From Squalus acanthias (lineage: Eukaryota): DNA of 64,000 nt. The translations under genes and the position numbers were made by a program. The DNA is taken from the NCBI GenBank assembly GCA_030390025.1, contig CM059431.1:147314001-147378000 (forward strand). Direction: 5' to 3'. Of the stretch, positions 1-64,000 are shown in pieces. Positions within the stretch are counted from its first letter, which is position 1. Every line of letters begins with the position of its first letter. The notes under the pieces are model-generated. The model had not been told where the DNA came from. It ran no database searches and saw only the letters and a program-made list of their open reading frames with translations.

Positions 1-420
1 GGGGGGGGGGGGGGGGGTTGGGGAGGAGAGAGGAGTCAGGGGGAGAAGTATGAAGGGTGTCGGGGGTTGAGGGTTGGGGGTTTTGTGGTTGGGGGTGGTT
101 TGGAGGAGCCGGGGGCTGACGGGTTAGAGTGGGTGAGGTGTTAGAGAGGGAGAGGGGCTAGGTGGGGTTGAGGGGTGAGGGGTGAGGGGCTAGGTGGGGT
201 TGAGGTGTGAGGGGCTAGGTGGGGTTGAGGGGGTGAGGGGTGAGGTGTGAGGGGCTAGGTGGGGGTGAGGGTCTAGGTGGGGTTGAGGGGTGAGGGGTGA
301 GGGTCTAGGTGGGGTTGAGGGGTGAGGGGTGAGGGGCTAGGTGGGGGTGAGGGTCTAGGTGGGGTTGAGGGGTGGGGTGTGAGGGTTTGGAGTTTGGGGA
401 GGTGGGATTCAGGAGGATTT
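1..420. repeat. G-rich low-complexity/telomere-like repeat (GGGGTGAGGGGCTAGGT-type) downstream of ART copy A
   Basis: Direct reading; 1-115 is the reverse complement of ~37265-37375 and 380-420 of ~36400-36440, i.e. the same 3' flank as ART copy B. Confidence 0.85.
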
Positions 421-449
421 ACAGTCGAAGTGCCAAATGAGAAACACAA

Positions 450-1283
450 CTATCCCCAGAGAAAGACTGAGGTTCCAAAAGCAGTCAGAACCCAGACCCA
501 GCAGGCGATTTTGGTGGATGTGGTGCCAGAAACGATCTTGAGACCGGAACCGTCTGACAGCAGCTCCACCTTCACTCTCACTGCCTTGTAGCCTGTCGAG
601 TTGAGGGTGTATCTGTTGCCTCCTGAGGACTCTGTGATGTTGAACTTCTCATAAAGCGGGATCAAAATCTCCTGTTGCGACGGATTGTCTGAGAACCTTT
701 GGAGGTCGACACTGTACGATGGGCTTATTTTAAAGACAGTGCCGTTCCCAAACTTATCAAACTCCTCAGCCACCTTCTTATTGATGGAAGTGGAGGCAAA
801 TATTCCGAACCTCATCTCTGTTCCTAGTGTCCCAGTGATATTACTCTTTGTCCCCTAATACACCGGCCCAATGGAACTGTTTCTCAACACTTCCAGGGCG
901 ACAGATAGAAGGTAGTGAAAGCTCTTCAGTTTAAAGCAGGCATTGTATGTGGTGAGTGTCACCGCCATAGCTTCGAACCTCATTGTTAAATCTGCTGTAC
1001 CAATCTCCACCAATGGTGTAGGCGGTCAGGGCGATGACATGCTCCTCTCGGAGACCATCAGGCACTGTGAGATTCTTCTGTTTCCAACTGGTGGTGGCCT
1101 GTTCCCAGGTAGTGTTGAACTCCGGGTCACTCCCCAGGTATTTTATCGCCAATTCATCGGACGCGTCGCTCCGCGAGAAGTTATAGGCGGCAGAATTTAC
1201 TTCCATGTTCATCTTTGTGCTTGCAGCTTGAATCTGACAATCTATACCCTCGCCATTCACTGGTAAACTGGCCAGACTCATAC
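450..1283 (-). pseudogene. Ecto-ADP-ribosyltransferase (ARTC family) catalytic exon, copy A, disabled
   Basis: Acceptor TTTCTGATTGGCAG ends at 1284. Peptide has NMEVNSAAY, AYTI, FNNEVRSY, SFHYLL, RFGIFASTS, SQQEILIP and a hydrophobic C-terminus. 1-nt insertion near 957 (GACACTCACC vs GACCTCAAC/AAG in paralogs) and in-frame TAG at 857-855 replacing the catalytic Arg of VYRG. Confidence 0.9.
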
Positions 1284-1296
1284 CTGCCAATCAGAA

Positions 1297-1445
1297 AGAC
1301 AGCAATCATTTTACATAGCGCCTTTTCGACCTCAGGATGTGCCACAACGCTTCACTCCCCTCTGCTATTCTTCCAAAAGTGGCCGTGGGATCTTTTAGGT
1401 CGACCTGAGAGGGCAGACAGGGCCTCGGATTAACGTCTCAGACAA
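1297..1445 (-). mobile_element. 3' remnant of tRNA-derived Deu-domain SINE (SacSINE1-like), internally deleted
   Basis: Matches the SINE body/tail at 8660-9125, 34960-35520 and 63055-63345. Confidence 0.75.
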
Positions 1446-4400
1446 CAGTGCAGCGCTCCCTCAGTACTGCCCCTCCGACAGTGCAGCGCTCCCTCAGTAC
1501 TGCCCCTCCGACAGTGCAGCGCTCCCTCAGTACTGCCCCTCCGACAGTGCAGCGCTCCCTCAGTACTGCCCCTCCGACAGTGCAGCGCTCCCTCAGTACT
1601 GCCCCTCCGACAGTGCAGCGCTCCCTCAGTACTGCCCCTCCGACAGTGCAGCGCTCCCTCAGTACTGCCCCTCCGACAGTGCAGCGCTCCCTCAGTACTG
1701 CCCCTCCGACAGTGCAGCGCTCCCTCAGTACTGCCCCTCCGACAGTGCAGCGCTCCCTCAGTACTGCCCCTCCGACAGTGCAGCGCTTCCTCAGTACTGC
1801 CCCTCCGACAGTGCAGCGCTTCCTCAGTACTGCCCCTCCGACAGTGCGGCGCTCCCTCAGTACTGCCCCTCCGACAGTGCGGCGCTCCCTCAGTGCTGCC
1901 CCTCCGACAGTGCGGCACTCCCTCAGTACTGTCCTCCGACAGTGCAGCACACCCTCAGTACTGACCCTTCGACAGTGCAGCGCAACCTCAGTACTGAACA
2001 TCCGACATTGCGCGCTCCCTCAGTACTGGAGTACTGGTCCTCCGACAGTGCAGCACTCCCTCAGTACTGCCCCTCCGAAAGTGCAGCACTCCCTCAGTAC
2101 TGCCCCTCCGACAGTGCAGCGCTCCCTCAGTACTGTCCTCCGACAGTGCAGCGCTCCCTCAGTACTGCCCCTCTGAGAGAGCAGCGCTCCTGCAGTACTG
2201 CCCCTCCGACAGTGCAGCGCTCCCTCAGTACTGCCCTCCGACATTGCGGCGCTCCCTCAGTACTGCACCATCCGACCATGCAGCGCTCCCTCAGTACTGA
2301 CACCCCGACAGTGCGGCGCTGCCTCAGTACTGCCCCTCCGACAGTGCGGCGCTCCCTCAGTACTGACCCTCCGCCAGTGCAGCGCTCCCTCAGTACTGAC
2401 ACCCCGACAGTGCGGCGCTGCCTCAGTACTGCCCCTCCGACAGTGCAGCGCTCCCTCAGTACTGACACCCCGACAGTGCGGCGCTGCCTCAGTACTGCCC
2501 CTCCGACAGTGCGGCGCTCCCTCAGTACTGACCCTCCGACAGTGCAGCGCTCCCTCAGTACTGCCCCTCCGACAGTGCAGCGCTCCCTCAGTACTGCCCC
2601 TCTGTCAGAGCAGCACACCCTAAGTACTGACCCTTCGACAGTGCAGCGCAACTTCAGTACTGAACATCCGACAGTGCGGCGCACCCTCAGTACTGCCCCT
2701 CCGACAGTGCGGCGCTCCCTCAGTACTGCCCCTCCGACAGTGCGGCGCTCCCTCAGTACTGACCCTCCGACAGTGCAGCGCTCCCTCATTGCTGCCCTTC
2801 TGACAGTGCAACGTTCCCTCAGCACTGCCCCTCCAACAGTGCAGCGCTCCCTCAGTACTGCCATTCCGACAGAGCAGCGCTCCCTCAGTACCGCCTCTCC
2901 TACAGTATAGCATTCCCTCAGTACTTCCCCTCCAACAGTGCATCGCGCCCTCAGTACCGCCCCTCCGACAGTGCAGCGCTCCCTCAGTACTGCCCCTCCG
3001 ACATGGCAGCGCTCCCTCAGTACTGCCCGTCCAACAGTGCGGCGCTCCCTCAGTACTGCCCCTCCGACAGTGCAGCACTCCCTCAGTACTGCCCGAGAAA
3101 GTACAGCGCTCCCTCAGTACTGCACCTCCGACAGTGCAGCGCTCCCTCAGTAATGCCCCTCTGACAGAGCAGCGCTCCCTCAGTACTGCACCTCCGACAG
3201 TGCAGCTCTCCCTCAGTAATGCCCCTCTGACAGAGCAGCTCTTCCTCAGTACTGCCCTCCGACAGTGCGGCGCTCCCTCAGTACTGCCCCTCCGACAGTG
3301 CAGCACTCCCTCTACTACCCCTCCGACAGTGCAGCGCTCCCTCAGTACTGCCCCTCCGACAGTGCAGCACTCCCTCTACTACCCCTCCGACAGTGCAGCA
3401 CTCCCTCAGTACTGCCCCTGCGAAAGTGCAGCGCTCCCTCAGTACTGCCCCTCCGACAGTGCAGCACTCCCTCAGTACTGCCCCTGCGAAAGTGCAGCGC
3501 TCCCTCAGTACTGCCCCTCCGACAGTGCGGCGCTCCCTCAGTACTGCAACTCCGACAGTGCAGTGCTCCCTCACTACTGCCACTCCGTGTGTGCAGCGCT
3601 AACTCAGTAATGCCCCTCTGACAGAGCAGCACACCCTCAGTACTGCCCCTCCGACAGTGCAGCGCAACCTCAGTACTGCCACTCCGAAAGTGCGGCGCTC
3701 CCTCAGTACTGACCCTCCAACAGTGCAGCTCTCCCTCAGTACTGCAGCTCCAACAGTGCAGCACTCCCTCAGTACTGCCCATCCAACAGTGCAGCTCTCC
3801 CTAAGTAATGCCCCTCCGACAGTGTAGCGCAAACTCAGTACTGACCCTCCGACAGTGCAGCGCTCCCTCAGTACTGCCCTTTCGACAGTGCAGCGCACCC
3901 ACAGTTCTGACCCTTCGACAGTGCGGCGCTCCCTCAGTACTGCCCCTCCGACAGTGCTGCGCTCCCTCAGTACTGCCCCTCCGACAGTGCAGCGCTCCCT
4001 CAGTAATGCCCCTCTGACAGAGCAGCGCTCCCTCAGTACTGACCCTCCGACAGTGCAGTGCTCCCTCAGTACTGCCCTCCGACAGTGCAGCACACCCTCA
4101 GTTCTGACCCTTCGACAGTGCAGCGCAACCTCAGTACTGAACATCCGACAGTGCGGCGCTCCCTCTTTACTGCCCCTCCGACAGTGCAGCGCTCCCTCAG
4201 TACTGCCCCTTCGAGAATGCGGCGCTCCCTCAGTACAGACCCTCCGACAGTGCGGCGCTCCCTCAGTACTGACCCTCCGACAGTGCAGCGCTCCCTCAGT
4301 ACTGCACCTCCAACAGTGCAGCACTCCCTCAGTACTGACACATCGACAGTACAGCGCTCCCTCAGTACTGCCCCTCCGACAGTGCAGCGCTCCCTCAGTA

Positions 4401-7400
4401 CTGCCCCTCCGACAGTGCAGCGCTCCCTCAGTACTGCTCCTCTGACAGTGCAGCGCTCCCTCAGTACTGCCCGAGAAAGTGCAGCGCTCCCTCAGTACTG
4501 CCCCTCCGACAGTGCGGCGCTCCCTCAGTACTGGCGCTGCGACAGTGCAGCGCTCCCTCAGTACTGCCCCTCCGTCAGTGCAGCGGTCCCTCAGTACTGC
4601 CCATCCGACAGAGCAGCGCTCCCTCAGCACTGCCGCTCCGACAGTGCAGCGCTCCCTCAGTACTGCCCCTCCGACAGAGCAGCGCTCCCTCAGTACTGCC
4701 TCTCCAGCAGTGCGGCGCTTCCTCAGTACTGCCCCTCCAACAGTGCAGCACTTCCTCAGTACTGCCCCTGAGAAAGTGCAGTGCTCCCTCAGTACTGCCC
4801 CTCCGACAGAGCAGCGCTCCCTCAGTACTGCACCTCCGACAGTGCAGCGCTCCCTCAGTGCTTCCCTCCGACAGTGCAGCGCTCCCTCAGTACTGAACAT
4901 CCGACAGTGCGGCGCTCCCTCTTTACTGCCCCTCCGACGGTGCAGCGCTCCCTCAGTACTGCCCCTCCGAGAGTGCGGCGCTCGCTCAGCACAGACCCTC
5001 CGACAGTGCGGCGCTCCCTCAGTACTAACCCTCCGACAGTGCAGCGCTCCCTCAGTACTGCACCTCCAACAGTGCAGCGCTCCCTCAGTACTGCCCCTCC
5101 GACAGTGCAGCACACCCTCAGTTCTGACCCTTCGACAGTGCAGCGCAACCTCAGTACTGAACATCTGACAGTGCGGCGCTCCCTCAGTACTGCCCCTCCG
5201 ACAGTGCAGCGCTCCCTCAGTACTGCCCCTCCAACAGTGCAGCGCTCCCTCAGTACTGCCCCTCCGACAGTGCAGCGCTCCCTCAGTACTGCACCTCCGA
5301 CAGTGCAGTGCTCCCTCAGTACTGCCACTCCGTGTGTGCAGCGCTAACTCAGTAATGCCCCTCTGACAGAGCAGCAGACCCTCAGTACTGCCCCTCCGAC
5401 AGTGCAGCGCAACCTCAGTACTAAACATCCGACAGTGCAGCACACCCTCAGTACTGCCCCTCCCACAGTGCGGCGTTCCCTCAGTACTGCCACTCCGAAA
5501 GTGCGGCGCTCCCTCAGTACTGACCCTCCAACAGTGCAGCGCTCCCTCAGTACTGCACCTCCAACAGTGCAGCACTCCCTCAGTGCTGCCCGTCCGACAG
5601 TGCAGCTCTCCCTAAGTAATGCCCCTCCGACAGTGCGGCGCTCCCTCAGTACTGCCCCTCCGACAGTGCAGCGCTCCCTCAGTACTGCCCCTCCGACAGA
5701 GCAGCGCTTCCTCAGTTCTTCCTCTCCAACAGTGCAGCGCAACCTCAGTACTGCACATCCGACAGTGCGGCGCTCCCTCTTTACTGCCCCTCCGGCAGTG
5801 CAGCGCTCCCTCAGTACTAACCCTCCGACAGTGCAGCGCTCCCTCAGTACTGCACCTCCCACAGTGCAGCAGTCCCTCAGTACTGACCCTTCGACAGTGC
5901 AGCTCTCCCTCAGTAATGCCCGTCTGACAGAGCAGCGCTCCCTCAGTACTGCCCCTCCGACAGTGCAGCGCTCCCTCAGTACAGCCCCTCCGACAGTGCA
6001 GCGCTCCCTCAGTAATGCCCCTCCGAGAATGCGGCGCTCCCTCAGTACAGATCCTCCAACAGTGCAGCTCTCCCTCAGTACTGCACCTCCAACAGTGCAG
6101 CACTCCCTCAGTACTGCCCGTCCGACAGTGCAGCTCTCCCATATAATGCCCCGCCGACAGTGCGGCGCTCCCTCAGTACTGGTCTTCCGACAGAACAGCA
6201 CTCCCTCAGTACTGCCCCTCCAACATGGCAGCTCTCCCTCGGTACTGCCCGTCCGACTGTGCGGCGCTCCCTCAGTACTGCCCCTCCGACAGTGCAGCTC
6301 ACCCTCAGTGCTAAACCTCCGACAGTGTAGCACTCCCTCAGTACTGCCCCTGCGACAGTGCTGCCCTCCCTCAGTACTGCCACTCCGTGTGTGCAGTGCT
6401 CACTCAGTAATGCCCCTCTGACAGAGAAGCGCTCCGAGTTCTGCCCTCCGACAGTGCAGCACTCACTCAGTACTGCCCTCCAACAGTGCAGCGCTCCCTC
6501 AGTACTGCCCCTCCGACAGTGCAGCGCTCCCTCAGTACTGCGCCTGCGAAAGTGCAGCGCTCCCTCAGTACTGCCTCTCCGACAGTGCAGCACTCCCTCA
6601 GTACTGCCCCTGCGAAAGTGCAGCGCTCCCTCAGTACTGCCCCTCCGACAGTGCAGCGCTCCCTCAGTACTGCACCTCCGAGAATGCGGCGCTCCCTCAG
6701 TACTGCCCCTCCGACAGTGCAGCGCTCCCTCAGTACTGCCCCTCCGACAGTGCAGCGCTCCCTCAGTACTGCCCCTCCGACAGTGCTGCGCTCCATCTGT
6801 ACTGGCACTCCGTGTGTGCAGCGCTAACTCAGTAATGCCCCTCTGACAGAGCAGCACACCCTCAGTACTGCCCCTCCGACAGTGCAGCGCAACCTCAGTA
6901 CTGAACATCCGACAGTGCAGCACACCCTCAGTACTGCCCCTCCCACAGTGCGGCGTTCCCTCAGTACTGCCCCTCCAAAAGTGCGGCGCTCCCTCAGTAC
7001 TGACCCTCCAACAGTGCAGCTCTCCCTCATTACTGCACCTCCAACAGTGCAGCACTCCCTCAGTACTGCCCGTCCGACAGTGCAGCTCTCCCTAAGTAAT
7101 GCCCCTCCGACAGTGCGGCGCTCCCTCAGTACTGGTCCTCCGACAGAGCAGCACTCCAACAGTACAGCCTCTCCGACATGGCAGCTCTCCCTCAGTACTG
7201 CCCGTCCGACAGTACGGCGCTCCCTCAGTACTGCCCCTCCGACAGTGCAGCGCTCCCTCAGTACTGCCCCTCCGACAGTGCAGCACTCCCTCATTGCTGC
7301 CCCTCTGACAGTGCAGCGTTCCCTCAGGACTGCCCCTCCAACAGTGCAGCTCACCCTCAGTACTAAACCTCCGACAGTGTAGCACTCCCTCTGTACTGCC

Positions 7401-7893
7401 CCTGCGAAAGTGCAGTGCTCCCTCAGTACTGCCCCTCCGACAGTGCTGCGCTCCCTCAGTACTGCCTCTCCGTGTGTGCAGCTCTCCCTCAGTACTGCCC
7501 TCCGACAATGCAGCGCTCCCTCAGTACTTCCCCTCCGACAGTGCAGCACTCCCTCAGTAATGCCCCTCTGACAGAGCAGCTCTCCCTCAGTACTGCCCTC
7601 CGACAGTGCAGCGCTCCCTCAGTACTGCTCCTCCGACAGTGCAGTGGTCCCGCAGTGCTGTACCTCCAACAGTGCAGCACTCACTCAGTACTGGACCTCC
7701 GACAGTGCAGCACTCCCTCAGTACTGAACCTCCGGCAGTGCGGCGCTCCCTCAGTACTGACCCTTCGACAGTGCAGCGCTCCCTCAGGACTGCCCCTCCG
7801 ACAGTGCAGCGCTCCCTCAGGACTGCCCCTCCGACAGTGCAGCGTTCCCTCAGTAATGCCCTCCAACAGTGCAGCGCTCCCTCTGTACTGCCT
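1445..7893. repeat. 33-bp minisatellite (CAGTACTGCCCCTCCGACAGTGCAGCGCTCCCT)n, ~6.4 kb, derived from the SINE body
   Basis: Unit read directly; gives 11-aa repeat ORFs; a single monomer is present in the intact SINE near 8985-9020. Confidence 0.97.
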
Positions 7894-7899
7894 CTGTTT

Positions 7900-8331
7900 A
7901 GACCGCACTTGGAGTGTCGTGCACAGTTCTGGTCTCCACATCACACTTGGAGCAGTGTGCACAGCTCTGGTCTCCATATCACACTTGGAGCACTGTGCAC
8001 AGTTCTGGTCTCCATATCACACTTGGAGCACTGTGCACAGCTCTGGTCTCCATATCACACTTGCAGTTACTGTGCACAGTTCTGGTCTCCATATCACACT
8101 TGGAGCACTGTGCACAGTTCTCGTCTCCATATCACACTTGGAGCACTGTGCACAGCTCTGGTCTCCATATCACACTTACAGTTACCGTGCACAGTTCTGG
8201 TCTCCACATCACTCTTGGAGCACCGTGCACAGTTCTGGTCTCCATATCTCACTTGGAGTTACCGTGCACAGTTCTGGTCTCCATATCACACTTGGAGTTA
8301 CTGTGCACAGTTCTGGTCTCCATATCACACT
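7900..8331. repeat. 38-bp minisatellite (CACACTTGGAGCACTGTGCACAGTTCTGGTCTCCATAT)n derived from CR1 ORF2
   Basis: Unit translates to HLEY/HCAQFWSPY, the CR1 RPHLEYCVQFWSPY motif seen in ORFs 20418, 24419 and 44427. Confidence 0.95.
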
Positions 8332-8423
8332 TTGATCTTGGTTCAGCCTGCCTCCAGCCCAGTTTGGGAGGGGAGCTTGCTGTGAGCAGATTGGGTAACA
8401 CATTACCCTTCATTGAAAGACGT

Positions 8424-8655
8424 TTGCATTTCTACAGTGACTTTCACCTCCTCAGGCACATCCCAAAGCGCTTCACAGCCAATGAAGTGCTTTGTTTTTG
8501 AAGTGTTGTAGTGTAGGAAACGCGGAAGCCCATTTGCGCACAGCAAGATCCCAATGTGATAATGACCAGATCATCTGTTTTAGTGATGTTGTTGGAGTGA
8601 TTAATATTGGCCCCAGGACACCGGGGATAACTCTCCCCAGCTCTTCTTCGCAATA
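8424..8655 (-). mobile_element. Partial (3' half) Deu-type SINE
   Basis: Same sequence as the 3' half of the adjacent SINE; paralogous to 33725-33960 and 51152-51298. Confidence 0.75.
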
Positions 8656-8659
8656 GTCA

Positions 8660-9125
8660 AAAAAGAAAGAATTGCATTTATATAGCGCCTTTCACGACCA
8701 ACGGACGTCCCAACGCACTTTACAGACAATGAAGGGCTTTTTTTTGAGTGTAGTCACTGTTGTAATGTAGGAAACTCGGCAGCCAATTTGCGCACAGCAA
8801 GGCCCCACAAACAGCAACATGATAATGATCAGGTCATCTCATTTTTAGTGATGTTGGTTGAGGGATAAATATTGCCCGCAGGATACCGGGGAGAAGTCCC
8901 TGCTGCCCTTATTCGAAATAGTGCCCATGGGATCTTTGACACCTGAGAGAGCAGACGGTTTAACGTCCATCCGAAAGACAGCACCTCTGCCAGTGCAGCA
9001 CTCCCTCAGCACTGCACTGGAGTGTCAGCCTAGATTTCTGAGCTAAAGTCTCTGGAGTGGGACTTGAACCCACAACCTTCTGACTCAGAGGTGAGAGTGC
9101 TGCCCACTGAGCCTCCGCTGACACA
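8660..9125 (-). mobile_element. Near full-length tRNA-derived Deu-domain SINE (SacSINE1-like)
   Basis: Minus strand begins GTCAGCGGAGGCTCAGTGGG (A-box-like), has GGTTCAAGTCC (B-box-like) and ends AAAGGCGCTATATAAATGCAATTCTTTCTTT; family name is from recall, not a database search. Confidence 0.8.
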
Positions 9126-9134
9126 TATTAGGGT

Positions 9135-9330
9135 TGGTGACCTATAGCTTGGTCAAAGAGGGAGGCTTTAAGGAGAATCTTAAAGGAGGAGAGAGAGGCG
9201 GAGAGGTTTAGGGAGGGAATTCCAGAGCCTAGCGGCTCAGGCAGCTGAAGACACAGCCACCAATAGTGGAGCGATGGAAATCGGGGGATGCGCAAGAGGC
9301 CAGAATTGGAGCAGCGCAGAGACCTTAGAG
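9135..9330 (-). mobile_element. L2-like LINE fragment that runs into the 36/37-bp array
   Basis: Homologous to 38780-38985, which continues to a LINE-type 3' tail at 38660. Confidence 0.6.
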
Positions 9331-12300
9331 GGATGTAGGGCTGGAGGAGGTTACAGAGATAGGGAGGGTTGTAGGACTGGAGGAGCTAACAGAGATAGGG
9401 ACAGTTGTAGGTCTGGAGGAGGTTACAGAGATAGGGAGGGTTGTAGGGCTGGAGGAGGTTACAGAGATAGGGAGGGTTGTGGGGCTGGAGGAGGTTACAG
9501 AGATAGGGAGGGTTGTAGGGGCTGGAGGAGGTTACAGAGATAGGGAGGGCTGTAGCGGCTGGAGGAGGTTACAGAGATAGGGAGGGTTGTAGGGCTGGAG
9601 GAGGTTACAGAGATAGGGAGGGCTGAAGGGGCTGGAGAAGGTTACAAAGATAGGGAGGGTTGTAGGGCTGGAGGATGTTACAAAGATAGGGAGGGCTGAA
9701 GGGGCTGGAGGATGTTACAAAGATAGGGAGGGCTGAAGGGGCTGGAGGAGGTTACAGAGATAGGGAGGTTTGTAGGGCTGGAAGAGGTTACAAAGATAGG
9801 AAGGTTTGTACGGGCTTGAGGATGTTACGGAGATAGGGAGGGTTGTAGGGGTGGAGAAGGTTACAGAGATAGGGAGGGTTGTAGGGACTGGAGTAGGTTA
9901 CACAGATAGGGATGGTTGTTGGGCTGGAGGAGGTTACAGAGATAGGGAGGGTTGTAAGGGCTGGAAGAGGTTACAGAGATAGGGAGGATTGTAGGGCTGA
10001 AGGATGTTATAGAGATAGGGAGGGTTATAGGGGCTGGATGAGGTTACAGAGATAGGGAGGGTTGTAGGGACTGGAGGATGTTATCGAGATAGGGAGTGTT
10101 GTAGGGGCTGGAGAAGGATACAGAGATAGGGAGGGTTGTAGGGCTGGAGAAGGTTACAGAGATAGGGAGGGTTGTAAGGGCTGGAGGAGGTCACAGAGAT
10201 AGGGAGGGTTGTAGGGGCTGGAGGAGGTTACAGAGATAGGGAGGGTTGTAGGGCTGGAGGAGGTTATAGAGATAGGGAGGATTGTAGGGGCTGGAGGATG
10301 TTACAGAGATAGGGATTGTTGTAGGGCTGGAGAACGTTACAGAGATAGGGAGGGTTGTTGGGCTGGAGGAGGTTACAGAGATATGGAGGGTTGTAGGCTG
10401 GAGAAGGATACAGAGATAGGGAGTGTTGTAGGGGCTGGAGGAGGTTACAGAGATCTTGTAGTGTTGTTTGGCTGGAGGAGGTTACAGAGAAAGGGAGGGA
10501 TGTAGGGCTGGAGGAGGTTACAGAGATAGGGAGGGCTGGAGGAGGTTACGGAGATAGGGAGGGTTGTAGGTCTGGAGGAGGTTACAGAGATAGGGAGGGC
10601 TGTAGGGCTGGAAGTGGTTCCAGAGACAGGAAGGTTCGTAGGGGCTGGAGGATTTTACAGAGAGAGGGAGGGTTGTAGGGCTGAAGGAGGTTACAGAGAT
10701 AGGGAGGGCTGTAGGGCTGGAAGTGGTTCCAGAGATAGGAAGGTTCGTAGGGGCTGGAGGATTTTACAGAGAGAGGGAGGGTTGTAGGGGTGGAGAAGGT
10801 AACAGAGATAGGGAGGGTTGTAGGGTCTGGAGGAGGTTACGGAGATGGGGAGGGTTGTATGGGCTGGAGAAGCTTACAGAGATAGGGAGGGTTGTAGGGG
10901 CTGGAGCATTTTACAGAGATAGGGAGGGTTGTAGGGGTGGAGAAGGTAACAGAGATAGGGTGGGTTGCAGGGCTGGAGGAGGTTACAGAGATAGGGAGGA
11001 TTGTAGGGGCTGGAGGATGTTACAGAGATAGGGAGGGTTGTAGGGCTGGAGAACGTTACAGAGATAGGGAGGGTTGTTGGGCTGGAGGAGGTTACAGAGA
11101 TATGGAGGGTTGTAGGCTGGAGAAGGATACAGAGATAGGGAGGGTTGTAAGGGCTGGAGGAGGTTACAGAGATCGGGTGGGTTGTAGGGGCTGGAGGAGG
11201 TTACACAGATAGGGAGTGTTGAAGGGGCTGGAGGAGGTTACAGAGATAGGGAGGGCTGTAGGGGGTTACAGAGATAGGGAGGTTTGTAGGGCTGAAGGAG
11301 GTTACAGAGATAGGGAGGGCTGTAGGGCTGGAAGTGGTTACAGAGATAGGAAGCTTCGTAGGGGCTGGAGGATTTTACAGAGAGAGGGAGGGTTGTAGGG
11401 GTGGAGAAGGTAACAGAGATAGGGAGGGTTGTAGGGTCTGGAGGAGGTTACAGAGATGGGGAGGGTTGTATGGGCTGGAGAAGCTTACAGAGATAGGGAG
11501 GGTTGTAGGGGTGGAGAAGGTTACAGAAATAGGGAGTGTTGTAGGGGTGGAGAAGGTAACAGAGATAGGGTGGGTTGTAAGGGCTGGAGGAGGTTACAGA
11601 TATAGGGAGGGTTGTAGGGGCTGGAGGAGGTTACAGAGATAGGGAGGGTTGTAGGGGCTGGAGGATGTTACAGAGATAGGGAGGGTTGTAGGGCTGGAGC
11701 AGGTTACAGAGATAGGGAGGGTTGTAGGGCTGGAGGAGGTTACAGAGATATGGAGGATTGTCGGCTGGAGAAGGATACAGAGATAGGGAGGGTTGTAGGG
11801 CTGGAGAAGGTTACAGAGATAGGGAGGATTGTAAGGGCTGGAGGAGGTTACAGAGATAGGGAGGGTTGTAGGGGCTGGAGGAGGTTACAGAGATAGGGAG
11901 GGTTGTAGGGGCTGGAGGAGGTTACAGAGATAGGGAGGGTTGTAGGGGCTGGAGGAGGTTACAGAGATAGGGAGGGTTGTAGGGCTGGAGGAGGTTACAG
12001 AGATAGGGAGGGTTGTAGGGGCTGGAGGAGGTTACAGAGATAGGGAGGGTTGTAGGGGCTGGAGGAGGTTACAGAGATAGGGAGGGTTGTAGGGCTGGAG
12101 GAGGTTACAGAGATAGGGAGGGTTGTGGCGCTGGAGGAGGTTACAGAGGTAGGAAGGGTTTTAGGGCTGGAGGAGGTTACAGAGATAGGGAGGGTTGTAG
12201 GGGCTGGAGGAGGTTACAGAGATAGGAGGGTTGTAGGGCTGGAGGAGGTTACAGAGATAGGGAGGGTTGTAGGGGCTGGAGGAGGTTACAGAGATAGGGA

Positions 12301-15300
12301 GGGTTGTAGGGCTGGAGGAGGTTACAGAGATAGGGAGGGTTGTAGGGCTGGAGGAGGTTACAGAGATAGGGAGGGTTGTAGGGCTGGAGGAGGTTACAGA
12401 GATAGGGAGGGTTGTAGGGCTGGAGGAGGTTACAGAGATAGGGAGGGTTGTAGGGGCTGGAGGAGGTTACAGAGATAGGGAGGGTTGTAGGGGCTGGAGG
12501 AGGTTACAGAGATAGGGAGGGTTGTAGGGCTGGAGGAGGTTACAGAGATAGGGAGGGTTGTAGGGGCTGGAGGAGGTTACAGAGATAGGGAGGGTTGTAG
12601 GGGCTGGAGGAGGTTACAGAGATAGGGAGGGTTGTAGGGCTGGAGGAGGTTACAGAGATAGGGAGGGTTGTAGGGGCTGGAGGAGGTTACAGAGATAGGG
12701 AGGGTTGTCGGGCTGGAGGAGGTTACAGAGATAGGGAGGGTTGTCGGGCTGGAGGAGGTTACAGAGATAGGGACGGTTGTAGGGGCTGGAGGAGGTTACA
12801 AAGATAGGGAGGCTTTTTGGGCTGGAGAAGATTAGAGAGATAGGGAGGGTTGTGTGGGCTGGTGGAGGTTACATAGATAGGGAGGGTTGTAGGGGCTGGA
12901 GGAGGTTACAGAGATAGGGAGGGTTGTAGGGTCTGGAGGAGGTTACAGAGATAGGGAGGGTTGTAGGGCTGGAGGAGGTTACAGAGATATGGAGGGTTGT
13001 AGGGGTGGAGAAGGTTACAGAAATAGGGAGTGTTGTAGGGCTGGAGAAGGTTACAGAGATAGGGAGGGTTGTAAGGGCTGGAGGAGGATACACAGATAGG
13101 GAGGGTTGTAGGGGCTGGAGGAGGTTACAGAGATAGGGAGGGTTGTAGGGGCTCGAGGAGGTTTCAGAGATGGGGAGGGTTGTAGGGCTGGAGAAGGTTA
13201 CAGAGATAGGGAGGGTTGTAGGGCTGGAGGAGGTTACAGAGATATGGAGGGTTGTAGGGCTGGAGAAGGTTACAGAGATAGGGAGGGTTGTAAGGGCTGG
13301 AGGAGGTTACAGAGATAGGGAGGGCTGTAGGGGCTGGAGGAGGTTACAGAGATAGGGAGGGTTGTAGCGGCTGGAGGAGGTTACAGAGATAGGGAGGGTT
13401 GTAGGGGCTGGAGGAAGTTACAGAGATAGGGAGGATTGTAGGGCTGGAGGAGGTTAGAGATAGGGAGGGTTGTAGGGACTGGAGGAGGTTACAGAGATAG
13501 GGAGGGTTGTAGGGGCTGGAGGTGGTTTCAGAGATCTTGTAGTGTTGTTTGGCTGGAGGTGGTTACAGAGATAGGGAGGGCTGTCGGGGCTGGAGGAGGT
13601 TACAGATATAGGGAGGGTTGTAGAGGCTGGAGGAGGTTACAGTGATAGGGAGGGTCGTATGGGCTGGAGGAGGTTACACAGATAGGGAGGGCTGTAGGGG
13701 CTGGAGGAGGTTACAGAGCTAGGGAGGTTTGTAGGGCTGGAGGAGGTTAGAGATAGGGAGGGTTGTAGGGGCTGGAGGAGGTTACAGAGATAGGGAGGGC
13801 TGTCGGGGCTGGAGAAGGTTACAGATATAGGGAGGGTTGTAGGGGCTGGAGGAGGTTGCAGTGATAGGGAGGGTTGTATGGGCTGGAGGAGGTTACACAG
13901 ATAGGGAGGGCTGTAGGGCCTGGAGGAGGTTATAGAGATAGGGAGGTTTGTAGGGCTGGAGGAGGTTACAGAGATAGGGAAGGCTGTAGGGGCTGGAGGA
14001 GGTTACAGAGATAGGGAGGTTTGTAGGGCTGGAGGAGATTACAGAGATAGGGACTGTTGTAGGGCTGGAGGAGGTTACAGAGATAGGGAGGGTTGTAGGG
14101 ATGGAGGAGGTTACAGATATAGGGAGTGGTGTATGGGCTGGAGGAGGATACAGATATGGGGAGGGTTGTAGGGGCTGGAGGAGGTTTACAGAGATAGGGA
14201 GGGTTGTGGCGCTGGAGGAGTTTACAGTGGTAGGGAGGGTTGTAGGGGCTGGAGGAGGTTACAGATATAGGGAGTGTTGTCAGGGCTGGAGGAGGTTACA
14301 GAGATAGGGGGTGCTGGAGGGGCTGTAGGAGGTTACGGATATAGGGAGGGTTGTAGGGCTGGAGGAGGTTACAGAGATAGTACTATTTGTAGGGGCTGGA
14401 GGAGGTTACAGAGATCGGGAGGGTTGTAGGGGTTTACAGAGATTGGGAGGGTTGTCGGGGCTGGAGAAGGTAACAGAGATAGGAAGAGTTGTCGGGGCTG
14501 GAGAAGGTTACATAGATAGAGAGGGTTGCAGGAGTTGGAGGAGGTTACAGAGATAGTGTGGGTTGGAGGGGGTTACAGAAATAGGGAGGGTTATAGGGGC
14601 TGGAGGAGGTTATAGAGATAGGGAGGGTTGTAGGGCTGGAGTAGGTTACAGAGATAGGGAGGGTGTAGGGGCTGGAGGAGGTTACAGAGATAGGGAGGGT
14701 TATAGGAGCTGGAGGAGGTTACAGAGATAGGGAGGGTTGTAGGGGCTGGAGGAGGTTACAGAGATAGGGAATGTTGTAGGGGCTGGAGGAGGTTACAGAG
14801 ATAGGGAGGGTTGTAGGGCTGGAGTAGGTTACAGAGATAGGGAGGGTGTAGGGCTGGAGGAGGTTATAGAGATAGGGAGGAGTGTAGAGGCTGGAGAAGG
14901 TTACAGAGATAGGGAGGGTTGTAGGGGCTGGAGGAGGTTACAGAGATAGGGAGGGTTGTAGGGGCTGGAGGAGGTTATAGAGATAGGGAGGGTTATAGGA
15001 GCTGGAGGAGGTTACAGAGATGGGGAGGGTTGTAGGGGCTGGAGGAGGTTACAGAGATAGGGATGGTTGTAGGGCTGGAGGAGGTTACAGAGATAGGGAG
15101 TGTTGTAGGGGCTGGTGGAGGTTACAGAGATAGGGTGGGTTGTAGGGGCTGGAGGAGGTTACAGAGATAGGGAGGGTTGTAGGGGCTGGAGGAGGTTACA
15201 GAGATAGGGAGGGTTGTAGGGCTGGAGGAGGTTACAGAGATCGGGAGTGTTGTAGGGGCTGGAGGAGGTTACAGAGATAGGGAGGGTTGTAGGGGCTGGA

Positions 15301-15570
15301 GGAGGTTATAGAGATAAGGAGTGTTGTAGGGGCTGGAGGAGGTTAAAGAGATAGGGAGGGTTGTAGGGGCTGGAGGAGGTTACAGAGAAAGGGAGGGTTG
15401 TAGGGGCTGGAGGAGGTTATAGAGATAGGGAGGGTTGTAGGGGCTGGAGGAGGTTACAGAGATAGGGAGGGTTGTAGGGCTGGAGGAGGTTACAGAGATA
15501 GGGAGGGTTGTAGGGGCTAGAGGAGGTTACAGAGATAGGGAGGGTTGTAGGGGCTGGAGGATATTACAGA
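9330..15570. repeat. 36/37-bp minisatellite (GGAGGAGGTTACAGAGATAGGGAGGGTTGTAGGG[G]CT)n, ~6.2 kb
   Basis: Unit read directly. Confidence 0.97.
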
Positions 15571-15604
15571 GCCGGCCAGGAGTGCGCTGGAATAGTCGAG
15601 TCTG

Positions 15605-15936
15605 GGGAGAGAGAACGAGAGAGGGATAGAGAGAGTGGGGAGAGAGAGCAAGAGAGGGAGAGAGAAGGAGGTGTGGATAGAGAGAGAGAGTCGATAGAGA
15701 GGGAACGCGAGAGGGAGAGAGAAAGAGAGGGGGATAGATGGAGAGAGAGAGAGTGGGGGGATAGGGAGAGAGAGTGGGGAGAGAGAACGAGTGGAGGGAG
15801 AGAACGAGAGAGGGAGAGAGAACGAGAGAGGGAGAGAGGGGAAGAGAGAAGGAGAGAGCGAGAGAGAGAACGAGAGAGCGATAGAGAGAGAGAGAGTGGG
15901 GAGAGAGAACGAGAGAGGGAGAGAGAAAGAGAAGGC

Positions 15937-15973
<37 letters not shown>

Positions 15974-18385
15974 GAGAGAGAACGAGAGAGGGAGGGAGAA
16001 CGATAGCGGGATAGAGAGAGAGAGTGGGGAGAGAGAGAACGAGAGATGGAGGGTGAGAACGAAAGGGGGATAGAGAGAGAGAGAGGGTGGGGAGAGAGAG
16101 AGTGGGGAGAGAGAACGAGAGAGGGAGAGAGAGACGGAGAGAGGGAGAGAGAGAACGAGAGAGGGATAGAGAGAGAGAGTGGGGAAAGAGAGACGGAGAG
16201 AGAAGGAGGTGTGGATAGATAGAGAGGGAACGAGAGAGGGAGAGAGAAAGAGAGGGGGATAGAGGGAGAGAGAGAGGGGTGAGAGAACAAGTGGGTGGAG
16301 AGAATGAGAGAGGGAGAGAGAATGAGAGGGGGAGGGGGAGAGAGGGGGAGAGAGAAGGAGAGAGGGATAGAGAGAGAGAGTGGGGAGAGAGAGAACGAGA
16401 GAGGGCGATAGAGAGAGAGAGAGTGGGGATAGAGAACGAGAGAGGGAGAGAGAAGGAGGGGGGACAGGGAGAGAGAGTGAACGAGAGAGGGAGAGAGAGA
16501 GGGGGGAGAGAACGAGAGAGGGAGAGAGAATGAGGGGGGAGAGGGAGAGAGAATGAGGGTAGGGAGGTAGAGAGAGGGAGAGGGGGAGAGAAACGGAATG
16601 AGAGTGGGGTAGAGAAAGAGTGAAGAGAGTGGGGAGAGAGAGAGAGTGTGGGGAGAGAGAGAACGAGAGAGGGGAGGGAGGGAGAGAGGGAGAGGGGAGG
16701 GGGGAGAGAGAGAGAATGGGGAGAGAGAGAACGAGAGAGGGGAGAGAGAGAGAAGGGGGAGAATGAGAGAGTGGGGATAGAGAACGACAGAGGGAGAGAG
16801 AAGGAGGGGGATAGGAGAGAGAGTGAACAGGAGAGGGAGAGAGAGAGAGGGGAGAGAGAACGAGAGGGGGGAGAGAGAAGAGTTGGGAGACGGGGAGAGA
16901 AACTGAATGAGAGTGGGGTAGAGAAGGAGAGAGAGAGTGTGGGGAGAGAGAGAATGAGAGAGGGGAGGGAGGGAGAGAGAGGGAGAGGGGAGGGGGAGAG
17001 AGAGAGAATGGGAACAGAGAGAACAAGAGAAGGGGGAGAGTGTCGGGAGAGGGAAAGGGGGAGAGAGAGGGAATGAGAGAGGGAGAGAGAAGGAGATGGT
17101 GATAGAGAGAGAGTGGGGAGAGAGAACGAGAGAGGGGAGGGAGAGAGACAGAGCTAGAGAGACAGAACGAGAGAGGGAGAGAAAGAACAAGAGGGGAAGA
17201 GAGCGGGGAATAGGGAGAGAGAGTGGGGAGAGTGGGAACGAGAGAGGGAAAGAGGATGAGAGGGGGAGAGAGAGGGGGTGGAGAGAGAGTGGGGAGAGAG
17301 AGAATGAGAGAGGGGAGGGAGGTAGAGAGTGGGGAGGGAGAGGGGGAGAGAAAGGGAATGAGAGCAGGGTAGAGAAAAAGAGAGAGTGCGAGAGGGAGAG
17401 AGAACGAGAGGGGTGAGAGAGAGAGGAAACAGAGAGGGAGCGAGAGAGGGAGCGAGAAGGGGAGTGATAGAGAGGGGGAGAGATGGGGGAGAGGGGGGGA
17501 GAAGGAGGGAGAGGGACAAAGAGGGGGGAGGATGGGAGAGAGGAAGGAGAGAGTGAGGGGGAGGGAAGAGGAGAGAGACTGGGTGAGAGTCAGGGAAGAG
17601 AGCAGGGGATAAAGGGAGAGAGACAGAGCAGGGGTGAGGTGTGGAGAGATTTCCCGCTCCCTCCCTTTCTATCTCTCTCTCTTTATCCCCTCTCTCTCTA
17701 TCTCTCTCCTTTTCAATCTCTCTCGCTTTCTCTCTCTATCCCGCCCTATCTCTCTCTCTCTGGCTGCCTCTTCTATCTATCTCTTTACCTTTCTATCACT
17801 TTCCTTTTCTAGCTCTCTTTCTATCTCACCCTTTCTATCTCACTTTTTATCTCTCCCTTTCTATCCCTCTATCTATATATCTCTTTCTATCCCTCTCTAT
17901 CTCTCTCTTTCTTTCTCTCCCTTTCTATCTCTTTCTATTTCTATCTCTCTCTCTCCCTTTCTATGTCTCTCGATCACTTTCTGTCACCTCTCACTTTCTA
18001 TCTCTCTAACCCTCTCTCTCTTTCTATTCCTCTCTCTCTTCCACAGCCTCTCTATCCTCTCTCTCTATCTCTCTCTATTCCTCTCTCTGTACCTCACTCC
18101 CTCTCACTTTCTCCCGTTCTGTCTCTCTCCCGTTCTATCTCTCTCTCTATCCTCTCTATCTTTCTATCCCTCTTGCCCTGTCCCTTTCTATCTCTCCCTC
18201 TATCCCCTCTCTCTTTCTATCTCGCTCTATCCCTCTCTCTTTCTATCTCTCTATTGCTTTCTATCTCTCTCTCTATCCCCTCTCTCTTTCTATCTCTCTC
18301 CTTCTATCCCTCTCTATTCTCTCTCTATCCCTCTCTCCCATTCTATCTCTCTCTCTATCCCCTCTCTCTTTCTCTCTATCCCCTC
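15605..18385. repeat. Polypurine (GA-rich) tract switching to polypyrimidine (CT-rich) tract at ~17645
   Basis: Composition read directly; paralog at 39900-41435. Confidence 0.92.
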
Positions 18386-18425
18386 CCTTGTCTAACGCGA
18401 GCCCATCTTCCTCCTCTTCCCGTAG

Positions 18426-18525
18426 CCTCCCGCTCTGGATCGCCCGCATCCTGGAGACCGCCACCCGCAAGAGACGGAACCGGAGCCGAAGGCACGAGGC
18501 GTATCGACTGATCGGACGGAGACTG
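18426..18525 (+). CDS. Putative exon 1 (of 3 visible) of unannotated gene X copy 1: LPLWIARILETATRKRRNRSRRHEAYRLIGRRL
   Basis: Acceptor CTTCCTCCTCTTCCCGTAG, donor CTG/GTAGGG (phase 0); the three differences I see against copy 2 are all synonymous. Confidence 0.7.
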
Positions 18526-18599
18526 GTAGGGCAACTCGCCGGGGATTCTCCGACAGCCACTCCCATAGCCCGACCTCCCGAATCCCGACCCCTGACCCC

Positions 18600-19320
18600 C
18601 AAACCATTCCCCCGAACCCCAACCCCCAAACTGTTCCCCAACCCTCAAACCGTTCCCCAACCCCCAAACTGTTCCCCAACCCCCAAACCGTTCCCCAACC
18701 CCCAAACTGTTCCCCAACCCCCAACCCCCAAACTGTTCCCCAACCCCAAAACTGTTCCCCAACCCCCAAACTGTTCCCCAACCCCCAAACTGTTCCCCAA
18801 CCCCCAAACTGTTCCCCAACCCCCAAACTGTTCCCCAACCCCCAAACTGTTCCCCAACCCCCAACCCCCAAACCGTTCCCCAACCCCCAAACCGCTCCCC
18901 AACCCCCAAACTGTTCCCCAACCCCCAACCCCCAAACTGTTCCCCAACCTCCAAACTGTTCCCCAACCCCCAAACTGTTCCGCAACCCCCAAACTGTTCC
19001 CCAACCCCCAAACTGTTCCCCGACCCCCAAACCGTTCCCTGACCCACAAACCGTTCCCTGACCCACAAACCTTTCCTCCATCCCCTGAACCCTGACCCCA
19101 AACCGTTCCCTGACCCCTGACCACTAAACTGTTCCCTGACCCCTGACCCCAAAACTTGACCCCCAAACCTTTTCCCAACCCACAAACCTTTTCCCAACCC
19201 CCAAACATTACCCTGTCCCCTAAACCATTCCCTGTCCCCTCAATCGTTACCCTGACCCCTAAAACTTTCCCTTGACCCCTGACCCCAAACCTATCTTGGA
19301 CCCCCAAACATTACCCATGA
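18600..19320. repeat. ~19-bp C-rich intronic minisatellite (CCCCAAACTGTTCCCCAAC)n, degenerating 3'
   Basis: Read directly; shorter paralog at ~41640-41990. Confidence 0.88.
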
Positions 19321-19441
19321 CCTCTGAACCCTTCCCTGACCCCAAACCTTCCCCCCGACTCCCCGCGACACTAACGGTCTTCAGTCCCCAACCCTCAATC
19401 CGCCGATCTCCATTAACTCCCTTTCTCTCTCTCCCGAGCAG

Positions 19442-19570
19442 TGGAAAGCTGGGCTCGGACTCCAGCGCTGCCCGTGGCCGACCTACGTCTACCCGCGGGA
19501 GCTGAAACAGGCCGTGCGCCAGGCCTTCCCCGGACAGCTGCGGGATTATCCGGACCCACAGCACAGCAGG
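19442..19570 (+). CDS. Putative exon 2 of gene X copy 1: WKAGLGLQRCPWPTYVYPRELKQAVRQAFPGQLRDYPDPQHSR
   Basis: Polypyrimidine tract plus NAGNAG acceptor (GAGCAG), donor AGG/GTAAGG, 129 nt, phase 0-0, open. Confidence 0.7.
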
Positions 19571-19816
19571 GTAAGGATCGTACGGGAGCGTTACCCGTTC
19601 TGGGAGAAGGGGGTGGGAGTCCTGGAGGGAGAGGACTCCTGGGATTATACGCCCCTGGTATCTCACCTCGCCCTCCTCCCGCCCCGAGCCCTAGGCTGTC
19701 AGTGTCGGAGGGATATTCGCATGTGGCGTGCATCGCGGTGGAACGCCATTCCCGTCCTCACCTGGACCCACGCTCGCACGGACCCTGGCGCTGGGTTACT
19801 GTGGGGGCGTCGCTGC

Positions 19817-22418
19817 CCCATCAAACACTCCCAGGGCAGGTACAGCACGGGTTAGATACAGAGTAAAGCTCCCTCTACACTGTCCCATCAAACACTCCCA
19901 GGGCAGCTACAGCACGGGTTAGATACAGAGTAAAGCTCCCACTACACTGTCCCATCAAACACTCCCAGGGCAGGTACAGCACGGGTTGGATAAAGAGTAA
20001 ATTCCCTCTACACTATCCCATCAGACACTCCCGGGGCAGGTACAGCACGGGTTAGATAAAGAGTAAATTTCCTCTACACTGTCCCATCAGACACTCCCAG
20101 GGCAGGTACAGCACGGGTTAGATACAGAGTAAAGCTCCCTCTCCACTGTTCCATCAAACACTCCCAGGGAAGGTGCAGCACGGGTTAGATACAGAGTAAA
20201 ACTCCCTTTACACTGTCCCATCAAACACTCCCAGGGTAGGTACAGCACGGGTTAGATACAGAGTAAAGCTCCCTCTACACTGTCCCATCAAAGACTCCCA
20301 GGGCAGGTACAGCAATGGTTACATACAGAGTAAAGCTCCCTCATAACTGTCCCATCAAGCACGCCCAGGGCAACTACAGCACGGGTTAGATACAGACCGG
20401 TAAGCCTGACATCGGTAGTGGGGAAAATGCTAGAGTCCAATCTAAAAGTTGTAATAGCAGAGCACTTGGAAAACAGTGATCGGATCGGACAAAGTCAACA
20501 TGGATTTACAAAAGGTAAATCGTGCTTGACTAATCTACTGGAATTTTTTGAGGATGTAACTGGTAAAATAGATAAGGGACAACCAGTGGATGTTGTGTAT
20601 TTGGACTTTCAAAAGGCTTTCGATAAGGTCCCGCATAAGAGATTAGCGTGTAACGTTAAGGCACATGTGACTGGGGGCAAGGTATTGACTTGGATAGAGA
20701 ACTGGCTGGCAGACAGAAAGCAAAGAGCTGGAATAAACGGGTCTTTTTCCAAGTGGCAGGCAGTGACTAGTGGGGTACCGCAGGGATCGGTCCTTCGACC
20801 CCAGCTATTCACAATATATATTAATGATCCAGACAAGGGAACTAGATGTAATATCTCCAAGTTTGCAGACGACACAAAGCTGGGTGGGCGTGTGTGCTGT
20901 GTGGAGGATGCCGAGAAACTCCAGTATGATTTGGACAGGTTGGGTGATTGGGCAGAAGCATGGCAGATGCAATATAACGTGGATAAATGCGAGGTTATCC
21001 ACTTTGGTGTCAAAAATAGGAAGGCAGATTATTATCTGAATGGCAATAGATTGGGAGAAGGGGAAGTGCAACGAGACCTGGGTGTCCTTGTGCACCAGTC
21101 GCTGAAGGTAAGCATGCAGGTGCAGCAGGCGGTGAAGAAGGCAAATGGTATGTTGGCCTTCGTAGCGAGAGGGTTTGAGTACAGGAACAAGGATGTCTTG
21201 CTGCAGTTGTACAGGGCCTTGGTGAGACCACATCTTGAGTATTGTGTGCAGTTTTGGTCGCCTTATCTGAGGAAGGAGGTTCTTGCCATGGAAGGAGTGC
21301 AGTGAAGATTCACCAGGCTGATACCTGGGATGGCAGGAATGACGTATGTGGAGAGATTGGGGAGATTGGGCTTATACTCGCTGGAGTTTAGAAGAATGAG
21401 AGAGGATCTCACTGAAACTTATAAAATTCTAACAGGTCTGGACAAACTAGATGCAGGAAGGATGTTCCCGATGGTCGGAGAGTCCAGAACCAGGGGTCAC
21501 AGTCTAAGGATAAGGGGTAAGCCATTTAGGACAGAGATGAGGAGGAATTTCTTCACCCAGAAAGTGGTGAACCTGTGAAATTCTCTACAACAGAAGGCAG
21601 TAGAGGCCAATTCATTAAATCTATTCAAGAAGGAGTTGGATATATTTCTTAAGGCTAAAGGGATCAAGGGTATGGAGAGAAAGCAGGGACAGGGTTCTGA
21701 ATTTAGATGATCAGCCATGATCGCATTGAATGGCGGAGCAGGCTCGAGGGGCCGAATGGCCTACTCCTGCTCCTATCTTCTATGTTTCTATGAGTAAAGC
21801 TCCCTCTACACTGTCCCATCAAAAACTCCCAGGGCAGGTACAGCACTGGGTTAGATACACAGTAAAGCTCCCTCTACACTGTCCCATCAAACACTCACAG
21901 GGCAGTTACAGCACGGGTTAGATACAGAGTAAATCTTCCTTTACACTGTCCCATCAAACACTCCCAGGGCAGGTACAGCACGGGTTAGATACAGCGTAAA
22001 GCTCCCGTCTAGTTTCCCATCAAACACTCCCAGGGCAGGTACAGCACGGGTTAGATACAGAGTAAAGCTCCCACTAGTGTCCCATCAAACACTCCCAGGG
22101 CAGGTACAGCATGGGTTAGATACAGAGTAAAACTCCCTCTAGTTTCCCATCAAATACTCCCAGGGTAGGTACAGCTCGGGTTAGATACAGAGTAAAGCTG
22201 CCTCTGCACTGTCCCATCATACAATTCCAGGGCAGGTCCAGCACTGGGTTAGATACAGAGTAAAGCTCCCTCTGCACTGTCCCATCAAACGCTCCCAGGG
22301 CAGGTACAGCACTGGGTTAGATACAGAGTAAAGCTCCCTCTACACTGTCCCATCAAACACACCCAGGGCAGGTAAAGCATGGGTTAGTTACAGAGTTAAG
22401 CTCCCTCTACACTGTCCA
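19817..22418. repeat. 67-bp minisatellite (CCCATCAAACACTCCCAGGGCAGGTACAGCACGGGTTAGATACAGAGTAAAGCTCCCTCTACACTGT)n, split by a CR1 insertion
   Basis: Unit read directly at 19817-20396 and 21793-22418. Confidence 0.95.
20397..21792 (+). mobile_element. 5'-truncated CR1 LINE (RT domain plus 3' UTR)
   Basis: [46 protein letters not shown]; internal stops; tail CTATGTTTCTATG. Confidence 0.96.
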
Positions 22419-22516
22419 ATTATCCTGCTCCTACTAGTGAGGTTGACTGATTGGCCTGTGGGGGGCGAGGTGACGTGAACCGTTTTTGCGCTGACTGTAC
22501 GCTCTTGCTTTCCGAG

Positions 22517-22564
22517 GTTGTACCTGGGACCGTTGAGGACCTGTGGCTATTGGAGGATGAGTGA
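22517..22564 (+). CDS. Putative terminal coding exon of gene X copy 1: VVPGTVEDLWLLEDE*
   Basis: Branch-like CTGAC and acceptor CTCTTGCTTTCCGAG, phase 0, TGA at 22562-22564 conserved in copy 2. Confidence 0.55.
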   Translation, partial: VVPGTVEDLWLLEDE

Positions 22565-22780
22565 GAGAGTCACGATCCGGAGGAGAGGCTTTGCGAGTGG
22601 CAGTAGGGCAGGTTCAATACTTCCATCCTGTTCCGGAATGGATCCAGAACCACTGGAACTCACAAAGTGGTCTCTGATCCCTTTCGTTCCTCAGGACCTT
22701 GCAGAGATGGGCGGGATCTCCTGCGGATTGTCCACCTCCGTCTCCCAACTGGGCCAGAAATCAATCAGGAGATCCATCGA

Positions 22781-22950
22781 CCAGCCTGGGATTCAACTAA
22801 TCAGACCATCCATCTCCCAGCCTTGGGATCAACCAATCAGAACATCCATTTCCCAGCCTGGGGTTCAACCAATCAGATCTTTTCTCTACCAGCCTGGGGT
22901 TCAACCAATCAGATATTTACTCTACCGGCCTTGCGATCAACCAATGAGGT
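22781..22950 (+). repeat. 36-bp tandem repeat with AACCAATCAG (CCAAT-box consensus) in most units
   Basis: About five units CCAGCCTGGGGTTCAACCAATCAGA...; longer paralog at 49431-49672. Confidence 0.8.
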
Positions 22951-22974
22951 TGTTGGTGTTGAATTAACCTATAG

Positions 22975-23260
22975 TGACTGCTCCCTCATTCGGTCCCCGC
23001 GAGCCTGCTCCGACATTCAATGAGATTATGGCTGATCTGTGTGCGATGTCCATCTACCCACCTTGGTTCCGTAACCCTTAATACCCTCACCCAACAAAAA
23101 TCTATCAATCTCAGTTTTGAAATTTTCAATTGACCCCCCACCAGCCTCAACAGCCTGTTGGGGGAGAAAGTTCCAGATTTCCACTCCCCTTTGTGTGAAG
23201 AAGTGCTTCCTGACATCACCCCTGAACGGCCTGGCTCTAATTTTAAGGTGATGATACCCT
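22975..23260 (-). mobile_element. CR1 3' fragment
   Basis: RARPFRGDVRKHFFTQRGVEIWN...KTEIDRFL; longer paralog at 49695-50180. Confidence 0.8.
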
Positions 23261-23285
23261 TTGATTATCAGACCCCACACACACA

Positions 23286-23321
<36 letters not shown>

Positions 23322-23414
23322 GCAGGAAAGGCCCAGGCTCCATCCCCGGCCTGTGCTGAGTTAGCTGAGGAGTGAGGTTTAGGAACACAACAAGTCCCTG
23401 ATGGACTCACCCGT

Positions 23415-25686
23415 CTCCCTGTCTCTGTAACCTCCTCCAGCCCTACAACCCTCCCTATCTCTGTAACCTCCTCCAGCCCCTAAAACCCTCCTTATCTCTG
23501 TAACCTCCTCCATGCCCTATAACACTCCCTATCTATGTAACCACCTCCAGTCCGACAACACTCCCTATCTCTGTAACCTCCTCCAGCCCTACAACCCTCC
23601 CTCTCTCTGTAACCTCATCAAGCCCCTACAACCCTCCCGATCTCTGTAACCTCCTCTAGCCCTACAACCCTCCCTGTCTCTGTAACCTCCTCCAGCCCTA
23701 CAACCCTCCCTAGCTCTGTAACCTCCTCCAGCCCCTACAACACTCCCTAGCTCTGTAACCACATCCAGCCACTACAACACTCCCTAGCTCTGTAACCACA
23801 TCCAGCCCCTACAACCCTCCCTATCTCTGTAACCTCCTCCAGCACTACAACCCTCCCTATCTCTGTAACCTCCTCCAGCACCTACAACCCTCCCTATCTC
23901 TGTAACTTCCTCCAGCCCGACAACCCTCCCTATCTCTGTAACCTCATCCAGCCCTGCAACCCTCCCTATCTCTGTAACCTCCTCTAGACCTGCAACCCTC
24001 CCTATCTCTGTAATCTCCTCCAGCCCGACAAACCTTCCTTTCACTGTAACCACCTCCAGCCCCTACAACCATCTTTATCTCTGTAACCACATCCAGCCCC
24101 TACAACCCTCCCTATCTCTGTAACCTCCTCCAGCACTACAACCCTCCCTATCTCTGTAACCTCCTCCAGCACCTACAACCCTCCCTATCTCTGTAAACAC
24201 CTCCAGCCCCTACATGCCTCCCTATCTCTGTAACCTCCTCCAGCCCTACAACCCACCCTATCTCTGTAACCTCCTCTAGCCCCTACAAACCTCCCTCTCT
24301 CTGTAACCTCATCAAGCCCCTACAACCCTCCCGATCTCTGTAACCTCCTCTAGCCCTTGATCAGGGAGTCGGATGCAGCATTTCCAAATTTGCAGACGAC
24401 ACTAAACTAGGAGGGGCGGTGGGCTCAGAGGAGGAGACCAGGAAGCTCCAGAGCGATTTGGACAGACTGGGTGATTGGGCGGATAAATGGCAGATGCACT
24501 ATAATGTGGACAAGTGCGAAGTTATCCACCTTGGGTGCAGGAACGGGAGGGCAAATTATTATTTAAATGGCAATAAATTGGGAGAGGGGGAAGTACAGAG
24601 AGACCTGGGTGTTCATGTACACCAGTCACTGAAGGCGAGCATGCAGGTGCAACAGGCGGTCAAGAAGGCAAACGGTATGCTGGCCTTCATAGCAAAATGG
24701 TTGGAATACAGGAACAGGGATACCTTGCTGCAGCTGTACAGGGCACTGGTGAGACCACACCTCGAGTACTGTGTACAGTTTTGGTCACCTCATCTGAGGA
24801 AAGATGTTCTTGCCATGGAGGGGGTGCAGCGGCGATTCACCAGGCTGATACCAGGAATGGCGGGATTGACCTATGAGGAGAGACTATGTCGTTTAGGGAT
24901 GTACACACTGGAGTTTAGAAGATTGAGAGGGGACCTCACAGAAGTGTATAAAATTCTGACAGGTCTAGACAGACTAGATGCAGAAGGAATGTTTCCCTTG
25001 GCGGGTGAGAACAGAACTAGAGGACATAATTTAAGGATAAGGGCTAAACCATTTAGGACAGAAATGAGGGGGAATTTCTTCACTCAGAGGGTGGTGAACC
25101 TGTGGAACTCATTGCCACAGAGGGCAGTGTACGCCAGCTCATTAAATATATTTAAGAGGGAATTAGATATATTTCTACAGGCAAAAGGGGTTAAGGATTA
25201 CGGAGAGAAGGCGGGGACGGGATACTGAATTGGAGGATCAGCCATGATCTCATTAAATGGCGGAGCAGGCTCGAAGGGCCGGATGGCCTACTCCTGCTAC
25301 TATCTTCTATGTATCTATGTATCTATGTATCTCTGAAACCTCCTCCAGCCCCACAACCCTCCCTATCTCTGTAAACTCCTCCAGACCCTACATGCCTCCC
25401 TGACTCTGTTACCTCCTCCAGCACCTACAACCCTCCCTATCTCTATAACCTCCTCCAGCCCTACAACCCTCCCTATCTCTGTCACCTCCTCCAGCCCCAA
25501 AAACCCTCCTTATCTCTGAAAACTTCTCCAGACCCTACAACCCTCCCGATCTCTGTAACTTCCTCCAGCCCTACAACACTCCCTATCTCTAACATCCTCC
25601 AGCCCCTACAACACTCCCTATCTCTGTAACCTCCTCGAGCCCTACAACCCTCCCTCTCTCTGTAACCTCATCAAGCCCCTACAACC
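23415..25686. repeat. 36/37-bp minisatellite in opposite orientation (CCTCCCTATCTCTGTAACCTCCTCCAGCCCTACAAC)n, interrupted by CR1 and ending at the gap
   Basis: Reverse complement of the 9330-15570 unit. Confidence 0.93.
24358..25330 (+). mobile_element. 5'-truncated CR1 LINE with uninterrupted ORF2 C-terminus
   Basis: SKFADDTKLGG then ORF 24419-25228 open to the native-looking stop; (TATCTATG)n tail. Confidence 0.95.
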
Positions 25687-26186
25687 NNNNNNNNNNNNNN
25701 NNNNNNNNNNNNNNNNNNNNNNNNNNNNNNNNNNNNNNNNNNNNNNNNNNNNNNNNNNNNNNNNNNNNNNNNNNNNNNNNNNNNNNNNNNNNNNNNNNNN
25801 NNNNNNNNNNNNNNNNNNNNNNNNNNNNNNNNNNNNNNNNNNNNNNNNNNNNNNNNNNNNNNNNNNNNNNNNNNNNNNNNNNNNNNNNNNNNNNNNNNNN
25901 NNNNNNNNNNNNNNNNNNNNNNNNNNNNNNNNNNNNNNNNNNNNNNNNNNNNNNNNNNNNNNNNNNNNNNNNNNNNNNNNNNNNNNNNNNNNNNNNNNNN
26001 NNNNNNNNNNNNNNNNNNNNNNNNNNNNNNNNNNNNNNNNNNNNNNNNNNNNNNNNNNNNNNNNNNNNNNNNNNNNNNNNNNNNNNNNNNNNNNNNNNNN
26101 NNNNNNNNNNNNNNNNNNNNNNNNNNNNNNNNNNNNNNNNNNNNNNNNNNNNNNNNNNNNNNNNNNNNNNNNNNNNNNNNNNNNNN
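25687..26186. other. Assembly gap (500 N)
   Basis: Run of N; round length suggests a scaffolding placeholder. Confidence 0.99.
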
Positions 26187-26352
26187 TGCTCCAAGTGTGA
26201 TATGGAGACCAGAACTGTGCACAGTAACTCCAAGTGTGATATGGAGACGAGAACTGTGCACAGTAACTCCAAGTGTGATATGGAGACGAGAACTGTGCAC
26301 AGTGCTCCAAGTGTGATATGGAGACCAGGACTGTGCACAGTGCTCCAAGTGC
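26187..26352. repeat. 38-bp CR1-derived minisatellite
   Basis: Same unit as 7900-8331, opposite strand. Confidence 0.93.
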
Positions 26353-26618
26353 GATCTAAACAAGGTTCAGTATGTTTGCATGTTGACTGTGAGAAGTTGT
26401 TTAAAGTGGAGAGGACGATGAGACAGAACGCATTTATCCATTGCCCACAGAACATTCAGATGTGTCAGAAGCGAGGTGGAAAGTTTAAGAGAGGAGGAAG
26501 TGGTTTGACTTCGTCCCGTGGATTACAGTAATTCAGCTGAGCGACTAATTTCTTGCAGAGTGTACCTGATTGTGAAGACAAGTTGGTTTATTGCTGAAAT
26601 CCATGTGTTGAAGTAAAG

Positions 26619-26655
26619 ATGGAGTGGCTGTTTCACATTCTGTTCCTGACGTCCT
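26619..26655 (+). pseudogene. Orphan ART signal-peptide exon (MEWLFHILFLTS, phase-1 donor GTGAGT)
   Basis: Near-identical to 34545-34581 and 62674-62710 with the same flanks, but its intron is cut off at ~27800 and no catalytic exon of its own follows. Confidence 0.75.
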
Positions 26656-26744
26656 GTGAGTACCACATCGCTGACTTCAATTCCCCAAACCCTTTGTCCT
26701 CTCCTGCTACATATCTTCCTCATCAATGACTTTCTTTCCTACCT

Positions 26745-27800
26745 GTCAGTCGTGGCTCAGTGGGTCTCAGTCTCTCTCTCTCTCGCCTCTGAGTCAGACG
26801 GTCGTGGGTTCCAGATTCTCCACTCCAGAGACTCGAGCCCCATAATCCCAGGCTGACACTCCCTGGTTGCCCAGTACTGAGGGAGCGCCGCACTGTCGGC
26901 GGGGCAGTACTGAGGGAGCACTGCACTGTCGGAGGGGCAGTACTGAGGGAATGCGCCACACTGTCGGAGGGGCAGTACTGAGGGTGCACTGCACTGTCGG
27001 AGGGGCAGTACTGAGGGAGCGCTGCACTGTTGGAGGGTCAGTACTGAGGGAGTGCTGCACTGTCGGAGGGTCAGTACTGAGGGAGTGCTGCACTGTCGGA
27101 GGGGCAGAACTGAGGGAGCGCTGCACTGTCGGAGGAGGAGTACTGAGGGAGCGCCGCACTGTCGGCGGGTCAGTACTGAGGGAGCGCCGCACTGTCGGAG
27201 GGGCAGTACTGAGGGAGCGCAGCACTATCGGAGGGGCAGTATTCATTGAGCGGTGCACTGTCGGGGGGGCAGTACTGCGTGAGCGCTGCACTGTTGAACG
27301 GGCAGTACTGAGGGAGCGCTGCACTGTCGGAGATGCAGTACTGAGGGAGCGCTGCACTGTCGGAGGGGCAGTACTGAGGGAGCGCTGCACTGTCGGAGAG
27401 GCAGTACTGAGGGAGCGCTGCACTGTCGGAGGGGCAGTACTGAGGGAGCGCTGCACTGTCGGAGGGGCGGTACTGAGGGAGCGCTGCACTGTCGGAGGGG
27501 CAGTACTGAGGGAGCGCTGCATTGTCAGAGGGGCAGTACTTGAGGGAGTGCTACACTGTCAGAGGGGCAGTACTGAGGGAGCGCTGCACTGTCGGGGGGC
27601 AGTACTGAGGGAGCGCTGCACTGTCGGAGGGGCAGCACTGAGTGAGCGCCGCACTGTCGGAGGGCCAGTACTGAGCGAGTGCTGCACTGTCGGAGGGGCC
27701 GTACTCTGGGAGCGCTGCACTGTCAGCTGGGCAGCACTGAGTGAGCGCCGCACTGTCGGATGATACATTAAACCGAGGCCCCGACTGTCCTCTCAGGTTA
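26745..27800 (+). mobile_element. Deu-type SINE 5' half with internal 33-bp array expanded to ~0.9 kb
   Basis: Head GTCAGTCGTGGCTCAGTGGG; array 26872-27760; truncated after CTCTCAGGT. Confidence 0.85.
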
Positions 27801-27819
27801 ATACACTTCAAATGTGTCC

Positions 27820-28655
27820 GAGGCCCAACTGTCTTCAGCTGCTTCATCAATGACCTTCACTCGAACATAAGGTCAGAAATGGGGATGTTCGCTGATGACT
27901 GCAGTTTTCAGCGCCATTCACAACTCCTCAGATAATGAAGCAATCCATGCCCGCATGCAACAAGACCTGGACGACGTTCAGGTTTGGGCTGATAAGTGGC
28001 AGCTAATCTTCGTGCCACAGAAGTGCCAGGCAATGACTATCGCCAACAAGCGAGAGTCTAACCACCTCCCCTTGAAATTCAACGACATTACCATCGCCGA
28101 ATCCCCCACTGTAAATATCCTGGGGGTCACCATTGACCAGAAACTGAACTGGAACAGCCACATAAATACTGTGGCAACAAGAGCAGGTCAGAGGCTGGGT
28201 ATTCTGCGGCGAGTGTCGCACCTCCTGACTCCCCAAAGCCTTTCCACCATCTACAAGGCACAAGTCAGGAGTGTGATGGAATACTCTCCACTTACCTGGA
28301 TGAGTGCAGCTCCAACAACACTCAAGAAGCTTGACACCATCCAGGACAAAGTAGCCCTCTTGATTGGCACCCCATCCACCACCTTAAACATTCACTCCCT
28401 CCACCACCGGCGCATCGTGGCTGCAGTGTGTACCATCTACAAGATGCACTGCAGCAACTCGCCAAGGCTTCTTCAGAAGCACCTCCCAAACCCGCGACCT
28501 CTTCCACCTAGAAGGACAAGGGCAGCAGGCACATGGGAACACCACCACCTCCAAGTTCCCCTCCAAGTCACACACCATCCTGACTTAGAAGTATATCTCC
28601 GATCCTTCATCGTCACTGGGTCAAAATCCTGGAACTCCTTCCCGACAAGCAGTGT
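27820..28655 (+). mobile_element. CR1/L2-group LINE (second family), RT C-terminal part; its 3' end resumes at ~33512-33650
   Basis: FADDC, WADKWQ, LGVTIDQKLNWNSHI, YKAQVRSVMEY; tail GGGCAATAAAT...CCCACATCCC plus A-run at 33590-33649. Confidence 0.88.
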
Positions 28656-28943
28656 TTTTTGCATTCGTTTGTGGGATGTGGGCGTCGCTGGCAAGGCCAG
28701 CATTTATTGCCCATCCCTAGTTGCCCTTGAGAAGGTGGTGGTGAGCCGCCTTCTTGAACTGCTGTAGTCCGTGTGTTGAAGGTACTCCAACTGTGCTGTT
28801 AGGGAGGGAGTTCCAGGATTTTGAACCAGCGACGATGAAGGAACGGCCGATATACTTCTAAGTCAGGATGGTGTGTGACTTGGTGATGGTGGTGTTCCCA
28901 TGCGCCTGCTGCCCTTGTCCTTCTAGGTGGAAGAGGTTGCGGG

Positions 28944-31900
28944 TGTCATAAATCGCAAGTAACAACTCAGGAAGTACTACTGGGCGGCCAGCTGGGGCGC
29001 CGTCCAGGGAGTATAAATACTCAGGCATGGGCCCACCTTGGGCAGAGACAATCTGGAAACAGGAAGCTAGTGACTGCTAACTAGACCTCCATGTTTTGTT
29101 ACAAGTTGATTAAAGCCTTGCTTTATGTTCAAGTGCGTAGTGAGTCTTTATTACGTCAATTTAATCAACTTGATATCGTCTCCACGCTTTGGGTGATTCG
29201 GAACAACCAGCTGCAACTCGAACCACAGAAGGGAACTTGGGCAAGAAACTGATCCATCATGGAAAAACTCCTTAGACCCGCTCGTCTCGACCTGGACCCG
29301 AATGCACCTGCGGCAGCAAAGGTATGGAAGCATTGGTTTCGTACCTTTAGCAACTTTCTTGAAGAATGTGGGGCGGATGTCCCTAATAAGTTACGAATGC
29401 TTATCAACTACGTGTCTCCTCATGTGTATGATTATATTGAGGACTGTATAGACTATGACACTGCTATCGAAATCTTACAGCAGCTATTTGTCAAGTCCCC
29501 AAATGAAATCTTTGCTCGACACCTACTGGCCACAACTCGGCAGCAGCCTTGGGAATCACTCGATGAATTTCTCCAGAAACTTCGCAGGCTCAGCAAGGAT
29601 TGTAACCTTAAAGCAGTTTCAGCTGAACAGTATCAAGAGGAACTAATCCGCGATTCCTTTATCAATGGAATCGCGTCCCCTTTTATACGTCAGCGCCTGC
29701 TGGAAAATAAAACCCTCAATTTACGGGCTGCTTATGACCAGGCGTGTTCCTTGGACTTGGCCAAGAAAAATGCAGACACTTATCTCCCACCACGTGCACG
29801 GGCGGCGGCTATCTCCTTTAATGAGTCTTTCGGTAGGTCTCGGGCGGATGCCCCCACTGATGCTGACTCTACTCTAACGGACGACGACCCTACCCTAGAG
29901 GCCTTCGCTGATGACGACCCCGCCCTAGCAGCATCCTGGCAATCAGGAAGAAAGTGTTTCTTTTGTGGAGGGGCGTGCCATCACAGAAAATTTTGCCCGG
30001 CTCGTAATGTGACCTGCAATCATTGCAGCAAGAAAGGACACTTTTCCAAGGTATGCCAGTCACGGGCCTTTGCTAACAAGAAAGGCCGCTCCTCTAAAGT
30101 ATACCAGTCGAGAGCTCCTGTTAGCTTCACAGCTGCTATCTATGGAGCTGCTCCTCCCCCAAGAACTACTGTTAAGGCTACAGTTGCCGAAGGGAAAATT
30201 GCCCCTCCTCCCATCACGGCTGTTTTTCCCCAAAGTTTGTCCCATGCAGCCACGAAGGTTTCAGTAAATGGGCACACTCTAAGCGCGCTAATCGACTCCT
30301 GCAGCTCTGACAGCTTCATTCGTAAGCGGGCTGTCAACAGGTAAAAACTGCACATTTATCCCTCGGACAGGGAGATTGCAATGGCTCTGACGACTCTGAC
30401 CACCAATTCTTCTGGCTTCTGTCTGGTCAACCTCATCCTCAACGGCCGCACGTATCTCTCCACGCGGCTCGGAGTACTCGCAAACTTATGCAGGGATGTG
30501 CTTCTGGGACAGGACTTCCAGAAGCAGCACAAGAAGATCACTTTTGAGTTTGGAGGGTCAAGGCCGGAGCTTACCATTTCTAAGGTGCCGTTTTGTGCAC
30601 TCTCGGCGGCCTTACTCGGTGAACCCTCCCTGTTTGCCAATCTTCCCCCCCGCTGTCAACCCATAGCCACCAAATCGCGGCGCTTTAGTCAAGACGATCG
30701 AGCGTTTATTGAGGCGGAAATCTCTCGCCTTTTAGTCGACGGTATTATCGAGCCATGTTCATCTCCCTGGCGGGCTCAGGTCGTCATCGTGAGGAATGCC
30801 TTAAAACAACATAAAAAACGTCTGTGTATTGATTATTCGCAGACTATTAATCTATATACCGATCTGGATGCCTACCCGCTGCCACGCATAGATGACATGG
30901 TCAACAACCTTGCCAAATACAAGGTATTCTCGACCTTCGATATAAAAAGCGCGTACCATCAGGTGCCACTGCAAGACTCCGACAAGAAGTATACGGCCTT
31001 TGAGGCCAATGGTCGGCTTTTCCAGTTTCGCCGCCTTCCATTCGGGGTCACCAATGGGGTGGCCGTCTTCCAACGGGCCATGGATGGCCTAGCCAGCAAG
31101 AGAACTTGACGGATACCTTTCCGTATTTAGACAATATCACTATTGCCGGCCATGATCAAAAGGAGCATGACGCCAATCTTCAGCGATTTTTTGACGTACT
31201 CCCCCGTCGCCACTTAACGTTAAACGAATCCAAATCGGTGAAGTCGGTGCCATCAGTTTACATTCTTGGCTACTGGGTGGGCAACGGTGTTATTAAACCG
31301 GACCCAGAGCGACTTCGTCCACTTCAGGAGCTCCCTCCCCCGACGAACCTCGGCTCTCTTCGTCGGGCACTTGGCATGTTTGCTTATTACGCAAAATGGA
31401 TACCACACTTCTCCGATAAAATACAGCCCCTGCTCCATGCGAAGTCTTTTCCATTGGAAGCTACGGCTATTTCTGCCTTCAACCTCCTCAAACGACAGCT
31501 GGAGAAAGCCACGCTTCGCTCCATTGACGAAAATCTTCCTTTTGTGGTCGAATGCGATGCATCGGAGGTGGCGATCTCCGCTACCTTGAATCAAGGTGGC
31601 CGACCCGTGGCATTCCTATCCAGAACCTTGCAGGGTAGCGAGCTCCATTACCCCCCCATCGAGAAGGAGGCTACGGCCATCATCGAGGCTGTACGCCAAT
31701 GGGGTCATTTTCTTGCTCGGCGTCATTTTACGCTTATAACTGACCAGCGCTCTGTGGCCTTCATGTTGGAAAACCGGAGGCGCACGAAAATCAAAAATAA
31801 TAAAATTCAACTCTGGAGGATGGAGCTGGCTGCCTTCGGATATACTATCTGTTACCGACCCGGCAAACAGAACGTGGCCCCAGATACCTTCACACGGGCA

Positions 31901-33450
31901 TTTTGCTTCTCAATGTCAACGTCGACTCTGGCGGATTTGCATATGGACTTATGCCATCCTGGTGTGACCCGCATGTTGCACTTTGTGCGCTCCAAAAATC
32001 TACCATTTTCAACCGAGGACGTAAAGAAAACATGCTCCTCCTGTAGGATTTGTGCAGAATTGAAACCACAATTCTTTCGCCCATCAGATGGCTTACTCAT
32101 ACATGCAATGCAGCCTATGCAGAGGCTCAGCATAGACTTTAAAGGGCCATTGCCATCGTCGACAAGGAACACCTGCCTACTTACGATGGTGGACGAGTAT
32201 TCACGCTTTCCCTTCGCCTTCCCCTGCCCTAATATGCTTACCTCTACGGTAATTAAATGCCTCGATCAGGTCTTTTCCCTTTGCGGGACGGCCAATTTTA
32301 TCCACACTGATCGGGGTCCCTCCTTTATGTCGAGTGAACTTAAAAGTTATCTCTCCCAACGGGGAATCGCCTCAAGTAGGACGACACCATATCACCCAAT
32401 CGGTAACGGACAGGTTGAACGATACAATGCCATCATCTGGAACGCTGTCCGTCTGGCACTAAGGTCACGCAACCTGCCGGACCAGCAGTGGGAAACGGTG
32501 CTCCCCGACGCGTTACACTCTATCAGGTCTCTTCTCTCCACATCTACTAATGTCACGCCTCATGAGCGATTCTTCAAATTCCGGCGTCGCTCTACACATG
32601 GGACGTCTCTACCGTCATGGTTGGTGGCTCCAGGCCCGGTACTACTCCGGAGGTTCGTCCGATCTGCCAAAAACGACCCTCTCGTTGACGAGGTGGAGTT
32701 AACGGAGGTAAACCCCACGTATGCGCACGTATGGTACCCTGATGGCCGGGAGACCACCGTCTCGCTCCGAGATCTGGCTCCCTGCCCAACCGGTCACACA
32801 GGCCCGAATGATGAAGGATCCCCCGACAATGATATCAACACTCCGCACCCCTATGAAAATGACGCCCCGCCTGGGACATCGGGGGATCTGCCGGCAACGC
32901 TACCGGATCCACTCAGGGAGCTGGACGCTCCCCGTAGGATGGCCACCCGAAACCAGGACGCCGGACAATCTCCAGCCACGACCCGGATGAGGCCAGCTCA
33001 GCACCTGTGGGGACCCGCTCCCGGAGTCATGATATTCCCAGTCCTCCACAGGATGATCAAGATGACGCGGACTCTACTGACTTACCGGTACGGGCCAAGC
33101 GACCCAGGGACCAGGACACGGTCCGGGGAGACGTGCCTTCCAGTCACAAGCAGAGAGCTAAACGTCTGCGGCTATATCTGGTCCGCCTAGTCCGTTAAAG
33201 GAAGACTGGACTTCCAAACCTTTTCGGGAGGAAGAATGTCATAAATCGCAAGTAACAACTCAGGAAGTACTACTGGGCGGCCAGCTGGGGCGCCGTCCAG
33301 GGAGTATAAATACTCAGGCATGGGCCCACCTTGGGCAGAGACAATCTGGAAACAGGAAGCGAGTGACTGCTAACTAGACTCCATGTTTTGTTACAAGTTG
33401 ATTAAAGCCTTGCTTTATGTTCAAGTGCGTAGTGAGTCTTTATTACGTCA
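28944..33450 (+). mobile_element. Full-length Ty3/Gypsy LTR retrotransposon (Mag-like Gag), LTRs 28944-29158 and 33237-33450
   Basis: TG...CA LTRs differing by one substitution and one indel on my reading; 5-bp TSD GCGGG (28939-28943, 33451-33455); PPT GGGAGGAAGAA at 33226-33236. Confidence 0.97.
29259..33190 (+). pseudogene. Gypsy gag-pol (two CCHC knuckles, protease LIDSCS, RT, RNase H, integrase HHCC/DDE), disrupted
   Basis: In-frame TAA at 30342-30344 between same-frame ORFs 29259 and 30381; frameshift near 31100; domain order PR-RT-RH-IN. Confidence 0.92.
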
Positions 33451-34045
33451 GCGGGTTTGGGAGGTGCTGCCGAAGAAGCCTTGGCGAGTTGCTGCAGTGC
33501 ATCTTGTAGATGTGGGATACCTTCACCACACGGACTGCAGCGGTTTAAGAAGGCGCCTCACCACCACCTTCTCAAGGGCAACTAGGGATGGGCAATAAAT
33601 TCTGGCCTTGCCAGCGACGCCCACATCCCATAAGCGAATTAAAAAAAAATTGGCTGTATAGTGCTTTGGGACGTCTGGTGGTCGTGAAAGGCGCTATATG
33701 AATGCCAGTCTCTTTTTTTACTATTGCAGAGAAGATCAGGGGAGAGTTCTCTCGGTGTCCTGGGGCCAATATTAATCCCTCAAACAACATCACTACAACA
33801 GATGATCTGGTCATTATCACATTGGGATCTTGCTGTGCGCAAATTGGTTTCCGTGTTTCCTACACTACAACACTTCAAAAACAAAGCACTTCATTGGCCG
33901 TGAAGCGCTTTGGGACGTGCCGGGGGAGGTGAAAGGCGCTGTAGAAATGCAAAAGTCTTTCCATGAAGGGAAATGTGTGACCCAATCTGCTCACAGCAAG
34001 CTCCCCTCCCAAACTGGGCTGGAGGCAGGCTGAGCCAAGATCAAA

Positions 34046-34277
34046 GTGTGATCTGGAGACCAGAACTGTGCACAGTGCTCCAAGTGTGATCTGGAGACCA
34101 GAACTGTGCACAGTAACTCCAAGTGAGATATGTAGACCAGAACTGTGCACAGTACTCCAAGTGTGATATGGAGACCAGAACTGTGCACAGTGCTCCAAGT
34201 GTGATATGGAGACCAGAACTGTGCACATTATTCCAAGTGTGATATGGAGACCGGAATTGTGCATGGTACTCCAAGTG
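34046..34277. repeat. 38-bp CR1-derived minisatellite upstream of ART copy B
   Basis: Unit read directly. Confidence 0.92.
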
Positions 34278-34544
34278 CGGTCTAAATAAGGTTCAGTATG
34301 TTTGCATGTTGACAGTGAGAAGTTGTTTAAAGTGGAGAGGACGATGAGACAGAACGCATTTATTCATTGCCCACAGACCATTCAGATGTGTGAGGTGCAA
34401 GGTGGAAAGTTTAAGAGAGGAGGAAGTGGTTTCACTTTGTCACGTGGATTATATTAATTCAGCTGAGCGACTAATTTCTTGCAGAGTGTACGTGATTGTG
34501 AAGACAAGTTGGTTTATTGCCGAAATCCTTGCGTTGAAGTAAAG

Positions 34545-36329
34545 ATGGAGTGGCTGTTTCACATTCTGTTCCTGATGTCCTGTGAGTACCACAGCGCTGA
34601 CTTCAATTCCCCAAACCCTTTGTCTTCTCCTGCTACATATCTTCCTGATCAATAACTTTCTTTCCTACCTGTCAGTCGTGGCTCAGTGGGTCTCAGTCTC
34701 TCTCTCTCTCGCCTCTGAGTCAGACGGTCGTGGGTTCCAGATTCTCCACTCCAGAGACTCGAGCCCCATAATCCCAGGCTGACACTCCCTGGTTGCCCAG
34801 GACTGAGGGAGCGCGATACTCTCGGAGGGGCAGTACTGAGGGAGCGCCGCACTGTCGGAGGGGCAGTACTGAGGGAGCGCCGCACTGTCGGAGGGGCAGT
34901 ACTGAGGGAGCGCCGCACTGTCGGAGGGGCAGTACTGAGGGAGCGCTGCACTGTTTGATGAGACATTAATCCAAGGCCCCATCTGCCCTCTCAGGTAGTC
35001 CTAAAAGATCCCACGGCCACTATTGGAAGAATAGCAGAGTGGAGTTCTCCCCGGTGAGGGTGGTGAACCTGTGGAATTCTCTACCACAGAAGGCTGTGGA
35101 GGCCAAGTCACTGAATATATTTTAGAAGGAGATAGATAGATTTCTAGACACAAAAGGCATCAAGGGGTCTGGGGAGAGAGCGGGAATATGGTATTGAGAT
35201 AGAGGATCAGCCATGATCATATTGAATGGTGGAGCAGCTTCGAAGGGCCGAATGGCCTACTCCTGCTCCTATTTTTCGACTATCTTCTATGTTTCTGTGT
35301 CCTGTGGCCCAATATTTATCCCTCATCCAATATCACTTAAAAATAAAACAGATTATCTGGTCCTTTATCACATTGCTGCTTGTGGGAGCTTGCTGTGCGC
35401 AATTGGCCGCCGCCTTCCCCACATTACAACAGCGACCACACTTCAAAAGTACTTCATTGGCTGTGAAGCGTTGTGGCACATCCTGAGGTCGAAAAGGCAC
35501 GGTATAAATTGGAATTCTGTCTTTCTGATTGGCAGGTGTGAGTCTGGTCAGTTTACCAGTGAATGGCGAGGGTATAGATTGTCAGATTCAAGCTGCAAGC
35601 ACAGAGCTGAACATGGAAGGAAATTCTGCCGCCTATTACTTCTCGCGGAGCGAGGCGTCCGATAACTTGGTGATAAAATCCCTGAAGACAGAGCTGGGGA
35701 GGGTCCGGGGGTTTGTGAGTATCTGGGAACAGGCCACCAACAGTTGGAGAGGCAATATACACAAAAAGCCTGATGGTCTCCGAGAGGAGCATGTCATCGC
35801 CATGACCGCCTACACCATTCACAGGGATTTGGTAGAGATTTGTACAGTACCTTGAACGATGGGGTTCGAAGCTATGGCGGTGACCTCAACACATACAATG
35901 CCTGCTTTAACCTGAAGAGCTTTCACTTCCTTCTATCTGTCGCCCTTGCAAGTGTTGAGAAACACTTCCATTGGGCGGCCGGTGTATCGGGGGACAAAGA
36001 GTCAGATCTCTGGGACACTGGGCACAGAGATGAGGTTTGGAATATTTGCCTCCACTTCCTTCAATAAGACGGTGGCGAAGGACTTTGGGATAAACCCTTT
36101 CTTTGAAATAAAGACATTGTACGGTGTCGACCTCCATAATTTCACGGTCAACGTGACGCAACAGGAGGTCTTGATCCCGCCTTATGAGAAGTTCAAAATC
36201 ACAGAGCCTCAGGAGATAACAGGAGATACACCCTCGAACTCGAGAGGCTACAAGGGAGTGGAGGTGTGGCTCGGGTTGGACGGGTCGGGTAGTCTGATCG
36301 TTTATTCGATAATCCCCTGGTGGGTCTAG
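34545..36329 (+). pseudogene. Ecto-ADP-ribosyltransferase copy B (exons 34545-34581 and 35536-36329), frameshifted
   Basis: Spliced N-terminus MEWLFHILFLMSCVSLVSLP; VYRG, FASTS, TQQEVLIPPYEKF. Lesions: 11-nt insertion near 35830, 1-nt insertion near 35946, compensating indels at ~36207-36236, TAG at 36327 where copy A has TGG. Confidence 0.9.
34670..35520 (+). mobile_element. Intronic Deu-type SINE with a short 33-bp array, interrupted by a CR1 3' fragment (~35057-35297)
   Basis: Colinear with the uninterrupted SINE at 62800-63345; insert reads RVVNLWNSLPQKAVEA and ends CTATGTTTCT. Confidence 0.85.
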
Positions 36330-36419
36330 TTTCTGACCGCTTTGGGGAGCTCAGGCTGTCTGGGGGGAGGTGGGAGTCTCATCTGGTACTTCTGCAATAA
36401 ATCCTCCAGAATCCCACCT

Positions 36420-37380
36420 GACCAACCCCAAACCCTCACACCCCTCAACCCCTCACCCACTCTAACCCCTCACCCCTCAACCACACCTAACCCGTCACCC
36501 CCTCTAACCCCTCACCCCTCACCCCTCTAACCCCCTCACCCCTCACCCCTCTAACCCCTCACCCCTCACCCCTCAGCCCCATCTAACCCCTCACCCCCTC
36601 TAACCACTCACACCTCAGCCCCATCTAACCCCTCACCCCCTCTAACCCCTCACCCCCTCTAACCCCTCACCCCTCACCCCTCAGCCCCATCTAACCCCTC
36701 ACCCCCTCTAACCCCTCTCCCCTCAGCCCCATCTAACCCCTCACCCCTCACCCCCTCTAACCCCTCACCCCCTCTAACCCCTCACCCCCTCTAACCCCTC
36801 ACCCCCTCTAACCCCTCTAACCCCTCACTCTCTCTAACCCCTCACTCCCTCTAACCCCTCACCCCCTCTAACCCCTCACCCCCTCTAACCCCTCACCCCC
36901 TCTAACCCCTCACCCCTCACCCCTCACACCCCCAACCCTCTCTGTCTCCTCCCACCTCACACTCCCAATCTTCAAACCCTCCTACCTAAGCCTCCACCTC
37001 CCTAACCCCTCTCCCCCTCACTCTTCTCCCCTCACACTCCTCCCACAAACCTCCCACCCCACACCTCACACCCCCAGCCCTCACACCCCTCTCCTCCCTC
37101 CCCCCACCTCATCAATCTCAAACCCTCACAACCCTCTAACCCCCCACCCATCACACCCTCAAACCTCGCCGCCTCCCCCACCTCACGCTCTCCCCCAACC
37201 TTCAACCTCATCCCCCCACCTACCCAACCCTCTCCCGCCCCACACACCCACCCCCCCCCGAACCCCTCACCCCTCACCCCCGGCTCCTCCAAACCACCCC
37301 CAACCACAAAACCCCCAACCCTCAACCCCCGACACCCTTCATACTTCTCCCCCTGACTCCTCTCTCCTCACCCCCGCCCC
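36420..37380. repeat. C-rich telomere-like repeat (CTAACCCCTCACCCC)n and low-complexity tail
   Basis: Read directly. Confidence 0.88.
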
Positions 37381-37796
37381 CCGGCTCCCACACTCTCCCA
37401 ACTGCAGCCTGGTCAGTTGTCTGAAATCAGACGTCTAGTCATCGCCGAATTGACCAATCGCTGGTGTTAGTACATGTGCGGTGTTTTGCTTATTGTCGCC
37501 TGAGCTTAAAGTAAAGGGTTAGCCCTGTGTCTGCTGAAGTATAATCAGCAATTGTGATACGCAACGGATGCTTGCCTGCAATCTATTGATGATTTTTAAG
37601 CAAATGAAGTGTATAAATGTAAGATTGTTCAAGCAGCACGAAAGGGCCCATGCCTTGGTCCACGTGCTCTATCTGTGACAATACTCCACTTCGTAAATTG
37701 CTTTTTATACTGAAGTTAATGAATAAAATGTTAAAACCAGAAGACTGAAATCATTATTAGTCAAGTGAACAAACAGAAGTAGGTTTGGGACAACAC

Positions 37797-38473
37797 AATG
37801 TAACAGGCTCGAGGGACTGAATGGTCTCCTCCTGTTCCTGTGTAACAAGCTCGAGGGGCTGAATGGCCTCCTCCTGTTCCTGTGTAACAAGCTCGACGGG
37901 CTGAATGGCATTCTCCTGTTCCTGTGTAACAGGCTCGAGGGGCTGAATGGCCTCCTCCTGTTCCTGTGTAACAGGCTCGAGGGGCTGAATGGCCTCCTCC
38001 TGTTCCTGTGTAAGAGGCTCGAGGGGCTGAACGGCCTCCTCCTGGTCCTGTGTAACAGACTCGAGGGGCTGAATGGCCTCCTCCTGCTCCTGTGTAATAG
38101 GCTCGAGGGGCTGAATGGCCTCCTCCTGTTCCGGTGTAAAAGGCTTGAGGGGCTGAATGACCTCTTCCTGTTCCTGTGTAACAGGCTTGAGGGGCTGAAT
38201 GGCCTCCTCCTGTTCCTGTGTAACAGGCTCAAGGGGCTGAATGACCTCCTCCTGTTCCTGTGTAACAGACTCGAGGGGCTGTATGGCCTCCTCCTGTCCC
38301 TGTGTAACAGACTCGAGGGGCTGAATGGCCTCCTCCTGTTCCTGTGCAACAGGCTCGAGTAGCTGAATGGCCTCCTCCTGTTCCTATGTAACAGGCTCGA
38401 GGGGTTGAAGGGCCTCCTCCTGTTCCTGTGTAACAGACTCGAGGGGTTGAATGGCCTCCTCCTGTTCCTGTGT
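37797..38473. repeat. 42-bp minisatellite (AACAGGCTCGAGGGGCTGAATGGCCTCCTCCTGTTCCTGTGT)n derived from the CR1 3' terminus
   Basis: Matches CR1 end GCAGGCTCGAGGGGCCGAATGGCCTACTCCTGCTCCT at 21737-21773. Confidence 0.93.
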
Positions 38474-38659
38474 CGCTGTATATATCTTTTCACACTGTGA
38501 AGATTGTAAGATTGTCGATGCTTTGGATGTTTAATGAAAAATGCTGATATAAAGCATTGTCTGGAAAATTTCCAAACCCTTTGCCTGTCTTATTGCCTTA
38601 TTCAGTGGAGCAATATTTCAATAAACGTTCTCTCTCAACACTCCAACTATCTCACCTGA

Positions 38660-39630
38660 TCAACAACAACAACAACTTGTATCTATATAGCGCCTTTAAC
38701 GTAGTAAAACGTCCCAAGGCGCTTCACAGAAGTATTATAAGAGAAAAATTTGACACCGAGCCACATAAGGAGAAATCAGGGCAGGTGACCAAAAGCTTGT
38801 TCAAAGAGGTAGATTTTAAGGAGAGTCTTAAAGGAGGAGAGAGAGGCTGAGAGCCTTAGGCAGGGAATTCCAGAACTTGGGGCCCAGGCAGCTGAAGGCA
38901 CGGCCGCCAATGGTGGAGCGATTATACTCAGGGATGCTCAAGAAGCCAGAATTGGAGGAGCGCAGATATCTCAGGGGGGTTGTAGGGCTGGAAGAGGTTA
39001 GAGAGAGGGAGGTTTGTAGGGGCTGGAGGAGGTTACAGAGATAGGGAGGGTTTTCGGGGCTGGAGGAGTTTACAGAGACAGGGAGGGTTGTAGGGGCTGG
39101 AGGAGGTTACAGAGACAGGGAGGGTTGTAGGGGCTGGAGGAGGTTACACAGATAGGGAGGGTTGTAGGGGCTGGAGGAGGTTACAGAGACAGGGAGGGTT
39201 GTAGGGGCTGGAGGAGGTTACACAGATAGGGAGGGTTGTAGGGGCTGGAGGAGGTTACACAGATAGGGAGGGTTGTAGGGCTGGAGGAGGTTACAGAGAT
39301 AGGGAGGGTTGTGGGGGCTGGAGGAGGTTAGAGATAGGGAGGATCGTAGGGCTGGAGGAGGTTACAGAGATAGGGAGGGTTGTGGGGGCTGGAGGAGGTT
39401 ACAGAGATAGGGAGGGTTGTAGGGCTGGAGGAGGTTACAGAGATAGGGAGGGTTGTAGGGACTGGAGGAGGTTACAGAGCCGGTCAGTGGCCAGAGAGAG
39501 GGATGGAGTCGGAGGCTGGGGAAGGGAGTTTGTGGCGGGGACCGAAGACAATGACTTCAATCTTCCCAATATTTAGATGGAGGGAATTTCTGCTCACCCA
39601 GGACTGGACGTCAGACAAGAATCGTGACAA
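38660..39630 (-). mobile_element. L2-like LINE 3' fragment containing a 36/37-bp array (38980-39478)
   Basis: Tail AAAGGCGCTATATAGATACAAG(TTG)n on the minus strand resembles the SINE tail; array embedded in the body. Confidence 0.7.
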
Positions 39631-39899
39631 CACTGCCATACTTTGGGGGGAAATTCCTGCTCGCCAAATCTAGGAGGCGACGGGGCCCCTTTAAGAATTG
39701 AATAGAGATAAAATGCAGAGACTCGAAGTAATGACAGTGTCGGGAGGCCGCAGCGACTCGTTAACGAGCCAAACTGCTGCCTCTATCTGGGGGGAGTGAA
39801 CTGTGCCTTTAAGAGAAGCAGGTGGGCGGGGCCATGGTGGGGTGATGTCATCAATGGGGGTGGGGCTGGACAGTAGATTATGGAGGTTTACAGAGAGGA

Positions 39900-41435
39900 G
39901 TGTGGGGAATGGGGGTGAGAGAGGGAACGAGAGAGTGAGGAAGAATGAGAGGGGGCTAGAGAGAACGAGAGAGGGAACGAGAGAGTGAGGAAGAATGAGA
40001 GGGGGCTAGAGAGAATGAGAGAGGGGAGGGAGAAAGAACGAGAGAGTGAGGGAGAATGAGAGGGGGATAGAGAGAACGAGAGAGGGGAGAGGGAGAACGA
40101 GAGAGGGGAGGGAGAGAACGAGAGAGGGGAGCGTCCAAACGAGAGGGGGATAGAGAGAGAGAGAGAGAGGAGAGAGAGAGAACGAGAGAGGGGAGGGAGA
40201 GAATGAGAGAGGGGAGGGAGAGAAAGAGAGGGGGGAGAGAGGGAGAGAGAAGGAGAGAAAGAATGAGGGGGAGGGAGGTGGGTTGGTAGAGAGTGGGGAG
40301 AGGGAGTGGGGGAGAAAAAGGGAATGAGATTGGGGTAGAGAGAGAGAGTGGGGAGAGAGAGAATGAGAGAGGGGAGGGAGAGAGAGAGAGGGAGAGGGGG
40401 AGAGAGAGAGGGAGAGGGGGAGGGATAAAGGGAGAGTGGGGAGAGAGAGAGAACAAGAGAGGGAAAGGAGTGAGAAGGGGAGAGGGGAGATAGTGGGGAG
40501 CGGGAGAGGGGGAGAGAGAGGGAAAGAGAGAGGGAGAGAGAAGGAGTGGGTGATAGGGAGAGACAGAGGTAGAGAGAGAGAACGAGAGAGGGAGAGAGAG
40601 AACAGGAGAGGGGGAGAGAGGGGGGAATAGAGTGAGAGAGTGGGGAGAGAGGAAACGAGAGAGGGTCGGAGAGAGGGGGAGAAAGAAGGAATGACAGGGG
40701 TAGAGAAAGAGAGAGAGTGGGAGAGGGAGAGAGAGAGAATGAGAGGGGGGAGAGAGGGGGATAGAGCGAGTGGGAGAAAGAGAAGGAGGGAGGGAGAGAG
40801 GAAGGAGAGAGTGAGGGGGAGTGAAGAGGAGAGAGAGTAGGTGAGAGTCAGGGAAGAGAGCAGGGGATAAAGGGAGAGAGACAGAGCAGGGGTGAGGTGT
40901 GGAGAGATTTCCCGCTCCCTCCTTTTCTATCTCTCTCTCTTTATCCACTCTCTCTCTATTCCTCTCTATTTCTCTCCTTTTCAATCTCTCTCGCTTTCTC
41001 TCTCTATCCCACCCTAAGTCTCTGTCTTTGTCTGCGTCTTTCTATCTCTCTCTCTATCCCTCTCTATCACTTTCCTTTTCTAGCTCTTTCTATCTCTCAC
41101 TTTTTATCTTTCCCTTTCAATCCCTCTGTCTCTATATCTCTTTCTATCCCTGTCTCTCTCTTTCTTTCTCTCTCCCTTTCTATCTCTCTTTCTATCGATT
41201 TCTATCTCTCTATCCCTTTTTATGTCTCTCTATCCCTTTCTGTCCCCTCTCACGTTCTATCTCTCTATCTCTCTCTCCCGTTTTATCTCTCTCTCCCGAA
41301 CTATCTCTCTCTCCCATTCTATCTCTCTCTCCCATTCTATCTCTCTCTCCCATTCTATCTCTCTCTATCCCTTTCTATTGCTCTCTCTATCTCTCTCTCT
41401 ATCTCTCTCCTTCTTTCTCTCTATCCCCTCCCTTG
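39900..41435. repeat. GA-rich then CT-rich tract (paralog of 15605-18385)
   Basis: Same switch sequence AGCAGGGGTGAGGTGTGGAGAGATTTCCCGCT. Confidence 0.9.
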
Positions 41436-43779
41436 TCTAACGCTAGCCCATCTTCCTCCTCTTCCCGTAGCCTCCCGCTCTGGATCGCCCGCATCCTGGA
41501 GACCGCCACCCGCAAGAGACGGAACCGGAGCCGGAGACACGAGGCGTATCGACTGATTGGACGGAGACTGGTAGGGCAACTCGCCGGGGATTCTCCGACA
41601 GCCCCTCCCATAGCCCGACCCCCCGAATCCCGACCCCTGACCCCCAAACCATTCCCCCGAACCCCAACCCCAAACTGTTCCCCAACCCCCAATCTGTTCC
41701 CCAACCCCCAAACTGTTCCCCAACCCCCAAACTGTTCCCCAACCCCCAAACTGTTCCCCAACCCCCAACCCCCAAACTGTTCCCCAACCCCCAAACTGTT
41801 CCCCAACCCCCAACCCCCAAACTGTTCCCCAACCCCCAAACCCAAAACCTTTCCCCGACCCCTGACCCTCAAAACTTTGCCCGACCCCTGACCACTAAAC
41901 CTTTCCCTTGACCCCTGACCCTATACCTTCCCCTGACCTCCAAACCTTTCTTCAACCCCCAAAATTGCCCCCGACCTCTGAACCCTTCCCTGACCCCAAA
42001 CCTTCCCCCCGACTCCCCGCGACACTAACGGTATTCAGTCACCAACCCTCGATCCGCAGATCTCCGTTAACCCCCTCTCTCTCTCTCCAAAGCAGTGGAA
42101 ATGTGGGCTCGGACTCCAGCGCTGCCCGTGGCCGCCGCCGTCTAACTGCGGGAGCTGAAACAGGCCGTGCGCGAGGCCTTCCCCGGACAGCTGCGGGATT
42201 ATCCGGACCCACAGCACAGCAGGGTAAGAATCATATGGGAGCGTTACCCGTTTTGGGGGAGGGGGAGGGTATCCTGGAGGGAGAGGACTCCTGGGATTAT
42301 ACGCCCCTGGTATCTCACCTTGCCCGCCTCCCGCCCCGAGCCCTAGGCTGTCAGTGTCGGAGGGATATTCGTATGCGGCGTGCATCGCGGTGGAATGCCA
42401 TTCCCGTCCTCACCTGGTCCCACGCTCGCACGGACCCTGGCGCTGGGTTACTGTGGGGGCGTCGCTGCCCCATCAAACACTCCCAGGGCAGCTACAGCAC
42501 AGCTCAGATACAGAGTAAAGCTCCCTCTACACTGTCCCATCAATCACTCCCAGAGCAGGTACAGCACGGGTTAGATACAGAGTAAAGCTCCCTCTACACT
42601 GTCCCATCAAACACTCCCAGGGCAGGTACAGCACGGGATAGATACAGAGTAAAGCTCCCTCTACACTGTCCCATCAAACACTCCCAGGGCAGGTACAGCA
42701 CAGCTTAGATACAGAGTAAAGCTCCCTCTACACTGTCCCATCAATCACTCCCAGAGCAGGTACAGCACGGGTTAGATACAGAGTAAAGCTCCCTCTACAC
42801 TGTCCCATGAAACACTCCCAGGGCAGGTACAGCATGGGTTAAATACACAATAAAGCTCACTCTAAACTGTCCCATCAAACACTTCCAGGTCAGGTACAGC
42901 ACGGGTTAGATAAAGAGTAAATTTCCTCTACACTGTCCCATCAGACACTCCAAGGGCAGTTACAGCACGGGTTAGATACAGAGTAAAGCTCCCTCTACGC
43001 TGTCCCATCAAACACTCCCAGGGCAGGTAAAGCACGGGTTAGATACAGAGTAAAGCTCCCTCTGCACTGTCCCATCAAACACTCCCAGGGCAGGTACAGC
43101 ACGGGTTAGATACAGAGTCAAAGCACCCTCTCATGTCCCATCAAACACTCCCATGGCAGGTACAGCACGGGTTAGATACAGAGTAAAGCTCCCTCTACAC
43201 TGTGCCATCAAGCACGCCCAGGGCAGGTACAGCACCACTTAGATGCAGAGTAAAGCTCCCTCGAAACTGTCCCATCAAACACTTCCAGGGCAGGTACAGC
43301 ACGGGTTAGATACAGAGTAAAGCTCCCTCTACACTGTCCCATCAGACACTCCCAGGGCAGGTACAGCACGGGTTAGATACAGAGTAAAGCTCCATCTAGT
43401 GTCCCATCAGACACTCCCAGGGCAGGTACAGCTCCGGTTAGATACAGAGTAAAGCTCCCTCTCGTGTCCCATCAAACACTCCCAGGGTAGGTACAGCTCC
43501 GGTTAGATACAGAGTAAAGCACCCTCTAAACTGTCCCATCAAGCACTCCCAGGGCAACTTCAGCACGGGTTAGATACACAGTAAAGATCACTCTCCACTG
43601 TCCCATCAAACACTCCCAGGGTAGGTACAGCACGGGTTAGATACAGAGTTTAGCTCCCTCTCGTGTCCCATCAAAGACTCCCAGGGCAGGTACAGCAATG
43701 GTTACATACAGAGTAAAGCTCCCTCATAACTGTCCCATCAAGCACGCCCAGGGCAACTACAGCACGGGTTAGATTCAGA

Positions 43780-45153
43780 CCGGTAAGCCTGACATCGGTA
43801 GTGGGGAAAATGCTAGAGTCCATTATAAAAGTTGTAACAGCAGAGCACTTGGAAAACAGTGATCGGATCGGACAAAGTCAACATGGATTTGCAAAAGGTA
43901 AATCGTGCTTGACTAATCTACTGGAATTTTTTGAGGATGTAACTGGTAAAATAGATAAGGGAGAACCAGTGGATGTGGTGTATTTGGACTTTCAAAAGGC
44001 TTTCGATAAGGTCCCGCATAAGAGATTAGCGTGTAAAGTTAAGGCACATGGGATTGGGGGCAAGGTATTGACCTAGATAGAGAACTGGTTGGCAGACAGA
44101 AAGCAAAGAGTTGGAATAAACGGGTCTTTTCCAAGTGGCAGGCAGTGACGAGTGGGGTACCGCAGGGATCGGTCCTTGGACCCCAGCTATTCACAATATA
44201 TATTAATGATCCAGACAAGGGAACTAGATGTAATATCTCCAAGTTTGCAGACGACACAAAGCTGGGTGGGCGTGTGTGCTGTGTGGAGGATGCCGAGCAA
44301 CTCCAGGATGATTTGGACAGGTTGGGTGATTGGGCAGAAGCATGGCAGATGCAATATAATGTGGATAAATGTCAAAAATAGGAAGACAGATTAATATCTG
44401 AATGGCAATAGATTGGGAGAAGGGAAGTGCAACGAGACCTGGGTGTCCTTGTGCACCAGTCGCTGAAGGTAAGCATGCAGGTGCAGCAGGCGGTTAAGAA
44501 GGCAAATGGTATGTTGGCCTTCGTAGCGAGAGGGTTTGAGTACAGGAACAGGGATGTCTTGCTGCAGTTGTACAGGGCCTTGGTGAGAGCACACCTTGAG
44601 TACTGTGTGCAGTGTTGGTCGCCTTATCTGAGGAAGGAGGTTCTTGCCATGGAAGGAGTGCAGCGAAGATTCACAAGGCTGATACCTGGGATGGCAGGAA
44701 TGACGCATGAGGAGAGATTGGGTCGATTGGGCTTATACTCGCTGGAGTTTAGAAGAATGAGAGGGGATCTCATTAAAACTTATAAAATTCTGACAGGTCT
44801 GGACAAACTAGATGCAGGAAGGATGTTCCCGATGGTCGGGGAGTCCAGAACCAGGGGTCACAGTCTAAGGATAACGGGTAAGCCATTTAGGACAGAAATG
44901 AGGAGGAATTTCTTCACCCAGAGAGTGGTGAACCTGTGGAATTCTCTACCACAGAAGGCAGTAGAGGCCAATTCATTAAATATATTCAAGAAGGAGTTGG
45001 ATATATTTCTTAAGGCTAAAGGGATCAAGGGATATGAGGAGAAAGCAGGGACAGGGTTCTGAATTTAGATGATCAGCCATGATCTCATTGAATGGCGGAG
45101 CAGGCTCGAGGGGCCGAATGGCCGACTCCTGCTCCTATCTTCTATGTTTCTAT
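43780..45153 (+). mobile_element. CR1 LINE, duplicate of the 20397-21792 insertion
   Basis: Same 5' and 3' junctions in the 67-bp array; different stops and deletions. Confidence 0.95.
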
Positions 45154-45253
45154 GAGTAAAGCTCCCTCTACACTGTCCCATCAAACACTTCCACGGCAGG
45201 TACAGCACGGGTTAGATACAGAGTAAAGCAACCTCTACACTGTCCATTCAAAC

Positions 45254-47667
45254 CAGCAACCGAAGAAAAAAGAGTCAAACTGGACCCCTCCGGAGGGTCG
45301 CTGCCCCAAGCTTGACATGTATGCTCAAGCTGTCAGGAGATGCATCAACGCCAGATTCATCAGCCGCACTCACAAGACAGTCCAGAATGTCACCCGAGCA
45401 CAACGCAACGCCATCCACGCTCTCAAGACCAACCACAACATTGTCATCAAACCAGCGGACAAAGGAGGAGCCATCGTCATACAGAACAGAACGGACTATT
45501 GTAAAGAAGCATACCGACAACTGGACAACCAGGAACACTACAGACAGCTACCCGCAGATCCGACCAAAGAACACACCCGCCAACTCAATAGACTGATCAA
45601 GACCTTCGATCCAGACCTTCAAAACATCCTACGCGCTCTCATCCCACGTACTCCCCGCGTGGGAGACTTCTACTGCCTCCCAAAGATACACGAAGCCAAC
45701 ACACCCGGACGTCCTATCGTATCAGGCAATGGAACCCTGTGTGAGAACCTCTCTGGATACGTCGAGGGCATTCTGAAACCCATCGTACAGGGAACCCCCA
45801 GCTTCTGCCGCGACACTACAGACTTCTTACAGAAACTCAGCACCCACGGACCAGTTGAACCAGGAACACTCCTTGCCACGATGACGTATCGGCACTCTAC
45901 ACCAGTATCCCCCACGATGAAGGCATCGCTGCAACAGCCTCAGTACTCAACACCAACAACAGCCAATCTCCAGACACCATCCTACAACTCATCCGCTTCA
46001 TCCTGGACCACAATATCTTCACCTTCGACAACCATTTTTTTACCCAAACACACGGAACAGCCATGGGGACCAAATTCGCACCCCAATACGCCAACATCTT
46101 CATGCACAAGTTCGAGCAAGACTTCTTCGCTGCACAGGACCTCCAGCCAATGCTGTACACCAGATACATCGACGACATTTTCTTCCTTTGGACCCATGGC
46201 GAAGGATCACTGAAAAGACTACACGATAACAGAAACAAGTTCCATCCAACCATCAAACTCACCATGGACTACTCCTCAGAATCGGTTTCATTCCTGGACA
46301 CACGAATCTCCATCAAAGACGGACACCTCAGCACTTCACTCTACCGCAAGCCCACGGACAACCTCACGATGCTCCACTTCTCCAGCTTCCACCCTAACCA
46401 TGTTAAAGAAGCCATCCCCTATGGACAAGCCCTGCGAATACACAGGTTCTGCTCAGACGAGGAGGAACGCGATGGACACCTACGGACGCTGAAAAACAGC
46501 CTCGTAAGAACGGGATATGACGCTCGACTCATCGATCGACAGTTCCGACGGGCCACAGCGAAAAATCGCATAGACCTCCTCAGAAGGCAAACACGGGACA
46601 CAACCAACAGGGTACCCTATGTCGTCCAGTACTTCCCCGGAGCGGAGAAACTACGCCATGTTCTTCGCAGCCTTCAACATGTCATCGATGACGACAAACA
46701 GGCCATCCCCACGCCTCCACTACTAGCCTTCAAACAGCCGCCTAACCTCAGAAGTACCATCGTTCGCAGCAAATTACCCAGCTTTCAGGATAACAGCGAC
46801 CACGACACCACACAACCCTGCCACGGCAAACTCTGCAAGACATGCCAGATAATCAACACAGATACCACCATCACACGTGGACACTAACCACCAGGTACAT
46901 GGTACATACTCATGTGACTCGGCCAACGTTGTCTACCTCATACGTTGCAGGAAAGAATGCACCGCGGCATGGTACATCGGCGAGACCATGCAGACACTGA
47001 GACAACGTATGAACGAGCACCGCGCAACAATCGCCAGGCAGGATGGTTACCTCCCAGTCGGGGAACACTTCAGCAGTCAAGGACATTCAGCCTCGGATCT
47101 GCGGGTAAGCGTTCTCCAAGGCAACCTTTGAAACACACGACAACGCAAAATCATCGAGCAGAAACTGATAGCCAAGTTCCGCACTCATGAAGACGGTCTC
47201 AACCGGGATCTTGGGTTTATGTCACGATACATGACGTGATCCAGACTCGAGTCGTCGTTGGCTTGTTCACAGATGTGATTCCCAGTAAAAAAGTAAAAAT
47301 TTTCCCAGTAAAAAAGTAAAAATTTTAAAGCTTTTCGTTTTACATACAGACGGCAGCTTTTGACACGTTAGAACCCCTGCGACTACACCTCATTGTCTCA
47401 GTTGTATCTTGCTATGTCTTTGATGTGGTACCTTCCTGGCTGACCTGATTAACTTTATCACACCTCGGCAGATAGTCAGGATGATTTAATTTAGTGGTCT
47501 GCAATTGTAAGGTACACATGCTTTGTTCTCTATCTATATATGCTTTGGCGATTCTGTATCTATTTACTTCACCTGAGGAAGGGGCAATCGATAGCTCCGA
47601 AAGCTTGTGATTTCAAATAAAACTGTTGGACTATAACCTGGTGTTGTGCGACTTCTCAATTTTGTCC
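45254..47667 (+). mobile_element. Penelope-like retroelement (RT plus GIY-YIG endonuclease), 5'-truncated and frameshifted
   Basis: KPADKGG, YCLPKIH, GRPIVS, GTAMGTKFAP, RYIDD, LYRKPT, VVYLIRC...WYIGET; frameshifts near 45890 and 46880, TGA at 47129. Confidence 0.95.
47569..47610 (+). ncRNA. Minimal type I hammerhead ribozyme motif in the Penelope 3' region
   Basis: TCAC-CTGAGGA-A-GGGGC/GCTCC-GAA-AGCT-T-GTGA: CUGANGA and GAAA cores, stem II, palindromic stem III. Confidence 0.7.
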
Positions 47668-50454
47668 TTCAAACACCCCCAGGGCAGGCACAGCACGGAT
47701 TAGAGACAGAGTAAAGCTCACTCTACACTGTCCCATCAAACACTCCCAGGGCAGGTACAGCACGGGTTACATACAGAATAAAGCTCCCTCTACACGGTCC
47801 CATCAAACACTCCCAGGGCAGGTACAGCATAGGTTACATACAGAGTAAAGCTCCCTCTACACTGTCCCATCAAACACTCCCAGGGCAGGTACAGCACGGG
47901 TTAGATACAGGGTAAAGCTCCCTCTAAACTGTCCCATCAAACACTCCCAGGGCAAGTGCAGCATTTGTTAGATACAGAGTAAAGCTCCTTCTACACTGTC
48001 CCATCAAACACTCCCAGGGCAGGTACAGCACGGGTTACATACAGAATAAAGCTCCCTCTACACGGTCCCATCAAACACTCCCAGGGCAGGTACAGCATAG
48101 GTTACATACAGAGTAAAGCTCCCTCTACACTGTCCCATCAAACACTCCCAGGGCAGGTACAGCATGGGTTAGATACAGAGTTAGGGTCATTCTACACTGC
48201 CTCATCAAACACTCCCAGGGCAGGTGCAGCACGGGTTAGATACAGAGTAAAGCTCCCTCTACACTGTCCCATCAAACACTCCCAGGGCAGGTACAGCACG
48301 GGTTAGATACAGAGTAAAGCTCCCTCTACACTGTCCCATCAAACACTCCCAGGGCAGGTGCAGCACTGGTTAGATACAGAGTAAAGCTCCCTCTACACTG
48401 TCCCATCAAATACTCCCAGGGCAGGTACAGCACGGGTTAGATACAGAGTAAAGCTCACTCTAGTTTCCCATCAAATACTCCCAGGGTAGGTACAGCACGG
48501 GTTAGATACAGAGTAAAGCTCCCACAGTGTCCCATCAAACACTCCCAGGGTAGGTACAGCTCCGGTTAGATGCAGAGTAAAGCTCCCTCTAAACTGACCC
48601 ATCAAACACTTCCAGGGCAGGTACAGCATGGGTTAGATACAGAGTAAAGCTCCCTCTACACTGTCCCATCAAACACTTCCCGAGAAGGTCCAGCACAGGT
48701 TAGATACAGAGTGAAGCTCCCTCTAAACTGTCCCATCAAACACTCCCAGGGTAGGTACGACTCACGTTAGATACAGTGTAAAGCTCCCTCTAAACTGTCC
48801 CATCACGCACTCCCAGGGCAACTACAGCACGGGTTAGATACAGAGGACAGCTCCCTCTCCACTGTTCCATCAAACACTCCCAGGGCATGTACAGCATGGG
48901 TTACATACAGAATAAAGTACCCTCTGCACTGTCCCATCAAACACTCCCAGGGCAGGTACAGCACGGGTTAGATACAGAGTAAAGCTCCCTCTAAACTGTC
49001 CCATCCAACACTCCCAGGGCAGGTACAACACGGGTTAGATACAGAGTGAAGCTCCCTCTACACTGACCAATTATCCTGCTCCTACTAGTGAGGTTGACTG
49101 ATTGGCCGGTGGGGGGTCGAGGTGACTTGAACCGTTTTTGCGCTGACTGTACGCTCTTGCTTTCCAAGGTTGTACATGTGACCGTTGAGGACCTGCGGCT
49201 ATTGGAGGATGAGTGAGAGAGTCACGATCAGGAGGAGAGGCTTTGCGAGTGGCAGTCGGGAAGGTTCAATACTTCCATCCTGTTCCGGAATGGATCCAGA
49301 ACCACTGGAACCCACAAAGTGGTCTCTGATCCCTTTCGTTCCTCAGGACCTTGCAGGGATGGGCGGGATCTCCTGCGGATTGCCCACCTCCATCTCCCAA
49401 TTGGCCAGAAACCCATCAGGAGATCCTTCTACCAGCCTGGGGTTCAACCAATCAGAACATCCATCTACCAGCCTTGTGATTTAACTAATCAGAACATCCA
49501 TCACCCAGCCTGGGGTTCAACCAATCAGACCACCATCTCCCAGCCTTGGGATCAACCAATCAGATCATCCATCTACCAGCCTGGGGTTCAACCAATCAGA
49601 CCATCCATCTCCCAGTCTTGGGATCAACCAATCAGATCATTGCTCTACCGGCCTTGGGATCAACCAATGAGGTTGTTGGAGTTGAATGAACCTATAGTGA
49701 CTGCTCCCTCATTCGGTCCCCTCGAGCCAGCTCTGCCATTCAATGAGATCATGGCTGATCTGTGTGCTATGTCCATCTACCCGCCTTGGTTCCGTAACCC
49801 TTAATACCCTCACCCAACAAAAATCTATCAATCTCAGTTTTGAAATTCCCAATTGACCCCCCACCAGCCTCAAAAGCTTTATTGGGGGAGAGAGTTCCAG
49901 ATTTCCACTTCCCTTTGTGTGAAGAAGTGCTTCCTGACATCACCCCTGAACGGCCTGACTCAAATTTTAAGGCGATGCCCCCCTTGTTCTGGACTCCCCT
50001 CAACTCCTTTAATCATCTTAAAACACCTCGATTCGATCACCCCTTAATCTTCTACACTCGAGGGAATACAAGCCTAGTCTGGGCAACCTGCCCTCGGAAT
50101 TTAACCCTTTTAGCCCCGGTATCATTCTGGTGAATCTTCGCTGCACCCACTCCGAGGACAATATTTCATCCTTGAGGTGGAATCTTTTGTTGGGAGCACG
50201 TTATCGTTTTGTGGTCGATTGTTTCGCCGTCGTTTTATTCCAAAGAGGCAACGAACTATTGTAGAATGCTCCATTGTCTGGGAACGGTTTCTGAATTGTT
50301 TTCCCGAATGTTTAGGGCCGTTTATTATCGTTGTTTAAAGATTAAAGTTTGACTGTTAAAGTCTGGAATCTAATCGAGGAGTGCGGGCGGTTTATTGATG
50401 AGGAGGAACCAGAGGGCGTTCGGTCATCTCCTGATTTAAGTTCCGATGATCAGA

Positions 50455-50790
50455 CCCCACACACACATACACAGAGCAGGAAAGGCCCAGGCTCCATCCC
50501 CGGCCTAGTGCTGAGTTAGCCTGATCTCACACCCGGTGTGGTACTGAGCCCCACACACACACAGAGCAGGATAGGCCCAGGCTCCATCCCCAGCCTAGCG
50601 CTGAGTGAAGTTGATCTCACACCCGGTGTGGTACTGAGCCCCACACACACACACAGAGCAGGAAAGGCCCAGGCTCCATCCCCGGCCTGTGCTGAGTTAG
50701 CCTGATCTCACATCCGGTGTGGTACTGAGCCCCACACACACACACACAGAGCAGGAAAGGCCCAGGCTCCATCCTCGGCCTGAGTTCGCT
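50455..50790 (+). repeat. Four tandem copies of a ~85-bp unit resembling a tRNA-derived SINE head with (CA)n
   Basis: GGAAAGGCCCAGGCTCCATCCCCGGCCTGTGCTGAGTTAGC repeated; single copy at the paralogous site 23270-23370. Confidence 0.7.
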
Positions 50791-50837
50791 CAGGAGTGAG
50801 GTTTAGGGACACAACAAATCTCTGACAGCCTCACCCG

Positions 50838-51150
50838 TCTCCCTATCTCTGTAAACTCCTCCAGCCCATTAAACCCTCCCTTTTCTCTGTAACCTCCGCC
50901 AGCCTCAACAACCCTCACTATTTCTGTAATCTTCTCCAACACCTACACCCCTCCCTATCTCTGTAACCTCCTCCAGCCCGACAACCCTCCCTATCTCTGT
51001 AACCTCCTCCAGCCCCTAGCCCACTCCCTATCTCTGTAACCTCCTCCAACACCTACAACCCTCCCTATCTCTGTAACACCCTCCAGCCCTACAACCCTTC
51101 CTATCTCTGTAACCTCCTCCAGCCCCTACAATCCTCCCTATCTCTGTAAA
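50838..51150. repeat. 36/37-bp minisatellite (C-rich orientation)
   Basis: Paralog of the 23415 array. Confidence 0.9.
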
Positions 51151-51382
51151 TTGTCACATTGGGATCTTGCTGTGCGCCAATGGGCTGCCACGTTCCCTGC
51201 ATTACAACACTTCAAAAACAAAGCACTTCATTGGCTGTGAAGCACTTTGGGACGTGCCGGAGGAGGTGAAAGGCGCTGTAGAAATGCAAAAGTCTTTCAA
51301 TGAAGGGAAATGTGTGACACAATCTGCTCACAGCAAGCACCCCTCCCAAACTGGACTGGAGGCAGGCTGAGCCAAGATCAAA

Positions 51383-54016
51383 GTGTGATATGGAGACCAG
51401 AACTGTGCACAGTATTCCAAGTGTGATATGGAGACTAGAACTGTGCACAGTGCTCCAGGTGTGATATGGAGACCAGAACTGTGCACAGTACTCCAAGTGT
51501 GATATGGAGACCAGAACTGTGCACAGTGCTCCAGGTGTGATATGGAGACCAGAACTGTGCACAGTGCTCCAGGTGCGATATCGAGACCAGCACTGTGCAT
51601 AGTGCTCCAAGTGTGATATGGAGACCAGAACTGTGCACACTGCTCCAGGTGTGATATGGAGACCAGAACTGTGCGCAGTGCTCCAAGTGTGATATGGAGA
51701 CCAGAACTGTGCACAGTGCTCCAGGTGTGATATGGAGACCAGAACTGTGCACAGTGCTTCAGGTGCGATATCGAGACCAGAACTGTGCACAGTGCTCCAA
51801 GTGTGATATGGAGACCAGAACTGAGCACAGTGCTCCAAGTGTGATATGGAGACCAGAACTGTGCACAGTGCTCCAAGTGTGATATGGAGACCAGAACTGA
51901 GTACAGTGCTCCAAGTGTGATATGGAGACCAGAACTGTGTACAGTGCTCCATGTGTGATATGGAGACCGGAACTGTGCACACTGCTCCAAGTGTGATATG
52001 GAGACCAGAACTGTGCACATTACTCCAAGTGTGATTTGGGGACCAAAACTGCGCACCGTTTTTCAAGTGTGATATGGAGATCAGAACTGTGCACAGTGCT
52101 CCAAGTGTGATGTGGAGAACAGAATTGTGCACAGTGCTCCAAGTGTGATATGGAGACCAGGACTGTGCACAGTACTCCAAGTGTGATATGGAGACCAGAA
52201 CTGTGCACAGTAACTCCAAGTGTGATGTGGAGAACAGAATTGTGCACAGTGCTCCAAGTGTGATATGGAGACCAGGACTGTGCACAGTGCTCCAAGTGTG
52301 ATATGGAGACCAGAACTGTGCACAGTACTCCAAGTGTGATATGGAGACCAGAACTGTTCACAGTGCTCCAAGTGTGATATGGAGACAAGAACTGTGCACA
52401 GTACTCCAAGTGTGATATGGAGAACAGAACTGTGCACTGTACTCCAAGTGTGATATGGAGACCAGAACTCTGCACAGTACTCCAAGTGTGATATGGAGAC
52501 CGGAACTGTGCACTGTGCTCCAAGTGTGATATGGAGACCGGAACTGTGCACAGTACTCCAAGTGTGATATGGAGACCAGAACTGTGCACAGTGCTCCAAA
52601 TGTGATATGGAGACCAGAACTGTGCACAGTGCTCCAGGTGCGATATCGAGACCAGAACTGTGCACAGTGCTCCAAGTGTGATATGGAGACCAGAACTGTG
52701 CACACTGCTCCAGGTGTGATATGGAGACCAGAACATGTGCACAGTGCTCCAGGTGTGATATGGAGACCAGAACTGTGCACAGTGCTCCAGGTGTGATATG
52801 GAGACCAGAACTGGGCACAGTACTCCAAGTGTGATAAGGAGACCAGAACTGTGTGCAGTGCTCCATGTGTGATATGGAGACCGGAACTGTGCACACTGCT
52901 CCAAGTGTGATATGGAGACCAGAACTGTGCACATTACTCCAAGTGTGATTTGGGGACCAAAACTGCGCACCGTTTCCAGGTGCGATATGGAGACCAGAAC
53001 TGTGTACAGTACTCCAAGTGTGATATGGAGACCAGAACTGTGTACAGTGCTCCATGTGTGATATGGAGACCGGAACTGTGCACACTGCTCCAAGTGTGAT
53101 ATGGAGACCAGAACTGTGCACATTACTCCAAGTGTGATATGGAGACCAGAACTGTGCACAGTGCTCCAAGTGTGATGTGGAGAACAGAATTGTGCACAGT
53201 GCTCCAAGTGTGATATGGAGACCAGGACTGTGCACAGTGCTCCAAGTGTGATATGGAGACCAGAACTGTGCACAGTACTCCAAGTGTGATATGGAGACCA
53301 GAACTGTTCACAGTGCTCCAAGTGTGATATGGAGACAAGAACTGTGCACAGTACTCCAAGTGTGATATGGAGAACATAACTGTGCACTGTACTCGAAGTG
53401 TGATATGGAGACCAGAACTCTGCACAGTACTCCAAGTGTGATATGGAGTCCGGAACTGTGCACTGTGCTCCAAGTGTGATATGGAGACCGGAACTGTGCA
53501 CAGTACTCCAAGTGTGATATGGAGACCAGAACTGTGCACAGTGCTCCAAATGTGATATGGTGACCAGAACTGTGCACAGTGCTCCAGGTGCGATATCGAG
53601 ACCAGAACTGTGCACAGTGCTCCAAGTGTGATATGGAGACCAGAACTGTGCACACTGCTCCAGGTGTGATATGGAGACCAGAACTGTGCACAGTGCTCCA
53701 GGTGTGATATGGAGACCAGAACTGTGCACAGTGCTCCAGGTGTGATATGGAGACCAGAGCTGTGCACAGTGCTCCAGGTGCGATATCGAGACCAGAACTG
53801 TGCACAGTGCTCCAAGTGTGATATGGAGACCAGAACTGCGCACAGTGCTCCAGGTGCGATATGGAGACCAGAACTGTGCACAGTACTCCAAGTGTGATAT
53901 GGAGACCAGAACGGTGCACAGTAACTCCAAGTGTGATATGGAGACCAGAACTGTGCACATTTCTCCATGTGTGATATGGAGACCAGAACTGTGCACATTT
54001 CTCCAAGTGTGATATG
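51383..54016. repeat. 38-bp CR1-derived minisatellite, ~2.6 kb, with internal higher-order duplication
   Basis: Unit read directly; variant order at ~52220-52700 recurs at ~53170-53650. Confidence 0.95.
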
Positions 54017-54089
54017 GCTGTAAAGTGCTTTGAGATGTCTGGTGGTTGGAAAAGGCGCTATATAAATGCAAGTCTTTCCTTTTTTTTCT

Positions 54090-54500
54090 TGTAATTTATT
54101 GTGTCCTCCTCATTATTGACACCCTCCAATTTGTTGTTGTCCGTAATTTCGAAATTGTGTTTTTGATTCTAAAGTCTAAATCGTTAATATAAATCATAAA
54201 CAACAGGGGACCCAGCACTGATCCTTGTGGAACACCACTATCCACCTTCTGCCACTCTGAATAGCTACCCTTTACCCCCTGCTCTCTGCTTTCTGTCTTG
54301 AAGCCAGCTAGCTATCCAATCTGCTACTTGTCCCTTGACGCCGCATTCTCTGACCTCATTCATTCCTCTATTATGTGGTACCTGACTGAAGGCCTTTTGA
54401 AAATCTAGGTAAATTACATCTACTGCATTACCCTTGTCTACTCTCTCTGTTACTGCTTCAAAAAATTAAATGAGGATGGTCAAGAAAGACTTTCGCTTGA
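54090..54500 (-). mobile_element. Degenerate CR1 RT fragment
   Basis: Minus strand reads DVIYLDFQKAF and [10 protein letters not shown]. Confidence 0.75.
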
Positions 54501-54851
54501 CTTTTCCTATTTCCAGCATTTTCTGTTTTTATTCCAGCATCCACAGTATTTTTCTTTTGTTTTGGTGAAGAAGTTTCTTCTGAATTCGCAATTGGATTTA
54601 TTCATGACCCATTACAATACCATACCTAGCATTGTTTGCACAGACAGTCTTTATCTCCCTACATATATTTGCAAAGCATCCGACTGCGTTCAAAGGGCAC
54701 ACCACAATTCAAATTCAGCGAAAGCCACTCCTGTTAATTAGTGAACGAAAATGAAAATGGAGATTGTTTAATCCGGGAAAAGAGCACATGATCGGATTGT
54801 AAAGATATATAGATAACAGGTGCTGAACTTTCAGGAATCAAGTACAGAAAC

Positions 54852-57800
54852 CGATCGACAGGTAATAGACGGGCATCGGATCGGCTTGATCTCTGTGCTT
54901 TTTCTCGAGAAGGTAAGCACTGAGATAATGTTCAGATTCTTGAAAGAAAGATTTTTGAGGAGGACACAAGGAGGGTAGCGCGTTTGATGTAGTCTGTATG
55001 GACTTTAGAAAGGCTTTTGAGAAGGTCCCACACGGCAAACTGGTCAGAAAAGTAAAAGCCCAGGGGATTCAAGGGAAAGTGGCAAGTTGGATCCAGAATG
55101 GGATCAGTGGCAGGAAGCAAAGGGTAATGGTCGACGGGTGTTTTTGTGACTGGAAGGCTGTTTCCAGTGGGGTTCCGCAGGGCTCTGTACTAGGTTCCTC
55201 GCTTTTCGTGGCATATATCGATGTTTTAGACTTCAATATAGGGGGCCATGATTAAGAAGTTTACAGATGATGCATGAATCGTCCGTGTGGTTGATAGTGA
55301 GGAAGAAAGCTGTAGACTGCAGGAAGATATCAATGGACTGGTCAAGGGGGCAGAACAGTGGCAAATGGAATTCAATCCGGAGAAGTGTGAAGTAATGTGT
55401 TTGGGGAGAGCTTTCAAGGGAAGGGAATATCGTAGGACACTGAGACGTGTAGAGGAACAGTGGGACCTTGGAGTGCAGGTCCACAGATCCCTGAGGCAGC
55501 AGGACAGGTAGTTAAGGTGGTTAAGAAGGCAGACAGGATACTTTCCTTTATTAGCCAAGGCATAGAATATAAGATTGAGAGGTCGCAGAACACCAGGTTA
55601 TAGTCCAACAGTTTTATTTGAAATCACAAGCTTTCGGAGCTATCGATTGCTCCTTCCTCAGGTGAAGTAAATTAGATACAGAATCGCCAAAGCATATATA
55701 GATAGAGAACAAAGCATGTGTACCTTACAATTGCAGACCACTAAATTAAATCATCCTGACTATCTGCCGAGGTGTGATAAAGTTAATCAAGTCAGCCAGG
55801 AAGGTACTACATCAAAGACATAGCAAGATACAACTGAGACAATGATCTGTAGTCGCAGGGGTTCTAACGTGTCAAAAGCTGCCGTCTGTATGTAAAACGA
55901 AAAGCTTTAAAATTTTTACTTTTTTACTGGGAAAATTTTTACTTTTTTACTGGGAATCACATCTGTGAACAAGCCAACGACGACTCGAGTCCGGATCACG
56001 TCATGTATCGTGACATAAACGCAAGATCCCGGTTGAGACCGTCTTCATGAGTGCGGAACTTGGCTATCAGTTTCTGCTCGATGATTTTGCGTTGTCGTGT
56101 GTTTCTAAGGTTGCCTTGGAGAACGCTTACCCGCAGATCCGAGGCTGAATGTCCTTGACTGCTGAAGTGTTCCCCGACTGGGAGGTAACAATCCTGCCTG
56201 GCGATTGTTGCGTGGTGCTCGTTCATACGTTGTCTCAGTGTCTGCATGGTCTCGCCGATGTACCATGCTGCGGTGCATTCTTTCCTGCAACGTATGAGGT
56301 AGACAACGTTGGCCGAGTCACATGAGTATGTACCATGTACCTGGTGGGTAGTGTCCTCACGTGTGATGGTGGTATCTGTGTTGATGATCTGGCATGTATT
56401 GCAGAGACTTGGGGGTGTTGGTGCACAAATCTTTGTTGGTGGCATTACAGGTTAACAGAGTGGTGAATAAAGCATATGGGATCCTGGGTTTATAAATAGA
56501 GGTAAAGAGTAGAAAAGACAGCAAGTTATGCTAAATCTTTATAAAACAGGAGTTCAGCACCAGCAAGATGGTGAGGTGGAAACCCCATTTTGCCCTTGCT
56601 TAAAAAACGTGTGATCCTGCTCGTGGTGTGATATGGAGACCAGACCTGTGCACAGTGCTCCAAGTGTGATATGGAGACCAGAACTGTGCACAGTGCTCCA
56701 AGTGTGATATGGAGACCAGAACTGTGCACAGTAACTACAAGTGTGATATGGAGACCAGAACTGTGCACAGTGCTCCAAGTGTGATATGGAGACCAGAACT
56801 GAGCACAGTGCTCCAAGTGTGATATGGTGACCAGAACTGAGCACAGTGCTCCAAGTGTGATATGGAGACCAGAACTGAGCACAGTGCTCCAAGTGTGATA
56901 TGGAGACCGGAACTGTGCACAGTGCTCCAAGTGTGATATGGAGACCAGAACTGTGCACAGTGCTCCAAGTGTGATGTGGAGAACAGAATTGTGCGCAGTG
57001 CTCCAAGTGTGATATGGAGACCAGAACTGTGCACAGTACTCCAAGTGTGATGTGGAGAACAGAATTGTGCGCAGTGCTCCAAGTGTGATATGGAGACCAG
57101 AACTGTGCACAGTACTGCAAGTGTGATATGGAGACCAGAACTGTGCACAGTGCTCAAAATGTGATATGGAGATCAGAACTGTGCACGGTAATCGAAGACA
57201 TTTTTTAACTTTGTGGCTCCTTATTGTCTAGCTACGATGTTATCCTCCTGCGTTTTCTTGCATTTTGCGATCCTCTTATCATGTTGGTGTTTGTTACTTG
57301 ACCTTGCTGACACTTGAACCATTTGTTCCTGACTGCACATTAATTTCTGTTCTAAGTGTCAAACTTCATCAATGAATCTTATAGCTATTTCTTACACGAT
57401 CGACAGATAATAGACGGGCATCGGATCGGCTTGATCTCTGTGCTTTTTCTCGAGAAGGTCAGCACTGAGACAATGTTCAGATTCTTGAAAGAAAGATTTT
57501 TGAGGAGGACACAAGGAGGGTAGCGCGTTTCATGTCGTCTGTATGGACTTTCGAAAGGCTTTTGATAAGGTCCCACATCGCAAACTGGTCAGAAAATTAA
57601 AAGTCCAGGGGATTCAAGGGATGATGGCAAGTTGGATCCAGAATGGGATCAGTGGCAGGAAGCAGAGGGTAATGGTCGACGGGTGTTTTTGTGACTGGAA
57701 TGCTGTCTCCAGTGGGGTTCCGCAGGGCTCCGTACTAGGTTCCTCGCTTTTCGTGTCATATATCGATGTTTTAGACTTCAATATAGGGGGCCATGATTAA

Positions 57801-60800
57801 GAAGTTTACAGATGATGCATGAATCGTCCGTGTGGTTGATAGTGAGGAAGAAAGCTGTAGACTGCAGGAAGATATCAATGGACTGGTCAAGGGGGCAGAA
57901 CAGTGGCAAATGGAATTCAATCCGGAGAAGTGTGAAGTAATGTGTTTGGGGAGAGCTTTCAAGGGAAGGGAATATCGTAGGACACTGAGACGTGTAGAGG
58001 AACAGTGGGACCTTGGAGTGCAGGTCCACAGATCCCTGAGGCAGCAGGACAGGTAGTTAAGGTGGTTAAGAAGGCAGACAGGATACTTTCCTTTATTAGC
58101 CAAGGCATAGAATATAAGATTGAGAGGTCGCACAACACCAGGTTATAGTCCAACAGTTTTATTTGAAATCACAAGCTTTCGGAGCTATCGATTGCTCCTT
58201 CCTCAGGTGAAGTAAATTAGATAAAGAATCGCCAAAGCATATATAGATAGAGAACAAAGCATGTGTACCTTACAATTGCAGACCACTAAATTAAATCATC
58301 CTGACCATCTGCCGAGGTGTGATAAAGTTAATCAAGTCAGCCAGGAAGGTACCACATCAAAGACATAGCAAGATACAACTGAGACAATGATCTGTAGTCG
58401 CAGGGGTTCTAACGTGTCAAAAGCTGCCGTCTGTATGTAAAACGAAAAGCTTTAAAATTTTTACTTTTTTACTGGGAAAATTTTTACTTTTTTACTGGGA
58501 ATCACATCTGTGAACAAGCCAACGACGACTCGAGTCCGGATCACGTCATGTATCGTGACATAAACGCAAGATCCCGGTTGAGACCGTCTACATGAGTGCG
58601 GAACTTGGCTATCAGTTTCTGCTCGATGATTTTGCGTTGTCGTGTGTTTCTAAGGTTGCCTTGGAGAACGCTTACCCGCAGATCCGAGGCTGAATGTCCT
58701 TGACTGCTGAAGTGTTCCCCGACTGGGAGGTAACAATCCTGCCTGGCGATTGTTGCGTGGTGCTCGTTCATACGTTGTCTCAGTGTCTGCATGGTCTCGC
58801 CGATGTACCATGCCGCGGTGCATTCTTTCCTGCAACGTATGAGGTAGACAACGTTGGCCGAGTCACATGAGTATGTACCATGTACCTGGTGGGTAGTGTC
58901 CTCACGTGTGATGGTGGTATCTGTGTTGATGATCTGGCATGTCTTGCAGAGACTTGGGGGTGTTGGTGCACAAATCTTTGTTGGTGGCATGACAGGTTAA
59001 CAGAGTGGTGAATAAAGCATATGGGATCCTGGGTTTATAAATAGAGGTAAAGAGTAGAAAAGACAGCAAGTTATGCTAAATCTTTATAAAACAGGAGTTC
59101 AGCACCAGCAAGATGGTGAGGTGGAAACCCCATTTTGCCCTTGCTTAAAAAACGTGTGATCCTGCTCGTGGTGTGATATGGAGACCAGACCTGTGCACAG
59201 TGCTCCAAGTGTGATATGGAGACCAGAACTGTGCACAGTGCTCCAAGTGTGATATGGAGACCAGAACTGTGCACAGTAACTACAAGTGTGATATGGAGAC
59301 CAGAACTGTGCACAGTGCTCCAAGTGTGATATGGAGACCAGAACTGAGCACAGTGCTCCAAGTGTGATATGGTGACCAGAACTGAGCACAGTGCTCCAAG
59401 TGTGATATGGAGACCAGAACTGAGCACAGTGCTCCAAGTGTGATATGGAGACCGGAACTGTGCACAGTGCTCCAAGTGTGATATGGAGACCAGAACTGTG
59501 CACAGTGCTCCAAGTGTGATGTGGAGAACAGAATTGTGCGCAGTGCTCCAAGTGTGATATGGAGACCAGAACTGTGCACAGTACTCCAAGTGTGATGTGG
59601 AGAACAGAATTGTGCGCAGTGCTCCAAGTGTGATATGGAGACCAGAACTGTGCACAGTACTCCAAGTGTGATATGGAGACCAGAACTGTGCACAGTGCTC
59701 AAAATGTGATATGGAGATCAGAACTGTGCACGGTAATCGAAGACATTTTATGACTTTGTGGCTCCTTATTGTCTAGCTACGATGTTATCCTCCTGCGTTT
59801 TCTTGCATTTTGCGATCCTCTTATCATGTTGGTGTTTGTTACTTGACCTTGCTGACACTTGAACCATTTGTTCCTGACTGCACATTAATTTCTGTTCTAA
59901 GTGTCAAACTTCATCAATTAATCTAATAGCTATTTCTTACACGATCGACAGATAATAGACGGGCATCGGATCGGCTTGATCTCTGTGCTTTTTCTCGAGA
60001 AGGTCAGCACTGAGACAATGTTCAGATTCTTGAAAGAAAGATTTTTGAGGAGGACACAAGGAGGGTAGCGCGTTTGATGTCGTCTGTATGGACTTTCGAA
60101 AGGCTTTTGATAAGGTCCCACATCGCAAACTGGTCAGAAAATTAAAAGTCCAGGGGATTCAAGGGATGATGGCAAGTTGGATCCAGAATGGGATCAGTGG
60201 CAGGAAGCAGAGGGTAATGGTCGACGGGTGTTTTTGTGACTGGAATGCTGTCTCCAGTGGGGTTCCGCAGGGCTCCGTACTAGGTTCCTCGCTTTTCGTG
60301 TCATATATCGATGTTTTAGACTTCAATATAGGGGGCCATGATTAAGAAGTTTACAGATGATGCATGAATCGTCCGTGTGGTTGATAGTGAGGAAGAAAGC
60401 TGTAGACTGCAGGAAGATATCAATGGACTGGTCAAGGGGGCAGAACAGTGGCAAATGGAATTCAATCCGGAGAAGTGTGAAGTAATGTGTTTGGGGAGAG
60501 CTTTCAAGGGAAGGGAATATCGTAGGACACTGAGACGTGTAGAGGAACAGTGGGACCTTGGAGTGCAGGTCCACAGATCCCTGAGGCAGCAGGACAGGTA
60601 GTTAAGGTGGTTAAGAAGGCAGACAGGATACTTTCCTTTATTAGCCAAGGCATAGAATATAAGATTGAGAGGTCGCACAACACCAGGTTATAGTCCAACA
60701 GTTTTATTTGAAATCACAAGCTTTCGGAGCTATCGATTGCTCCTTCCTCAGGTGAAGTAAATTAGATACAGAATCGCCAAAGCATATATAGATAGAGAAC

Positions 60801-61800
60801 AAAGCATGTGTACCTTACAATTGCAGACCACTAAATTAAATCATCCTGACTATCTGCCGAGGTGTGATAAAGTTAATCAAGTCAGCCAGGAAGGTACCAC
60901 ATCAAAGACATAGCAAGATACAACTGAGACAATGATCTGTAGTCGCAGGGGTTCTAACGTGTCAAAAGCTGCCGTCTGTATGTAAAACGAAAAGCTTTAA
61001 AATTTTTACTTTTTTACTGGGAAAATTTTTACTTTTTTACTGGGAATCACATCTGTGAACAAGCCAACGACGACTCGAGTCCGGATCACGTCATGTATCG
61101 TGACATAAACGCAAGATCCCGGTTGAGACCGTCTTCATGAGTGCGGAACTTGGCTATCAGTTTCTGCTCGATGATTTTGCGTTGTCGTGTGTTTCTAAGG
61201 TTGCCTTGGAGAACGCTTACCCGCAGATCCGAGGCTGAATGTCCTTGACTGCTGAAGTGTTCCCCGACTGGGAGGTAACAATCCTGCCTGGCGATTGTTG
61301 CGTGGTGCTCGTTCATACGTTGTCTCAGTGTCTGCATGGTCTCGCCGATGTACCATGCCACGGTGCATTCTTTCCTGCAACGTATGAGGTAGACAACGTT
61401 GGCCGAGTCACATGAGTATGTACCATGTACCTGGTGGGTAGTGTCCTCACGTGTGATGGTGGTATCTGTGTTGATGATCTGGCATGTCTTGCAGAGACTT
61501 GGGGGTGTTGGTGCACAAATCTTTGTCGGTGGCATGACAGGTTAACAGAGTGGTGAATAAAGCATATGGGATCCTGGGTTTATAAATAGAGGTAAAGAGT
61601 AGAAAAGACAGCAAGTTATGCTAAATCTTTATAAAACAGGAGTTCAGCACCAGCAAGATGGTGAGGTGGAAACCCCATTTTGCCCTTGCTTAAAAAACGT
61701 GTGATCCTGCTCGTGGTGTGATATGGAGACCAGACCTGTGCACAGTGCTCCAAGTGTGATATGGAGACCAGAACTGTGCACAGTGCTCCAAGTGTGATAT
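54852..61800. repeat. Tandem triplication, period 2545 bp (units start 54852, 57397, 59942): CR1 fragment, inverted Penelope 3' end, CR1 fragment, 38-bp array
   Basis: Matching ORFs recur at exact 2545 offsets (55996/58541/61086; 55287/57832/60377). Confidence 0.95.
55573..56408 (-). mobile_element. Penelope 3' fragment (GIY-YIG plus hammerhead motif at 55624-55665); repeated at +2545 and +5090
   Basis: Reverse complement of ~46830-47660; GIY-YIG frame open here. Confidence 0.92.
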
Positions 61801-62400
61801 GGAGAAAAGAACTGTGCACAGTAACTACAAGTGTGATATGGAGACCAGAACTGTGCACAGTAACTCCAAGTGTGATATGGAGACCAGAACTGTGCACATT
61901 ATTCCAAGAGTCATATGGAGACCAGAACTGTGCACATTACTCCAAGTGTGATATGGAGACCACAACTGTACAAATTAATCCAGGTGTGATATGGAGATCA
62001 GAAATGTGCACAGTACTCCAGGTGTGATATGGAGACCAGAACTGCGCACAGTAACTCCAAGTGTGATATGGAGACCAGAACTGTGCACAGTGCTCCAAGT
62101 GTGATATGGAGACCACAACTGTACAAATTAATCCAGGTGTGATATGGAGATCAGAAATGTGCACAGTACTCCAGGTGTGATATGGAGACCAGAACTGCGC
62201 ACAGTAACTCCAAGTGTGATATGGAGACCAGAACTGTGCACAGTGCTCCAAGTGTGATATGGAGACCAGAACTGTGCACAGTGCTCCAAGTGTGATATGG
62301 AGACCAGAACTGTGCACAATACTCCAAGTGTGATATGGAGACCAGAACTGTGCTCAGTGCTCCAAGTGTGATATGGAGACCAGAACTGTGCACTAGACTT
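61715..62400. repeat. 38-bp CR1-derived minisatellite upstream of ART copy C
   Basis: Unit read directly. Confidence 0.92.
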
Positions 62401-62673
62401 CAAGTACTGTCTAACTAAGGTTCAGTACGTGTGCATGTTGACAGTGAGAAGATGTTTAAAGTGGAGAGGATGATGAGACAGAGCGCATTTATTCATTGCC
62501 CACAGACCATTCAGATGTGTGAGGTGTCTGATTGAGAAATTTAAGAAAGGGGAAGTGTTTTGACTTTGTCACATGAGCTACATTAAACCTGCTGAGCGAC
62601 TAATTTCTTGCAGAGTGTACCTGATTGTGAAGACAAGTTGTTTTATTGCCGGAATCCTTGTGCTGAAGTAAAG

Positions 62674-62710
62674 ATGGAGTGGCTGTTTCACATTCTGTTC
62701 CTGACGTCCT
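62674..62710 (+). CDS. ART copy C signal-peptide exon (MEWLFHILFLTS + T, phase 1)
   Basis: AAGATGG start context, donor GTGAGT at 62711; phase matches acceptor at 63360. Confidence 0.82.
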
Positions 62711-62799
62711 GTGAGTACCACAACGCTGACTTCAATTCCCCAAACCCTTTGTCCTCTCCTGCTGCATATCTTCCTGATCAATGACTTTCTTTCCTACCC

Positions 62800-63345
62800 G
62801 TCAGTCGTGGCTCAGTGGGTCTCAGTCTCTCTCTCTCTCGCCTCTGAGTCAGACGGTCCTGGGTTCCAGATTCTCCACTCCAGAGACTCGAGCCACATAA
62901 TCCCAGGCTGACACTCCCTGGTTGCCCAGTACTGAGGGAGCGCTATACTCTCGGAGGGGCAGTACTGAGGGAGCGCCGCACTGTCGGAGGGGCAGTATTG
63001 AGGGAGCGCTGCACTGTCGGAGGGGCAGTACTGAGGGAGCGCTGCACTGTTGTCTGAGACATTAAACCGAGGCCCCGTCTGCCCTCTCAGGTAGACCTAA
63101 AAGGTCCCACGGCCACTATTGGAAGAATAGTAGAGGGGAGTTCTGCCCGGTGTCCTGTGGCCCAATATTTACCCCTTGTCCAACATCACTTAAAAATAAA
63201 ACAGATTATCTGGTCCTTTATCACATTGCTGATTTTGGGAGCTTGCTGTGCGCAATTGGCCCCCGCGTTTCTTGCATCACAACAGCGACCACACATCAAA
63301 AGCACTTCATTGGTGGTGAAAGGCGCGGTAAAATTGCAGTTCTGT
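62800..63345 (+). mobile_element. Intronic Deu-type SINE with four 33-bp units
   Basis: Head, body and tail colinear with 8660-9125. Confidence 0.85.
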
Positions 63346-63360
63346 CTTTCTGATTGGCAG

Positions 63361-64000
63361 GTCGGAGTCTGGTCAGTTTACCAGTGAATCCGAAGGGTAC
63401 AGATTGTCAGATTCTACCTCCAAGCTCAGTGTTGAACATGGCAGAAAATTCTGCCGCCTATTACTTCTCGCGGAGCGAGGCGTCCGATGAATCGGCGATA
63501 AAATTCCTGCAGGCAGAGCTGGAGAATAACGCGGCATTTGTGAAATACTGGAAAAAAGCCAAGGACAGTTGGGAAGGCAAGACCGTGCCTGGTGGTCTCC
63601 GAAAGGAGCATGTCATCGCTATCACCGCCTACACCATTAATGGAAGTTTGTATGAAACCTTCAACAATGGGGTTCGAAGCTATGGCGGTGACCTCAAGAA
63701 ATACAATGACTGCTTTAAACTGAAGAGCTTTCACTACCTTCTGTCTGTCGCCCTGGATGTGTTGAAAAACAGTTCCATTGGGCCGGTGGTGTATCGGGGA
63801 ATAAAGAGTCAGGTCTCTGGGACACTGGGAACAGAGATGAGGTTTGGAATATTTGCCTCCACTTCCTTCAATGAGGTGGTGGCTAAGGAGTTTGCGAAGT
63901 CTAAATCAGGCACTGTCTTTGAAATAAACACATTGTACGGTGTCGACCTCCGAAAGTTCACGGTGAACGTGACGCAAGAGGAGGTCTTGATCCCGCCTTA
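63361..64000 (+). CDS. Ecto-ADP-ribosyltransferase copy C catalytic exon, open to the window end
   Basis: Manual translation without stops: RSLVSLPVNPKGTDCQ...LNMAENSAAYYF...AITAYTINGSLYETFNNGVRSY...SFHYLL...VYRG...RFGIFASTS...TQEEVLIPP. Confidence 0.93.

Follow-up and report, generated by a model that had tools for sequence, protein, structure and literature searches.

Among the ecto-ADP-ribosyltransferases (ecto-ARTs) of the vertebrate ARTC family, the glutamate two places before the catalytic glutamate decides arginine specificity (PMC3102197), and rat ART2, which carries Q-x-E in place of E-x-E, hydrolyses NAD without modifying targets (PMC3102197, PMC8038981), a rule that a preliminary description of the DNA studied here had invoked and that is indeed in print. 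The hydrolysis rate of rat ART2.2 is given as at least 500-fold above that of other ARTs (PMC8038981), and when human ART1 is given Gln at the specificity position its transfer activity is lost and modest hydrolysis remains (PMC13229280), so that a strong NADase is not implied by the motif itself. Reviews present rat ART2 as the sole vertebrate Q-x-E ecto-ART, and further background on the family is given in PMC2576468, PMC8415550, PMC4248024 and PMC8053099. The motif lies in the ARTT loop, X-X-phi-X-X-E/Q-X-E, where phi stands three places before the E/Q; a Tyr or Phe at phi grips RhoA in C3, and a Trp stacks on guanine in ScARP (PMC7827354).

The stretch of DNA analysed here (64,000 nt, hereafter the window) is of a repeat-rich vertebrate type, with 54 tandem-repeat rows and one 500-N gap, and contains four ARTC units: A, B and C, each with a catalytic exon, and D, an exon-1-only remnant. 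No fourth catalytic exon was found in the window by tblastn. Copies A, B and D are dead, and copy C is the sole open copy in the window. In a protein database homolog search the closest relatives of copy C were from sharks and rays, and from its sequence it is probably a working cartilaginous-fish ARTC-family gene, with the following features:

62674..62710, + strand: copy C exon 1, carrying the ATG and the hydrophobic beginning of a signal peptide; donor GTGAGT (phase 1) at 62711
62711..63360, + strand: copy C intron 1, 650 nt, GT-AG, acceptor ...TTGGCAG, with a 33-mer minisatellite at 62927-63050
63361..64000, + strand: copy C exon 2, an open ARTC catalytic domain that leaves the window at 64000
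63795..63797, + strand: catalytic Arg (CGG), corresponding to R126 of rat ART2.2
63858..63866, + strand: S-T-S motif
63966..63974, + strand: phi of the ARTT loop, Asn and not aromatic (N-V-T, a possible glycosylation site)
63975..63983, + strand: Q-E-E, in which Gln Q205 corresponds to rat Q187 and catalytic Glu E207 to rat E189

Like other vertebrate ARTC genes, copy C has its predicted signal peptide on a separate exon, and this exon is supported by a similar start peptide in the Heterodontus homolog P0021. In one contig, from a run presumed to be RNA, letters of exon 1 run straight into the second exon of a paralog, which is thus present in spliced form; RNA-presumed contigs at least 99% alike to copy C numbered 1 of 15 and 0 of 9 in two public runs. 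Exon 2 contributes 212 open codons up to the window end, and the translation of this stretch has three N-glycosylation sequons and two Cys, at residues 15 and 117. Copy C thus combines a signal exon, splice sites, the ARTC fold and an intact R-S-E triad with Gln at the specificity position.

The motif positions given for all three catalytic copies in the preliminary description proved exact (the Arg at 63795, S-T-S, Q-E-E and the two Q-Q-E), as did its choice of the third motif residue as the catalytic Glu. In a PDB sequence alignment, the Q-E-E of copy C falls on Q187-E188-E189 of rat ART2.2, and the residue mutated in the rat structures 1og3 and 1og4 (E189I, E189A) aligns with E207, so that the catalytic Glu is placed correctly. 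The R-S-E triad is present in C and in the reading of B and absent from A, which has a stop at the Arg; copy C lacks the arginine-specific R-S-EXE motif and carries the rat ART2-type Q-x-E with intact R and S. Q205, N202 and E207 are the same in A, B and C while neighbouring residues vary. To speak of three paralogs nevertheless says too much: all three match the Pfam ART family (PF01129; 128.7 bits and E 2.7e-37 for copy C, cutoff 22.3), but A and B are pseudogenes, and since the three form one clade of recent duplicates in the homolog tree (SH-aLRT 91), their Gln counts as a single inherited event.

The only PDB sequence matches of copy C were to rat ART2.2 (3 distinct sequences, E 4e-20). 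For an AlphaFold model of copy C (149-row alignment, pLDDT 95), the top fold match was again rat ART2.2 (TM 0.82; Z 23.3, rmsd 1.8 over 184 residues), followed by the next chain at Z 13.1, C3 at 9.3, scabin at 3.6 and pierisin at 2.5, with scabin, pierisin and pertussis toxin together spanning Z 2.4-3.6. Rat ART2.2 (RT6.2; PDB 1gxy, 1og1, 1og3, 1og4) shares with copy C the fold, the residues R126/S/Q187/E189 and, in the aligned chain, a non-aromatic residue at phi, and has a secreted ectodomain, as predicted for copy C. The rat enzyme is the single characterised vertebrate Q-x-E precedent and, at about 35% identity, is likened to copy C by sequence and fold, not as an ortholog; in sharks, moreover, the Gln is old and clade-wide, unlike a one-species exception.

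Because the nearest solved relative by both sequence and fold is rat ART2.2, the better-supported half of the earlier interpretation, which had offered either a surface NADase or an enzyme for a non-arginine acceptor, is the NADase half, and by analogy we consider it moderately likely that copy C would act as an ecto-NAD glycohydrolase in the manner of rat ART2. A transmembrane helix at its C-terminus would anchor the protein at the cell surface, and extracellular NAD would be bound by its Arg and Ser; the catalytic Glu would cleave off nicotinamide, and, with neither a second Glu to position a guanidinium nor an aromatic residue to bind a target, the ADP-ribose would be handed mainly to water. 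Extracellular NAD, the presumed substrate of arginine-specific paralogs, would thereby be removed and ADP-ribose released. In mammals, extracellular NAD is a danger signal.

It is extremely improbable, in our judgement, that copy C has stayed an arginine-specific transferase despite its Gln: across five natural pairs and mutagenesis, arginine was modified by E-x-E enzymes only (PMC3102197), and the human ART1 Gln data agree with this rule (PMC13229280), although the homologs bear the automatic NCBI name 'NAD(P)(+)--arginine ADP-ribosyltransferase-like' and rat ART2.2 is described as auto-ADP-ribosylating (PMC8038981). Arginine-specific ARTCs with PF01129, such as human ART1 and ART5, mouse ART2 and chicken ART4, resemble copy C in their domain, in a signal exon with a large catalytic exon and in R-S-E; they differ in having Glu at -2, where copy C has Gln, and in a D-D-Q-Y-x-x-C motif that is lacking in the clade of copy C.

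At phi, copies A, B and C carry Asn, which is neither the Trp of guanine ARTs nor the Tyr or Phe of C3. Among the pooled homologs together with A, B and C, Trp at phi occurs in 0 of 68 Q-x-E rows, Phe or Tyr in 30 of 68 Q rows and 101 of 180 E rows, and Asn in 19 of 68 Q rows versus 4 of 180 E rows. On independent pairs, median sign tests of phi-Gln co-evolution gave p 0.25 for N/D, p 0.125 for non-aromatic residues and p 0.02 for a non-hydrophobic coding, the last being a third, post hoc coding. Glycan capping of the ARTT loop was rejected as a general mechanism, since just 5 of the 19 Q rows that have Asn in this place carry the sequon.

These counts bear on the other half of the earlier interpretation, namely that copy C is a transferase for a non-arginine acceptor, be it an Asn, Gln or Cys of a protein, a small molecule or a guanine nucleoside. 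Q-x-E is indeed used by pertussis toxin, C3 and enzymes of the pierisin type (PMC3102197), the Asn that accompanies Gln might shape another acceptor site, 30 of the Q rows retain an aromatic phi, and the N-terminal helices diverge fast (see below). C3 and ScARP, however, need an aromatic phi (PMC7827354) where copy C has an Asn that may be glycosylated, Trp at phi occurs in none of the Q rows, the association of Asn with Gln falls short of significance on independent pairs, and the reviews consulted give arginine as the only ecto-ART acceptor (PMC8053099), so that we regard a non-arginine acceptor as quite unlikely. The suggested likeness to C3, pierisin and scabin is correspondingly disfavoured: these enzymes and ScARP share the R-S-E class and Q-x-E with copy C, but the folds of C3, pierisin and scabin are distant (Z 9.3, 2.5 and 3.6), and copy C, without an aromatic phi, is predicted to be an extracellular host enzyme.

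The other units and the main neighbouring elements in the window are as follows:

450..1283, - strand: copy A exon 2, pseudogene, with S-T-S at 794-786 and Q-Q-E at 677-669
34545..34581, + strand: copy B exon 1
35536..36329, + strand: copy B exon 2, pseudogene, with Arg at 35988, S-T-S at 36051 and Q-Q-E at 36159-36167
26355..26870, + strand: remnant D, the upstream block with exon 1 (ATG 26619) and no catalytic exon behind it
62927-63050 (C, about 4 copies) and 34798-34954 (B, about 5 copies): 33-mer minisatellite, found in intron 1 of every unit
26872-27760 (D, about 27 copies) and 1445-7892 (A, about 196 copies): the same 33-mer minisatellite
27871-28767, + strand: 298-codon frame in the place expected for the catalytic exon of remnant D
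28944-33450, + strand: young LTR retrotransposon between remnant D and copy B, with 215-bp terminal repeats 99% identical
45227-46887, + strand: frameshifted reverse-transcriptase element with an RVT_1 match
54852-62290: a 2545-bp unit present three times in tandem (96.5-98% identity), lying immediately upstream of copy C

Copy A has a TAG (857-855) in place of the catalytic Arg codon, a one-base insertion (+1 frameshift) near 957 and a further stop at 452-450. Upstream of it a 516-bp block carrying exon 1, which is present at 62410, 34281 and 26355 in units C, B and D, is missing, and two flanking minisatellites meet there; the loss falls at the edge of the 33-mer minisatellite of copy A. Copy B is broken by an 11-nt insertion (35818-35828) with a stop at 35853-35855, by a 1-nt insertion near 35946 and by a stop (36327-36329) where the hydrophobic C-terminal segment begins, of which both A and B retain broken versions. 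Assembly error as the source of the lesions in A and B is opposed by several independent lesions, a two-base CpG-type change and the lost exon.

Copies A, B and C are 80-83% identical to one another in DNA. In two public runs, 121 and 206 DNA contigs matched exon 2 of copy C at 80% likeness, 42 and 87 of which are less than 90% alike to it, pointing to many more paralogs, with contig numbers not to be read as copy number. We infer that the locus is a birth-and-death tandem array of ARTC genes. One contig from a public run presumed to be RNA has 2 differences in 62 bases against copy C (63461-63522) and then continues with the copy-A-like, shorter-form letters, a hint of gene conversion or of additional paralogs. 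The assembly gap of 500 N lies at 25687-26186, just upstream of remnant D, and further copies could hide there. Among the neighbours, the LTR retrotransposon has long gag-like and pol frames, with reverse transcriptase, RNase H and integrase in Ty3/Gypsy order, and each 2545-bp unit contains a 38-mer minisatellite along with a GIY-YIG-like fragment. The reverse-transcriptase element at 45227-46887 we take to be Penelope-like by resemblance, and the 298-codon frame, which had no Pfam match, presumably derives from the end of a LINE reverse transcriptase.

Between C and B, dN is 0.199 against a dS of 0.087, and flanking non-coding DNA of the copies differs by 7-8.5%. A codon model for A, B and C gave a dN/dS of 2.13 (p 0.002, 197 of 212 codons), which was 3.05 (p 0.001) in residues 1-135 and 1.38 in residues 136-212; with indel-adjacent codons removed it fell to 1.46-1.74 (p 0.11-0.16), not significantly different from 1. 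These estimates, overall about 1.5-2.3, are based on three sequences of which two are pseudogenes, and they suggest diversifying selection on the N-terminal helices. A ratio that is not below 1 across the three copies is also expected from decay, and counts against a working enzyme. It is accordingly to be weighed whether copy C is itself dead or dying, through a lesion beyond the window or want of expression, with its Gln just inherited in a decaying array. Three of the four units in the window are broken, the ratio is indistinguishable from 1 once indel-flanking codons are removed, and the last roughly 70 codons of copy C lie beyond the window end. The branch leading to copy C, on the other hand, has acquired 0 stops where 2.75 would be expected had it been neutral throughout (chance of none 0.064), which mildly favours a live gene; its splice sites and catalytic triad are intact, its sole domain indel is in frame, and annotated open Gln-bearing orthologs exist in other sharks, so that the subfamily would be alive even if copy C were dead. 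A dead copy C is in our view unlikely.

Fast surface divergence would also fit a surface protein or alloantigen with almost no activity, comparable to human ART3 or ART4, that serves for binding and not catalysis, and acatalytic ARTCs do exist (PMC2576468, PMC3102197). Known acatalytic members, though, have lost triad residues or carry Lys, while copy C retains R, S and E and the 16 codons around S-T-S are protein-identical in A, B and C, which makes this explanation very unlikely.

Copy C falls in a 43-row clade in which all 24 named rows are from cartilaginous fish, and the N-terminal D-D-Q-Y-x-x-C motif is found in 0 of the 40 database rows inside this clade and in 198 of the 220 homologs outside it. 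Within the clade, a 9-row subclade (SH-aLRT 92) comprises A, B, C, P0001 from Heptranchias, P0021, P0027 and P0029 from Heterodontus, and P0123 and P0121, the last two placed by the tree only; the trees contained no named mammalian ART2 row. Gln is present in 8 of the 9 rows, the exception being P0121 with Glu. The "subfamily" of the preliminary description is thus real, as a mostly-Gln subclade of the ARTC tree, and as it spans distant shark orders it is old. Its Heptranchias and Heterodontus members, named 'ecto-ADP-ribosyltransferase 5-like', are database predictions for which no functional study was found in the literature searched; they are 48-52% identical to copy C and share its Q-E-E, a similar signal peptide and a hydrophobic C-terminal segment. 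In 4 of the 6 database members of the subclade, the C-terminus consists of a 19-residue window with a mean hydropathy of 2.6-2.9 followed by a tail of 5-9 residues, whereas P0027 has no such tail and P0029 is a fusion with part of a reverse transcriptase. The segment and short tail read as a putative transmembrane anchor, and one may be inferred for copy C, whose end lies beyond the window, from these closest full-length relatives. ARTCs, by comparison, are described as GPI-anchored or secreted (PMC8038981).

The distribution of Q-x-E was surveyed in a pool of the top 120 of 791 and the top 150 of 426 matches, 260 distinct proteins in all, one of which was left out as the site was not covered. 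E-x-E occurs in 180 and Q-x-E in 65 of the 259 domains counted, a Q share that may be high because the pool is biased towards the Gln-bearing query; the rarity of Q-x-E that the preliminary description implied does not hold in this pool. Homologs with intact Arg, Ser and Glu have Glu in 173, Gln in 62 and other residues in 6 of 241 cases. By group, among the best 120 of 791, Q-x-E is found in 7 of 24 named proteins from sharks and rays, 10 of 12 from the herring order, 1 of 6 from birds and 0 of 1 from frog, and in 19 of the remaining 77, which are mostly from the carp order. Also among the homologs were fish ARTs carrying fused Kazal domains, and ARTs with two domains, one of which has lost the triad (P0020, P0030 (Labeo), P0009, P0010, P0122).

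On trees built without the motif columns, 37-38 E/Q changes are required (46 over all states), against a mean of 61 and a minimum of 53 with shuffled labels. Random decay of a Glu codon yields Lys and Gly as its commonest mutational outcomes; as both are nearly absent, Gln appears to have been selected rather than to have arisen by random decay, and the position to be a selected two-state switch, flipped many times in vertebrate ARTCs. A search of mainly open-access literature turned up nothing on ecto-ARTs of sharks or other fish, or on how widely Q-x-E is distributed, though an earlier census of Q-x-E may exist in print; a shark lymphocyte atlas (PMC11372145) gave no text match for the topic terms.

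A more far-reaching proposal is that the Gln/Asn transmembrane shark subclade represents the first vertebrate non-arginine ecto-ART, its fast-evolving N-terminal helical surface picking out targets that are foreign or polymorphic as part of an immune arms race, and that the E/Q switch, with at least 37 flips, lets arrays keep paired paralogs, one a 'writer' and the other an 'other-acceptor or NAD-sink'; we give this little credence.

The family, the fold and the motif were already known, and what is new is the subclade of Gln-bearing, putatively transmembrane-anchored shark proteins together with the repeated switching. The locus alone, with one probably working gene among dead copies, carries limited weight. 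Long treated as a rat oddity, Q-x-E turns out to be common in fish, and if the rat rule holds, NADases of the ARTC fold acting outside the cell would be a standard element of extracellular NAD signalling in fish, and one that has re-evolved many times. Natural pairs of E and Q paralogs would then be ready test cases for what decides between transfer and hydrolysis.
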